From Eledone cirrhosa (taxonomy: Eukaryota): a DNA stretch of 64,000 nucleotides. The stretch is taken from NCBI GenBank assembly GCA_964016885.1, contig OZ024741.1, positions 18,166,001-18,230,000 of the forward strand. Reading direction: 5' to 3'. This document shows positions 1 through 64,000 of the stretch, in pieces (the first letter of the stretch is position 1; each line of letters starts with the position of its first letter). Position numbers and translations under genes: made by a program. The notes under the pieces are model-generated. The model had not been told where the DNA came from and searched no databases. It saw only the letters and a program-made list of their open reading frames with translations.

Positions 1-35
1 TAAAATGAAAAGTATAAATTAAAATGAGACACCAA

Positions 36-100
<65 letters not shown>

Positions 101-311
101 TATAGGTGTCAGGTCATATATATATATATAACATAAACATATAAGACAATGACAGGGGATAATTTGTAAAGGGTATCTATGTTTGAAGTTCTCGTTAAAC
201 TTTAATTAGATACCTACCTAGCTGTGTACACTCTTTACAAATTATCATCTGTGATTGTTTCAAATGTTTATTTTATATATAAATATATGTCAATCGATTT
301 CTAATTGAATG

Positions 312-564
<253 letters not shown>

Positions 565-666
565 TAATGGTGATGGTTATACGAAACAGGAAGAACCGTA
601 TATATATATACGAAAAGTCAACAAGGAAAATTAACACTAGGAGACAATGATATATATTTGGATATA

Positions 667-709
<43 letters not shown>

Positions 710-1011
710 TGGATAGCTAGATATTAATAGCTAGATATTAATAGCTAAATAACTAGATAGATAGATTGATAGATTTAGGAAAGTCTTAACCTTTCGAACG
801 ACAATCTTTCATAGGAAGATAGAATGAGAAAGAGAGGGAGAGGGGCAGAGGGAGGGGGAGGGGTGGGGTGGATAGGAATTCAAACAAGAGTAAGAAAGGG
901 AAGAAAACGCGAAAAGGTTAAACAGGAGAACAGAACGTGTTGTACTTAGCCATATATATAATATTATATATATATGCATGTGTGTTGTGTGTGTGTGAGT
1001 ATGTATGTGTA

Positions 1012-1180
1012 TTACTGGTACTTCATTTTATCGACCTCCTAAGGATGAAAGGCAAAGTTAACCTCGGAGTTCAAATCCCGCTGAGGTTAACTTTGCCTTT
1101 CATCCTTACGGGGTCGATAAAACAAAGTACCAGTAATACGCTGGGTAATTGCTGGCCTTGTGCCAAAAGTAGAAACAATT
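1012..1180 (+). mobile_element. SINE family 1 3' part preceded by an inverted duplication of itself
   Basis: 1012-1066 is the reverse complement of about 1081-1135. B-box GAGTTCAAATCC and the family 3' tail are present. Confidence 0.75.
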
Positions 1181-1665
1181 ATATTAGTATAATATATGTG
1201 TGTGTGTGAGTGTGAGTGTGTGTGTATAATATACATTAGCATAAGATAATATATATGTATGTAATTAAGTCTGTCAATTAGAGAAAGCCAAAGCTATCCA
1301 CGAACTCGACCAAAAGTAACCCATAAGTCCATATATGACCTTCCCCACTTGACTTATACACACAAAGAAAAAGAAAATGCAATCACATAAAATGCAATCA
1401 CATTCATGTCATGTTATGAAGTATTTTTTCGATATACATAGCGACACGGTTGTTATACCTAGCGGGATATTAATATGTTTAGTTTTGTTATATCGGTTAG
1501 ATAGAGTGACAAATATTTTGATTCTAACTATAATTAGTTATGTAATTTCTTTAATATAAACTATTGCATGAAACCACTGATGCGAGCAGGATTATTACAG
1601 AAACTGTCGTTTCACGATAACCGAATATTCTAATTTACTTTTATATATATATACATGCATATATG

Positions 1666-1745
<80 letters not shown>

Positions 1746-1752
<7 letters not shown>

Positions 1753-2191
1753 CAAATAACGAAACGAAATTTAATTTCGTTTCGTTATTTGTTTTTATCG
1801 TCTCCGCTGAACCGGTACGTACTCACGCTCTATGCAAATTGGTCTGCCCACTACTAATTTTCATAGAAAAAGCATATAACGATATGTGCTTTTACGATTC
1901 TCTAGAAAGGCCGGAAGATAGGTAAATATTGCTGATGAGATGTAACAACATCGAAACTAGTCCAATATTCCTGTCTGGCTTTCTAGAGAATAGAGGAAAG
2001 GTGTTTCCTCGAAAACCAGTATGACTCTAAAAACCGGTTTGTCTGTGTGTTTACATACAGAATAGCTGGACACTCACAGTAAAGTGTCCAGTGAAAAACT
2101 TGGTACATCTACATATGTACACGTGTGTGTATTCATATGCATACTAGTATTTCAGTATACATATGTGGATGTACATTTTTAACTTAATTGT
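1746..2191 (+). mobile_element. Solo diverged copy of the 469-bp hammerhead (retrozyme-like) repeat
   Basis: Colinear with the units at 49.2-52.9 kb, flanked by (TA)n on both sides, and starts with a 25-bp perfect fold-back (1746-1798). Confidence 0.85.
1925..1969 (+). ncRNA. Type I hammerhead ribozyme (minimal stem III)
   Basis: AATATTG-CTGATGA-GATGT-AACA-ACATC-GAAA-C-TA-GTC-CAATATT: full catalytic core, stems I and II, palindromic ACTAGT stem III, GUC cleavage triplet. Confidence 0.88.
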
Positions 2192-2267
2192 ATATATATA
2201 TATATATGTGTATGTGTGTGTGTGTGTGTGTGCATGTGTGTGTGCGTGTGCGTGTGCGTGTGCGTGT

Positions 2268-2605
2268 GAAGGCGCATAGCTTAGTGGTTAGAGCGTCGGG
2301 CTTACAATCGTGAGTTTGTGAGTTCGATTCTTTGACCGGGCTTTGCGTTGTGTTCTTGATCAAGACACTTTATTTCACGTTGCTCCAGTTCACTCAGCTG
2401 TAGAAATGAGTTGCGACGTCACTGGTGCCAAGCTGTATCGGTCATTGTCTTTCCCTTGGAAAACATCGGTGGCGTGGAGAGGGGAGGCTGGTATACATGG
2501 GGGACTGCTGGTCTTCCACAAACAACCTTGCTCGGACTTGTACCTCGGAGGGGAAATTTCTAGGTGCAAATCCCATGGTCATTCGTAACTGAAGGGGGTC
2601 TTTAC
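2268..2605 (+). mobile_element. tRNA-derived SINE family 2 (CORE-like central domain)
   Basis: A-box TAGCTTAGTGG, B-box GAGTTCGATTC, then GTGTTCTTGATCAAGACACTT (CORE-like). Second copy at 5226-5537. Confidence 0.75.
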
Positions 2606-2884
2606 GTTTTATCCTCTCTCCCCCTACTATATATATATATAGTTATAGGAATAACCAAAGAGTGCTTAGAAGTACATAGTTTTATTAGCTAACAGTGTTT
2701 CATCCATACACCATGGCAGGAATCTTCAGAGCTTATAAACATGAATATATCAGTAGTTATCTAGTTATCCTAGCTAAAACCACACTGTCATACCAAGGGC
2801 AATATATCTACATGTATAGGCTTATTGATATATTTGTCAACGAAATATATATATACATATACATACATACTTGCATATATATAT

Positions 2885-3058
2885 TTGGCTGAATCGGTAG
2901 AGCGTCAGACACCATGCTTTGCAGCATAGTTATGGCCCTTTGTGTTCTGAGTTCAAATCCGCCGAGGTTAACTTTACCTTTCATCCTTACGAGGTCGATA
3001 ATATAAAGTACCAGTGATGCACTGGGGACATCGCTGGCCTAGTACCAAAAGTAGAAAC
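2885..3058 (+). mobile_element. tRNA-derived SINE family 1
   Basis: A-box-like TGGCTGAATCGG, B-box GAGTTCAAATCC, conserved body GAGGTTAACTTT..CCTTTCATCC..GTCGATAA..AAGTACCAG. Confidence 0.8.
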
Positions 3059-3387
3059 TATAAATATATATATAGTTTCTACGTTTCACTGCTATGTATT
3101 GAGTACCTTATTTACTGTGGTTACTCCTGATTAAACACGGGACACACATACCCCCCCCCCCCCTTTACTCTCTCTCTCTATATATATAGATATATATATA
3201 AATGAAGTATTTCTGTCGGAAAGGTACAGGAAAAGGAGTGCTCTATGTAGGCTACAGAGCTTATTAGTTATGTAATAAACAACATAAGATAATTATTTCA
3301 TTTACCAGTGGTTTCTTGAAGGCAGATGTTATGTCTGTCTTCAGTTGTCAGAATAAAATATATATATATATATATAACATTCTTATT

Positions 3388-3485
3388 ATTGTTTCTACTT
3401 TTGGCACCAGGCCAGCAATTACCCAGTACATTACTGGTACTTTATTTTATCGACCCCGTAACGATGAAAGGCAAAGTTAACCTCG
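3388..3485 (-). mobile_element. SINE family 1 3' fragment
   Basis: Reverse complement of the family body and tail. Confidence 0.7.
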
Positions 3486-3636
3486 TTATAATATTTGTCA
3501 TTAACAAGAAAACCTGGAAGTAATCAGTCACTCTTAATAACAAATATAGTATTGTCTTGATAAATTTATGAGTCCATCACTTTTTATCCACTTTACATCT
3601 AGTGAGTTGATTAGTAAAACCCATATATAAATGAAG

Positions 3637-3683
<47 letters not shown>

Positions 3684-4218
3684 TGAGTGATATTCATACG
3701 CACAAGACAGAAACATACACACTCACATATATATATATATTCATCATTCTTTATTAAGAAATATGTTGTTTTATTGTAATATATTTTCTTACAAATTTAC
3801 TGACCCACAGTCCCAGAAACACACAAAAACACAACATAACACACAACTGCACGAACATACAGACACAGGGTTACACCCAAACCTCACCTTCGGAATATAG
3901 AAATATAATTCAAACTTTACCAAGAATCTGTCAACGTTATGGAGAGCTGTCAATGGTATAATATCAAGAAAGGTTTGCAGCTGCATTCTATGGTTCGTAC
4001 ACCTGCAACTTGTTAGAATAACTCTCAGAATCACATTTAGAATAATTATCATTCACTGATTTGATTTAAAAAGCAGGCAAGAACATAGAATGTAGAAATA
4101 AATGACAGTTAAAACTGTGGCATTGTTGACTCTTTTTCAGCAGAAATACCGACATTTTAACTGACTTTTTTAAAGCTTCGTTTCTAATTAGAAAACCTAG
4201 AATTTCTTCTCTCTCTCC

Positions 4219-4306
<88 letters not shown>

Positions 4307-4481
4307 CTGTGTCTCTGTGTGTGGATGTTTTTGTGCAACTATGTTCGTATATATATATACAAACATACTTATATATATATATACAAACATATATATATAT
4401 ATATATATATATATACAAACATACTTATATATATATATATATATATATACAAACATACTTATATATATATATACAAACATA

Positions 4482-4544
<63 letters not shown>

Positions 4545-5179
4545 CATATATACATACATATATACACAACACATACGTACACACATAGTCGCACACCATT
4601 GCTACGGTAATGAATGTTTATTGTAACAGTAATGGCGAGTGTGAAATGTGGTGAAGTGGGGAAGGAGATGAAGATAAGATTGATAGGTATAGAGAGAGAC
4701 AGAGAGGTTAGTGTGAGGCGGGGAGGGGTATTATAGCAGTGAACATTTGGTTGGTTCAAATCCAACAAAGGTCAATCTTGCATTATATTCTTCCGAGGTC
4801 GATAAAATATAGTATATTGGTTCAATAAAATCAACTATCCCTAAATTGCTGGCCTTGGGCCTGAGGTACAAATCATTGTGTGTGAGTGTATGTGTGTGTG
4901 AGTGAGTATATGTAGACACACATACACACACACATATATATATAATGTGAGTGTATGTGTGTGTGTGAGTGAGTATGTGTAAACACACACACATACATAC
5001 ATACACACACATACACTCACATTATATATATATGTGTATGTGTGTGTATGAGTGAGTATCTGTAAACACACACACACATACACATACATACACACAAACA
5101 TACACACACACATACATACATAATGTGAGTGTATGTTGTATGTTTGAGTATGTGTAGACACATACACATACACACACAT

Positions 5180-5210
<31 letters not shown>

Positions 5211-5225
5211 ATGTGAGTGTCTGTG

Positions 5226-5537
5226 TGAAGGCACATGGCTTATTAGTTAGAGCATTGGGCTTGCAATCGGGAGCTTTTTTAGTTCGATTCTGGGACCGGG
5301 CTTTGCGTTGTGTCCTTGAGCAAGACACTTTATTCCACGTTGCTCCAGTTTACTCAGCTGTAGAAATGAGTTACGACGTCACTGGTGCCAAGCTGTATCG
5401 GCCATTGCCTTTCTCTTGGGACAACATCGGTGGCGGGGGGGGGGGTATACATGGGGGACTGCTGGTCTTACATGAACAACTTTGTCCGGACTTGAGCCTC
5501 GGAGGGGAACTTTCTAGGTGCAAATCCCAAGGTCATA
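5226..5537 (+). mobile_element. tRNA-derived SINE family 2
   Basis: Colinear with 2268-2605. Confidence 0.75.
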
Positions 5538-5586
5538 CAAACACATACATACACGCATGAATGCAGATACGATACATACATTATGT

Positions 5587-5602
5587 TGATAGACAGACAG
5601 AC

Positions 5603-5697
<95 letters not shown>
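5587..5697. repeat. (GACA)/(GATA)/(GA) microsatellite, left flank of the Tx1 stack
   Basis: Read directly from the sequence. Confidence 0.95.
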
Positions 5698-5700
<3 letters not shown>

Positions 5701-8168
5701 CTTTATTAGCCACAAGGGCGCAAAAGAAAAGGGGGACAATACACAGACATGCCGGGGATTTTACATACAGTCGTGTAAAAAATATAAAAACAAACAATTA
5801 CAACAATCGAAATCCCCAATAGGGGGGAGGCGCCACAAATGGGTTGTTTAATACCCCGTCGATAGAACAACCCTCAACTCCAGGAGCGTGTTGTACAAGT
5901 GCTCCTTTCTTCCTTTTGCTCTCTTCTTCAACCTACAGGCTTATAAACAGAGAAGGCCCAATCACTCGGGCCATTTTCGCTTCATTCACCCACCTTTCAG
6001 TAAATTTACTGGGGTTCAGTGCCTCTCTCTCCACCCTGATTCTCCTTCTAAAGTGATACTTATAGAAGGGAATCAATTGTTGTCCGGAGAGAAAGGCATC
6101 TGTCCTCAATCCTCTCAACCTCGTCCACCATATAACTTCTTTTACCATAGCCACCGTACAGAGGAAAACCGCCTCTCTTTCGTTTTTGAAAGAGGCTGGC
6201 GGTTTGATCCTTACTATGGACTCGGCAGTCAACTGGATTTGTCCCATACGCGACAGCAGTTGTTCTGCATAGTTCCACAGGTCGCTTACGCCTGGGCAGT
6301 GTACAATTGCGTGCAGGACTGTTTCAATGTCCTGCGCGCATCTTGGACACGTCCTCTTGGAAGGATGCCTGCCGGGGTGTCCGTGCCTGTAGATCTTGTC
6401 ACGAACCGGTAGAGCTCCTCGGTAGCACTGCCAGGCCAAGGACCTCTGGAAGTTGTCCATAGGTCCCTAGCGGAAAGTCCTACCAAACAGACTGGTGACC
6501 TCATCGTCTTCGACGCCCAGAGTCTCTCCGAGCACGTCGTCGCCCTTGTAACGTACAAACCCTCTATAGAATGTCGAAGTGGAGTCTCCACTGATGGCTG
6601 CGCCCGCTTGCCAGAGGACTGTGAGCGCCTAAGCGCATTCAATGTGCCAGGCGCCCATCGTTTTCGGTCTTTTCTTGACCCAGGACTGCAGCTCTGTCAG
6701 CGAGACAAGCTGTGGGAAAGCCTGTCTCACAAACGGTGCCCACACCGGTTGGGGGTCGGTGAGCAATACCTGGAGATGCCGCAGTCTCAGTGCATGTTTG
6801 CGCATCATCAGCCATGGCATTCCCAACCCTCTGTTGGAAGGGTGCTGACAGCAGACGGATCTCCTTACCAGCGGAGCCTGCTTCTTCTACAGAAACTGGA
6901 AGAGCATGCGTTCCATCTTGGCTAGGTGTTCGCGGGGACAAGGCACGACAGTCAAGCGGTAGTAGATGACGGACGCTATGAAAGTGTTCGCCACCTCCGC
7001 TCGACCTTTCAAGGACAGTTTGCACTCTGCCCACTTCTGGGTGAGTGCAAACACCTTTGCCATGACCTCGTTCCAGTTTTTCTCCACCTGGAGGTCTGGA
7101 CCGAACCAGACCCCGAGCAATTTCACCGGTCCGTCCGTCCAGCGTCCAACGACGCTGTCGGACGTCATCGGTTTGCCTCTCCACGTACCGAGTTGCAAAC
7201 CGACTGACTTGTCCGGGTTTAGTTTTGCTCCCGCCAGCGTTTCGTATTCTTTCAGTAAGTTGCAGATCACCCCGATTTCCAAGGTGCTCGACACCATTAC
7301 CGTCACATCCCGGTTCTAGAGGGATGCCCTGCAACAGCTCCAATTTCCGCAGTAGTGGCTCTAGAGTCAATACATACAGAATGGAGGAGAGAGGGCACCC
7401 CTGTCGAATGGAACGCGTGATTGCGAACGGCTCCGATAGGTAGCCGTTCACCTTGACCCTCGAGCAGATGCTGGTGTGCATCGCCTCGATCCATCCTCTG
7501 AATACGGGACCGAAACCGGCCGCCTTGAGAACTGCTTCCAAGTATCGATGGTCGACCCTATCGAATGCCTTAGACTTATCCAAGTTGATCAGAGCCCCAC
7601 CGAAGCCGGGTTTACTACCCACCCCCTCTATGATGTATCGCATGAGGTGGAGGTTGTCGTGTATGGACCTGGTCGGGATTGCACACGTTTGCGCTTTCCC
7701 TATCAGGTTCTCGACGACAAGTGCTAACCTCGTCGCTAGCACCTTGGCCAAAATCTTTAACTCTGTGTTGAGCAGAGTTATGGGCCTGAAGTTGTTAATT
7801 TCGTCCCCCTTGTTCTCGTCTTTCCTGATCAGCGTTACTACGCCCTTGCCTGCAGAACTGGGAATTCTCCCGTTCTGCTGCCAATTGCAGTAGACGGCTT
7901 CGAGAACGCCAGAGAACAAGTCCGGCATGCCTATGTAAAACTCGTAGGGTAGACCATCTAGACCGGGTGACTTGCGTTTCCCGCAGCGGCCCAGAGCGTC
8001 CCGTATCTCAGTGTCCGTGATCGGTCTTTCGCAGAACTCGGCGTCCGTGTTCGAGAGACGCGGCAGGCCGTCAAGGTATGAACTAAAGTCCATTGCCCCG
8101 TTCGGCTCACCGTCGTTCTGCTCAACAGTCGCGCAAAGTGCGGCTGAAAGGCCGCGCACATTTGCTTG
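5698..8168 (-). mobile_element. Tx1-clade non-LTR retrotransposon copy A, 5'-truncated and disrupted
   Basis: RT motifs SPGLDG, FRPITLLN, KAFDRVDH and QGCPLS, and a C-terminal CPRC..H..HC finger, split across ORFs 6639-8204, 6887-7306 and 5933-6460. A 32-nt deletion near 7307 removes YADx. The 3' end is AATAAAGAAA followed by microsatellite. Confidence 0.92.
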
Positions 8169-8184
8169 GATAGACAGATAGATA

Positions 8185-10728
8185 TGTTTCTTTTTATTTG
8201 CCACCAGGTCATCAAAAAGTGGAACAAGTACAATGGGGGGAGTTTACATGAAAAGGCGAGTAAAGAAAATATATAACAAATATAAAATTAACAAAAGTCT
8301 TAACAATAAGTACTCAATAGGGAGGGGGGGGGGTCATACCCCCCCCCCCCAGAAAAAAGTGTGCAACCCCTTCTCCTCAGGAGCACAGAGAGAGGGTGCT
8401 CCCTCGTTCCTTCCTCTTTTCCCCCTACAGGCTTATGCAAAGAGAAGGCCCATTCACACGAGCCATTCTCGTCACTTTCACCCACCTTTCATAAAAACGG
8501 CTGGGGTGGAGCACCTCTCTCGCCATCCTGATCCTTCTTCCGAAATAATATCGGAAGAAACGGACCAGTTGTTGGCCAGAGAGAAAGGTGCCTGACCTCA
8601 GTCCTTTCAGACGCGTCCACCATACAACCTCTTTCACCATGGCTATTACGCACAGAAACACCGCCTCTCCTTCATTTTTGAAGGGGGGAGGCGGCTTGAT
8701 CGTTACAATAGACTCGGTGGTCAACCGGATCGGTCCCACCCTTGACAGCAGTTGTTCGACATAGCCCCACAGATCGGCTACGCCCGAGCAGTGCACCAAT
8801 GCGTGTGCAACGGTTTCCTCGTCGCACACGCATCTGGGACAGATATTTTTGGCGGGGTCCCTACCCGGGCGCCCGTCTCTGTAGAGCTTTTCTCGAACGG
8901 GTAGAGCCCCTCGGTAGCACTGCCAGGCCAGGGACTTCTGGAAGTTGTCCCTAGGTCCCGGGCTGAATGTCCTACTGAACAGGCTGGTCAGTTTGTCTTC
9001 CTCCATGTCTAGGACATCTCCGAGGGCGTCTTCGCACCTGCTGCGTACCAGCCCTCTATAGAATGTTGCGGTGGAGTCTCCACTGATAACCGGATCCGCC
9101 TGCCAGAGGACGGTGAGCGCCTGGGCACACTCAGTGTGCCAGGCGCCCAGTTTTCTCGGTCTTTGCTTGACCCAGGAATGCAGCTCGGTGAGTGAGACGA
9201 GTCTGGGAAAGGTTCGTCTCACAAACGAGGCCCACACCGGTTGACCGGTGAGGAATACGTGGAGGTGCCGTAGCCTTAATGCGTGTTTACGCATCATTAG
9301 CCACGGCATCCCCAGCCCTCCTTTCGAAGGGTGTTGACAGCAGATGGATCTCCTCACCAAAGGAGACCGCCTCTTCCAAAGGAATTGGAAGAGCGCGAGC
9401 TCCATCTTGGCGAGGGTTTCCCTTGGGCAAGGCACGACGGTCAGGCGGTAGTAGATGACGGACGCTATATAGGTGTTCGCCACCTCCGCCCGACCTTTCA
9501 GGGATTGTTTGCAACTGGCCCACTTCTGGGTCAGTGCAAACACCCTGTTCGTAACCTCCGCCCAATTCTTCTCCACCTGGAGGTCTGGTCCGAACCAGAC
9601 CCCAAGCAACTTCACCAGGCCCTCGGTCCAGCGTCCGACGACGACATCGGAGGGCATCGGTTTGCCCCTCCACGTGCCGAGTTGCAAACCGATCGACTTG
9701 TCCCGGTTCAGCTGAGCTCCTGTGAACCTTTCGTACTCCTCCAGTAAGGTGCCGATCGCCCCGATTTCGGAGGCCGTCGACACCATTACTGTCACGTTAT
9801 CGGCGTAGGCCGACAGCGCTTTCCGCAATCCCGGTTCCAAAAGGATGCCCTGCAACGACACCAACTTCCTCAGTAGTGGCTCGAGAGTCAATACATACAG
9901 AACGGAGAAGAGAGGGCACCCTTGTCGGATGGACCGCGCGATTTCGAACGGCTCCGAGAGGTAGCCGTTCACCTTGACTCTAGAGCAGATGCGGCTGCTG
10001 TGCATAGCAGTGACCCAGCCCCTTAAAACGGGTCCGAAGCCTGCCATCGCTAGCACCGCATCCAGGTAACCATGGTCGACCCTATCGAACGCCTTAGATT
10101 GATCCAAGTTGATCAGAGCCCCACCAAAGCCGGGTTCGTTCCCAACCCTCTCTATGATGTATCGCATGAGGTGGAGGTTGTCATGCATGGACCTGGACGG
10201 GATAGCACATGTCTGCGCATCTCCCACCAGGTTGCCCACGACAAGCGCCAACCTCTTTGCTAGCACCTTGGCCAAAATCTGTAACTCTGTATTTAGCAGA
10301 GTTATGGGCCTGCAGTTACTTATTTCGTCCCCCTTGTTCTCGTCCTTCCTCACTAGCGTGACTACGCCCGTGGTCGCAGCACAGGGAATTCTCCAGTTCT
10401 GTTGCCAGTTGCAGTAGACCGTATCGAGGAGATCGGGGAACAAGTCCGGCATAGCTAGATATAGTTCGTATGGAAGACCATCGAGACCCGGGGATTTGCG
10501 TTTGCCGCATTGGCTCAGCACGTCCTCTATCTCAGCGGCTGTAATCGGCTCCTCGCAGGACTTCGCCTCCCTGTCCGAGAGACGCGGCAGGCCGTCGAGG
10601 TATGGACCGAAGTCCACTTCCCCAACCGGCTCCCCGCCCCTTCCGAACAATCGGGCAAAGTGCTTTTGAAAGGCCTCACACATCTGCTTAGGCTCAAGGA
10701 TCGCCCGTCCATCCTGGTCTCGCAAAGA
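8185..10728 (-). mobile_element. Tx1-clade retrotransposon copy B, 5'-truncated
   Basis: Open RT plus C-terminal domain, lacking ORF1 and endonuclease. Bounded by GATA/GACA repeats on both sides. Confidence 0.93.
8425..10725 (-). CDS. Truncated ORF2 (reverse transcriptase plus C-terminal zinc finger) of copy B
   Basis: 766 aa without stops, colinear with ORF2 of copy D, active site YADN. The ORF start is the truncation point, not a true start codon. Confidence 0.8.
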   Translation of the reverse strand: MRDQDGRAILEPKQMCEAFQKHFARLFGRGGEPVGEVDFGPYLDGLPRLSDREAKSCEEPITAAEIEDVLSQCGKRKSPGLDGLPYELYLAMPDLFPDLLDTVYCNWQQNWRIPCAATTGVVTLVRKDENKGDEISNCRPITLLNTELQILAKVLAKRLALVVGNLVGDAQTCAIPSRSMHDNLHLMRYIIERVGNEPGFGGALINLDQSKAFDRVDHGYLDAVLAMAGFGPVLRGWVTAMHSSRICSRVKVNGYLSEPFEIARSIRQGCPLFSVLYVLTLEPLLRKLVSLQGILLEPGLRKALSAYADNVTVMVSTASEIGAIGTLLEEYERFTGAQLNRDKSIGLQLGTWRGKPMPSDVVVGRWTEGLVKLLGVWFGPDLQVEKNWAEVTNRVFALTQKWASCKQSLKGRAEVANTYIASVIYYRLTVVPCPRETLAKMELALFQFLWKRRSPLVRRSICCQHPSKGGLGMPWLMMRKHALRLRHLHVFLTGQPVWASFVRRTFPRLVSLTELHSWVKQRPRKLGAWHTECAQALTVLWQADPVISGDSTATFYRGLVRSRCEDALGDVLDMEEDKLTSLFSRTFSPGPRDNFQKSLAWQCYRGALPVREKLYRDGRPGRDPAKNICPRCVCDEETVAHALVHCSGVADLWGYVEQLLSRVGPIRLTTESIVTIKPPPPFKNEGEAVFLCVIAMVKEVVWWTRLKGLRSGTFLSGQQLVRFFRYYFGRRIRMAREVLHPSRFYERWVKVTRMARVNGPSLCISL

Positions 10729-10997
10729 TAGACTGACAGACAGATAAACTGACAGACAGATAGACTGACAGACAAATTTCTGTTTATTTGCCAGTAGGGC
10801 ACAAAAGAAAGGGACATGTACATGGGTGGGGGGAGTTTACATAAAAATCGAGTAAGAAAAATATAACAAACAAAATAGTAACAAGATGGTCCTCAATAGG
10901 GAGGGATCGTTTTGGGGTCACACACACCCCCGAAAAAAGTGTGCGACCCTTCTCCACGGGAGCACAAAGAGAGGGTGCTCCCTTCTTCCTGTTCCAC

Positions 10998-13900
10998 CTA
11001 CAGGCTGAGGTAGAGAGAAGGACCATTCACACGGACCATTCTCGCAACTTTCACCCACCTTTCATAAAACTGGCTGGAGTGGAGCACCTCTCTCTCCATC
11101 CCGATTCTTCTTCCGAAATGGTATCGGAAGAAAAGGACCAGTTGTTGGCCGGAGAGAAAGGTGTCCGACCTCAGCCCTTTCAGACGCGTCCACCATATAG
11201 CCTTTTTAGCATGGCTATTACACAGAGGAAGACCGCCTCTCCTTCATTTTTGAAGGCGGGAGGCGGTTTGATCGTTACAATGGACTCGGTGGTCAACCTA
11301 ATTGGTCACACCCGTGATAGCAGTTGTTCGACATAGCCCCACAGATCGGCAACGCCCGGGCAGTGCACCAATGCGTGCGCGACGGTTTCCTCGTCGCGCA
11401 CGCATCTGGGACAGATCTTTTTCGAGGGGTCCCTACCCGGCGCCCGTGTCTGTAGAGCTTATCCCGAACGGGCTGAGCCCCTCGGTAGCACTGCCAGGCC
11501 AAGGACTTCTGGAAGTTGTCCATAGGTCCCGGGCTGAAAGTCCTACCGAATAGATTGGCCAGTTCGTCCTCCTCCATGCCTAGGGCTTCTCCGAGGGCGT
11601 CGTCGCACCCGCTAACCACCAGCCCTCTATAGAATGACGAGGTGGAGTCTCCGTCGATAGCCGGGTCCGCCTGCCAGAGAGCCGTGAGCGCCTGGGCACA
11701 CACGGTGTGCCAGTCGCCCAGTTTTCTTGGTCTTTGCTTCACCCAGGACTGCAGCTCGGTGAGCGAGACGAGCCTCGGGAAGGCTCGCGTCACAAACGGG
11801 GCCCACACCGGTTGACCGGTGAGGAATACCTGGAGGTGCCTTAGCCTCAATGCGTGTTTACGCATTTTTAGCCACGGCATCCCCAGCCCTCCTTTCAAAG
11901 GGTGTTGACAGCAGAAGGATCTCCTCACCAGAGGAGACCTCTTCTTCCAAATAAAATAGGGCGCGCTCCATTTTGGCGAGGATCTCACCCGGGCAAGGCA
12001 CGACAGTCAAGCGGTAATAGATGACGGACGCTATGTAAGCGTTCGCCACCTCCGCCCGACCTTTCAGGGATAGTTTGCACTCGTCCCACTTCTGGGTCAG
12101 TGCAAACACCCTATTCGTCACCTCACCCCAGTTTTTCTCCACCTGGAGGTCCGGTCCGAACCAGACCCCAAGCAACTTCACCGGGCCCTCCGTCCACTGT
12201 CCGACGATGCCGTCGCACGACATCGCTTTGCCTCTCCACTCGCCGAGTTGCAAAGCGACTGACTTGTCCCGGTTCAGCTTAGCCCCTGTCAACCTTTCGT
12301 ACTCCTCCAGTAAGGTGCCGATCGCCCCGATTTCGGAGGCCGTCGACACCATTACTGTCACGTTATCGGCGTAGGCCGACAGCGCTTTCCGCAATCCCGG
12401 TTCCAAAGGGATGCCCTGCAACGACTCCAACTTCCTCAGTAGTGGCTCGAGAGTCAATACATACAGAACGGAGAAGAGAGGGCACCCTTGTCGGATGGAC
12501 CGCGCGATTTCGAACGGCTCCGAGAGGTAGCCGTTCACCTTGACTCTAGAGCAGATGCGGCTGCTGTGCATAGCAGTGACCCAGCCCCTGAAAACGGGTC
12601 CGAACCCAGCCGCCGCTAGCACCGCATCCAGGTAACCATGGTCCACCCTATCGAACGCTTTAGACTGATCTAAATTTATCAGGGCCCCACCAAAGCCGGG
12701 TTCGTTCCCAACCCTCTCTATGATGTATCGCATGAGGTGGAGGTTGTCGTGGATGGACCTGGACGGGATAGCGCATGTCTGCGCATCTCCCACCAGACCC
12801 CCCACGACAAGCGCCAACCTCTTCGCTAACACCTTCGCCAAAATCTTTAACTCTGCATTTAGCAGTTATGGGATTAAAATTACTAATGTCATCCCCCTTG
12901 TTCTCGTCCTTCCTCACTAGCGAGACTACGCCCTTGGTCACAGAACAGGGAATTCTCCCGTTCTGTTGCCAGTTGCAGTAGACCGCCTCGAGGAGATCGG
13001 GGAACAAGTCCGGCATATTAATATATAGTTCGTAGGGCAGACCATCGAGTCCTGGAGATTTGCGTTTGCCGCATAGGCTCGGCACGTCCCCTATTTCAGC
13101 AGCTGAGATCGGCCCGTCGCAGGACCTCGCCTCCCTGTCCGAAAGACGCGGCAGGCCGTCGAGGTATGGACCGAAATCCACATCTCCAATCGGCTCCCCG
13201 CCCCTCCCGAACAATTGAGCAAAGTGCCTTTGAAAGGCCTCGCACATTTGCTTAGGTTCAAGGATCAGCCGTCCATCCTGGTCTCGCAAAGACCGGATAG
13301 TGGATTTAATCCCACTTTTCGCTTCTGTCACGCGGGCCCAGCTAACAGCTTTGGTCCCCTCGTTTCCCAGAGCACGTATTTTGCTTCGGACAACGCAGCC
13401 TTCGTGTTTCGCGTCGAAGAACTGGTTCAAGACCGTTCTCGACGCGTGCACTCTGGCCACGTTGCCGCTTCTCATTGCCTCTTCAACATTAACTACCAAC
13501 TCCCTTTCCTTCCTATTTCTATCTGAGGCTAACTCCTTACTAACTCCTATTGAAACTACTCTAATCTCTCTTTTTAGAGAGCCCCACCACCTGTTGTTGA
13601 CGATGGCGCCCGTCAACTGCTCCTTAACTAAGGTTCTAATCCGGTCCCTGTAAGCTCTACTTGCCGGTAAGGACAAGTTGAGCTTCCAGTAACCGGGCCC
13701 CTGCCTATGCGTTCTATCAAGGTGGACTACGCAGGTCACTAACTTGTGGTCTGAATAGCCCACCATGAGCATTTCTGGACAACTTAAAAGGTCCCTATCC
13801 TTAATTCTAACTAAGAACCTATCTAGGTACGATCTAGATTGACCACTGTTATTTGACCAGGTCCAGGTTGGTACAGTCGGAAAATCTAGTCGGTATCTAT

Positions 13901-14426
13901 CGGCCAGGTCGAATCGGCCGATTAACCCCTTAAGGCTGTTACACCCCCCTCTATCGGGACATGCCCCTACATAGTCCCAACGTGCATCTAGGATACCATT
14001 CCAGTCCCCCACTAAAAGCAAGGAGCGGGACGTCCCTAGAAAAGTCTCCAGACGATGGAAGAAGTCCGACCGCATTGCCCCAAAAGGGGCGTATACGGCG
14101 ACAAGCCTAAAAGCTTCGCCTTCGCCATTGCCAAGGTCCAGAACCACGAGTCGACCCTCCGGGTCCAAGTGTACCGTCTGTGTAGCGAGACCCAGATGTT
14201 TTTGCAGCAGAACGACAACCCCACCCCCACCTCCAGGCTGACAGAGAGATGCGTGCATCTCAAAGTCATCAAAGGTGGGGGTTAGCTGTCGCATGCTGCT
14301 GATCCGGGCCTCGCAAATAACCATCACATTTACACATTGTGACCTGAGGTCACTTAGAAGTTTAGCTTGCTTCCAAGGTGAGCCCAGGCCACGCGCATTT
14401 AGACAACCTACTCTTAAGACAGCCAT
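10998..14426 (-). pseudogene. Frameshifted ORF2 (APE endonuclease-RT) of copy C
   Basis: ORFs 12660-14426, 11858-12841 and 11293-11988 are consecutive pieces of the 1145-aa protein of copy D. Confidence 0.9.
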
Positions 14427-14449
14427 GTTGGTGGCAAAGAAAGAGGCAC

Positions 14450-16207
14450 TTACCTCTCTGCGTCCCGGGGTTCGGGTCGCTCAGTTTCCATGGGGCTGGT
14501 GGAGGGGTTGATGGGTGGGGTGGTGGTTTGTGGTGGTGTGGGGGTATTAGTGTGCGGAGGGGTTGGGATCTTTGGAGTTGTGTGGGTGTTTGAGGAGGGG
14601 AGGGGAAAACCTTTCAGGAGGACGCGGTTGAGTGGCCTGGTGCAGGGTGGGCCCACGTCCTCAGGGTACATGTCTTTTAAAGTTTTGAAAATGTCAAGTG
14701 GGATTTTCACCATTTTCAGGTTAGGGAGCCCCATTGCCGTTACGAAATTCGGCCCTTCGGTTTGTATCGAAGGGTTGGTTTCTATTTTTAAAGTTAGGTT
14801 TTCATTGTTTTTGTTTATGTATGTGTAGAGTTTTTGTGTTGTTGTGTTTGTTTTTGCTTGTTGTTGTTGAGTGAGTTTGCGTTTTATTGTCTGTGTTGTG
14901 TTGTCAGGTGGGGTTATTTTTGTTTGTGTGGTGTGTGTACGTTTTTTTCTTTTCACATTTTGGAAGGGAGCCCCCTCGTCTTCCGACGATATGAGCTCCT
15001 CTTCCGTATTGGAGGGGAGGGGTATATCTCCGGGTTGTGTATGAACTGTTTTTGTATTTGTGTTCTGTGGGGTGGGGCTGGGTGGGACCGTGTTTTGGAT
15101 TGTTTTCTTGAGCTGTTGTTGATGTTGTTGTTGTTGTGGTGGTGGTGGTGGTGGTGTTGTTGGTTTTTGTTGTTCTGGTGGTGATGGTAGTGTATTTTGT
15201 TGTTTTTGTGATGGTGGTGCTGGTTGTTTTTGTTGTTGTTGTGGTGTTTGTAGCAGTGGTTTTTTTGTTGTTAGTAGAGGGCAGGCCGTCCTCAGGTGAC
15301 CTCTGCCAGCGCAGTGGTAACATGAGGGTCTCCTGCCTTCCACCGTGATATTTATGTAGGTTCGCCCATCCAGTAGCACTCGGTCGGGTATTCCGGAGAT
15401 TCTCTCAGGTGTCATCTGTAAGAGAACCTCCAGACTTTTCCCCCCGAACAGTCCACTGGTGGACTCCCCTGCTGAAATTAGTATGTCCTTATCTAGGTCG
15501 GTAAATCCTGTTAGGACGGACCAGATGTTAATTACTGGCGTAGGGCTCCACATTCTTATCCTTTGTGTTCTTCTTCCTTTATATGTGGGGAAGAAGGTGT
15601 ATTGTGGTGACACTATAGGTGCCACCGAATATTTCTGAGCCAGCATTTCGTCCTTCATTCGGACCATAATGCTGGCATACAGCTTTCCTCTTTGAATAAA
15701 GAGTATATCATTTTTAATTTCTTTCAGAACCAGCTCGATTTGACTTTCGGTCAATTGCGCTGGCTTTCTCGTTTCGTTGGTTATGGTTCTGAAGCTTACG
15801 GTATTCTTGTAAATCTGTTCACGCACTTCTTCTGGGGAGTTGATCGTAAAAGAACCATCCTCTCCAAAAGATACGTATTTTCTAGCCTCTAGCAAATTTT
15901 CCTTGGCGTTCGTGATGTCAATGGCTTTGTATTCCGTGGCTCTCCTGAGTGTTTGGGCAAAAGAAATTTTGTCTTTGTTTGTTGTTGTAATGTTGTTGGT
16001 TTCCTTATTTGTGGTGTTATTTTTTTCTTGAAAATTAATTTTTTCATTTGAATTGAAATTCTTTTTTTCATTGGAGAGGAGGGGTTGTTCAACAGTTTGA
16101 ACTGTTGTTCCCTCTTTCCCGCTTGTTTTTTTGGTCGGCGTGGCGTTCGCTTCCAATATGGCGATATCGTTTTCGACGATATCGTTATCAACGATATCGA
16201 TAAACAT
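14450..16207 (-). CDS. ORF1 nucleic-acid-binding protein of copy C
   Basis: 585 aa with CCHC knuckle CYHCAGRGHLRTAC and a Q/P/T-rich tail. Nearly identical to 20140-21897. Confidence 0.9.
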   Translation of the reverse strand: MFIDIVDNDIVENDIAILEANATPTKKTSGKEGTTVQTVEQPLLSNEKKNFNSNEKINFQEKNNTTNKETNNITTTNKDKISFAQTLRRATEYKAIDITNAKENLLEARKYVSFGEDGSFTINSPEEVREQIYKNTVSFRTITNETRKPAQLTESQIELVLKEIKNDILFIQRGKLYASIMVRMKDEMLAQKYSVAPIVSPQYTFFPTYKGRRTQRIRMWSPTPVINIWSVLTGFTDLDKDILISAGESTSGLFGGKSLEVLLQMTPERISGIPDRVLLDGRTYINITVEGRRPSCYHCAGRGHLRTACPLLTTKKPLLQTPQQQQKQPAPPSQKQQNTLPSPPEQQKPTTPPPPPPQQQQHQQQLKKTIQNTVPPSPTPQNTNTKTVHTQPGDIPLPSNTEEELISSEDEGAPFQNVKRKKRTHTTQTKITPPDNTTQTIKRKLTQQQQAKTNTTTQKLYTYINKNNENLTLKIETNPSIQTEGPNFVTAMGLPNLKMVKIPLDIFKTLKDMYPEDVGPPCTRPLNRVLLKGFPLPSSNTHTTPKIPTPPHTNTPTPPQTTTPPINPSTSPMETERPEPRDAER

Positions 16208-16678
16208 TTCTGAAATATTTATTTTTCACCCCAAAAGGGGTGAAAATATATTTACCCGACGTCTAGAGTCCCAGACTAGGGGTTACAGTTAATTATACAA
16301 AAGAATTCAAAAAAATCCACTCACAAAATTAGCAGGTAAAAATCCAAATCACAGAGCGATATGACACACGTCTACTATCCTCAGACAGACAGACAGACAG
16401 ATAGACTGACAGACAGATAGACTGACAGACAGATAGACTGACAGACAGATAGACAAATTTCTGTTTATTTGCCACTAGGGCACAAAAGAAAGGGACATGT
16501 ACATGGGTGGGGGGAGTTTACATAAAAATCGAGTAAGAAAAATATAACAAACAAAATAATAACAAGAAGGTCCTCAATAGGGAGGGATCGTTTTGGGGTC
16601 ACACACACCCCCGAAAAAAGTGTGCGACCCTTCTCCACGGGAGCACAAAGAGAGGGTGCTCCCTCCTTTCTGTTCCAC

Positions 16679-19600
16679 CTACAGGCTGAGGTAGAGAGAA
16701 GGCCCATTCACACGGGCCATTCTCGCAACTTTCACCCACCTTTCATAAAACTGGCTGGAGTGGAGCACCTCTCTCTCCATCCTGATCCTTCTTCCGAAAT
16801 GGTATCGGAAGAAAAGGACCAGTTGTTGGCCGGAGAGAAAGGTGTCCGACCTCAGCCCTTTCAGACGCGTCCACCATATAGCCTCTTTTACCATGGCTAT
16901 TACACAGAGGAAGACCGCCTCTCCTTCATTTTTGAAGGGGGGAGGCGGCTTGATCGTTACAATGGACTCGGTGGTCAACCTAATTGGTCCCACCCGTGAC
17001 AGCAGTCGTTCGACATAGCCCCACAGATCGGCAACGCCCGGGCAGTGCACCAATGCGTGCGCGACGGTTTCCTCGTCGCGCACGCATCTGGGACAGATCT
17101 TTTTCGAGGGGTCCCTACCCGGGCGCCCGTGTCTGTAGAGCTTATCCCGAACGGGCAGAGCCCCTCGGTAGCACTGCCAGGCCAAGGACTTCTGGAAGTT
17201 GTCCATAGGTCCCGGGCCGAAAGTCCTACCGAATAGACTGGCCAGTTCGTCCTCCTCCATGCCTAGGGCTTCTCCGAGGGCGTCGTCGCACCCGCTAACC
17301 ACCAGCCCTCTATAGAATGACGAGGTGGAGTCTCCGTCGATAGCCGGGTCCGCCTGCCAGAGAGCCGTGAGCGCCTGGGCACACTCGGTGTGCCAGTCGC
17401 CCAGTTTTCTCGGTCTTTGCTTCACCCAGGACTGCAGCTCGGTGAGCGAGACGAGCCTCGGGAAGGCTCGCCTCACAAACGGGGCCCACACCGGTTGACC
17501 GGTGAGGAATACGTGGAGGTGCCTTAGCCTCAATGCGTGTTTACGCATTTTTAGCCACGGCATCCCCAGCCCTCCTTTCAAAGGGTGTTGACAGCAGATG
17601 GATCTCCTCACTAGAGGAGACCTCTTCTTCCAAAGGAAATAAAAGAGGGCGCGCTCCATTTTGGCGAGGATCTCACCCGGGCAAGGCACGACAGTCAAGC
17701 GGTAATAGATGACGGACGCTATGTAAGCGTTCGCCACCTCCGCCCGACCTTTTAGGGATAGTTTGCACTCGGCCCACTTCTGGGTCAGTGCAAACACCCT
17801 ATTCGTCACCTCACCCCAGTTTTTCTCCACCTGGAGGTCCGGTCCGAACCAGACCCCAAGCAACTTCACCGGGCCCTCCGTCCACCGTCCGACGATACCG
17901 TCGCACGACATCGCTTTGCCCCTCCACTCGCCGAGTTGCAAAGCGACTGACTTGTCCCGGTTCAGCTTAGCCCCTGTCAACCTTTCGTACTCCTCTAGTA
18001 AGGTGCCGATTGCCTCGATTTCCGAGGCGGTCGACACCATTACTGTTACGTTATCGGCGTAGGCCGACACCGCTTTGCGCAATCCCGGTTCCAAAGGGAT
18101 GCCCTGCAACAACTCCAACTTCCGCAGTAATGGCTCGAGAGTCAACACATACAGAAGGGAGGAGAGAGGGCACCCCTGTCGGATGGAGCGGGTGATTTCG
18201 AACGGCTCCGAAAGGTAGCCGTTCACCTTGACTCTAGAGCAGATGCGGCTGCTGTGCATGGCAGTGATCCAGCCCCTGAAAACGGGTCCGAACCCAGCCG
18301 CCGCTAGCACCGCATCCAGGTAACCATGGTCCACCCTATCGAACGCTTTAGACTGATCTAAATTTATCAGGGCCCCACCAAAGCCGGGTTCGTTCCCAAC
18401 CCTCTCTATGATGTATCGCATGAGGTGGAGGTTGTCGTGGATGGACCTGGACGGGATAGCGCATGTCTGCGCATCTCCCACCAGGCCCCCCACGACAAGC
18501 GCCAACCTCTTCGCTAACACCTTCGCCAAAATCTTTAACTCTGCATTTAGCAGAGTTATGGGCCTAAAATTACTAATGTCATCCCCCTTGTTCTCGTCCT
18601 TCCTCACTAGCGAGACTACGCCCTTGGTCACAGAACAGGGAATTCTCCCGTTCTGTTGCCAGTTGCAGTAGACCGCCTCGAGGAGATCGGGGAACAAGTC
18701 CGGCATATTAATATATAGTTCGTAGGGCAGACCATCGAGTCCTGGAGATTTGCGTTTGCCGCATAGGCTCAGCAAGTCCCCTATTTCAGCAGCTGAGATC
18801 GGCCCGTCGCAGGACCTCGCCTCCCTGTCCGAAAGACGCGGCAGGCCGTCGAGGTATGGACCGAAATCCACATCTCCAACCGGCTCCCCGCCCCTCCCGA
18901 ACAATTGGGCAAAGTGCCTTTGAAAGGCCTCGCACATTTGCTTAGGTTCAAGGATTAGCCGTCCATCCTGGTCTCGCAAAGACCGGATAGTGGATTTAAT
19001 CCCACTTTTCGCTTCTGTCACGCGGGCCCAGCTAACAGCTTTGGTCCCCTCGTTTCCCAGAGCACGTATTTTGCTTCGGACAACGCAGCCTTCGTGTTTC
19101 GCGTCGAAGAACTGGTTCAAGACCGTTCTCGACGCTTGCACTCTGGCCACGTTGCCGCTTCTCATTGCCTCTTCAACATTAACTACCAACTCCCTTTCCT
19201 TCCTATTTCTATCTGAGGCTAACTCCTTACTAACTCCTATTGAAACTACTCTAATCTCTCTTTTTAGAGAGCCCCACCACCTGTTGTTGACGATGGCGCC
19301 CGTCAACTGCTCCTTAACTAAGGTTCTAATCCGGTCCCTGTAAGCTCTACTTGCCGGTAAGGACAAGTTGAGCTTCCAGTAACCGGGCCCCTGCCTATGC
19401 GTTCTATCAAGGTGGACTACGCAGGTCACTAACTTGTGGTCTGAATAGCCCACCATGAGCATTTCTGGACAACTTAAAAAGTCCCTATCCTTAATTCTAA
19501 CTAAGAACCTATCTAGGTACGATCTAGATTGACCACTGTTATTTGACCAGGTCCAGGTTGGTACAGTCGGAAAATCTAGTCGGTATCTATCGGCCAGGTC

Positions 19601-20116
19601 GAATCGGCCGATTAACCCCTTAAGGCTGTTACACCCCCCTCTATCGGGACATGCCCCTACATAGTCCCAACGTGCATCTAGGATACCATTCCAGTCCCCC
19701 ACTAAAAGCAAGGAGCGGGACGTCCCTAGAAAAGTCTCCAGACGATGGAAGAAGTCCGACCGCATTGCCCCAAAAGGGGCGTATACGGCGACAAGCCTAA
19801 AAGCTTCGCCTTCGCCATTGCCAAGGTCCAGAACCACGAGTCGACCCTCCGGGTCCAAGTGTACCGTCTGTGTAGCGAGACCCAGATGTTTTTGCAGCAG
19901 AACGACAACCCCACCCCCACCTCCAGGCTGACAGAGAGATGCGTGCATCTCAAAGTCATCAAAGGTGGGGGTTAGCTGTCGCATGCTGCTGATCCGGGCC
20001 TCGCAAATAACCATCACATTTACACATTGTGACCTGAGGTCACTTAGAAGTTTAGCTTGCTTCCAAGGTGAGCCCAGGCCACGCGCATTTAGACAACCCA
20101 CTCTTAAGACAGCCAT
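16679..20116 (-). CDS. ORF2: apurinic-like endonuclease, reverse transcriptase and C-terminal zinc finger
   Basis: 1145 aa. APE motifs LNARGL, VYAP, VGDWN, YLDRF, SDH. RT motifs SPGLDG, FRPITLLN, LDQSKAFD, RQGCPLS, YADN, LLGVWF. L1/Tx1-type GGLG motif and CPRC..ET..H..HC finger. Confidence 0.96.
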   Translation of the reverse strand: MAVLRVGCLNARGLGSPWKQAKLLSDLRSQCVNVMVICEARISSMRQLTPTFDDFEMHASLCQPGGGGGVVVLLQKHLGLATQTVHLDPEGRLVVLDLGNGEGEAFRLVAVYAPFGAMRSDFFHRLETFLGTSRSLLLVGDWNGILDARWDYVGACPDRGGCNSLKGLIGRFDLADRYRLDFPTVPTWTWSNNSGQSRSYLDRFLVRIKDRDFLSCPEMLMVGYSDHKLVTCVVHLDRTHRQGPGYWKLNLSLPASRAYRDRIRTLVKEQLTGAIVNNRWWGSLKREIRVVSIGVSKELASDRNRKERELVVNVEEAMRSGNVARVQASRTVLNQFFDAKHEGCVVRSKIRALGNEGTKAVSWARVTEAKSGIKSTIRSLRDQDGRLILEPKQMCEAFQRHFAQLFGRGGEPVGDVDFGPYLDGLPRLSDREARSCDGPISAAEIGDLLSLCGKRKSPGLDGLPYELYINMPDLFPDLLEAVYCNWQQNGRIPCSVTKGVVSLVRKDENKGDDISNFRPITLLNAELKILAKVLAKRLALVVGGLVGDAQTCAIPSRSIHDNLHLMRYIIERVGNEPGFGGALINLDQSKAFDRVDHGYLDAVLAAAGFGPVFRGWITAMHSSRICSRVKVNGYLSEPFEITRSIRQGCPLSSLLYVLTLEPLLRKLELLQGIPLEPGLRKAVSAYADNVTVMVSTASEIEAIGTLLEEYERLTGAKLNRDKSVALQLGEWRGKAMSCDGIVGRWTEGPVKLLGVWFGPDLQVEKNWGEVTNRVFALTQKWAECKLSLKGRAEVANAYIASVIYYRLTVVPCPGEILAKMERALFYFLWKKRSPLVRRSICCQHPLKGGLGMPWLKMRKHALRLRHLHVFLTGQPVWAPFVRRAFPRLVSLTELQSWVKQRPRKLGDWHTECAQALTALWQADPAIDGDSTSSFYRGLVVSGCDDALGEALGMEEDELASLFGRTFGPGPMDNFQKSLAWQCYRGALPVRDKLYRHGRPGRDPSKKICPRCVRDEETVAHALVHCPGVADLWGYVERLLSRVGPIRLTTESIVTIKPPPPFKNEGEAVFLCVIAMVKEAIWWTRLKGLRSDTFLSGQQLVLFFRYHFGRRIRMEREVLHSSQFYERWVKVARMARVNGPSLYLSL

Positions 20117-20139
20117 GTTGGTGACAAAGAAAGAGGCAC

Positions 20140-21897
20140 TTACCTCTCTGCGTCCCGGGGTTCGGGTCGCTCAGTTTCCATGGGGCTGGTGGAGGGGTTG
20201 ATGGGTGGGGTGGTGGTTTGTGGTGGTGTGGGGGTATTAGTGTGTGGAGGGGTTGGGATCTTTGGAGTTGTGTGGGTGTTTGAGGAGGGGAGGGGAAAAC
20301 CTTTCAGGAGGACGCGGTTGAGTGGCCTGGTGCAGGGTGGGCCCACGTCCTCAGGGTACATGTCTTTTAAAGTTTTGAAAATGTCAAGTGGGATTTTCAC
20401 CATTTTCAGGTTAGGGAGCCCCATTGCCGTTACGAAATTCGGCCCTTCGGTTTGTATCGAAGGGTTGGTTTCTATTTTTAAAGTTAGGTTTTCATTGTTT
20501 TTGTTTATGTATGTGTAGAGTTTTTGTGTTGTTGTGTTTGTTTTTGCTTGTTGTTGTTGAGTGAGTTTGCGTTTTATTGTCTGTGTTGTGTTGTCAGGTG
20601 GGGTTATTTTTGTTGTTGTGGTGTGTGTACGTTTTTTTCTTTTCACTTTTTGGAAGGGAGCCCCCTCGTCTTCCGACGATATGAGCTCCTCTTCCGTATT
20701 GGAGGGGAGGGGTATATCTCCGGGTTGTGTATGAACTGTTTTTGTATTTGTGTTCTGTGGGGTGGGGCTGGGTGGGACCGTGTTTTGGGTTGTTTTCTTG
20801 AGCTGTTGTTGATGTTGTTGTTGTTGTGGTGGTGGTGGTGGTGGTGTTGTTGGTTTTTGTTGTTCTGGTGGAGATGGTAGTGTATTTTGTTGTTTTTGTG
20901 ATGGTGGTGCTGGTTGTTTTTGTTGTTGTTGTGGTGTTTGTAGCAGTGGTTTTTTAGTCTTTAGTAGAGGGCAGGCCGTCCTCAGGTGACCTCTGCCAGC
21001 GCAGTGGTAACATGAGGGTCTCCTGCCTTCCACTGTGATATTTATGTAGGTTCGCCCATCCAGTAGCACTCGGTCGGGTATTCCGGAGATTCTCTCAGGT
21101 GTCATCTGTAAGAGAACCTCCAGACTTTTCCCCCCGAACAGTCCACTGGTGGACTCCCCTGCTGAAATTAGTATGTCCTTATCTAGGTCGGTAAATCCTG
21201 TTAGGACGGACCAGATGTTAATTTCTGGCGTAGGGCTCCACATTCTTATCCTTTGTGTTCTTCTTCCTTTATATGTGGGGAAGAAGGTGTATTGTGGTGA
21301 CACTATAGGTGCCACCGAATATTTCTGAGCCAGCATTTCGTCCTTCATTCGGACCATAATGCTGGCATACAGCTTTCCTCTTTGAATAAAGAGTATATCA
21401 TTTTTAATTTCTTTCAGAACCAGCTCGATTTGACTTTCGGTCAATTGCGCTGGCTTTCTCGTTTCGTTGGTTATGGTTCTGAAGCTTACGGTATTCTTGT
21501 AAATCTGTTCACGCACTTCTTCTGGGGAGTTGATCGTAAAAGAACCATCCTCCCCAAAAGATACGTATTTTCTAGCCTCTAGCAAATTTTCCTTGGCGTT
21601 CGTGATGTCAATGGCTTTGTATTCCGTGGCTCTCCTGAGTGTTTGGGCAAAAGAAATTTTGTCTTTGTTTGTTGTTGTAATGTTGTTGGTTTCCTTATTT
21701 GTGGTGTTATTTTTTTCTTGAAAATTAATTTTTTCATTTGAATTGAAATTCTTTTTTTCATTGGAGAGGAGGGGTTGTTCAACAGTTTGAACTGTTGTTC
21801 CCTCTTTCCCGCTTGTTTTTTTGGTCGGCGTGGCGTTCGCTTCCAATATGGCGATATCGTTTTCGACGATATCGTTATCAACGATATCGATAAACAT
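20140..21897 (-). CDS. ORF1 gag-like nucleic-acid-binding protein of copy D
   Basis: 585 aa with a CX2CX4HX4C knuckle, located upstream of ORF2. Confidence 0.92.
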   Translation of the reverse strand: MFIDIVDNDIVENDIAILEANATPTKKTSGKEGTTVQTVEQPLLSNEKKNFNSNEKINFQEKNNTTNKETNNITTTNKDKISFAQTLRRATEYKAIDITNAKENLLEARKYVSFGEDGSFTINSPEEVREQIYKNTVSFRTITNETRKPAQLTESQIELVLKEIKNDILFIQRGKLYASIMVRMKDEMLAQKYSVAPIVSPQYTFFPTYKGRRTQRIRMWSPTPEINIWSVLTGFTDLDKDILISAGESTSGLFGGKSLEVLLQMTPERISGIPDRVLLDGRTYINITVEGRRPSCYHCAGRGHLRTACPLLKTKKPLLQTPQQQQKQPAPPSQKQQNTLPSPPEQQKPTTPPPPPPQQQQHQQQLKKTTQNTVPPSPTPQNTNTKTVHTQPGDIPLPSNTEEELISSEDEGAPFQKVKRKKRTHTTTTKITPPDNTTQTIKRKLTQQQQAKTNTTTQKLYTYINKNNENLTLKIETNPSIQTEGPNFVTAMGLPNLKMVKIPLDIFKTLKDMYPEDVGPPCTRPLNRVLLKGFPLPSSNTHTTPKIPTPPHTNTPTPPQTTTPPINPSTSPMETERPEPRDAER

Positions 21898-22072
21898 TTC
21901 TGAAATATTTATTTTTCACCCCAAAAGGGGTGAAAATATATTTACCCGACGTCTAGAGTCCCAGACTAGGGGTTACAGTTAATTATACAAAAGAATTCAA
22001 AAAAATCCACTCACAAAATTAGCAGGTAAAAATCCAAATCACAGAGCGATATGACACACGTCTACTATCCTC

Positions 22073-22716
22073 AGACAGACAGACAGACAGATAGACTGAC
22101 AGACAGATAGACTGACAGACAGATAGACTGACAGACAGATAGACTGACAGACAGATAGACTGACAGACAGATAGACTGACAAACAGATAGACAGACAGAC
22201 AGATAGACTGACAGACAGATAGACTGACAAACAGATAGACTGACAGACAGATAGACTGACAGACAGATAGACTGACAGACAGATAGACTGACAAACAGAT
22301 AGACTGACAGACAGATAGACTGACAGACAGATAGACTGACAGACAGATAGACTGACAGACAGATAGACTGACAGACAGATAGACTGACAGACAGATAGAC
22401 TGACAGACAGATAAACTGATAGACAGATAGACTGACAGACAGATAGACTGACAGACAGATAGACTGACAGACAGATAGACTGACAGACAGATAGACTGAC
22501 AGACAGATAGACTGACAGACAGATAGACGGACAGACAGATAGACTGACAGACAGATAGACTGACAGACAGATAGACTGACAAACAGATAGACTGACAAAC
22601 AGATAGACTGACAGACAGATAGACTGACAGACAGATAGACTGACAAACAGATAGACTGACAGACAGATAGACTGACAGACAGATAGACTGACAAACAGAT
22701 AGACTGACAGACAGAC
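22073..22716. repeat. 16-bp compound minisatellite (GATAGACTGACAGACA)n, about 40 copies
   Basis: Read directly. The same motif forms the spacers between Tx1 copies. Confidence 0.95.
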
Positions 22717-23089
22717 ATGGAGGTTAATAGTTTGACAGAGAGACAAAGAAAGAGAGGAACAAGTGTGTTGAGTAATGAGGAAGAAATAAAAGGAAAAGAT
22801 GAAAGCAACGACAAGGAAATTAGAAAGTCAGAACCAGTGAAGAGATATGTCAATATTCTATTAACCCTATTGATTTGTTCTACTGATTACGGCCAGTTAT
22901 GGTCAGTTAAGACTACTATGTAATTGTCAGTGATCAGTGATCACTACTAATTGGATGTAGTTTCATTGAGCTACAAATACCTCCACCAATGAAAGATATT
23001 ACGGGGAGAAATGGACATTAAGCACCCTGTGATTACATCGTAATTGCTTCAGTATTAACTGAAAGAACGGTCATGTATGTATGTGCGTG

Positions 23090-23200
<111 letters not shown>

Positions 23201-23235
23201 ATGTGTGTTTGTTTGTTTTTATGTATATTTATATA

Positions 23236-23285
<50 letters not shown>

Positions 23286-23331
23286 TATATATATAAATAT
23301 ATATATAAATATAAATATATATATATACATG

Positions 23332-23363
<32 letters not shown>

Positions 23364-23381
23364 AATATAAATATATATATA

Positions 23382-23421
<40 letters not shown>

Positions 23422-23440
23422 AATATATAAATATATATAC

Positions 23441-23474
<34 letters not shown>

Positions 23475-23498
23475 GCAGCAACACATATAAATATATAA

Positions 23499-23585
<87 letters not shown>

Positions 23586-23671
23586 GCAACACATATATTT
23601 GTTTGTTTGTATGTATGGATGGATGGAAACAAACATTAGAGGTCATGCGACTCTGCTTGGATACAATTATT

Positions 23672-26600
23672 CGGTGAATTGGCAGTATCGGTAGAGGGTC
23701 TGACGCCATGTTAGGGTGGTGGATTGGCAGTATTGGTAGAGGGTCGGACGCCATGTTAGGGTGGTTGATTGGTAGTATTGGTAGAGGGTCGGACGCCATG
23801 TTAGGGTGGTTGATTGGCAGTATCGGTAGAGGGTCGGACGCCATGTTAGGGTGGTTGATTGGTAGTATTGGTAGAGGGTCGGACGCCATGTTAGGGTGGT
23901 TGATTGGCAGTATCGGTAGAGGGTCGGACGCCATGTTAGGGTGGTGGATTGGCAGTATAGGTAGAGGGCTGGACGCCATGTTAGGGTGGTGGATTGGCAG
24001 TATCGGTAGAGGGTCGGACGCCATGTTAGGGTGGTTGATTGGCAGTATCGGTAGAGGGTCGGACGCCATGTTAGGGTGGTTGATTGGTAGTATTGGTTGA
24101 GGGTCGGACGCCATGTTAGGGTGGTTGATTGGCAGTATCGGTAGAGGGTCGGACGCCATGTTAGGGTGGTGGATTGGCAGTATCGTTAGAGGGTCGGACG
24201 CCATGTTAGGGTGGTTGATTGGTAGTATCGGTAGAGGGTCGGACGCCATGTTAGGGTGGTGGATTGGCAGTATCGGTAGAGGGTCGGACGCCATGTTAGG
24301 GTGGTTGATTGGCAGTATTGGTAGAGGGCTGGACGCCATGTTAGGGTGGTGGATTGGCAGTATTGGTAGAGGGCTGGACGCCATGTTAGGGTGGTGGATT
24401 GGCAGTATTGGTAGAGGGCTGGACGCCATGTTAGGGTGGTGGATTGGCAGTATAGGTAGAGGGCTGGACGCCATGTTAGGGTGGTGGATTGGCAGTATTG
24501 GTAGAGGGCTGGAAGCCATGTTAGGGTGGTGGATTGGCAGTATTGGTAGAGGGCTGGACGCCATGTTAGGGTGGTGGATTGGCAGTATTGGTAGAGGGCT
24601 GGACGCCATGTTAGGGTGGTGGATTGGCAGTATTGGTAGAGGGCTGGACGCCATGTTAGGGTGGTGGATTGGCAGTATAGGTAGAGGGCTGGACGCCATG
24701 TTAGGGTGGTGGATTGGCAGTATAGGTAGAGGGCTGGACGCCATGTTAGGGTGGTGGATTGGCAGTATAGGTAGAGGGCTGGACGCCATGTTAGGGTGGT
24801 GGATTGGCAGTATAGGTAGAGGGCTGGACGCCATGTTAGGGTGGTGGATTGGCAGTATAGGTAGAGGGCTGGACGCCATGTTAGGGTGGTGGATTGGCAG
24901 TATAGGTAGAGGGCTGGACGCCATGTTAGGGTGGTGGATTGGCAGTATAGGTAGAGGGCTGGACGCCATGTTAGGGTGGTGGATTGGCAGTATAGGTAGA
25001 GGGCTGGACGCCATGTTAGGGTGGTGGATTGGCAGTATAGGTAGAGGGCTGGACGCCATGTTAGGGTGGTGGATTGGCAGTATAGGTAGAGGGCTGGACG
25101 CCATGTTAGGGTGGTGGATTGGCAGTATTGGTAGAGGGCTGGACGCCATGTTAGGGTGGTGGATTGGCAGTATAGGTAGAGGGCTGGACGCCATGTTAGG
25201 GTGGTGGATTGGCAGTATAGGTAGAGGGCTGGACGCCATGTTAGGGTGGTGGATTGGCAGTATAGGTAGAGGGCTGGACGCCATGTTAGGGTGGTGGATT
25301 GGCAGTATAGGTAGAGGGCTGGACGCCATGTTAGGGTGGTGGATTGGCAGTATTGGTAGAGGGCTGGACGCCATGTTAGGGTGGTGGATTGGCAGTATTG
25401 GTAGAGGGCTGGACGCCATGTTAGGGTGGTGGATTGGCAGTATCGGTGGAGGGTCGGACGCCATGTTAGGGTGGTGGATTGGCAGTATCGGTGGAGGGTC
25501 GGACGCCATGTTAGGGTGGTGGATTGGCAGTATTGGTAGAGGGCTGGACGCCATGTTAGGGTGGTGGATTGGCAGTATAGGTAGAGGGCTGGACGCCATG
25601 TTAGGGTGGTGGATTGGCAGTATTGGTAGAGGACTGGACGCCATGTTAGGGTGGTGGATTGGCAGTATTGGTAGAGGGCTGGACGCCATGTTAAGGTGGT
25701 GGATTGGCAGTATTGGTAGAGGGCTGGACGCCATGTTAGGGTGGTGGATTGGCAGTATTGGTAGAGGGCTGGACGCCATGTTAGGGTGGTGGATTGGCAG
25801 TATTGGTAGAGGGCTGAACGCCATGTTAGGGTGGTGGATTGGCAGTATTGGTAGAGGGCTGGACGCCATGTTAGGGTGGTGGATTGGCAGTATAGGTAGA
25901 GGGCTGGACGCCATGTTAGGGTGGTGGATTGGCAGTATTGGTAGAGGGCTGGACGCCATGTTAGGGTGGTGGATTGGCAGTATTGGTAGAGGGCTGGACG
26001 CCATGTTAGGGTGGTGGATTGGCAGTATTGGTAGAGGGCTGGACGCCATGTTAGGGTGGTGGATTGGCAGTATTGGTAGAGGGCTGGACGCCATGTTAGG
26101 GTGGTGGATTGGCAGTATTGGTAGAGGGCTGGACGCCATGTTAGGGTGGTGGATTGGCAGTATTGGTAGAGGGCTGGACGCCATGTTAGGGTGGTGGATT
26201 GGCAGTATTGGTAGAGGGCTGGACGCCATGTTAGGGTGGTGGATTGGCAGTATTGGTAGAGGGCTGGACGCCATGTTAGGGTGGTGGATTGGCAGTATTG
26301 GTAGAGGGCTGGACGCCATGTTAGGGTGGTGGATTGGCAGTATTGGTAGAGGGCTGGACGCCATGTTAGGGTGGTGGATTGGCAGTATTGGTAGAGGGCT
26401 GGACGCCATGTTAGGGTGGTGGATTGGCAGTATTGGTAGAGGGCTGGACGCCATGTTAGGGTGGTGGATTGGCAGTATTGGTAGAGGGCTGGACGCCATG
26501 TTAGGGTGGTGGATTGGCAGTATTGGTAGAGGGCTGGACGCCATGTTAGGGTGGTGGATTGGCAGTATTGGTAGAGGGTCTGACGCCATGTTAGGGTGGT

Positions 26601-29600
26601 GGATTGGCAGTATTGGTAGAGGGCTGGACGCCATGTTAGGGTGGTGGATTGGCAGTATTGGTAGAGGGCTGGACGCCATGTTAGGGTGGTGGATTGGCAG
26701 TATTGGTAGAGGGCTGGACGCCATGTTAGGGTGGTGGATTGGCAGTATTGGTAGAGGGCTGGACGCCATGTTAGGGTGGTGGATTGGCAGTATTGGTAGA
26801 GGGCTGGACGCCATGTTAGGGTGGTGGATTGGCAGTATTGGTAGAGGGCTGGACGCCATGTTAGGGTGGTGGATTGGCAGTATTGGTAGAGGGCTGGACG
26901 CCATGTTAGGGTGGTGGATTGGCAGTATTGGTAGAGGGCTGGACGCCATGTTAGGGTGGTGGATTGGCAGTATTGGTAGAGGGCTGGACGCCATGTTAGG
27001 GTGGTGGATTGGCAGTATTGGTAGAGGGCTGGACGCCATGTTAGGGTGGTGGATTGGCAGTATTGGTAGAGGGCTGGACGCCATGTTAGGGTGGTGGATT
27101 GGCAGTATTGGTAGAGGGCTGGACGCCATGTTAGGGTGGTGGATTGGCAGTATCGGTAGAGGGCTGGACGCCATGTTAGGGTGGTGGATTGGCATTATCG
27201 GTAGAGGGCTGGACGCCATGTTAGGGTGGTGGATTGGCAGTATAGGTAGAGGGCTGGACGCCATGTTAGGGTGGTGGATTGGCAGTATAGGTAGAGGGCT
27301 GGACGCCATGTTAGGGTGGTGGATTGGCAGTATAGGTAGAGGGCTGGACGCCATGTTAGGGTGGTGGATTGGCAGTATAGGTAGAGGGCTGGACGCCATG
27401 TTAGGGTGGTGGATTGGCATTATCGGTAGAGGGCTGGACGCCATGTTAGGGTGGTGGATTGGCAGTATTGGTAGAGGGCTGGACGCCATGTTAGGGTGGT
27501 GGATTGGCAGTATAGGTAGAGGGCTGGACGCCATGTTAGGGTGGTGGATTGGCAGTATTGGTAGAGGACTGGACGCCATGTTAGGGTGGTGGATTGGCAG
27601 TATTGGTAGAGGGCTGGACGCCATGTTAAGGTGGTGGATTGGCAGTATTGGTAGAGGGCTGGACGCCATGTTAGGGTGGTGGATTGGCAGTATTGGTAGA
27701 GGGCTGGACGCCATGTTAGGGTGGTGGATTGGCAGTATTGGTAGAGGGCTGGACGCCATGTTAGGGTGGTGGATTGGCAGTATTGGTAGAGGGCTGGACG
27801 CCATGTTAGGGTGGTGGATTGGCAGTATAGGTAGAGGGCTGGACGCCATGTTAGGATGGTGGATTGGCAGTATTGGTAGAGGGCTGGACGCCATGTTAGG
27901 GTGGTGGATTGGCAGTATTGGTAGAGGGCTGGACGCCATGTTAGGGTGGTGGATTGGCAGTATTGGTAGAGGGCTGGACGCCATGTTAGGGTGGTGGATT
28001 GGCAGTATTGGTAGAGGGCTGGACGCCATGTTAGGGTGGTGGATTGGCAGTATTGGTAGAGGGCTGGACGCCATGTTAGGGTGGTGGATTGGCACTATTG
28101 GTAGAGGGCTGGACGCCATGTTAGGGTGGTGGATTGGCAGTATTGGTAGAGGGCTGGACGCCATGTTAGGGTGGTGGATTGGCAGTATTGGTAGAGGGCT
28201 GGACGCCATGTTAGGGTGGTGGATTGGCAGTATTGGTAGAGGGCTGGACGCCATGTTAGGGTGGTGGATTGGCAGTATTGGTAGAGGGCTGGACGCCATG
28301 TTAGGGTGGTGGATTGGCAGTATTGGTAGAGGGCTGGACGCCATGTTAGGGTGGTGGATTGGCAGTATTGGTAGAGGGCTGGACGCCATGTTAGGGTGGT
28401 GGATTGGCAGTATTGGTAGAGGGCTGGACGCCATGTTAGGGTGGTGGATTGGCAGTATTGGTAGAGGGCTGGACGCCATGTTAGGGTGGTGGATTGGCAG
28501 TATTGGTAGAGGGCTGGACGCCATGTTAGGGTGGTGGATTGGCAGTATTGGTAGAGGGTCTGACGCCATGTTAGGGTGGTGGATTGGCAGTATTGGTAGA
28601 GGGCTGGACGCCATGTTAGGGTGGTGGATTGGCAGTATTGGTAGAGGGCTGGACGCCATGTTAGGGTGGTGGATTGGCAGTATTGGTAGAGGGCTGGACG
28701 CCATGTTAGGGTGGTGGATTGGCAGTATTGGTAGAGGGCTGGACGCCATGTTAGGGTGGTGGATTGGCAGTATTGGTAGAGGGCTGGACGCCATGTTAGG
28801 GTGGTGGATTGGCAGTATTGGTAGAGGGCTGGACGCCATGTTAGGGTGGTGGATTGGCAGTATTGGTAGAGGGCTGGACGCCATGTTAGGGTCGTGGATT
28901 GGCAGTATTGGTAGAGGGCTGGACGCCATGTTAGGGTGGTGGATTGGCAGTATTATAGAGGGCTGGACGCCATGTTAGGGTGGTGGATTGGCAGTATTGG
29001 TAGAGGGCTGGACGCCATGTTAGGGTGGTGGATTGGCAGTATTGGTAGAGGGCTGGACGCCATGTTAGGGTGGTGGATTGGCAGTATTGGTAGAGGGCTG
29101 GACGCCATGTTAGGGTGGTGGATTGGCAGTATCGGTAGAGGGCTGGACGCCATGTTAGGGTGGTGGATTGGCATTATCGGTAGAGGGCTGGACGCCATGT
29201 TAGGGTGGTGGATTGGCAGTATCGGTAGACGGCTGGACGCCATGTTAGGGTGGTGGATTGGCAGTATCGGTAGAGGGCTGGACGCCATGCTAGGGTGGTG
29301 GATTGGCAGTATTGGTAGAGGGCTGGACGCCATGCTAGGGTGGTGGATTGGCAGTATTGGTAGAGGGCTGGACGCCATGCTAGGGTGGTGGATTGGCAGT
29401 ATTGGTAGAGGGCTGGACGCCATGTTAGAGTGGTGGATTGGCAGTATTGGTAGAGGGCTGGACGCCATGTTAGGGTGGTGGATTGGCAGTATTGGTAGAG
29501 GGCTGGACGCCATGTTAGGGTGGTGGATTAGCAGTATTGGTAGAGGGCTGGACGCCATGTTAGGGTGGTGGATTGGCAGTATTGGTAGAGGGCTGGACGC

Positions 29601-31317
29601 CATGTTAGGGTGGTGGATTGGCAGTATCGGTAGAGGGCTGGACGCCATGTTAGGGTGGTGGATTGGCAGTATTGGTAGAGGGCTGGACGCCATGTTAGGG
29701 TGGTGGATTGGCAGTATTGGTAGAGGGCTGGACGCCATGTTAGGGTGGTGGATTGGCAGTATCGGTAGAGGGCTGTACGCCATGTTAGGGTGGTGGATTG
29801 GCAGTATCTGCAGAGGGCTGGACGCCATGCTAGGGTGGTGGATTGGCAGTATTGGTAGAGGGCTGGACGCCATGCTAGGGTGGTGGATTGGCAGTATTGG
29901 TAGAGGGCTGGACGCCATGCTAGGGTGGTGGATTGGCAGTATTGGTAGAGGGCTGGACGCCATGTTAGGGTGGTGGATTGGCAGTATTGGTAGAGGGCTG
30001 GACGCCATTTTAGGGTGGTGGATTGGCAGTATTGGTAGAGGGCTGGACGCCATGTTAGGGTGGTGGATTGGCAGTATTGGTAGAGGGCTGGACGCCATGT
30101 TAGGGTGGTGGATTGGCAGTATTGGTAGAGGGCTGGACGCCATGTTAGGGTGGTGGATTGGCAGTATCGGTAGAGGGCTGGACGCCATGTTAGGGTGGTG
30201 GATTGGCAGTATTGGTAGAGGGCTGGACGCCATGTTAGGGTGGTGGATTGGCAGTATTGGTAGAGGGCTGGACGCCATGTTAGGGTGGTGGATTGGCAGT
30301 ATTGGTAGAGGGCTGGACGCCATGTTAGGGTGGTGGATTGGCAGTATTGGTAGAGGGCTGGACGCCATGTTAGGGTGGTGGATTGGCAGTATTGGTAGAG
30401 GGCTGGACGCCATGTTAGGGTGGTGGATTGGCAGTATTGGTAGAGGGCTGGACGCCATGTTAGGGTGGTGGATTGGCAGTATTGGTAGAGGCCTGGACGC
30501 CATGTTAGGTTGGTTTGATTGGCAATATTGGTAGAGGGCTGGACGCCATGTTAGGGTGGTGGATTGGCAGTATTGGTAGAGGGCTGGACGCCATGTTAGG
30601 GTGGTGGATTGGCAGTATTGGTAGAGGGCTGGATGCCATGTTAGGGTGGTGGATTGGCAGTATTGGTAGAGGGCTGGACGCCATGTTAGGGTGGTGGATT
30701 GGCAGTATTGGTAGAGGGCTGGACGCCATGTTCGGGTGGTGGATTGGCAGTATTGGTAGAGGGCTGGACGCCATGTTAGGGTGGTGGATTGGCAGTATTG
30801 TTAGAGGGCTGGACGCCATGTTAGGGTGGTGGATTGGCAGTATCGGTAGAGGGCTGGACGCCATGTTAGGGTGGTGGATTGGCAGTATTGGTAGAGGGCT
30901 GGACGCCATGTTAGGGTGGTGGATTGGCAGTATTGGTAGAGGGCTGGACGCCATGTTAGGGTGGTGGATTGGCAGTATTGGTAGAGGGCTGGACGCCATG
31001 TTAGGGTGGTGGATTGGCAGTATTGGTAGAGGGCTGGACGCCATGTTAGAGTGGTGGATTGGCAGTATCGGTAGAGGGCTGGACGCCATGTTAGGGTGGT
31101 GGATTGGCAGTATAGGTAGAGGCCTGGACGCCATGTTAGGGTGGTGGATTGGCAGTATCGGTAGAGGGCTGGACGCCATGTTAGGGTGGTGGATTGGCAG
31201 TATCGGTAGAGGGCTGGACGCCATGTTAGGGTGGTGGATTGGCAGTATCGGTAGAGGGTCTGACGCCATGTTAGGTTGGTGAATTGGCAGTATCGGTAGA
31301 GGGCTGGACGTCATGCT
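23672..31317 (+). repeat. 45-bp satellite (about 170 copies) derived from the SINE family 1 5' head
   Basis: Unit AGGGTGGTGGATTGGCAGTATTGGTAGAGGGCTGGACGCCATGTT matches SINE 5' ends at 63965-64000 and 63127-63165 (-), and runs directly into a SINE body. Confidence 0.95.
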
Positions 31318-31470
31318 TTCTAGCATAGTTACGTCCCTTTACGGTCTGAGTTCAAATCCCGTCGAGGTTAACTTTTCTTTTCCTTTCATCCTTACGGGGT
31401 CGATAAAATAAAGTACCAGTAATACACTGGGTTATTGCTGACCTTGTGCCAAATGTAGAAACAATTATTA
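31318..31470 (+). mobile_element. SINE family 1 body and tail terminating the 45-bp array
   Basis: B-box GAGTTCAAATCC at about 31348-31359 and the family tail GTGCCAAATGTAGAAACAATT. Confidence 0.85.
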
Positions 31471-31485
31471 GCTGTATAATCGATA

Positions 31486-32378
31486 TCACCTATACCACCA
31501 TCACCTATACCACCACCACCTATACCACCACCACTACCACCTCTACCATCACCTATACCACTACCATCACTTACACCACCACGACCACCTATACCACCAC
31601 CACTACCACCACCTATACCACTACCATCACCTATACCACCACCACTACCACCTCTACCATCACCTATACCACTACCATCACCTACACCACCACCACTACC
31701 ACCACCTATACCACTACCATCACCTATACCACCACCACAACCACCTCTACCATCACCTATACCACTACCATCACCTACACCACCACGACCACCTATACCA
31801 CCACCACTACCACCACCTATACCACTACCATCACCTATACCACCACCACCACCACCTCTACCATCACCTATACCACTACCATCACCTACACCACCACGAC
31901 CACCTATACCACCACCACTACCACCACCTATACCACTACCATCACCTATACCACCACCACCACCACCTCTACCATCACCTATACCACTACCATCACCTAC
32001 ACCACCACGACCACCTATACCACCACCACTACCACCACCTATACCACTACCATCACCTATACCACCACCACCACCACCTCTACCATCACCTATACCACTA
32101 CCATCACCTACACCACCACGACCACCTATACCACCACCACTACCACCACCTATACCACCACCACCACCACCTCTACCATCTCCTATACCACTACCATCAC
32201 CTACACCACCACGACCACCTATACCACCACCACTACCACCACCTATACCACTACCATCATCTATACCACCACCACTACCATCACCTATACCACTACCACC
32301 ACCTATACCACTACCCTCACCTACACCACCACCATCACCTATACCACTATCCTCACCTACACCACCACCTATACCACC
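31486..32378. repeat. ACC/TAT triplet-based minisatellite with an approximately 111-bp higher-order unit
   Basis: A 37-triplet block recurs and is visible in the Thr/Tyr ORF translation. Confidence 0.85.
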
Positions 32379-32457
32379 GTCTAAATAAGAAGAGTAGCGA
32401 GTGATTGTGTTTCCAGTGGTTTGTATATACGTTCATACACATACTGGTCCAGGTGTA

Positions 32458-32488
<31 letters not shown>

Positions 32489-32537
32489 CTTCTTCTTCTT
32501 CTTCTTCTTCTTCTTCTTCTTCTTCTTCTTCTTCTTC

Positions 32538-32835
32538 GTTTTCCGCCAATAGATTCAAGCAGCGTCTTTACATGCATACCCATTCTTTTTTTAACCCTTT
32601 AAGAAGGAATATAACGTCACTTTCAGCTTATATCTGGAGTCTAAAAGACAACCACACCCAATATAGGTTACACTGGGAGATTCTAGCTGGGGCTAGATCG
32701 TATAACGGAAATAAAAGACCATGTGACACTCTGCGCCGCTGAGGCCCAGGAAATACTCTACGCCACAGACCACATCTTAAACAAAAAATCTGAGGGAATT
32801 TCGGCTTGTAAACATAAATTGCACAAAACTTTCCT
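32538..32835 (+). pseudogene. Penelope-like element GIY-YIG endonuclease C-terminal remnant
   Basis: FKQRLYMHTHSF..TSLSAYIWSLK..Y.LHWEIL..A.SY....C then, after a frameshift, LCAAE..EIL..ILNKKSE..ACKH. This matches the PLE pattern FKxRxxxHxxSF..LSxYIWxLK..CxLCxxE..LNxxxE..CxH. Preceded by (TTC)n. Confidence 0.7.
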
Positions 32836-33263
32836 GTATTACAGCGCCACATTATACCCTAACGGATAGTACGAACTATACGCGGATAAGTTACGTCTTG
32901 ATGTGGTAGCTAAGTATATATCTATACCATTACTTATTTGTATAGGTAAGTATATATTACCAGTATGTTTTGCAAAGGTACGTATACTTTTTCGTACGTA
33001 TATTTGCTTGTACTTGTTAATGGCGTATATATTATATCATATATACTGGTACATGTGTATATGGTTATGTGTATACGTGAGTTTTGCGTTTGTGTGTGTA
33101 TGCGGGTTTGCACGTATGTAGGGTGTGTGTATATGTGTACTCTGCGTTTTGGTTGACGTACGTTTAGCGACATGTATTTACATGTAGGTATGTATGTGCG
33201 CGCGTTATATACGTATTTATGTGTGTATATTTATATACATTTATATAATTATATGTATACACG

Positions 33264-33309
<46 letters not shown>

Positions 33310-33965
33310 ATATATATTTTTATGTGTATTTGGTGTTTACGTTCGTATGTGTGCGGGTACAGGCGTTGCGTGGGTTTTTGTATGTGCGCGCGTGTTTTGT
33401 GTACGTGCTTGTATTTGCATACCCATGGCGGGTGTTTTCGCATTGCATGTATATTGTACGTATATGGATGCGTGCATGTATATATTTAATTATTGTTGAA
33501 TTCAATAACCTCTGTAATTTATTTACATTATTTTTAACTCTGAAGCCGAAAATCATTCGGTTTCCTAAATAGAATTTTAGTCTACGACTTCATTTATACC
33601 ATAGACGTGGTTTTGTCTTTGCGTGTAATTGTTCCCATCACTCCAAATAATGATGTATTATCTTCGTTTTTTTTCGTTCATTGCCAGGGAACGTCTTCAC
33701 GACCCAAAGTATCGTCTTCCTCTCTTCCTTGGGTTGCAACGTTTTTCGAAATATTTACTTCTGCGTTCACAGATTGATTTCTTTAGTTTCAGAAGATCCC
33801 ATTAAGGGTGAAAGCAGCGATTCTTTGCTTACACTTTAATCTGTTATTTTAATAAATATTTGCTCTACGGTTCTTATATATCTGATATATATTTTTATCC
33901 TTATCGAGCCCTCTTTGGATATTAGTCTTCAAAGTTTTTATTATTACTATATATATATATGTATG

Positions 33966-34059
<94 letters not shown>

Positions 34060-34347
34060 TATAGAGAAAAATACTGCAGGTAGCACATGGATAACATGTA
34101 ATAAAATAAGTCCCTCATCAGTGATTTGCCGAAGATCATAGATATTTCATTGCATTAAAAATCATATATCTCACGTCGGTGCAATAATAACCAAATTAAG
34201 TTATTAGGACAATTAAAACGCGTAAAGCGAGTGAGACAGGAGAACAACAGAGTAAAGCTAATATATAATTTAGTTTGGTATCTCTGAAATATGTATAATG
34301 AAATAAATATGGTTTTATAAATATAGTTTCCATTTATTAATATCGTA

Positions 34348-34428
<81 letters not shown>

Positions 34429-34562
34429 TTGTGTGTGTGTGTGTAGTTATACCGTCAGAGAATCTGGTTCATTATATCCCACACAGTAGTACGAGGGGAA
34501 CTCTTTAATGAAGATATAAAGTGTTTTTATTGCAATACATAGTCACACAAATGTATGTATGT

Positions 34563-34639
<77 letters not shown>

Positions 34640-34726
34640 TAAATGAAAAGTATAGAAATTGTTGTAGCGAGAAGCTAACAGTATTTCATAACATGTATTG
34701 TGTGTATGTATATATATATATTATAT

Positions 34727-34885
34727 ATAGGAACGAGTAGGACCCTGACGGCTGAGCTCAAGCCGTTTCGACGGCTAATTCTGGACTAATTTTAGTCCTA
34801 CTCGTTCCTATTACCCACTCTACTACCCTAAGTATTGAGTACTTTGGTGCGTTATGGTCCACCTGGTTCCTTACCACATTTCCTT
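34727..34885. repeat. Fold-back dispersed repeat family, copy 1
   Basis: Shares GACGGC.GAGCTCAAGCCGTTTCGACGGC and GTACT.TGGTGCGTTATGGTCCA with three other copies. Inverted repeat ATAGGAACGAGTAGGAC/GTCCTACTCGTTCCTAT. Confidence 0.7.
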
Positions 34886-35674
34886 ATATATATATATATA
34901 TATACATACATACAATACATACATTTGTGTGACTCTATGTATTGCAATAAAAACACTTTAGTTTTCTTTAAAAATAACACCCACCTAGTTTTATGTCTGC
35001 CTTATACTTGGATTCTGGGGCCTCTGTTGTATATATGCACTTGTGCATACATATATATATATACACACCTGTATGGATTTGTGTGTGTAGATGTGTGTGT
35101 GTCTGAGGGGGTAGGTGTGAGTGTATGTACAAGTCAACCAACATAAGTCTTTTTATTTCTAAATTTTCTAAACTATCTAAGTATTTGACTCTAACCATTA
35201 TTTTAAGTATTACCACCCCACATTAATTCCTCAATTTGTATGTGTGGATGTGTGTGTGTGTGGAGGTGGGTGTGAGTGTGTGTGCAAGCCAACCTACATA
35301 AGTCTTTTTATTTGTAAATGTTCTACTCTAACCATAATTTTCAGTAGCACCACTCCACATAAATTCCTCAATTTAAGACCTGTAGTATCTATTTCATACT
35401 ATTAACCTTAATTGAATATATATCTGACCAGGAATGCATTTTGTGAAAATCAGTCATATGGAACTATTGTCATCTTGCCTGACGGTTTGAACTTTACAAC
35501 ACCACTTGCCTCTTTGAGGTCAAATACCAACCCTACTAGCATCTACAAACTGACCAATGAGAATTAAGACTATTCCTGCTGACAACATTAAATTATTCCT
35601 AACAAGCTCATATGTCCCAAGGCTCTGATACCAACGACACTATAAACACAAAGCTGGCATATCTAAGAACTGAC

Positions 35675-35734
35675 TAACTGCCTGAAGAGGTCATAGCCAT
35701 TCAATGGCTATCATCGAAATATATATAGCAGTTA
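35675..35734 (+). ncRNA. Type I hammerhead ribozyme (Penelope-like 3' end)
   Basis: TAACTGC-CTGAAGA-GGTC-ATAGCCAT-TCA-ATGGCTAT-CATC-GAAA-T-ATAT-ATA-GCAGTTA, followed by AATAAA. Confidence 0.8.
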
Positions 35735-35773
35735 ATAAAGGATTATGAGTTCATGCAATTGACTTATGTTTCG

Positions 35774-35809
<36 letters not shown>

Positions 35810-35819
35810 ACAAACAAAG

Positions 35820-36046
35820 GAATTGTGGTAAGGAACCAAATGGACCATAACGCACCAGAGTACTCAATACTTAAGGTAGTAGAGTGGGAATAGGAAAAAG
35901 TATGACCCCGACGGCAGAGTTCAAGCCGTTTCGACGGCCATTTCAGGACTACTCTTCTTCTTCTTCTTTTTCTTCTTCTTCTATTTGAGTCCTGAAATAG
36001 CCGTCGAAACGGCTTGAGCTCTGCCGTCGGGGTCATACTTTTCCTC
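35820..36046. repeat. Fold-back dispersed repeat family, copy 2
   Basis: About 58-bp inverted repeat around a (TTC)n spacer. Confidence 0.75.
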
Positions 36047-36052
36047 TCTCTT

Positions 36053-36084
<32 letters not shown>

Positions 36085-36927
36085 AATCACGAACACACAC
36101 ACCCACTTACACCACCCACCCTACACGCAACTAACATCACTGCCCCCCCCCCCCCCAACCCTACGCACACGTACACACCCTCTTACACCACCCACTCTAC
36201 ACACCCTACCACCACTGACCCCCACTCACACCCGCATTCAACCCTTTCTCCACCTCCTGTATACTAACACCCCCTTCACCAAACACACACACCAGTACAC
36301 CACACTCCCTCCATCGACCCCCACACCCTTCTCTCCCCGCTCCACCCACACCCTTTCTCAAACACTCACTCATCCCACTAACACCTCTACTAATACACAC
36401 ACACCCCCTCCTCACTCCCACTGTCATATCTACCCATCCTCTCCCTCTTACCACACACACACCCAAAAATAATTTTTTTTCCCACACGCCACCTACACCC
36501 ACACACACGTGCGTACCACCACATATTTACACATTCAGCCTCCGGATTCCTCTCCCCCCACCCCTCTATCCACACATGCACACACACTCCGACCTACACC
36601 CCGCCCCACTCACACCTCTTCCTGAACATGCAACCTCGTTCTTCCCCCAACCCTTGCTTTCACATACACACACACACACATACACCTACACACACACACC
36701 ACCTTCAGCCCTCCCCGCTCGGACACCCCGTCTCCCTCTCCCCACTCCACCCGCCACCACCCCTACACGCCCCACACCCTTCCACCACCTGTTTTACCCC
36801 ATTTTAATTTTATTTTGATCATGCCTTTATTTTTAATTTCATTTCCACCGTTTCCTCTCACTCCCTTTTTGCTATATGTCTCTCCACCACTCCCCTACAC
36901 ACCGTTTGAACTCTCTTCCCACACACT

Positions 36928-36997
36928 TTTCACCTGAAGAAGGGCTTATGCCCGAAACGTCGTTCCCCACCACCACCCCACTCTCAAGAGCGTGAAA
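36928..36997 (+). ncRNA. Penelope-type minimal hammerhead motif
   Basis: TTTCAC-CTGAAGA-A-GGGC-TTAT-GCCC-GAAA-CGTC. The stem I partner GTGAAA lies about 30 nt downstream, then AATAAA. Preceded by a C/A-rich tract. Confidence 0.6.
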
Positions 36998-37122
36998 TTA
37001 ATAAACATTTGTTGTACTGCCTCTCTGTTTTGTTCCCGTTCAATTTTTCATTATATATATATATATATATATTAGCTTTCTCTCTATCCATGGGGTTAGA
37101 TGTGTCGTGAAAAGTGTCCACA

Positions 37123-37199
37123 TTTGCTGACTGAGGATCCTGTGGCCTGTTATACTACACATATCAGTGGTGAAACGAAGCGAGATTCGTATCAGCAAA
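37123..37199 (+). ncRNA. Type I hammerhead ribozyme with full stem III
   Basis: TTTGCTGA-CTGAGGA-TCC...GGT-GAAA-CGAA-GCGAGA-TTCG-TA-TCAGCAAA: 8-bp stem I, 5-bp stem III, GUA triplet, irregular stem II. Confidence 0.75.
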
Positions 37200-37478
37200 C
37201 TTATAGTTATAAGGTTGGTAATTTAAAACTCTAATTCAGAGATTTGATTCTGACTTAGTTTTTTTCTAATTAATTGCTAAACCTGTAGATATTGTTCTCT
37301 ATACAGTAACGGTAAAACTCACTTGTAATAATTCTTTACACACATCTCACTGTGTAACACACTTCTCTTTGTGTAATATATTTGCATTTGAGCTCAGAAG
37401 AATTCTCTCTATTCTTCTTTGAGCTAATACTGTTATTATTATTACAGTGAACTGCGGAATACTCTTAATTCCGATCTT

Positions 37479-37529
<51 letters not shown>

Positions 37530-38422
37530 TTGCGAGGTTTTTGATATGAAATCGTGTGTCGAAACAAATATTGTTATACTTGGGGAGGGTCATATTTGTG
37601 TAATATTGCCAGAATTAATAACAGAACACACTCACTGATTGGTTGGTTTTCGCTTCTGTGTCCTTTATATCGGTTAATTTAATTTATTCGGTTCTCAATG
37701 TTGCCAATGACTGACCAACGGTCAAAAATACAGATACAATATAGACACAAACACATATATATAGTTTATCAAAGTTCTTTCGTTGCACATCTGCAACATC
37801 GTCAGTGGTGCATCCTCCCGTTGCATTGTATTTTCTATGCCATCTTTATTTAGTCTGTTTATATATTTATTTATTTGTTTATTTTATTTTGTCTTCTTTG
37901 CGCATGCGTTTGCGTGTGTGTATAGTGTTAATGTATTCTATCTTTACTAGTGTGTGTTTATATGTGTTTGTTGTTATTGTGCTTGTATATGTATTTATTT
38001 ATTTATTTATCTATTTATTTATTTATTTATTTATTTATACTTCTCTTAGGTCAGTGTTGTTTGTTTGGGTGTTGTTGTTATTCCATTCATTTTTTCTGTT
38101 TAGCCTTGGCCTTCTAAGTTCTATTTCACTGGCCTCTCTGATTTGCCTATCTGCTGGATCATTTCTATGTTTAGATATTATTCTAATTTCTATGTTGCCT
38201 ATGTTACCGTCGTGTTGTTGTCTGGCATGTTCGTATAGTACTGAACCGTTTTTTTTCGTCCTTTTAGTTCCCCCCAGTGTTGGTCTATCCTTTCACCTAT
38301 GCTACGAGCTGTCTCGCCTATGTATGTTGTTGTCATGTTTCTGCAACATCTTATGTTATAGACTACGTTTCTAGTTTTACAGTTTATCCGGGGGTTTACC
38401 TTACATATAATACATTTCCTAT

Positions 38423-38456
<34 letters not shown>

Positions 38457-38968
38457 AGACTAGAGAAACAGGTGAAGTAGATATTAGATGGTGTACCTAA
38501 ACTGCAGGTGTTAACAGGTGCACATGTTCTTCTACATGCTAAACAATCTACATAGTTTGTCAGGTAGTATGGAAGGAAGTTACTTCTATATTACATCCTG
38601 CTTCCTTTCTTAACTCCACTTTTGAAGAGGTAATGCTGCTGTCGGAGACTAAATACTTTTGTCATTTTTTGAAACTTTATGTTATTTTACTATATATTTA
38701 AATCTTTCTAAACTTCTTCACATCTTGATTCTTCTTCTCCTTGTTGTTGCTGTTGTTGTTATTGCTGTTGTTGCTGCTGTTGTTGCTGTTGTTGATGATG
38801 ATGTTGTTGGTGTTGTGATGATGATGATGTTGTTGTTGTTGTTGTGGTGGTGTTGTTTTGTTTTTATTGTCTTGAAGGTATTGTATAGGAAATTAACTTT
38901 ACCGCTTACGGGGTGTAAAACCATGCACACACATATACACACACACTCACATATATATAAGTATATAA

Positions 38969-39058
<90 letters not shown>

Positions 39059-39092
39059 GTATGTATATATATATATATATATATATACATAC

Positions 39093-39167
<75 letters not shown>

Positions 39168-39294
39168 TTAAAGTGTAAAGAATATATTCACTTATTCATG
39201 CATGCATGTATACAGGCATATTTATATGTATGTATGTTTATATGTGTGTATATATGTAAATATGTATGTATATATGTATGTAAGTATATATATA

Positions 39295-39461
<167 letters not shown>

Positions 39462-40056
39462 CCGTATGAATGTATGTATGTACTTACTTATATATGTATG
39501 TACATACATCTGTATGTATGAATGTATGTATGTATATATATTTATATATATATATGTATATATATGTATTTATATATATCTATGTATGTGTGTATGTATG
39601 TATGTATGTATATACGTACATACGTATGTATGTGTGTATATATGTATGTTTGTAAGTATCTATGTATGTATGTACGCACATACGTATGCATGTATGTTTA
39701 ATCTATGTTTGTATCTATCTATATATATATATGTATATATGTATATATATATATATATATATGTACGTATGTATGTGTGTACATACATATGTATGTATGA
39801 GTCTATGTACATAAAATATTGCTGAAAAAGAAAAATATAACTAAAAAAACAATCGTGACAAGATGACTGAATCGATCGTCTGCTGATTTGTCATGTGAAA
39901 AATTGAACGTTTTCCTTGTTTATTTAGCTTCAAGTGTAGTGATTTAACAGTCATTAGCTACTGTTGTTTTTTAATTTAGAAACTCCCAAAGCACATCTCC
40001 TTCTCTCTGATTTTTTTAAATTTCTCTCTGACAGGATCATATTCTCTCTTTTCCTG

Positions 40057-40152
<96 letters not shown>

Positions 40153-40175
40153 AACACACATATATATAGACACAT

Positions 40176-40285
40176 AAAAAAGAGCGATGAAGTTTCGTTT
40201 ACATTTATTTAGATTGTTATTGTGTACAGGTCGATACACAATAACAATCTAAATACATTGTAAACGAAACTTCATTGCTCTTTTT
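40176..40285. repeat. Palindrome with approximately 50-bp arms
   Basis: AAAAAGAGCGATGAAGTTTCGTTTACA..TGTGTA / TACACA..TGTAAACGAAACTTCATTGCTCTTTTT with an 8-nt loop. Confidence 0.85.
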
Positions 40286-40320
40286 AATATATACACTCTG
40301 CCAGTGCATAGAGTGTTTGG

Positions 40321-40359
<39 letters not shown>

Positions 40360-40642
40360 TATGTACACGTACATACATATATGTATACAACGATGGTTGG
40401 TGGACACTACGGCTTAATTCGGGATGTTTGTTTACAAACACACCAAGCATTATAATAAATGTTCGGTGAATCCATACGTACATATATATATGTGTGCATG
40501 TATGTATATATATATATACATACTACTGTACGTCTGTATACATATATGTATGTACGTGTACATACTTATATTTAAGTAACAGCCGTACTAAGAGTGGGAA
40601 ATGAAATTTCGTTTCATTTTTTCCGTTTATATATATATATAT

Positions 40643-40850
40643 AAAAGGTTCAGGACCCCGACGGCAAAGCTCAAGCCGTTTCGACAGGTATATCTGGAGT
40701 AAATTAAAGATTTAATTTTGTCCAGATATAGCCGTCGAAACTGCTTGAGCTCTGCCGGCGGGATCCTGAACATTTTCCTGTTACCCACTCTACTACCCAA
40801 AGTATCGAGTACTCTGGTGCGTTATGGTCCACCTGGTTCCTTACCTCACC
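40643..40850. repeat. Fold-back dispersed repeat family, copy 3
   Basis: Inverted arms around an AT-rich spacer, inserted in (TA)n. Confidence 0.75.
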
Positions 40851-40857
40851 TCCTTCG

Positions 40858-40895
<38 letters not shown>

Positions 40896-41128
40896 GTAGT
40901 AACACAACAGTTAGTTCACCATACCGAGAACAATTGTTTCACCTTGTGCAGATCTTCAGTTCGGACTTTGTCCTCACAAATAAGGGGACGTCTTGTGGCA
41001 GATATGTGATACACATTATGCGTACTTTTAGTGAATCACAGTTTGAGTTACAACAAGACTAAGAGTGTAGTATCTTCACGGGTGTACAATGCATTAGTTT
41101 TCTCCCTCTTGTCAGTAGTAAATATAAC

Positions 41129-41303
41129 TGTTTCTACTTTTGGCACAAGGCTAGTGCATTACTGGTACTTTATTTTATCGACCCCGTAAGGATGAAAGGC
41201 AAAGTTAACCTAGGCGGGATTTGAACTCAGAATGGCAAGGGCCGTAACTCTATGCATCAAAGCATGGCGTCCAACCCTCTACCGATACTGCCAATTCACC
41301 GCC
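41129..41303 (-). mobile_element. Full-length SINE family 1 with 16-bp target-site duplication
   Basis: TSD CAGTAGTAAATATAAC at 41113-41128 and 41304-41319. Confidence 0.9.
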
Positions 41304-41332
41304 CAGTAGTAAATATAACATACTTTGATATG

Positions 41333-41468
41333 TGTCCGAGCTGAAGATCCGCATAAGGTGAAACAATTATTCTAGGTATGGTGAACTAACTGTTGTGTTA
41401 CTACTTCTACCAAACTCGTCACATGGACTGAGTGCTGTACCACTACCGATATTACCTTCCAGTGTTCT
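41333..41468 (+). mobile_element. Penelope-like terminal-repeat fragment with degenerate hammerhead
   Basis: Reverse complement of 436-564, containing CCGAG-CTGAAGA..GAAA-CAATT. Confidence 0.55.
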
Positions 41469-41499
41469 ACCCCTCTCTCTCTATATATATATATATATG

Positions 41500-41695
41500 A
41501 AGTGTGGTAAGGAACCAGGTGGACCATAACAGACCAGAGTACTCGATACTTTGTGTTTTAGAGTGGGTAATAGGAAAAAGTCAAAACCCCGACGGCAGAG
41601 CTCAGACCTTTTCGGCGGCTATTTCTGGACTGAAATCCAGAAATAGCTGTCGAAACGGCTTGAGCTCTGCCGTCGGGGTTCTGACCTTTTTCATC
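41500..41695. repeat. Fold-back dispersed repeat family, copy 4
   Basis: Inverted arms separated only by CTGAAA, inserted in (TA)n. Confidence 0.75.
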
Positions 41696-41869
41696 TCGTA
41701 TATATATATATATATATATGCGTTGCTGAGATCGAGGAGACCAACAATCAGTGGCGTACTCTAAGCATGGGTTGAAGCACCGTCCGTATAGAGGAGGGTA
41801 ACAATCCGACTCCGACACCCAACGATCAAGTAATAGGTATGGCACTAACTGAAAGGCACCTGGCAACTA

Positions 41870-43625
41870 ACATAGCTGATGTGGAAATACACATATGAAA
41901 GTATGTTATATTTACTACTAACAAGGAGAAAACTAATGGTGGAGTTTCATTGTACACTCTTAGTCTTGTAACTCAAACTGTGATTCACTAAAAGTACCCA
42001 TAAATCAACTCATAGTGGTAATGTGTATCACATATTGGCCATAAGACGTCCCCTTATTTGTGAGGACAAAGATAGCCGCAGAAAAATAGAAATACTAACC
42101 AAACTAGATCAGGGTCTCAACATACTTCGTTTGGGAGACTTCAACCTCCCCAATGTCAAATGGCCTGAAGGCCACCTACTCTAAGGAATAACCGCAAATG
42201 AACAAAGACGGACAAATTCGCTTCTTGATCTTACAAACATGGAACAAATGGTACCACATCCAGTAAGAGGTGAGAACCAACTAGATCTTTGTTTTATAAA
42301 TAACACGGCGTTATCCACAATGTAAAGGTGACATCGACGATTTATCCGGACCATAACATAGCAGAACTAACAGTATAGGGTCCGAGAAAGACTGGATATG
42401 CAACTTACAAGAAGCATCCGGACTCTATCCAGCTTAAACTTCCACAAAGCTGACTGAAAAATGATTGAGGAAGAGATCCTGAAGCAACACTGGACCAACT
42501 GTCTCTCTATGCAAGAAGTCATCATCAAACTTGAGCATTTCATGACAATAGAAAACTAAATTTGCTCCAGAAAGAGAGGCCAACAAACACAAGAGACAGA
42601 AAAATCTTAATGAGATGAAGAAGGAAGGTTTTAAATCAGCTAAATATACAAATAAACACAAAAAGGAATCCCATTTGAAACTGGGCTTGTTTGAAATTGA
42701 AACTGAACTGAGATTCTCCCATGAAAAGGTCAGGAGAGAAAAAGAAACCAGGGCTATAGAAAATATACAAACAAACCCCTAGGCCTTCTTTAATTTCGCA
42801 AAATAGACCGCCTCAGTACACTACAGAATAGGGCCACTTTTCAGTAAAAGCGGCTCACTGACCACCGACCACCAAGAGATAAGTGAGGCACCGAACGAGC
42901 AACACAAAAGTATTTTCACACCCAACAATGAAGCAAATGCAAATGAATAAGCCAGATTAGTTGTTTGACACTACAGCTCTACACAGAGAAATAGCAACCA
43001 TCAACTACATAGATGTAAATGAGGGAGATATCAACTAGAGATGAAATGACACCAAATTAGGCGACAGGCCCTGATGGATTATCAACAATCCTCCTTAAGA
43101 AATGCAAAAGGACCTTAGTAAAACCACAACAGATCCTCTGCCAAAGGTCCCTCACAAGTGGTAAACTACCTAGAAAGCTAAAGGAACACATAATATATCC
43201 TATACATAAAGGAGGGAGCAGATAAGAGGTTTAAAACTACAGACCTGTTTCCCTGACCTTATATATCAGCATCGTCATGGAACGAATTGTCAGAAGGAAA
43301 CTGATCGCGTTCCTAGAGGAGAATGACCAGCTAACTGACACCCAGCAGGGCTTTCACCCGGGAAGAAGCTGCCTTACACAGCTCTTACAATAGTATGACT
43401 GGATACTGACTGAAACGGATGCTAGACCGTTCAAACGTGGATGTGATATATCCTGACGTTGCAAATGTCTTCGACAATGTTGATGAAGGAATGTCTCAAA
43501 CTTTGTAGTGTCTAATAGAGTGGCTTCATGACTTCTTAAAAGACAGAAGTCAGACTGTTGTAGTCAATGGGGCCCTCTCAAATGAAACATTAATAATAGA
43601 TGGGGTGCCCCAGAGAACTGTCGTG
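41870..43625 (+). pseudogene. Degenerate CR1-like LINE ORF2 (endonuclease and RT)
   Basis: Read by eye, in order: GDFNLPNVKW, LDLCF, DHN, GPDG, NYRPVSLT, QQGFHPGRSCLTQLL, DVIY.D.A..FD.VD, GVPQ. Many stops and frameshifts. Confidence 0.8.
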
Positions 43626-44003
43626 TTTCCAGTGCTACAGAGGTTATTTCTATATGAATGGGTTTCAGAAGCGGAACAGATGGGAGCTACATTTCAATAA
43701 AATACTCAATATATTACTAGAGATGTTACGTGTTTATATCATTGAAATGACTTCTGTATGACTAGAACTACTTCACTTGTTTGAAACCATCACCAACAAT
43801 ACATGCCACTCCATATACGAAATGTATCTACACACAAAAACATTTATGTATGTTAACACGCATGACCGGTAACATATCAACGGATATTTACATGTCGTTT
43901 GGATTTTTATGTGATGAGAACACGTAGCGCAGTTGTTATACGACTGCTTTACGTCTTTGAAAGACGTATAACAAAATAAATAGGGATGTACAAATGAAAC
44001 AGT

Positions 44004-44618
44004 CTTGTTTATTATTATAATTGTTTCTAATTTTGGCACAAGGCCAGCAATTACCCAGTGCATTACTGGTACTTTATTTTATCGACTCCGTAAGGATGAA
44101 AGGCAAAGTGAACCTCGGCGGGATTTGAACCCAGACCGTAACTATGCTAGAAAGCATGGCGTCTGACTCTCTACCGATACTGCCAATCCCCCGCCCTAGC
44201 ATGGCGTCTGACTCTCTACCGATACTGCCAATCCCCCGCCCTAGCATGGCGTCTGACTCTCTACCGATACTGCCAATCCCCCGCCCTAGCATGGCGTCTG
44301 ACTCTCTACCGATACTGCCAATCCACCGCCCTAGCATGGCGTCAGACCCTCTACCGATACTGCCAATCCCCCGCCCTAGCATGGCGTCTGACTCTCTACC
44401 GATACTGCCAATCCACCGCCCTAACATGGCGTCTGACTCTCTACCGATACTGCCAATCCACCGCCCTAGCATGGCGTCTGACTCTCTACCGATACTGCCA
44501 ATCCCCCGCCCTAGCATGGCGTCTGACTCTCTACCGATACTGCCAATCCACCGCCCTAGCATGGCGTCTGACTCTCTACCGATACTGCCAATCCACGGCC
44601 CTTGTTTATTATTATAAT
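44004..44618 (-). mobile_element. SINE family 1 with ten tandem 45-bp heads inside an 18-bp TSD
   Basis: Direct repeat CTTGTTTATTATTATAAT at 44004-44021 and 44601-44618. Ten units at about 44154-44600. Confidence 0.92.
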
Positions 44619-44805
44619 AAAACTCCCGATGAACAAAAACCGTTGAGTGCTTTACATCTATTAAGAAAAAGCCGGCAGATTTTCAATCCAACCTTCTTCG
44701 ATTGAATATATATATGTGTAGAAATATCCACGACCCCAGCAGACAACTGATGAAGGGACATTTTCTCCCGTTCGTATTTTCCTCTTATTTATAAGTACAC
44801 ATCAA

Positions 44806-44857
<52 letters not shown>

Positions 44858-44922
44858 GTATATATATAATTTGCATTCGTTAGCTTAGCCGCAACCTAAA
44901 GCTTCGTTAATGAAGTACTAAA

Positions 44923-44997
<75 letters not shown>

Positions 44998-45319
44998 CAA
45001 CATTAATTAAACATACATAATAATATATATACATGTTTGTGTATGTTCGAATGGAATGTGTCTTTGTGCATGTAATATATGCGTATGTGTGGGTGTGTGT
45101 GGGTGTGGGTGTGTGTGTGTGTGAGTCTGCGTGCGCCCGTGTGTGTGTAGCATGATTAATCTGTTTATCATATACGTCATCGGGAAACTAAGATTGTTGT
45201 ATATATAGACTCATACACACACAGACATGCATGTACAGACACACACACACTCACACATACATGCACACTGAAACACACACAAGCCCCATACATATGTGTG
45301 TGAATGTGTGATTGATATG

Positions 45320-45372
<53 letters not shown>

Positions 45373-45517
45373 GTGTATGTGTGTGTGATGGATATGTATG
45401 TATGTGTGTATATATATATGTATATATATATATACGTGTGTGTCTGTGTCTGTGTGTAATGTATATGTATGTATATATACATATACGTGTGTATGCGTGA
45501 TGGATATGTATATATGT

Positions 45518-45626
<109 letters not shown>

Positions 45627-46197
45627 CATACACATTATACTTGTGTGTGTATATATAGTATACATAAACATTTGCGTTGCCCTATCTTTAACACTCTGTA
45701 ATTTAACAAATCTATTTCTCACAGCTGAGAAAATATTATGTAAAGCGATTATTTTAAATTTTAAATTAATGTTCACGTCTCTGTGTATTTTCTTAATTTA
45801 TTATTCCTGTTGTTTTTGTTGTTTTTATTATTATTGTTTTTAGTTGTGTGTTCATTATATTTTAATATCTTCCTCTTAATTCCGTACATATTAAGTATGT
45901 TTTATTGTCCAGTTTACTGTACAGTCTCGCCTTTTGTAAAAATATTATTATTTTTATTTAAGAAATTTTTAATTTACAAATGTAACAATTTAAAAATTAT
46001 AGTAAAAGCATAAATTTGTGTATTTATCTATCTATCTATCTATCTCAATATATATATATATATAGAGAGAGAGAGGGGGAGATAGAGGGAGACAGAGAGA
46101 GAGCGAGAGCGAGAGAGAGAGAGAGATACAAACATAGGATTATGCTTTTACTTTTATTTTTAAAGTGTTACATTTTAAAAAATATATTTTAGGTAAT

Positions 46198-46365
46198 AAC
46201 TAACAGAATAGCCCGGCGTTGCTCGGGATTTTCTCTAGGGTTCTTATATATTTGATATATATTTATCCTTATCGAGCCTCGTGAAATAAATATGTTTGGT
46301 TATATTTTGTTATTGTGTATGCAAAAATATCTGTACACGAATATATAATTATATATATATATATA

Positions 46366-46438
<73 letters not shown>

Positions 46439-46471
46439 GTTACTCACTATATATATATATATAAACGTTAC

Positions 46472-46538
<67 letters not shown>

Positions 46539-46896
46539 TAAAATAACAGATTAAAGTTTAAGCAAAGAATCGCTGCTTTCACCCTTTCACACTATATATA
46601 TATACATATATACATATATACACTCACACACACACAGCTACGTCATATTGTCGTAATGCAGACAGCCAGACATACAGACAAGCAACATTATATCTATATG
46701 TATCTATCTAAAAAGAAAGACTAAGAATTATAGAGAGAGATGGCTAAATCGCCTAATGCGGTCCCTAGGGCATTGAAAATTTGAAATTCTTTGTGCTCAA
46801 AACACTCATAGGACCATAAGTATTACATGTGTAAAGTTTGAAAACAATCGGTTGGGTGGTTCTCGAGTTTTAGGGAGTCAGACAGACAAACATTCT
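46198..46896 (+). mobile_element. Non-autonomous Helitron/Helentron-associated (DINE/Lep1-like) element
   Basis: 5' ACTAACAGAATAGCCCGGCGTTGCTCGGG hairpin and 3' TGTGTAAAGTTTGAAAACAATCGG...CAGACAGACAAACATT pattern, recognised from memory of such families. Confidence 0.5.
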
Positions 46897-47062
46897 CTGG
46901 TACTTTATTTTATCTGGTACTTTATTTTATCTGGTACTTTATTTTATCGACCCCCATAAGGATGAAAGCAAAGTCAACCTCGACGGGATTTGAACTCAGA
47001 TCGTAAAGGGACGTAACTATGCTGGAAAGCATGGCATCCGACCCTCTACCGATACTGCCAGA
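46897..47062 (-). mobile_element. SINE family 1 fragment with a 17-bp triplication
   Basis: CTGGTACTTTATTTTAT three times at 46897-46947, then SINE body and head. Confidence 0.8.
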
Positions 47063-47415
47063 TAATAATATTTGACCATGTGTGTGTATATATATGTGTG
47101 TGTCTCTCGCTCACTCTCCCTCTCTCTCTATATATATATATATATGTGTCTCTCTCTCTCACTCTCTCTCTCTCTATATATATAGGTGTGTCTCTCTCTC
47201 TCTCTCTCTCTCACTCTCTCTCTATATATATGTGTGTCACTCGCTCTCTCACTCACACTCTCTCTATATATATATGTGTGTGTGTGTGAGTATTTATTCA
47301 CTAATCCCGTTTGCTCACAATTATTCAATAAATATAATTTGAACATATATCGAGCAAAACTTGTCTCAAAGTGATAACCAAGTCAATATTCGTGTATGTT
47401 CATGTGTCAATTGTA

Positions 47416-47484
<69 letters not shown>

Positions 47485-47724
47485 GGAGGAGAAAGCACGT
47501 TCTTCAAGACTTGGCTGTCAAATTCTTTCACATGTGTGTAGTAGTGGCGCCCACACACATTATTAGCTATTTGAAAAGATGATGGATTTCGCAACTAACT
47601 GCACCAGGGTTCCTGTTCCTCAGGGGACAGGGAATTCTGGGACATGAGAGTGAGATCCATCATCTCGACAGTAGTCGACGAATGATGATGATGATGATAT
47701 ATATGTGTATATATATATATATAT

Positions 47725-49049
47725 AACAATTAAGTCAAAGATGTACATCCATATATGTATACTGAAATACTAGTATGTATATGAATACACACACGTATAC
47801 ATATGTAGATGTACCAAGTTTTTTTCACTGATCACTTTACTGTGAGTGGCCAGCTATTCTGTATGTAAACACACAGACAAACCGGTTTTTAGAGTCATAC
47901 TGGTTTTTGAGGAAACACCTTTCCTCTATTCTCCAGAAAGCCAGACAAGGAATATTGAACTAGTTTCGTTGTTGTTACAACTCATCAGCAATATTTACCT
48001 ATCTTCCGGCCTCTCTAGAGAATCGTAAAAGCACATATCGCTATATGCTTTTTCTATGAAAATTAGTAGTGGGCAGACCAACCTGCATAGAGTGTGAGTA
48101 AGTACCGGTTCAACGGAGACGATAAAAACAAATAACGAAACGAAATTAAATTTCGTTTCGTTTGTAACTCACTTTTGTATGACTGACGCTCAAACAATTA
48201 AGTCAAAGATGTACATCCATATATGTATACTGAAATACTAGTATGTATATGAATACACACACGTATACATATGTAGATGTACCAAGTTTTTTTTTCACTG
48301 ATCACTTTACTGTGAGTGGCCAGCTATTCTGTATGTAAACACACAGACAAACCGGTTTTTAGAGTCATACTGGTTTTTGAGGAAACACCTTTCCTCTATT
48401 CTCCAGAAAGCCAGACAAGGAATATTGAACTAGTTTCGTTGTTGTTACAACTCATCAGCAATATTTACCTATCTTCCGGCCTCTCTAGAGAATCGTAAAA
48501 GCACATATCGCTATATGCTTTTTCTATGAAAATTAGTAGTGGGCAGACCAACCTGCATAGAGTGTGAGTAAGTACCGGTTCAACGGAGACGATAAAAACA
48601 AATAACGAAACGAAATTAAATTTCGTTTCGTTTGTAACTCACTTTTGTATGACTGACGCTCAAACAATTAAGTCAAAGATGTACATCCATATATGTATAC
48701 TGAAATACTAGTATGTATATGAATACACACACGTATACATATGTAGATGTACCAAGTTTTTTTTCACTGATCACTTTACTGTGAGTGGCCAGCTATTCTG
48801 TATGTAAACACACAGACAAACCGGTTTTTAGAGTCATACTGGTTTTTGAGGAAACACCTTTCCTCTATTCTCCAGAAAGCCAGACAAGGAATATTGAACT
48901 AGTTTCGTTGTTGTTACAACTCATCAGCAATATTTACCTATCTTCCGGCCTCTCTAGAGAATCGTAAAAGCACATATCGCTATATGCTTTTTCTATGAAA
49001 ATTAGTAGTGGGCAGACCAACCTGCATAGAGTGTGAGTAAGTACCGGTT
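47725..49049 (-). mobile_element. Hammerhead-ribozyme tandem array, left arm (about 2.8 units of 469 bp)
   Basis: Ribozymes on the minus strand at 47951-47995, 48421-48465 and 48890-48934. Confidence 0.9.
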
Positions 49050-52000
49050 AAAAACTTGGTACATCTACATATGTATACGTGTGTGTATTCATATACATAC
49101 TAGTATTTCAGTATACATATATGGCTGTACATCTTTGACTTAATTGTTTGAGCGTCAGTCATACAAAAGTGAGTTACAAACGAAACGAAATTTAATTTCG
49201 TTTCGTTATTTGTTTTTATCGTCTCCGTTGAACCGGTACTTACTCACACTCTATGCAGGTTGGTCTGCCCACTACTAATTTTCATAGAAAAAGCATATAG
49301 CGATATGTGCTTTTACGATTCTCTAGAGAGGCCGGAAGATAGGTAAATATTGCTGATGAGTTGTAACAACAACGAAACTAGTTCAATATTCCTTGTCTGG
49401 CTTTCTGGAGAATAGAGGAAAGGTGTTTCCTCAAAAACCAGTATGACTCTAAAAACCGGTTTGTCTGTGTGTTTACATACAGAATAGCTGGCCACTCACA
49501 GTAAAGTGATCAGTGAAAAAAAACTTGGTACATCTACATATGTATACGTGTGTGTATTCATATACATACTAGTATTTCAGTATACATATATGGATGTACA
49601 TCTTTGACTTAATTGTTTGAGCGTCAGTCATACAAAAGTGAGTTACAAACGAAACGAAATTTAATTTCGTTTCGTTATTTGTTTTTATCGTCTCCGTTGA
49701 ACCGGTACTTACTCACACTCTATGCAGGTTGGTCTGCCCACTACTAATTTTCATAGAAAAAGCATATAGCGATATGTGCTTTTACGATTCTCTAGAGAGG
49801 CCGGAAGATAGGTAAATATTGCTGATGAGTTGTAACAACAACGAAACTAGTTCAATATTCCTTGTCTGGCTTTCTGGAGAATAGAGGAAAGGTGTTTCCT
49901 CAAAAACCAGTATGACTCTAAAAACCGGTTTGTCTGTGTGTTTACATACAGAATAGCTGGCCACTCACAGTAAAGTGATCAGTGAAAAAAAACTTGGTAC
50001 ATCTACATATGTATACGTGTGTGTATTCATATACATACTAGTATTTCAGTATACATATATGGATGTACATCTTTGACTTAATTGTTTGAGCGTCAGTCAT
50101 ACAAAAGTGAGTTACAAACGAAACGAAATTTAATTTCGTTTCGTTATTTGTTTTTATCGTCTCCGTTGAACCGGTACTTACTCACACTCTATGCAGGTTG
50201 GTCTGCCCACTACTAATTTTCATAGAAAAAGCATATAGCGATATGTGCTTTTACGATTCTCTAGAGAGGCCGGAAGATAGGTAAATATTGCTGATGAGTT
50301 GTAACAACAACGAAACTAGTTCAATATTCCTTGTCTGGCTTTCTGGAGAATAGAGGAAAGGTGTTTCCTCAAAAACCAGTATGACTCTAAAAACCGGTTT
50401 GTCTGTGTGTTTACATACAGAATAGCTGGCCACTCACAGTAAAGTGATCAGTGAAAAAAAACTTGGTACATCTACATATGTATACGTGTGTGTATTCATA
50501 TACATACTAGTATTTCAGTATACATATATGGATGTACATCTTTGACTTAATTGTTTGAGCGTCAGTCATACAAAAGTGAGTTACAAACGAAACGAAATTT
50601 AATTTCGTTTCGTTATTTGTTTTTATCGTCTCCGTTGAACCGGTACTTACTCACACTCTATGCAGGTTGGTCTGCCCACTACTAATTTTCATAGAAAAAG
50701 CATATAGCGATATGTGCTTTTACGATTCTCTAGAGAGGCCGGAAGATAGGTAAATATTGCTGATGAGTTGTAACAACAACGAAACTAGTTCAATATTCCT
50801 TGTCTGGCTTTCTGGAGAATAGAGGAAAGGTGTTTCCTCAAAAACCAGTATGACTCTAAAAACCGGTTTGTCTGTGTGTTTACATACAGAATAGCTGGCC
50901 ACTCACAGTAAAGTGATCAGTGAAAAAAAACTTGGTACATCTACATATGTATACGTGTGTGTATTCATATACATACTAGTATTTCAGTATACATATATGG
51001 ATGTACATCTTTGACTTAATTGTTTGAGCGTCAGTCATACAAAAGTGAGTTACAAACGAAACGAAATTTAATTTCGTTTCGTTATTTGTTTTTATCGTCT
51101 CCGTTGAACCGGTACTTACTCACACTCTATGCAGGTTGGTCTGCCCACTACTAATTTTCATAGAAAAAGCATATAGCGATATGTGCTTTTACGATTCTCT
51201 AGAGAGGCCGGAAGATAGGTAAATATTGCTGATGAGTTGTAACAACAACGAAACTAGTTCAATATTCCTTGTCTGGCTTTCTGGAGAATAGAGGAAAGGT
51301 GTTTCCTCAAAAACCAGTATGACTCTAAAAACCGGTTTGTCTGTGTGTTTACATACAGAATAGCTGGCCACTCACAGTAAAGTGATCAGTGAAAAAAAAC
51401 TTGGTACATCTACATATGTATACGTGTGTGTATTCATATACATACTAGTATTTCAGTATACATATATGGATGTACATCTTTGACTTAATTGTTTGAGCGT
51501 CAGTCATACAAAAGTGAGTTACAAACGAAACGAAATTTAATTTCGTTTCGTTATTTGTTTTTATCGTCTCCGTTGAACCGGTACTTACTCACACTCTATG
51601 CAGGTTGGTCTGCCCACTACTAATTTTCATAGAAAAAGCATATAGCGATATGTGCTTTTACGATTCTCTAGAGAGGCCGGAAGATAGGTAAATATTGCTG
51701 ATGAGTTGTAACAACAACGAAACTAGTTCAATATTCCTTGTCTGGCTTTCTGGAGAATAGAGGAAAGGTGTTTCCTCAAAAACCAGTATGACTCTAAAAA
51801 CCGGTTTGTCTGTGTGTTTACATACAGAATAGCTGGCCACTCACAGTAAAGTGATCAGTGAAAAAAAAACTTGGTACATCTACATATGTATACGTGTGTG
51901 TATTCATATACATACTAGTATTTCAGTATACATATATGGATGTACATCTTTGACTTAATTGTTTGAGCGTCAGTCATACAAAAGTGAGTTACAAACGAAA

Positions 52001-52965
52001 CGAAATTTAATTTCGTTTCGTTATTTGTTTTTATCGTCTCCGTTGAACCGGTACTTACTCACACTCTATGCAGGTTGGTCTGCCCACTACTAATTTTCAT
52101 AGAAAAAGCATATAGCGATATGTGCTTTTACGATTCTCTAGAGAGGCCGGAAGATAGGTAAATATTGCTGATGAGTTGTAACAACAACGAAACTAGTTCA
52201 ATATTCCTTGTCTGGCTTTCTGGAGAATAGAGGAAAGGTGTTTCCTCAAAAACCAGTATGACTCTAAAAACGGTTTGTCTGTGTGTTTACATACAGAATA
52301 GCTGGCCACTCACAGTAAAGTGATCAGTGAAAAAAAACTTGGTACATCTACATATGTATACGTGTGTGTATTCATATACATACTAGTATTTCAGTATACA
52401 TATATGGATGTACATCTTTGACTTAATTGTTTGAGCGTCAGTCATACAAAAGTGAGTTACAAACGAAACGAAATTTAATTTCGTTTCGTTATTTGTTTTT
52501 ATCGTCTCCGTTGAACCGGTACTTACTCACACTCTATGCAGGTTGGTCTGCCCACTACTAATTTTCATAGAAAAAGCATATAGCGATATGTGCTTTTACG
52601 ATTCTCTAGAGAGGCCGGAAGATAGGTAAATATTGCTGATGAGTTGTAACAACAACGAAACTAGTTCAATATTCCTTGTCTGGCTTTCTGGAGAATAGAG
52701 GAAAGGTGTTTCCTCAAAAACCAGTATGACTCTAAAAACCGGTTTGTCTGTGTGTTTACATACAGAATAGCTGGCCACTCACAGTAAAGTGATCAGTGAG
52801 AAAAAAAACTTGGTACATCTACATATGTATACGTGTGTGTATTCATATACATACTAGTATTTCAGTATACATATATGGATGTACATCTTTGACTTAATTG
52901 TTTGAGCGTCAGTCATACAAAAGTGAGTTACAAACGAAACGAAATTTAATTTCGTTTCGTTATTT

Positions 52966-52969
<4 letters not shown>
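49050..52969 (+). mobile_element. Hammerhead-ribozyme tandem array, right arm (about 8.4 units of 469 bp)
   Basis: Eight ribozymes on the plus strand starting at about 49346, 49815, 50284, 50753, 51222, 51691, 52161 and 52629. Units are almost identical. Confidence 0.9.
49346..49390 (+). ncRNA. Type I hammerhead ribozyme (representative of 11 array copies)
   Basis: AATATTG-CTGATGA-GTTGT-AACA-ACAAC-GAAA-C-TA-GTT-CAATATT. Confidence 0.88.
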
Positions 52970-53038
<69 letters not shown>

Positions 53039-53075
53039 TATACATATACATATATATTTGTATATATATATATAC

Positions 53076-53798
<723 letters not shown>

Positions 53799-53804
53799 TT
53801 GCTA

Positions 53805-53845
<41 letters not shown>

Positions 53846-53905
53846 GATATGTTTATGTGTGTGCGTGTATGTGTATATATATATGTATATGTATATCATT
53901 ATTGT

Positions 53906-56719
53906 GAATAGAATCGATTAGGTTTAGTAAGGCTTTAGCAATAGAGAAAAATAGAGCAGAGGGAGAACTAGTTAAAAAATTAGACGAGGCGCTTAGCAAA
54001 GGCATTGCGACCGACGTGCTTGCGGCGAAATTGGCCCTTGACCAATTCTTCAATGCAAAGCACGAAGGCTGCGTTGTCAGAGCTAGGGTGCGTGCTCTCA
54101 GACACGAGGGGACGAAAGCCGTTCAATGGGCCCGAGTGGCGGAGGCGCGTCGTGGTAACAAAGCCACGATCCGGTCTTTGGTGGACCACGACGGGCGCAT
54201 GCTACTCGATCCCGGGCAAATGTGTGAAGCTTTTCAGCGACACTTCGCTCAGCTGTTCGGGGGCAGCGAGGGGCCGGGTAGAGGGATGGACTTTAGTGTC
54301 TACCTCGACGGACTGCCGCGGCTCTCAGCCACTGAGGCGAAGTGTTGCGAAAAGCCGATAACAGCCGCTGAAGTAAGGGAGGCAATGACTGGCTGCACAA
54401 GGGGTAAATCGCCTGGTTTGGATGGTCTGCCCTATGAACTTTACGTACAGATGCCAGACTTGTTCGGAGGCCTCTTGGCGGACGTCTACTGCAACTGGCA
54501 ACAGAACGGGAGAATTCCCAGTTCTGTGAGCCGAGGAGCGGTGGCACTGCTGAGAAAGGATCCGAACAAGGGGGATAACATAGACAATTTCCGGCCCATA
54601 ACTCTGCTAAACACAGAGTTTAAGATTTTGGCCAAGGTGCTAGCAAAGAGGTTGGCGCTTGTCGTTGGTGGTCTGGTGGGAGAGGCGCAGACATGCGCCA
54701 TTCCCGACAGATCCATCCACGACAACCTCCACCTCATGCGATACATCGTAGAGAGGGTAGCTAGGGAACCTGGCACGGGTGGATCCTTGATCAATTTAGA
54801 TCAGTCGAAAGCTTTCGATAGGGTCGACCATCGTTACCTAGCGGCAGTCCTGAGGGCGGCTGGCTTTGGGCCCGTCTTCAGAGGCTGGATCGCTGCCATG
54901 CACAGCGACATCTGCTCTGTGGTGAGAGTGAACGGTCACCTGTCGGAACCGTTCAACATCATGCGCTCGGTCCGCCAAGGATGTCCCCTCTCGTCCCTCT
55001 TGTACGTATTGACTCTCGAGCCATTACTGCACAAACTGGAGACGTTGAGGGGAGTCCCGCGCGAACTAGGATGCGGAAGATCCGTGTCAGCATATGCGGA
55101 CGATGTCACCGTAGTGGTGTCGAACGCCAAACACATCGAGGCGATCGGCACTACACTAAGAGAATACGAAGCGGTGACAGGAGCAATGATCAACCAGGAA
55201 AAGTCAGTGGGCCTGCAGCTCGGCACCTGGAGAGGCAGGTCCATGCCGTCCAACAGCGTCGTCGGGCGCTGGACGGACGGACCGGTTAAATTGCTAGGGG
55301 TCTGGTTCGGTCCGGACCTCCAGACGGACAAAAACTGGGACGAGGTGACGAGCAGGGTGGCTTCTCTCACCCAGAAATGGGCGGAGAGGAAGCTATCCCT
55401 GAAAGGTCGAGCGGAGGTGGCTAACGCGTACATCGCGTCTGTCATCTGCTACCGCCTAACCGTCGTGCCTTGTCCTAAGCCTCGCCTGACTGCGCTGGAG
55501 CGTTTGCTCTTTCGCTTTTTGTGGAAGGGACGTGCTCCGATGGTCAGGCGGTCCATCTGTTGTCAACACCCGCTACGTGGAGGGCTGGGCATGCCGTGGC
55601 TGATGATGCGCAGGCACGCGCTCAGGCTACGACATCTCCACCTCTTCCTCGACGGTGATCAGGTGTGGTCGCCGTTTGCTAGACGCGTTTTTCCCCAGCT
55701 CGTTTCCTTGACGGAGCTGCAGTCCTGGGTCAAGCGAAGACCGAGAGGGAGCGCCTGGAGACTGGAATGTCTTCAGGCGCTCACAGGCCTCGACCAATCG
55801 GGCAATGTGATCGGTGGAAACTCCACCTCGGCGTTCTATAGAGGATTAGTGGAGGGGAAGAGCGACGACGTACTTGGGGAAACTCTAGGCGTCGACGAAA
55901 ATCAACTAGCCAATCTCTTCGGAAGAACTTTCGGGCCGGGGCCTATGGACAACTTCCAGAAATCTCTGGCCTGGCAGTGCTACCGAGGAGCCTTGCCAGT
56001 TCGGGATAAACTCTACAGGCATGGAGGTGCCGTCAGCCGGGCATGTCCGAGATGCGCGCAGGGCGACGAAACCGTCCTGCACGCACTCGTCCAGTGTCCG
56101 AAAATTGCTGACTTGTGGGTTTATGTCGAACACCTGCTGTCGCGTTTAGGACGGATCCAGCTATCATCTGAGTCTATCGTGAGGATTGCCCCGCCCTCCT
56201 CCTTTAGCCGGGAAGGGCAGGCAGTTTTTATCTGTCTGGTGGCCATGGCGAAAGAGATAGTATGGTGGACACATTTGAAAGGGCTGAAGACGAGCACTTA
56301 CCTCTTCGGTGATGCTCTGATTGACTTTTTCAAATTTCATTTGAAAAGGAAAATCAGAGTAGAGAAGGAAGTGCTCTCTTCCCAGCATTTTGTTGAAAGA
56401 TGGGTGAGAGAAGCAAGAATGGCCCGAGTGAATGGGCCGACTCTGAGTATATATCTGTAAACTAAAGGTGGAAAACTGGGAGAGGGCACTTGCCTTGGTG
56501 GTCAGGGTCATTGTGGCTTTTTACTGGGCTTTCTCCACAAATGTCCCTCCGAAGTCTCCCCCCTATTGGGGAATTTTTCATTGTTATTTTCATTGTTATT
56601 TTTGTTACATCCTCTGTTTTTGTTTTTTTACACGCAGAAATGCCCATTTGTACCGTCCTGCATTGTCCTGCACTGTCCTTAATGTCTACTTTATGTAAAC
56701 CCTTGTGGTTAATAAAGAA
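53906..56719 (+). mobile_element. Tx1-clade retrotransposon copy E (distinct subfamily), 5'-truncated, with 11-bp TSD
   Basis: TSD ATCATTATTGT at 53895-53905 and 56720-56730. The 3' end is AATAAAGAA. Confidence 0.93.
54016..56460 (+). CDS. Truncated ORF2 (RT plus zinc finger) of copy E
   Basis: 814 aa open frame homologous to ORF2 of copy D, with canonical YADD at 55093-55104 and no endonuclease. Confidence 0.85.
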   Translation: MLAAKLALDQFFNAKHEGCVVRARVRALRHEGTKAVQWARVAEARRGNKATIRSLVDHDGRMLLDPGQMCEAFQRHFAQLFGGSEGPGRGMDFSVYLDGLPRLSATEAKCCEKPITAAEVREAMTGCTRGKSPGLDGLPYELYVQMPDLFGGLLADVYCNWQQNGRIPSSVSRGAVALLRKDPNKGDNIDNFRPITLLNTEFKILAKVLAKRLALVVGGLVGEAQTCAIPDRSIHDNLHLMRYIVERVAREPGTGGSLINLDQSKAFDRVDHRYLAAVLRAAGFGPVFRGWIAAMHSDICSVVRVNGHLSEPFNIMRSVRQGCPLSSLLYVLTLEPLLHKLETLRGVPRELGCGRSVSAYADDVTVVVSNAKHIEAIGTTLREYEAVTGAMINQEKSVGLQLGTWRGRSMPSNSVVGRWTDGPVKLLGVWFGPDLQTDKNWDEVTSRVASLTQKWAERKLSLKGRAEVANAYIASVICYRLTVVPCPKPRLTALERLLFRFLWKGRAPMVRRSICCQHPLRGGLGMPWLMMRRHALRLRHLHLFLDGDQVWSPFARRVFPQLVSLTELQSWVKRRPRGSAWRLECLQALTGLDQSGNVIGGNSTSAFYRGLVEGKSDDVLGETLGVDENQLANLFGRTFGPGPMDNFQKSLAWQCYRGALPVRDKLYRHGGAVSRACPRCAQGDETVLHALVQCPKIADLWVYVEHLLSRLGRIQLSSESIVRIAPPSSFSREGQAVFICLVAMAKEIVWWTHLKGLKTSTYLFGDALIDFFKFHLKRKIRVEKEVLSSQHFVERWVREARMARVNGPTLSIYL

Positions 56720-57328
56720 ATCATTATTGTTGTTGTTGTCGTTATTATTATTATTGTTATTATTATTATTATTGTTATTAATGTATATGTGTGTATGTAT
56801 ATATATATGTGTGTATATATATATATGTATGTATGTATATATATATATATATATTTTTTTTTTTTATTTTTTTTTTTATATTTTTTTTTTCCTCCTCGTG
56901 CAAATGACCATACTCGATAACGAGGGGGGTGGCCATCATATATATATCTATATCTATATGTATTTATGTATATATATATCTATATGTATGTATATATATA
57001 TCTATATGTATGTATGTATAGGAGCTCGTAAGAGTCAATGGCCATCCAAAATCACCGGGAGAGATGACCTCTTAGCTTTTGTCAAGGCAGAATTCTAGGA
57101 GAAGGAAAACTCTGATATAACACCTGCAACCCTGATGGTATCCAATGATGTTGACTTGTTCTTCTTTTTGGTAAATATCATCTTGGTTAAGAGAGTGGGA
57201 CTGGCTTTGTGCAGTGCCTTTGCTCACTATAAAAGCTTCACGGCACAGGCATTGCTTTATATCTGGAGATCTCTCTGCACTTGTCGTCACATGGTACCAT
57301 GGACCCAGCACTATGTGTCAATAATTGT

Positions 57329-57406
57329 CACAAGTGTAGTGTTTGTACCAGAGTTTTCAAGTCGCTGGCTGGAGTAAAAAGTCACACTCGTTCAGCGCAT
57401 CGGTAG
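57329..57406 (+). pseudogene. Second RTE-type C-terminal zinc-finger remnant
   Basis: HKCSVCTRVFKSLAGVKSHTRSAHR* closely resembles [13 protein letters not shown] of the 53.7-kb fragment. Confidence 0.6.
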
Positions 57407-58171
57407 GGGTTCTCCTACATGGATGTAAAGTAGTGGCCGTACTCGAAAACGAGTTGGCAGCCACCATATATACATACATATATATATATATACATATACA
57501 TATATATATATATATCCAGGGAGTGTAACTTGGAGTTACTGTAGGTCCACCTGGATGAGCACTCGATGTTTAGATTCACTTCAGTTCTGAGGTAGCCGTG
57601 AACAGCTGAATGAGTTAGGAAGAGAATGGAAGTAGGAGAGTGTAAAGTAGGGGATGAGAAATGAGAGGGGTATATACCAATACAGGTGAAACTCTAGTCA
57701 CATGACTCAATATTGAATCTTAGTATGTTATCATTCATCACAGTTTGAAAGAAGAGTAAGTTTTTTGGTTTTTGTTAAGAACTGTCATGAAGAAAAGTGA
57801 TATACCCCTGCTTTGTGGAGAACGGCAAGGGGTTTAGTGGGCCCTTTAAAGTGCATCTGTGGAATGAGTAAGGAATTAAAGACCTAATGACCACAACAAA
57901 CTACGGGAGAGTTTTGTAGCTGTGCCCCGTCGTGGGTGGAGAACCTAATCTATGAGATTTGTGGTAAAGGACAGAAATCACAACTATAAAACTTGTGGTA
58001 GTGAGAGTCGTATGAGAGGTTTCTGTCTTGAGAACCTAGAGACAAAGCGAGAGGGGAGAGAGAAGGAGAAAGGGAGAGAGAGAGAGAAGGGGAGAGAAGA
58101 CCAATCATCATCGACAGCAGCTCCATAGGTATGTTTATTAAATAATACAACCTTAGAACCAGCTAGTCAGT

Positions 58172-58832
58172 CAACCATCCAACCAACCTACCACCCAACC
58201 AACCAACCAACCTACCACCCAACCAACCAACCAACCAACCAACCATCCAACCAACCTACCACCCAACCAACCAACCAACCAACCTACCACCCAACCAACC
58301 AACCAACCTACCACCCAACCAACCAACCAACCAACCACCCAACCAACCAACCAACCCACCATCCCACCACCCAACCAACCAACCACCCAACCACCAACCA
58401 TCCCACCATCCCACCATCCCACCAGCCAACCAACCAACCAACCCTCCAACCAACCACCCAACCACCAACCATCCCACCAGCCAACCAACCAGCCAACCAA
58501 CCAACCAACCCTCCAACCAACCACCCAACCACCAACCATCCCACCAGCCAACCAACCAGCCAACCAACCAACCCTCCAACCAACCACCCAACCACCAACC
58601 ATCCCACCAGCCAACCAACCAGCCAACCAACCAACCAACCCTCCAACCAACCAACCACCCAACCAACCAACCCACCATCCCACCACCCAACCAACCAACC
58701 AACCAACCCTCCAACCAACCAACCACCCAACCAACCAACCCACCATCCCACCACCCAACCAACCAACCACCCAACCACCAACCATCCCACCAGCCAACCA
58801 ACCAACCAACCCTCCACCCTCCACCCAACCAT
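58172..58832. repeat. (CCAA)n-based compound minisatellite
   Basis: Read directly from the sequence. Confidence 0.9.
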
Positions 58833-59266
58833 CAACAGTGGCTAGCTTCTAATCAGTGATGTCCGCTGTAAAAGTTCTCTGTAATTTCACAGCTCAGTAT
58901 TAACGTATAACATGTTTATTAGGTTGAGTTAAGGTGTACAGTGTTAGAGTGTCGTTTATAACACTATAATATTAGAGAGGGAGTTATGGCAGAAATGGAG
59001 TCGACAGTAATTCACACAACTCTAATGGACTTTTATAACATTCATCACTAGGAATTAGGCCTCGTCTATATATGTTTGTATATGTGTCTGTGTATGGACG
59101 TGTGTATCATTATATATATATATATATATACTTACATATATACACACATATATATATACTTACATATATACACATATATATATATACATATATACAAACA
59201 TATATATACATAAATGTCGAATAATATATATATATATGTGCGTGTGTATTGTGTGTGTATATATAT

Positions 59267-59326
<60 letters not shown>

Positions 59327-59399
59327 GCATCAATAAAGATTTAGAAGATAAATTAACGCCAAATCATTCATTTTTCACTCACACTTTCGCTATATATGT

Positions 59400-59477
<78 letters not shown>

Positions 59478-60349
59478 CAGTGTGTGTGTATGAGTGAGTG
59501 AGTGTATGTATACATACGCATACATAAATATATTTCAATAAAGATTAGTATGATAAAATAGCTTGTTAAAGACACAAACACCCACACATACATACACACA
59601 CACGCATGCATACATACATACATACATACATACATACATACATACATACATACATACATACATACATAAAACCTTACATCGATTTCTAGCTAATTCTACG
59701 CTTATCACGCAATCTAAATTCCAACGAGTTTAATTTTTATTTTCCTATCAGTTACTATATATGACATAAAAAACATCTATTTTATAGCCGAAATCGATAA
59801 TTTGTGATATCAGCAATATCTCAATGCTATTACAATAATATTTCAACATTATTGAATAAATATTTTTTGCTAAAATCCTGCTAATTTGTCACATAAAAGT
59901 CAGTCCTTGCTGATAATCGATAAAATGAAGTGTAGAAGAGTATTGTAATTTAATTAGTTTAAAAGGGTTCGATCGTGGTATTTAAGATGGTGAATTATTT
60001 ACGAGTATGCCGCCGGAACACTGGACTAGCAACGTGGACGAGTGATTTGCTAAACATACCAGCTAAATACCCCTCAAATTACACCGTATATTTTACGGAA
60101 ATAAAGAGAGAGAGAGATAGAGAGGGAGAGAAAGGGGGAGAAAGAGAGTGATGGGGAGAGAGAATGAGAGAGAGAAAGAGAGAGATGGGGGAGAGAGAGT
60201 GAGAGAGAGAAAGAGAAGTCATACGACACACTATCATTAGTTTCAGTTATTGGACTGCGACGGTGGCTGAGCATTCTATACATCTGAATCCACCGACTTT
60301 TGGAAGGGTGTGAATGGTTACAGTCGAATAAATCTCGAATACTTGTCTG

Positions 60350-60454
<105 letters not shown>

Positions 60455-60492
60455 AGGAAGTTATAGTTCACTTGAAGCATTGTGTAATAAGG

Positions 60493-61041
<549 letters not shown>

Positions 61042-61171
61042 CTTGACCAGCAATCCCCAAAAATCGCTGACTGACTTCACACGTGTGATTTATCTCCTAT
61101 GTTCTCATTTTCCCCGTTCCTTCCACTTCTCACTCTTTGTCTTTCTATTCTGTCTTTCATTTCTAACTGTA

Positions 61172-61207
61172 TCTTCTGATGAAAGACTGGTGTCTGAAGC
61201 GTTAAGA
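61172..61207 (+). ncRNA. Degenerate Penelope-type minimal hammerhead
   Basis: TCTT-CTGATGA-A-AGAC-TGGT-GTCT-GAAG-CGTT-AAGA (GAAA changed to GAAG). A related decayed copy lies at about 783-820 (-). Confidence 0.5.
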
Positions 61208-61789
61208 CTTTTCCTGCTATTTCAAGCGTTAAACTAATATATTTCTTCAATGTACTGTTTCGTTTGCTTTGTTATTTCTGTTTACCTTTTACACACACAC
61301 ACACATAATTAAGTGATTCAGTAGATTTGTGTTATACCGAGGAAGGGCCTAGTATCAGCACTCTATGTTATATCAGAGTCTATATGTTAAGAAAAACCAA
61401 ACAAGGTTTCACATTGAGGTTTTTATTGATTAGTCTCAGTTACGAATGTTTCACAGGTGGAAGGCTCAAGGTCCATATTTGTGTTATAGATCCGACTCCT
61501 GCCTCATCAGACTTGTTAATCAAGCAAAATCAGAAATTTATCTTAGGGTATATTTGCTCAAACAAGTGTATATATATATATTATGTCTATCTTTATATAT
61601 ACATATATATACATATATACACATATATATAAGTTAATGCTAAGTTAATGCTAAAGATACGGACGAAAACAGTATTTTAGTTACAGATGATCTCAGTTCA
61701 AACATCGCTAAATTCAGCTTTGCCTTTCATGTGAAACCGGGATAAACAGGTGATGAGCCTCAAGGTCTCGAGACAAACACTTTAGACTA

Positions 61790-61872
61790 TCAATCCTGTC
61801 AATCCTGTCAATCCTGTCAATCCTGTCATTCCTGGTCAATCCTGTCAATTCTGTCAATCCTGTCAATCCTGA
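61790..61872. repeat. 9-bp tandem repeat (AATCCTGTC)n
   Basis: Read directly, about 9 copies. Confidence 0.85.
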
Positions 61873-62000
61873 CCTCGGCTGATTTAACTCTCAACATTCT
61901 GTAATCGTTTAGCAGAAATATCTAAAAATAAAAAGTTCTCTGACTGTCAACATCGTGCTGGGCAGGTGTCCTGTCGATGTTGATTGGTCTTCTGATATTC

Positions 62001-62077
<77 letters not shown>

Positions 62078-62669
62078 ATTCTCCCTCTCTCTCCCCTCTC
62101 GCTTTCTCTCTAGGTTCTCAAGACAGAAACCTCTCATACGACTCTCACTACCACCAATTTAATAGTTGTGATTACTGTCCTTTACCAAAAACCTCATGGA
62201 TTTCGTTTCTCCACCCACGACAGGGCACAGCTACAAAACTCTCCCGTAGTTTTCTGTGGTCATTAGGTCTTTAATTCCATACTCATCCCACCCGACCATC
62301 TCTGCTTTTCTGTGATCTCTGCACTCAACATCTGCTCATATTGAACTAAAACTATGATATTGAGCCAAAGATTAATATTACTTCTCAATTCTCTGACTAT
62401 CAACATCGTGCAGGGCAGGTATGTATCACACAATTTCAATCTTGAATACTAGGCAGGTACTTGTGAATAATTTCCCACAGTTACACTTTCAAGGGCTCGC
62501 TAAACCCCTTGCCGTTCTCCACGAAGCAGGGGTATATCTCTTTTCTTCATGCCAGTTCTTGAAAAAAACCTTACTCTTCTTTAAAACTGTGATGATTCAT
62601 AAATGTTAATGCAAATTATTATAAGCATTTTTACTAGAGGGCAGATTATCGTGAAAATTTAAAGATTTT

Positions 62670-62888
62670 CTCGACGTCCTCGGGGGCAATGTATTAGCCA
62701 TCCTGTCGGTCGGGACCCAGAGGTGGAGTGGTTGTTCCAGTAGGTCTCTCTCGCCGTCCTCGGAGCAATGTATTTTCCATCCTATAGATCAGGACCCAGA
62801 GGCGGAGGGGCTGTTCCAGTGGGTCTCCCTCGCCGTCCTCGGGGGCAATATATTATCCATCCTGTCAGCCGGGATCCAGAGGTGGAGA
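62670..62888. repeat. GC-rich 80-bp tandem repeat, about 2.7 copies
   Basis: Units start at 62670, 62750 and 62829. Confidence 0.8.
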
Positions 62889-62979
62889 GTAAATTAGTTG
62901 GAAATGTTCGGACGTCACTTTCTCTCTTTTTCTTTAAAACATATTATTCATCACCTTTTTCTTGAACATATTATATTTA

Positions 62980-63165
62980 ATTGTTTCTACATTTGGCACA
63001 AGGCCAGCAATTACCCAGTACATTACTGGTACATTATTTTATCGACCACGTAAGGATGAAAGGCAAAGTTAACCTCGGCGGGATTTGAACTTAGAATGGC
63101 AAGTGCCGTAACTCTTTGCTGCAAAGCATGGCGTCCGACCCTCTACCGATACTGTCAATCCACCG
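62980..63165 (-). mobile_element. SINE family 1, near full length
   Basis: Head, B-box, body and tail are all present. Confidence 0.85.
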
Positions 63166-63601
63166 ATATTTAATGCCATGCAGTTAGAGTGATGCTGTGG
63201 GTTTATTTTCTTAAGAGTGCATTGCTAATGTGGTTTAATGTGGTACAGGACGTTGAGATTTGATACGATTTCTGTTCGGTAAGAATGAATATTTTCATGA
63301 ATTGACAAGAGAGCAGCTTAGTGTAGGTAGTCAGATCACTAAATAATCCCCGCCTAACCGTGGGATTCGGACAACAGGGGGGAGTGATTGACACACCTGT
63401 TGGAGTTTAACTTATGCTGCTACTGCTGTCTGTTTGTCTGTCGTATAAACCACCCACCCACGCCCACCACCACATATACATGTACATACTTTCTTTTTTC
63501 CTTCGTTTTTCTCTTTCCTCTTTTCCTCACCCCACTCCTCTTATCCCTAAAAGCCAAAACCCATTAAAACAAAAAAATCTTTAGTAAAAAATTACATTAT
63601 C

Positions 63602-63641
<40 letters not shown>

Positions 63642-63865
63642 TATATATATAATAAATATATAAATATATCATCAATATAGTAAAGTAAGTAGCTGGTAGT
63701 ACGTGTTGGAATTGGTGTCGCTAGTGTAACGAAATATTTTCTGTAGTGGACGGTGGCGTCTCATTCCTAAAGAAATTAGTTCAACTATGTTGGTATTTTT
63801 ACTGTTGCATATGTGTGAGTGTGTGAAAACACACTCATATATATTATATATATACACACACACAC

Positions 63866-63911
<46 letters not shown>

Positions 63912-63964
63912 ATACATATATATATACATGTATATTATATATATATATATTATATATATATATA

Positions 63965-64000
63965 AGGGCGGTGGATTGGCAGTATCGGTAGAGGGTCGGA
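63965..64000 (+). mobile_element. SINE family 1 5' head (cut by the window end)
   Basis: AGGGCGGTGGATTGGCAGTATCGGTAGAGGGTCGGA. Confidence 0.75.

Follow-up and report, generated by a model that had tools for sequence, protein, structure and literature searches.

This locus raises the question of what the hammerhead-bearing copy at positions 1746-2191 is, how it was inserted, and whether its differences from a related tandem array reflect selection on the RNA structure of one strand. Both copies lie in the window, i.e., the whole 64,000-nucleotide stretch of Eledone cirrhosa DNA analyzed here; the array (47725-52973) is a tandem, non-coding repeat with a unit of 469 nt, of which the solo copy is a truncated version with 94% identity. 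The GC content of the unit is about 0.36, and no ORF of at least 250 aa was found in the array.

The solo copy is a single insertion on the forward strand of a repeat family called family A here. Its sense arm, about 0.9 unit long, terminates at 2191, at what we call the short end, while on its left side a short inverted arm (1746-1771) carries the other, long end and folds back through the unit's own hairpin; (AT)n flanks the insertion on both sides. A type I hammerhead occupies 1925-1969 (+) and is composed of stem I (1925-1931/1963-1969), the core CUGAUGA (1932-1938), stem II (1939-1952), GAAA (1953-1956), and a minimal palindromic stem III, ACUAGU (1956-1961), with the predicted cleavage site after C1962. 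Sequence and fold together gave all the elements of this type, namely the core CUGANGA, GAAA, an NUH triplet, and stems I-III with the structure open at stem I. The Rfam model HH9 was matched with an E value of 8e-7 and 33.7 bits, below its gathering score of 52, and there was no Rfam match at gathering level anywhere in the 64-kb window. Around the hammerhead, both the fold and an alignment of many copies gave a helix at 1897-1991 (1897-1909 with 1979-1991, +), which would be expected from the modeled structure to keep both ends of a cleaved monomer together. In the array, the inverted arm (47725-49049, -) has three hammerheads and ends at the short end on (AT)n, and the direct arm (49050-52973, +) has eight hammerheads in near-identical 469-nt units and ends at the long end, with a tail of about 72 nt, on (AT)n.

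The original prediction had compared the two copies letter by letter, and all of the differences that it listed were present. Stem II of the solo copy, read directly from the window, is GATGT (1939-1943) with ACATC (1948-1952), and A1940/T1951 are replaced in the array by T49830/A49841, namely the double change; A1907 and A1985 in the enclosing helix are replaced by G49797 and G49876, namely the G-U changes; and the triplet GUC (1960-1962) becomes GUU with C1962 replaced by T49852. Just outside the predicted stretch (1896-1991), the adjoining hairpin at 1868-1893 has the loop ACGA in the solo copy and GCGA in the array.

These sequence differences do not, however, define two types of copies. 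With the exact core pattern, 9,459 cores of family A were found in the 3.0-Gb genome, together with 14,019 cores of a sister family B, which was first met beside the locus L028; controls with the reversed pattern gave 0 in both cases, and the two families thus comprise more than 23,000 ribozyme cores. For alignment, 434 monomers from 157 loci were placed on one coordinate system (105 of 109 loci in a first set and 52 of 60 in a replication set, one near-duplicate locus being dropped). Ten clusters were obtained from 126 of the 137 loci in a position-ordered subset, and each of the roughly ten subfamilies, including those with either version of stem II, occurs as single copies as well as arrays; "solo" and "array" are hence two among these subfamilies. 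Pieces nearly identical to the repeat were also noticed at low depth in sequencing runs labeled as other organisms (X1, X5, X7, and X8), for which contamination is the likelier source because raw reads from the study of X5 had none.

Selection on RNA pairing, which had been proposed from the two copies alone, was borne out by the large alignment: across the 157 loci we counted 3-5 double Watson-Crick changes, depending on the reference fold, against 0.6-0.85 expected when the partners were re-dealt (P = 0.0003-0.044), i.e., an excess of double compensatory changes. Pairing was also kept more often in shared than in private states (157 loci, p = 7e-5 to 0.008), but this excess vanishes once transversion mismatches are left out, and shared changes at unpaired sites are likewise rich in transitions; the transition-rich spectrum may thus account for part of it. 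The switched pair in stem II was A-U in 175, U-A in 171, and mismatched in only one of 347 monomers, and the switch is probably a single event inherited by many copies. When 34 sequences of families A and B were compared, both sides had changed in 9 of 30 pairs while the catalytic core was invariant, and 94.5% of the pairing cells were paired as opposed to 34-48% in slid controls. The cell-based measures of pairing beat 500 of 500 shuffles in this comparison, whereas two others, based on counts of pairs or of pair types, did not exceed the shuffles (52/500 and 443/500). Within family A, furthermore, the 11 core positions had no shared allele in the 157 loci, for which the anchors used favor intact cores.

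Two details of the predicted structure need revision. The 13-bp helix of the solo copy had been regarded as a perfect starting state, but the normal base at 1985 is G, opposite U in 58 loci and opposite C in 53, and A of the solo copy is a recurrent private change. The pair at 1907, in contrast, is A-U in 54, G-U in 30, and G-C in 25 loci and thus describes a path through A-U, G-U, and G-C. As to the 11-bp hairpin (1868-1893, +), its U-G pair was indeed kept in 107 of 110 loci, but the loop is usually ACGA, and a GNRA loop, found in 6 of 110 loci, is not a conserved feature.

A1985 of the solo copy belongs to a four-base mutation hot spot at 1985-1988 (+), which normally reads GGAG. Private events there numbered 39 in the first set, and the replication set gave another 14, i.e., 8-12 times the background; the ratio was 7.7-10.7 in the five larger subfamily clusters. 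Among the assembly copies genome-wide, 681 of 6,595 differed at the hot spot, compared with 90 of 6,004 at a neighboring control 4-mer, a roughly 7-fold difference; contig data do not list these variants, so that all of the counts come from the assembly. On the ribozyme strand, most of the changes are G>A or G>T, and their rate scales with the age of the subfamily, so that the hot spot looks like a DNA-level phenomenon. It was not evident by eye at the equal distance in family B, and the CTGGAG context elsewhere, represented by two sites only, was changed in 4/68 at one site and 0/46 at the other. Strand transfer at the 5' end was rejected as a cause because first and later monomers were equally affected (32/187 and 23/153, respectively); a lesion in the template molecule is not favored either, given that most repeated alleles accompany higher-order duplications and are nearly lacking from young arrays. 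Repair within palindromes was also rejected, since G188>A arises whichever base faces it.

This last observation bears on a more general alternative, namely that pair-keeping results from DNA template switching in palindromes, or that the G-U pairs result from A-to-I editing fixed by reverse transcription. The unit is rich in inverted repeats, as such a process would favor, and between the subfamily of the window array and its nearest sister there are six A>G (49727, 49728, 49731, 49769, 50075, and 50088 of the window) and one C>T changes; none of these A residues is preceded by G, and the six changes resemble edited RNA fixed by reverse transcription. Private A>G changes fixed at a locus also outnumbered T>C changes by 13 to 3 in the first set. 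This excess was nonetheless not replicated (2 vs 0 of 11 in the replication set), and the polarised shared changes (17 vs 13) were not significant; ADAR editing was hence rejected as the source of the G-U pairs and is kept as a weak lead. Palindrome repair, for its part, leaves the conservation of the unpaired catalytic residues and the long-range covariation unexplained, and we consider this alternative improbable as compared with selection on RNA pairing.

Which strand, then, is structured? The G-U pairs had been put forward as support for the ribozyme strand, but they fail as such: among shared states, 13-17 G-U were found versus 8-13 A-C, and their balance was not different from that among private changes (p = 0.39-0.83). 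The argument is further weakened because one of the two G-U changes cited, at 1985, had been mis-polarised. The ribozyme strand is the structured one on other grounds, namely the unpaired and invariant catalytic core, the z-scores of folding, and the consensus fold. The z-scores were -6.0 for the 96-nt hammerhead stretch and -8.45 for the whole unit in the sense direction, compared with -4.78 in the antisense direction, and the consensus fold amounted to -20.2 kcal/mol on the ribozyme strand and -10.2 kcal/mol on the antisense strand, which is without stem I; the covariation terms of the consensus folds were alike (sense, -4.2; antisense, -5.5). Folding of the 469-nt circle, which the original prediction had recommended, also agreed: representatives of seven subfamilies share one branched structure, in which the sense strand is more stable than the antisense strand by 15-36 kcal/mol.

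That the element "replicates as a structured RNA" fits only in the sense of a retrotransposition intermediate, the unit having no ribozyme in antisense. Replication from RNA to RNA, as by a viroid-like RNA with genomic copies as by-products, would be compatible with the compact branched fold and with the antisense strand folding well in its turn (z = -4.8), and such replication is raised as a possibility for retrozymes in PMC7229834. No hammerhead core was found on the opposite strand of the unit, however, and every copy bears a signature of retrotransposition, with thousands of copies integrated, so that we regard this alternative as highly improbable.

The element has instead the features of a non-LTR retrozyme: every tandem unit carries a type I hammerhead, the unit is short, low in GC, and non-coding, the predicted circle is highly self-paired, copies are dispersed, and Penelope-like elements (PLEs) with hammerheads occur in the same genome. 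The metazoan retrozymes of mussel, coral, and axolotl (PMC7229834) have in common with it a type I hammerhead per unit of a short, AT-rich, non-coding, and self-paired tandem repeat, two families that number thousands of copies, and hammerhead-bearing PLEs in the same genome. It is very probable, in our judgment, that the 469-nt repeat with its hammerhead is such a retrozyme, likely copied into (AT)n by the enzyme of a resident PLE. The class itself, and selection on structured RNA within it, are already expected. The unit of 469 nt exceeds the 170-400 nt given in PMC7229834 and lies inside the range of 51-972 nt in a recent preprint (bioRxiv 10.64898/2026.07.22.740005), and helix III is of the weak, palindromic type of amphibians, yet the host is an invertebrate, in which respect it departs from the retrozymes described in the former source. 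The satellite-2 hammerheads of axolotl and newt (HHR_Amex1) similarly have a helix III of one pair with a palindromic tetraloop and are expected to be cut as dimers, whereas their flanking sequence is unrelated, their host belongs to another phylum, and activity in the present case is a prediction. No mollusc is listed in the main text of the preprint, and we found no cephalopod retrozyme in print in a search that was thin on subscription journals.

The signature of insertion lies in the outer ends. Copies of family A form arrays built head to head, with a sense 3' end abutting (AT)n on each outer side; counted from the cleavage site, these ends are located at unit positions 231-235 (short) and about 305 (long), the latter exceeding the former by about 72 nt. 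Exact junctions between the long end and (AT)n numbered 2,042 genome-wide. Of the 113 loci chosen by their long end, 12 extended beyond the sequence fetched and four were unparsed; in the 97 resolved loci, the inverted end was the short one in 73, the long one in none, and neither in 24, at least two of the last being parse failures and one of the 24, L276, having an inverted piece of 16 nt that derives from the region of the long end. Both the solo copy and the array in the window obey this rule of one short plus one long end, and so did all seven parsed divergent pairs of family B (33 loci scanned). The same two ends followed by (AT)n were also seen in contigs of an independent run (X2). As regards target-site duplication, both flanks are (AT)n; no LTR pair is evident in the anatomy of insertion, and Penelope-type features are present, namely an inverted truncated copy, a tail at one end only, and a (TA)n target. 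We also noticed that, beyond (AT)n, the flanks of the retrozyme insertion at L057 (1310-1365 and 2609-2660) are mutual inverted repeats. In the window, a fragment of family B without the hammerhead is found on (AT)n at 40357-40630, with an inverted short end on its left and a long end on its right.

Two ORF families in this genome are taken to be PLEs, an assignment that we base on motifs read by eye and on their mutual similarity; Pfam gave a weak RVT_1 match for one of the two ORFs tested and none for the other, the ~1,278-aa ORF of the young family. Both families share the end anatomy of the retrozyme, with a tail of about 60 nt, i.e., about 10 nt shorter than that of family A; six inverted pairs were found among 14 PLE loci, five of which were short plus long and one ambiguous. 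The first family (27,936 first-look candidates genome-wide) is represented in the window by a 3' end at 37520-38423 (-), with a fragment having CxxC and GIY-YIG, a hammerhead at 37778-37805, and a long end on (AT)n. The second, young family (L301-L314; e.g., G000:C3:66543200-66553100) has many intact ORFs of ~1,278 aa in tandem and inverted arrangement and is the best candidate for a helper. The nearest named homologue of a co-resident PLE protein is from Octopus vulgaris (69%). The CxxC motif before GIY-YIG, as read by eye and compared with PMC8557442, makes these elements putatively "Neptune-type". Other hammerhead-like cores in the window are located at 538-560 (-), 40937-40959 (-), 41341-41363 (+), 36934-36957 (+), and 35682-35719 (+); three of them are of one sequence family and probably represent the ends of additional repeats related to PLEs.

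In terms of anatomy, EN+ PLEs with a Neptune/Nematis-type linker (PMC8557442 and PMC11167929) have in common with our copies the inverted and 5'-truncated copy, the tail at one end, (TA)n, and internal starts. Compared with those in PMC8557442, however, the present element has no ORF, and its tail is 60-72 nt rather than 30-40 nt. With a purified PLE protein, nicking and extension take place on both strands, and the tail is set by the two internal sites at which the protein starts (PMC11167929); no strand difference in the start site was seen in that in vitro study, whereas a strict pairing of short and long ends was counted here. In the available portion of PMC7229834, an inverted insertion with one tail is not described (0 occurrences of the word "inverted"). 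The preprint cited above proposes that retrozymes are PLE derivatives mobilized by PLEs, with which our data agree; it relies on co-occurrence and on the homology of pLTRs in Xenopus, while our link is the insertion signature, in the absence of homology to two PLE families.

Given that its end anatomy is identical to that of PLEs, the unit could simply derive by truncation from the 3' end (pseudo-LTR) of an autonomous PLE that has so far escaped notice, the more so as the comparison covered two PLE families. The unit, however, repeats head to tail onto itself; neither family A nor family B has sequence similarity to the 3' end of either PLE family; and a tblastn search of all fetched non-PLE loci with eight PLE proteins revealed no unit that was entered by PLE coding sequence. 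Closest to this came L228, where the PLE stops on an (AT)n of its own ahead of the unit, and no ORF having RT plus GIY-YIG was contiguous with the repeat in the window array or the fetched loci. We therefore consider the truncated-PLE origin quite improbable and favor a non-coding retrozyme served by a PLE enzyme.

What RNA that enzyme would copy is reflected in the arms. Their 5' limits are spread round the unit, with 0 of 170 at the cleavage site, and the junction at this site reads clean (GTTC/GTCC) in 315 of 322 cases, from which the template appears continuous across the cleavage site. An apparent falling-off of RT there (17 vs 8.2 at positions 4-24) was not significant after 20 bins. The cleavage site is crossed only 0-2 times in 138 of 158 arms, and old long arrays have higher-order repeats with a period of 2, 4, 6, or 8, while young arrays carry almost no repeated alleles; long arrays thus grew at least partly as DNA, and array length is no proof of rolling-circle copying. 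Satellite-like growth after insertion was noticed in particular at L319, L323, L325, and L328 (periods of 6, 8 with nested 4, 4, and 2). We infer that the template was either a circle, which we prefer, or an uncut multimer, the data being alike for both.

The same element might accordingly be moved by the same PLE enzyme with the circle being irrelevant, i.e., with the uncut tandem transcript as the template and the ribozyme as a passenger or a device for RNA release only. Arms of mostly less than two units and the enlargement of long arrays by DNA duplication are compatible with this possibility, and ribozyme cleavage was dispensable in vitro, where uncut RNA was the main substrate (PMC11167929). 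On the other hand, the core and stems are kept with compensation between two diverged families, and retrozyme circles are abundant in mussel and axolotl according to PMC7229834; also, variants fixed in all monomers of a locus (45 events) fit a single template, although a source array is also possible. The uncut transcript is hence, to us, rather unlikely as the template.

With a circle as the template, the following route can be proposed. The 469-nt repeat would be transcribed as a tandem RNA, which would be cut as double hammerheads through the palindromic ACUAGU, and ligation would turn the monomers into circles with a misfolded ribozyme. A PLE protein would then act in trans, nicking both (AT)n strands and priming one cDNA on each of them, each from its own fixed internal site of the RNA; both cDNAs would extend across the cleavage site and be joined head to head, and long arrays would be enlarged later by DNA duplication. 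In predicted folds, the natural dimer of family A is lower by 11.6 kcal/mol as a double hammerhead than as two single ones (-195.7 vs -184.1 kcal/mol), and the active fold costs about 7.5 kcal/mol in the monomer circles of both families; the double hammerhead of family B, by contrast, is predicted to lie 11 kcal/mol above the free fold.

More tentatively, and as an idea that we hold somewhat short of probable, the circles of this octopod retrozyme might be bound by the Penelope enzyme via their shape and not their sequence; one complex would prime both nicked (AT)n strands at two fixed sites, one per strand, that bracket the strands closing the central junction of the circle, while the amphibian-type, dimer-only hammerhead would cut tandem transcripts and spare the monomer circle. 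If true, this would directly reveal the partner that is still missing for animal retrozymes and would supply a rule for the PLE "tail". As regards the enzyme that moves animal retrozymes and the origin of the PLE tail, published support has so far come from co-occurrence, homology in frogs, and one in vitro study. The present genome offers a test system in this regard, namely a 469-nt template with two predicted start sites and a candidate enzyme (more than 23,000 cores, young subfamilies, and an intact co-resident PLE).

Elsewhere in the window, several LINE-type ORFs (RT, AP endonuclease, and zf-RVT) were noticed at 6639-21915 (-), with tandem copies at 12.6-21.9 kb, and at 53908-56460 (+). 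A 45-bp minisatellite with about 170 copies is located at 23673-31315 and 44153-44602, and its unit matches part of an abundant dispersed repeat at 41250-41300.
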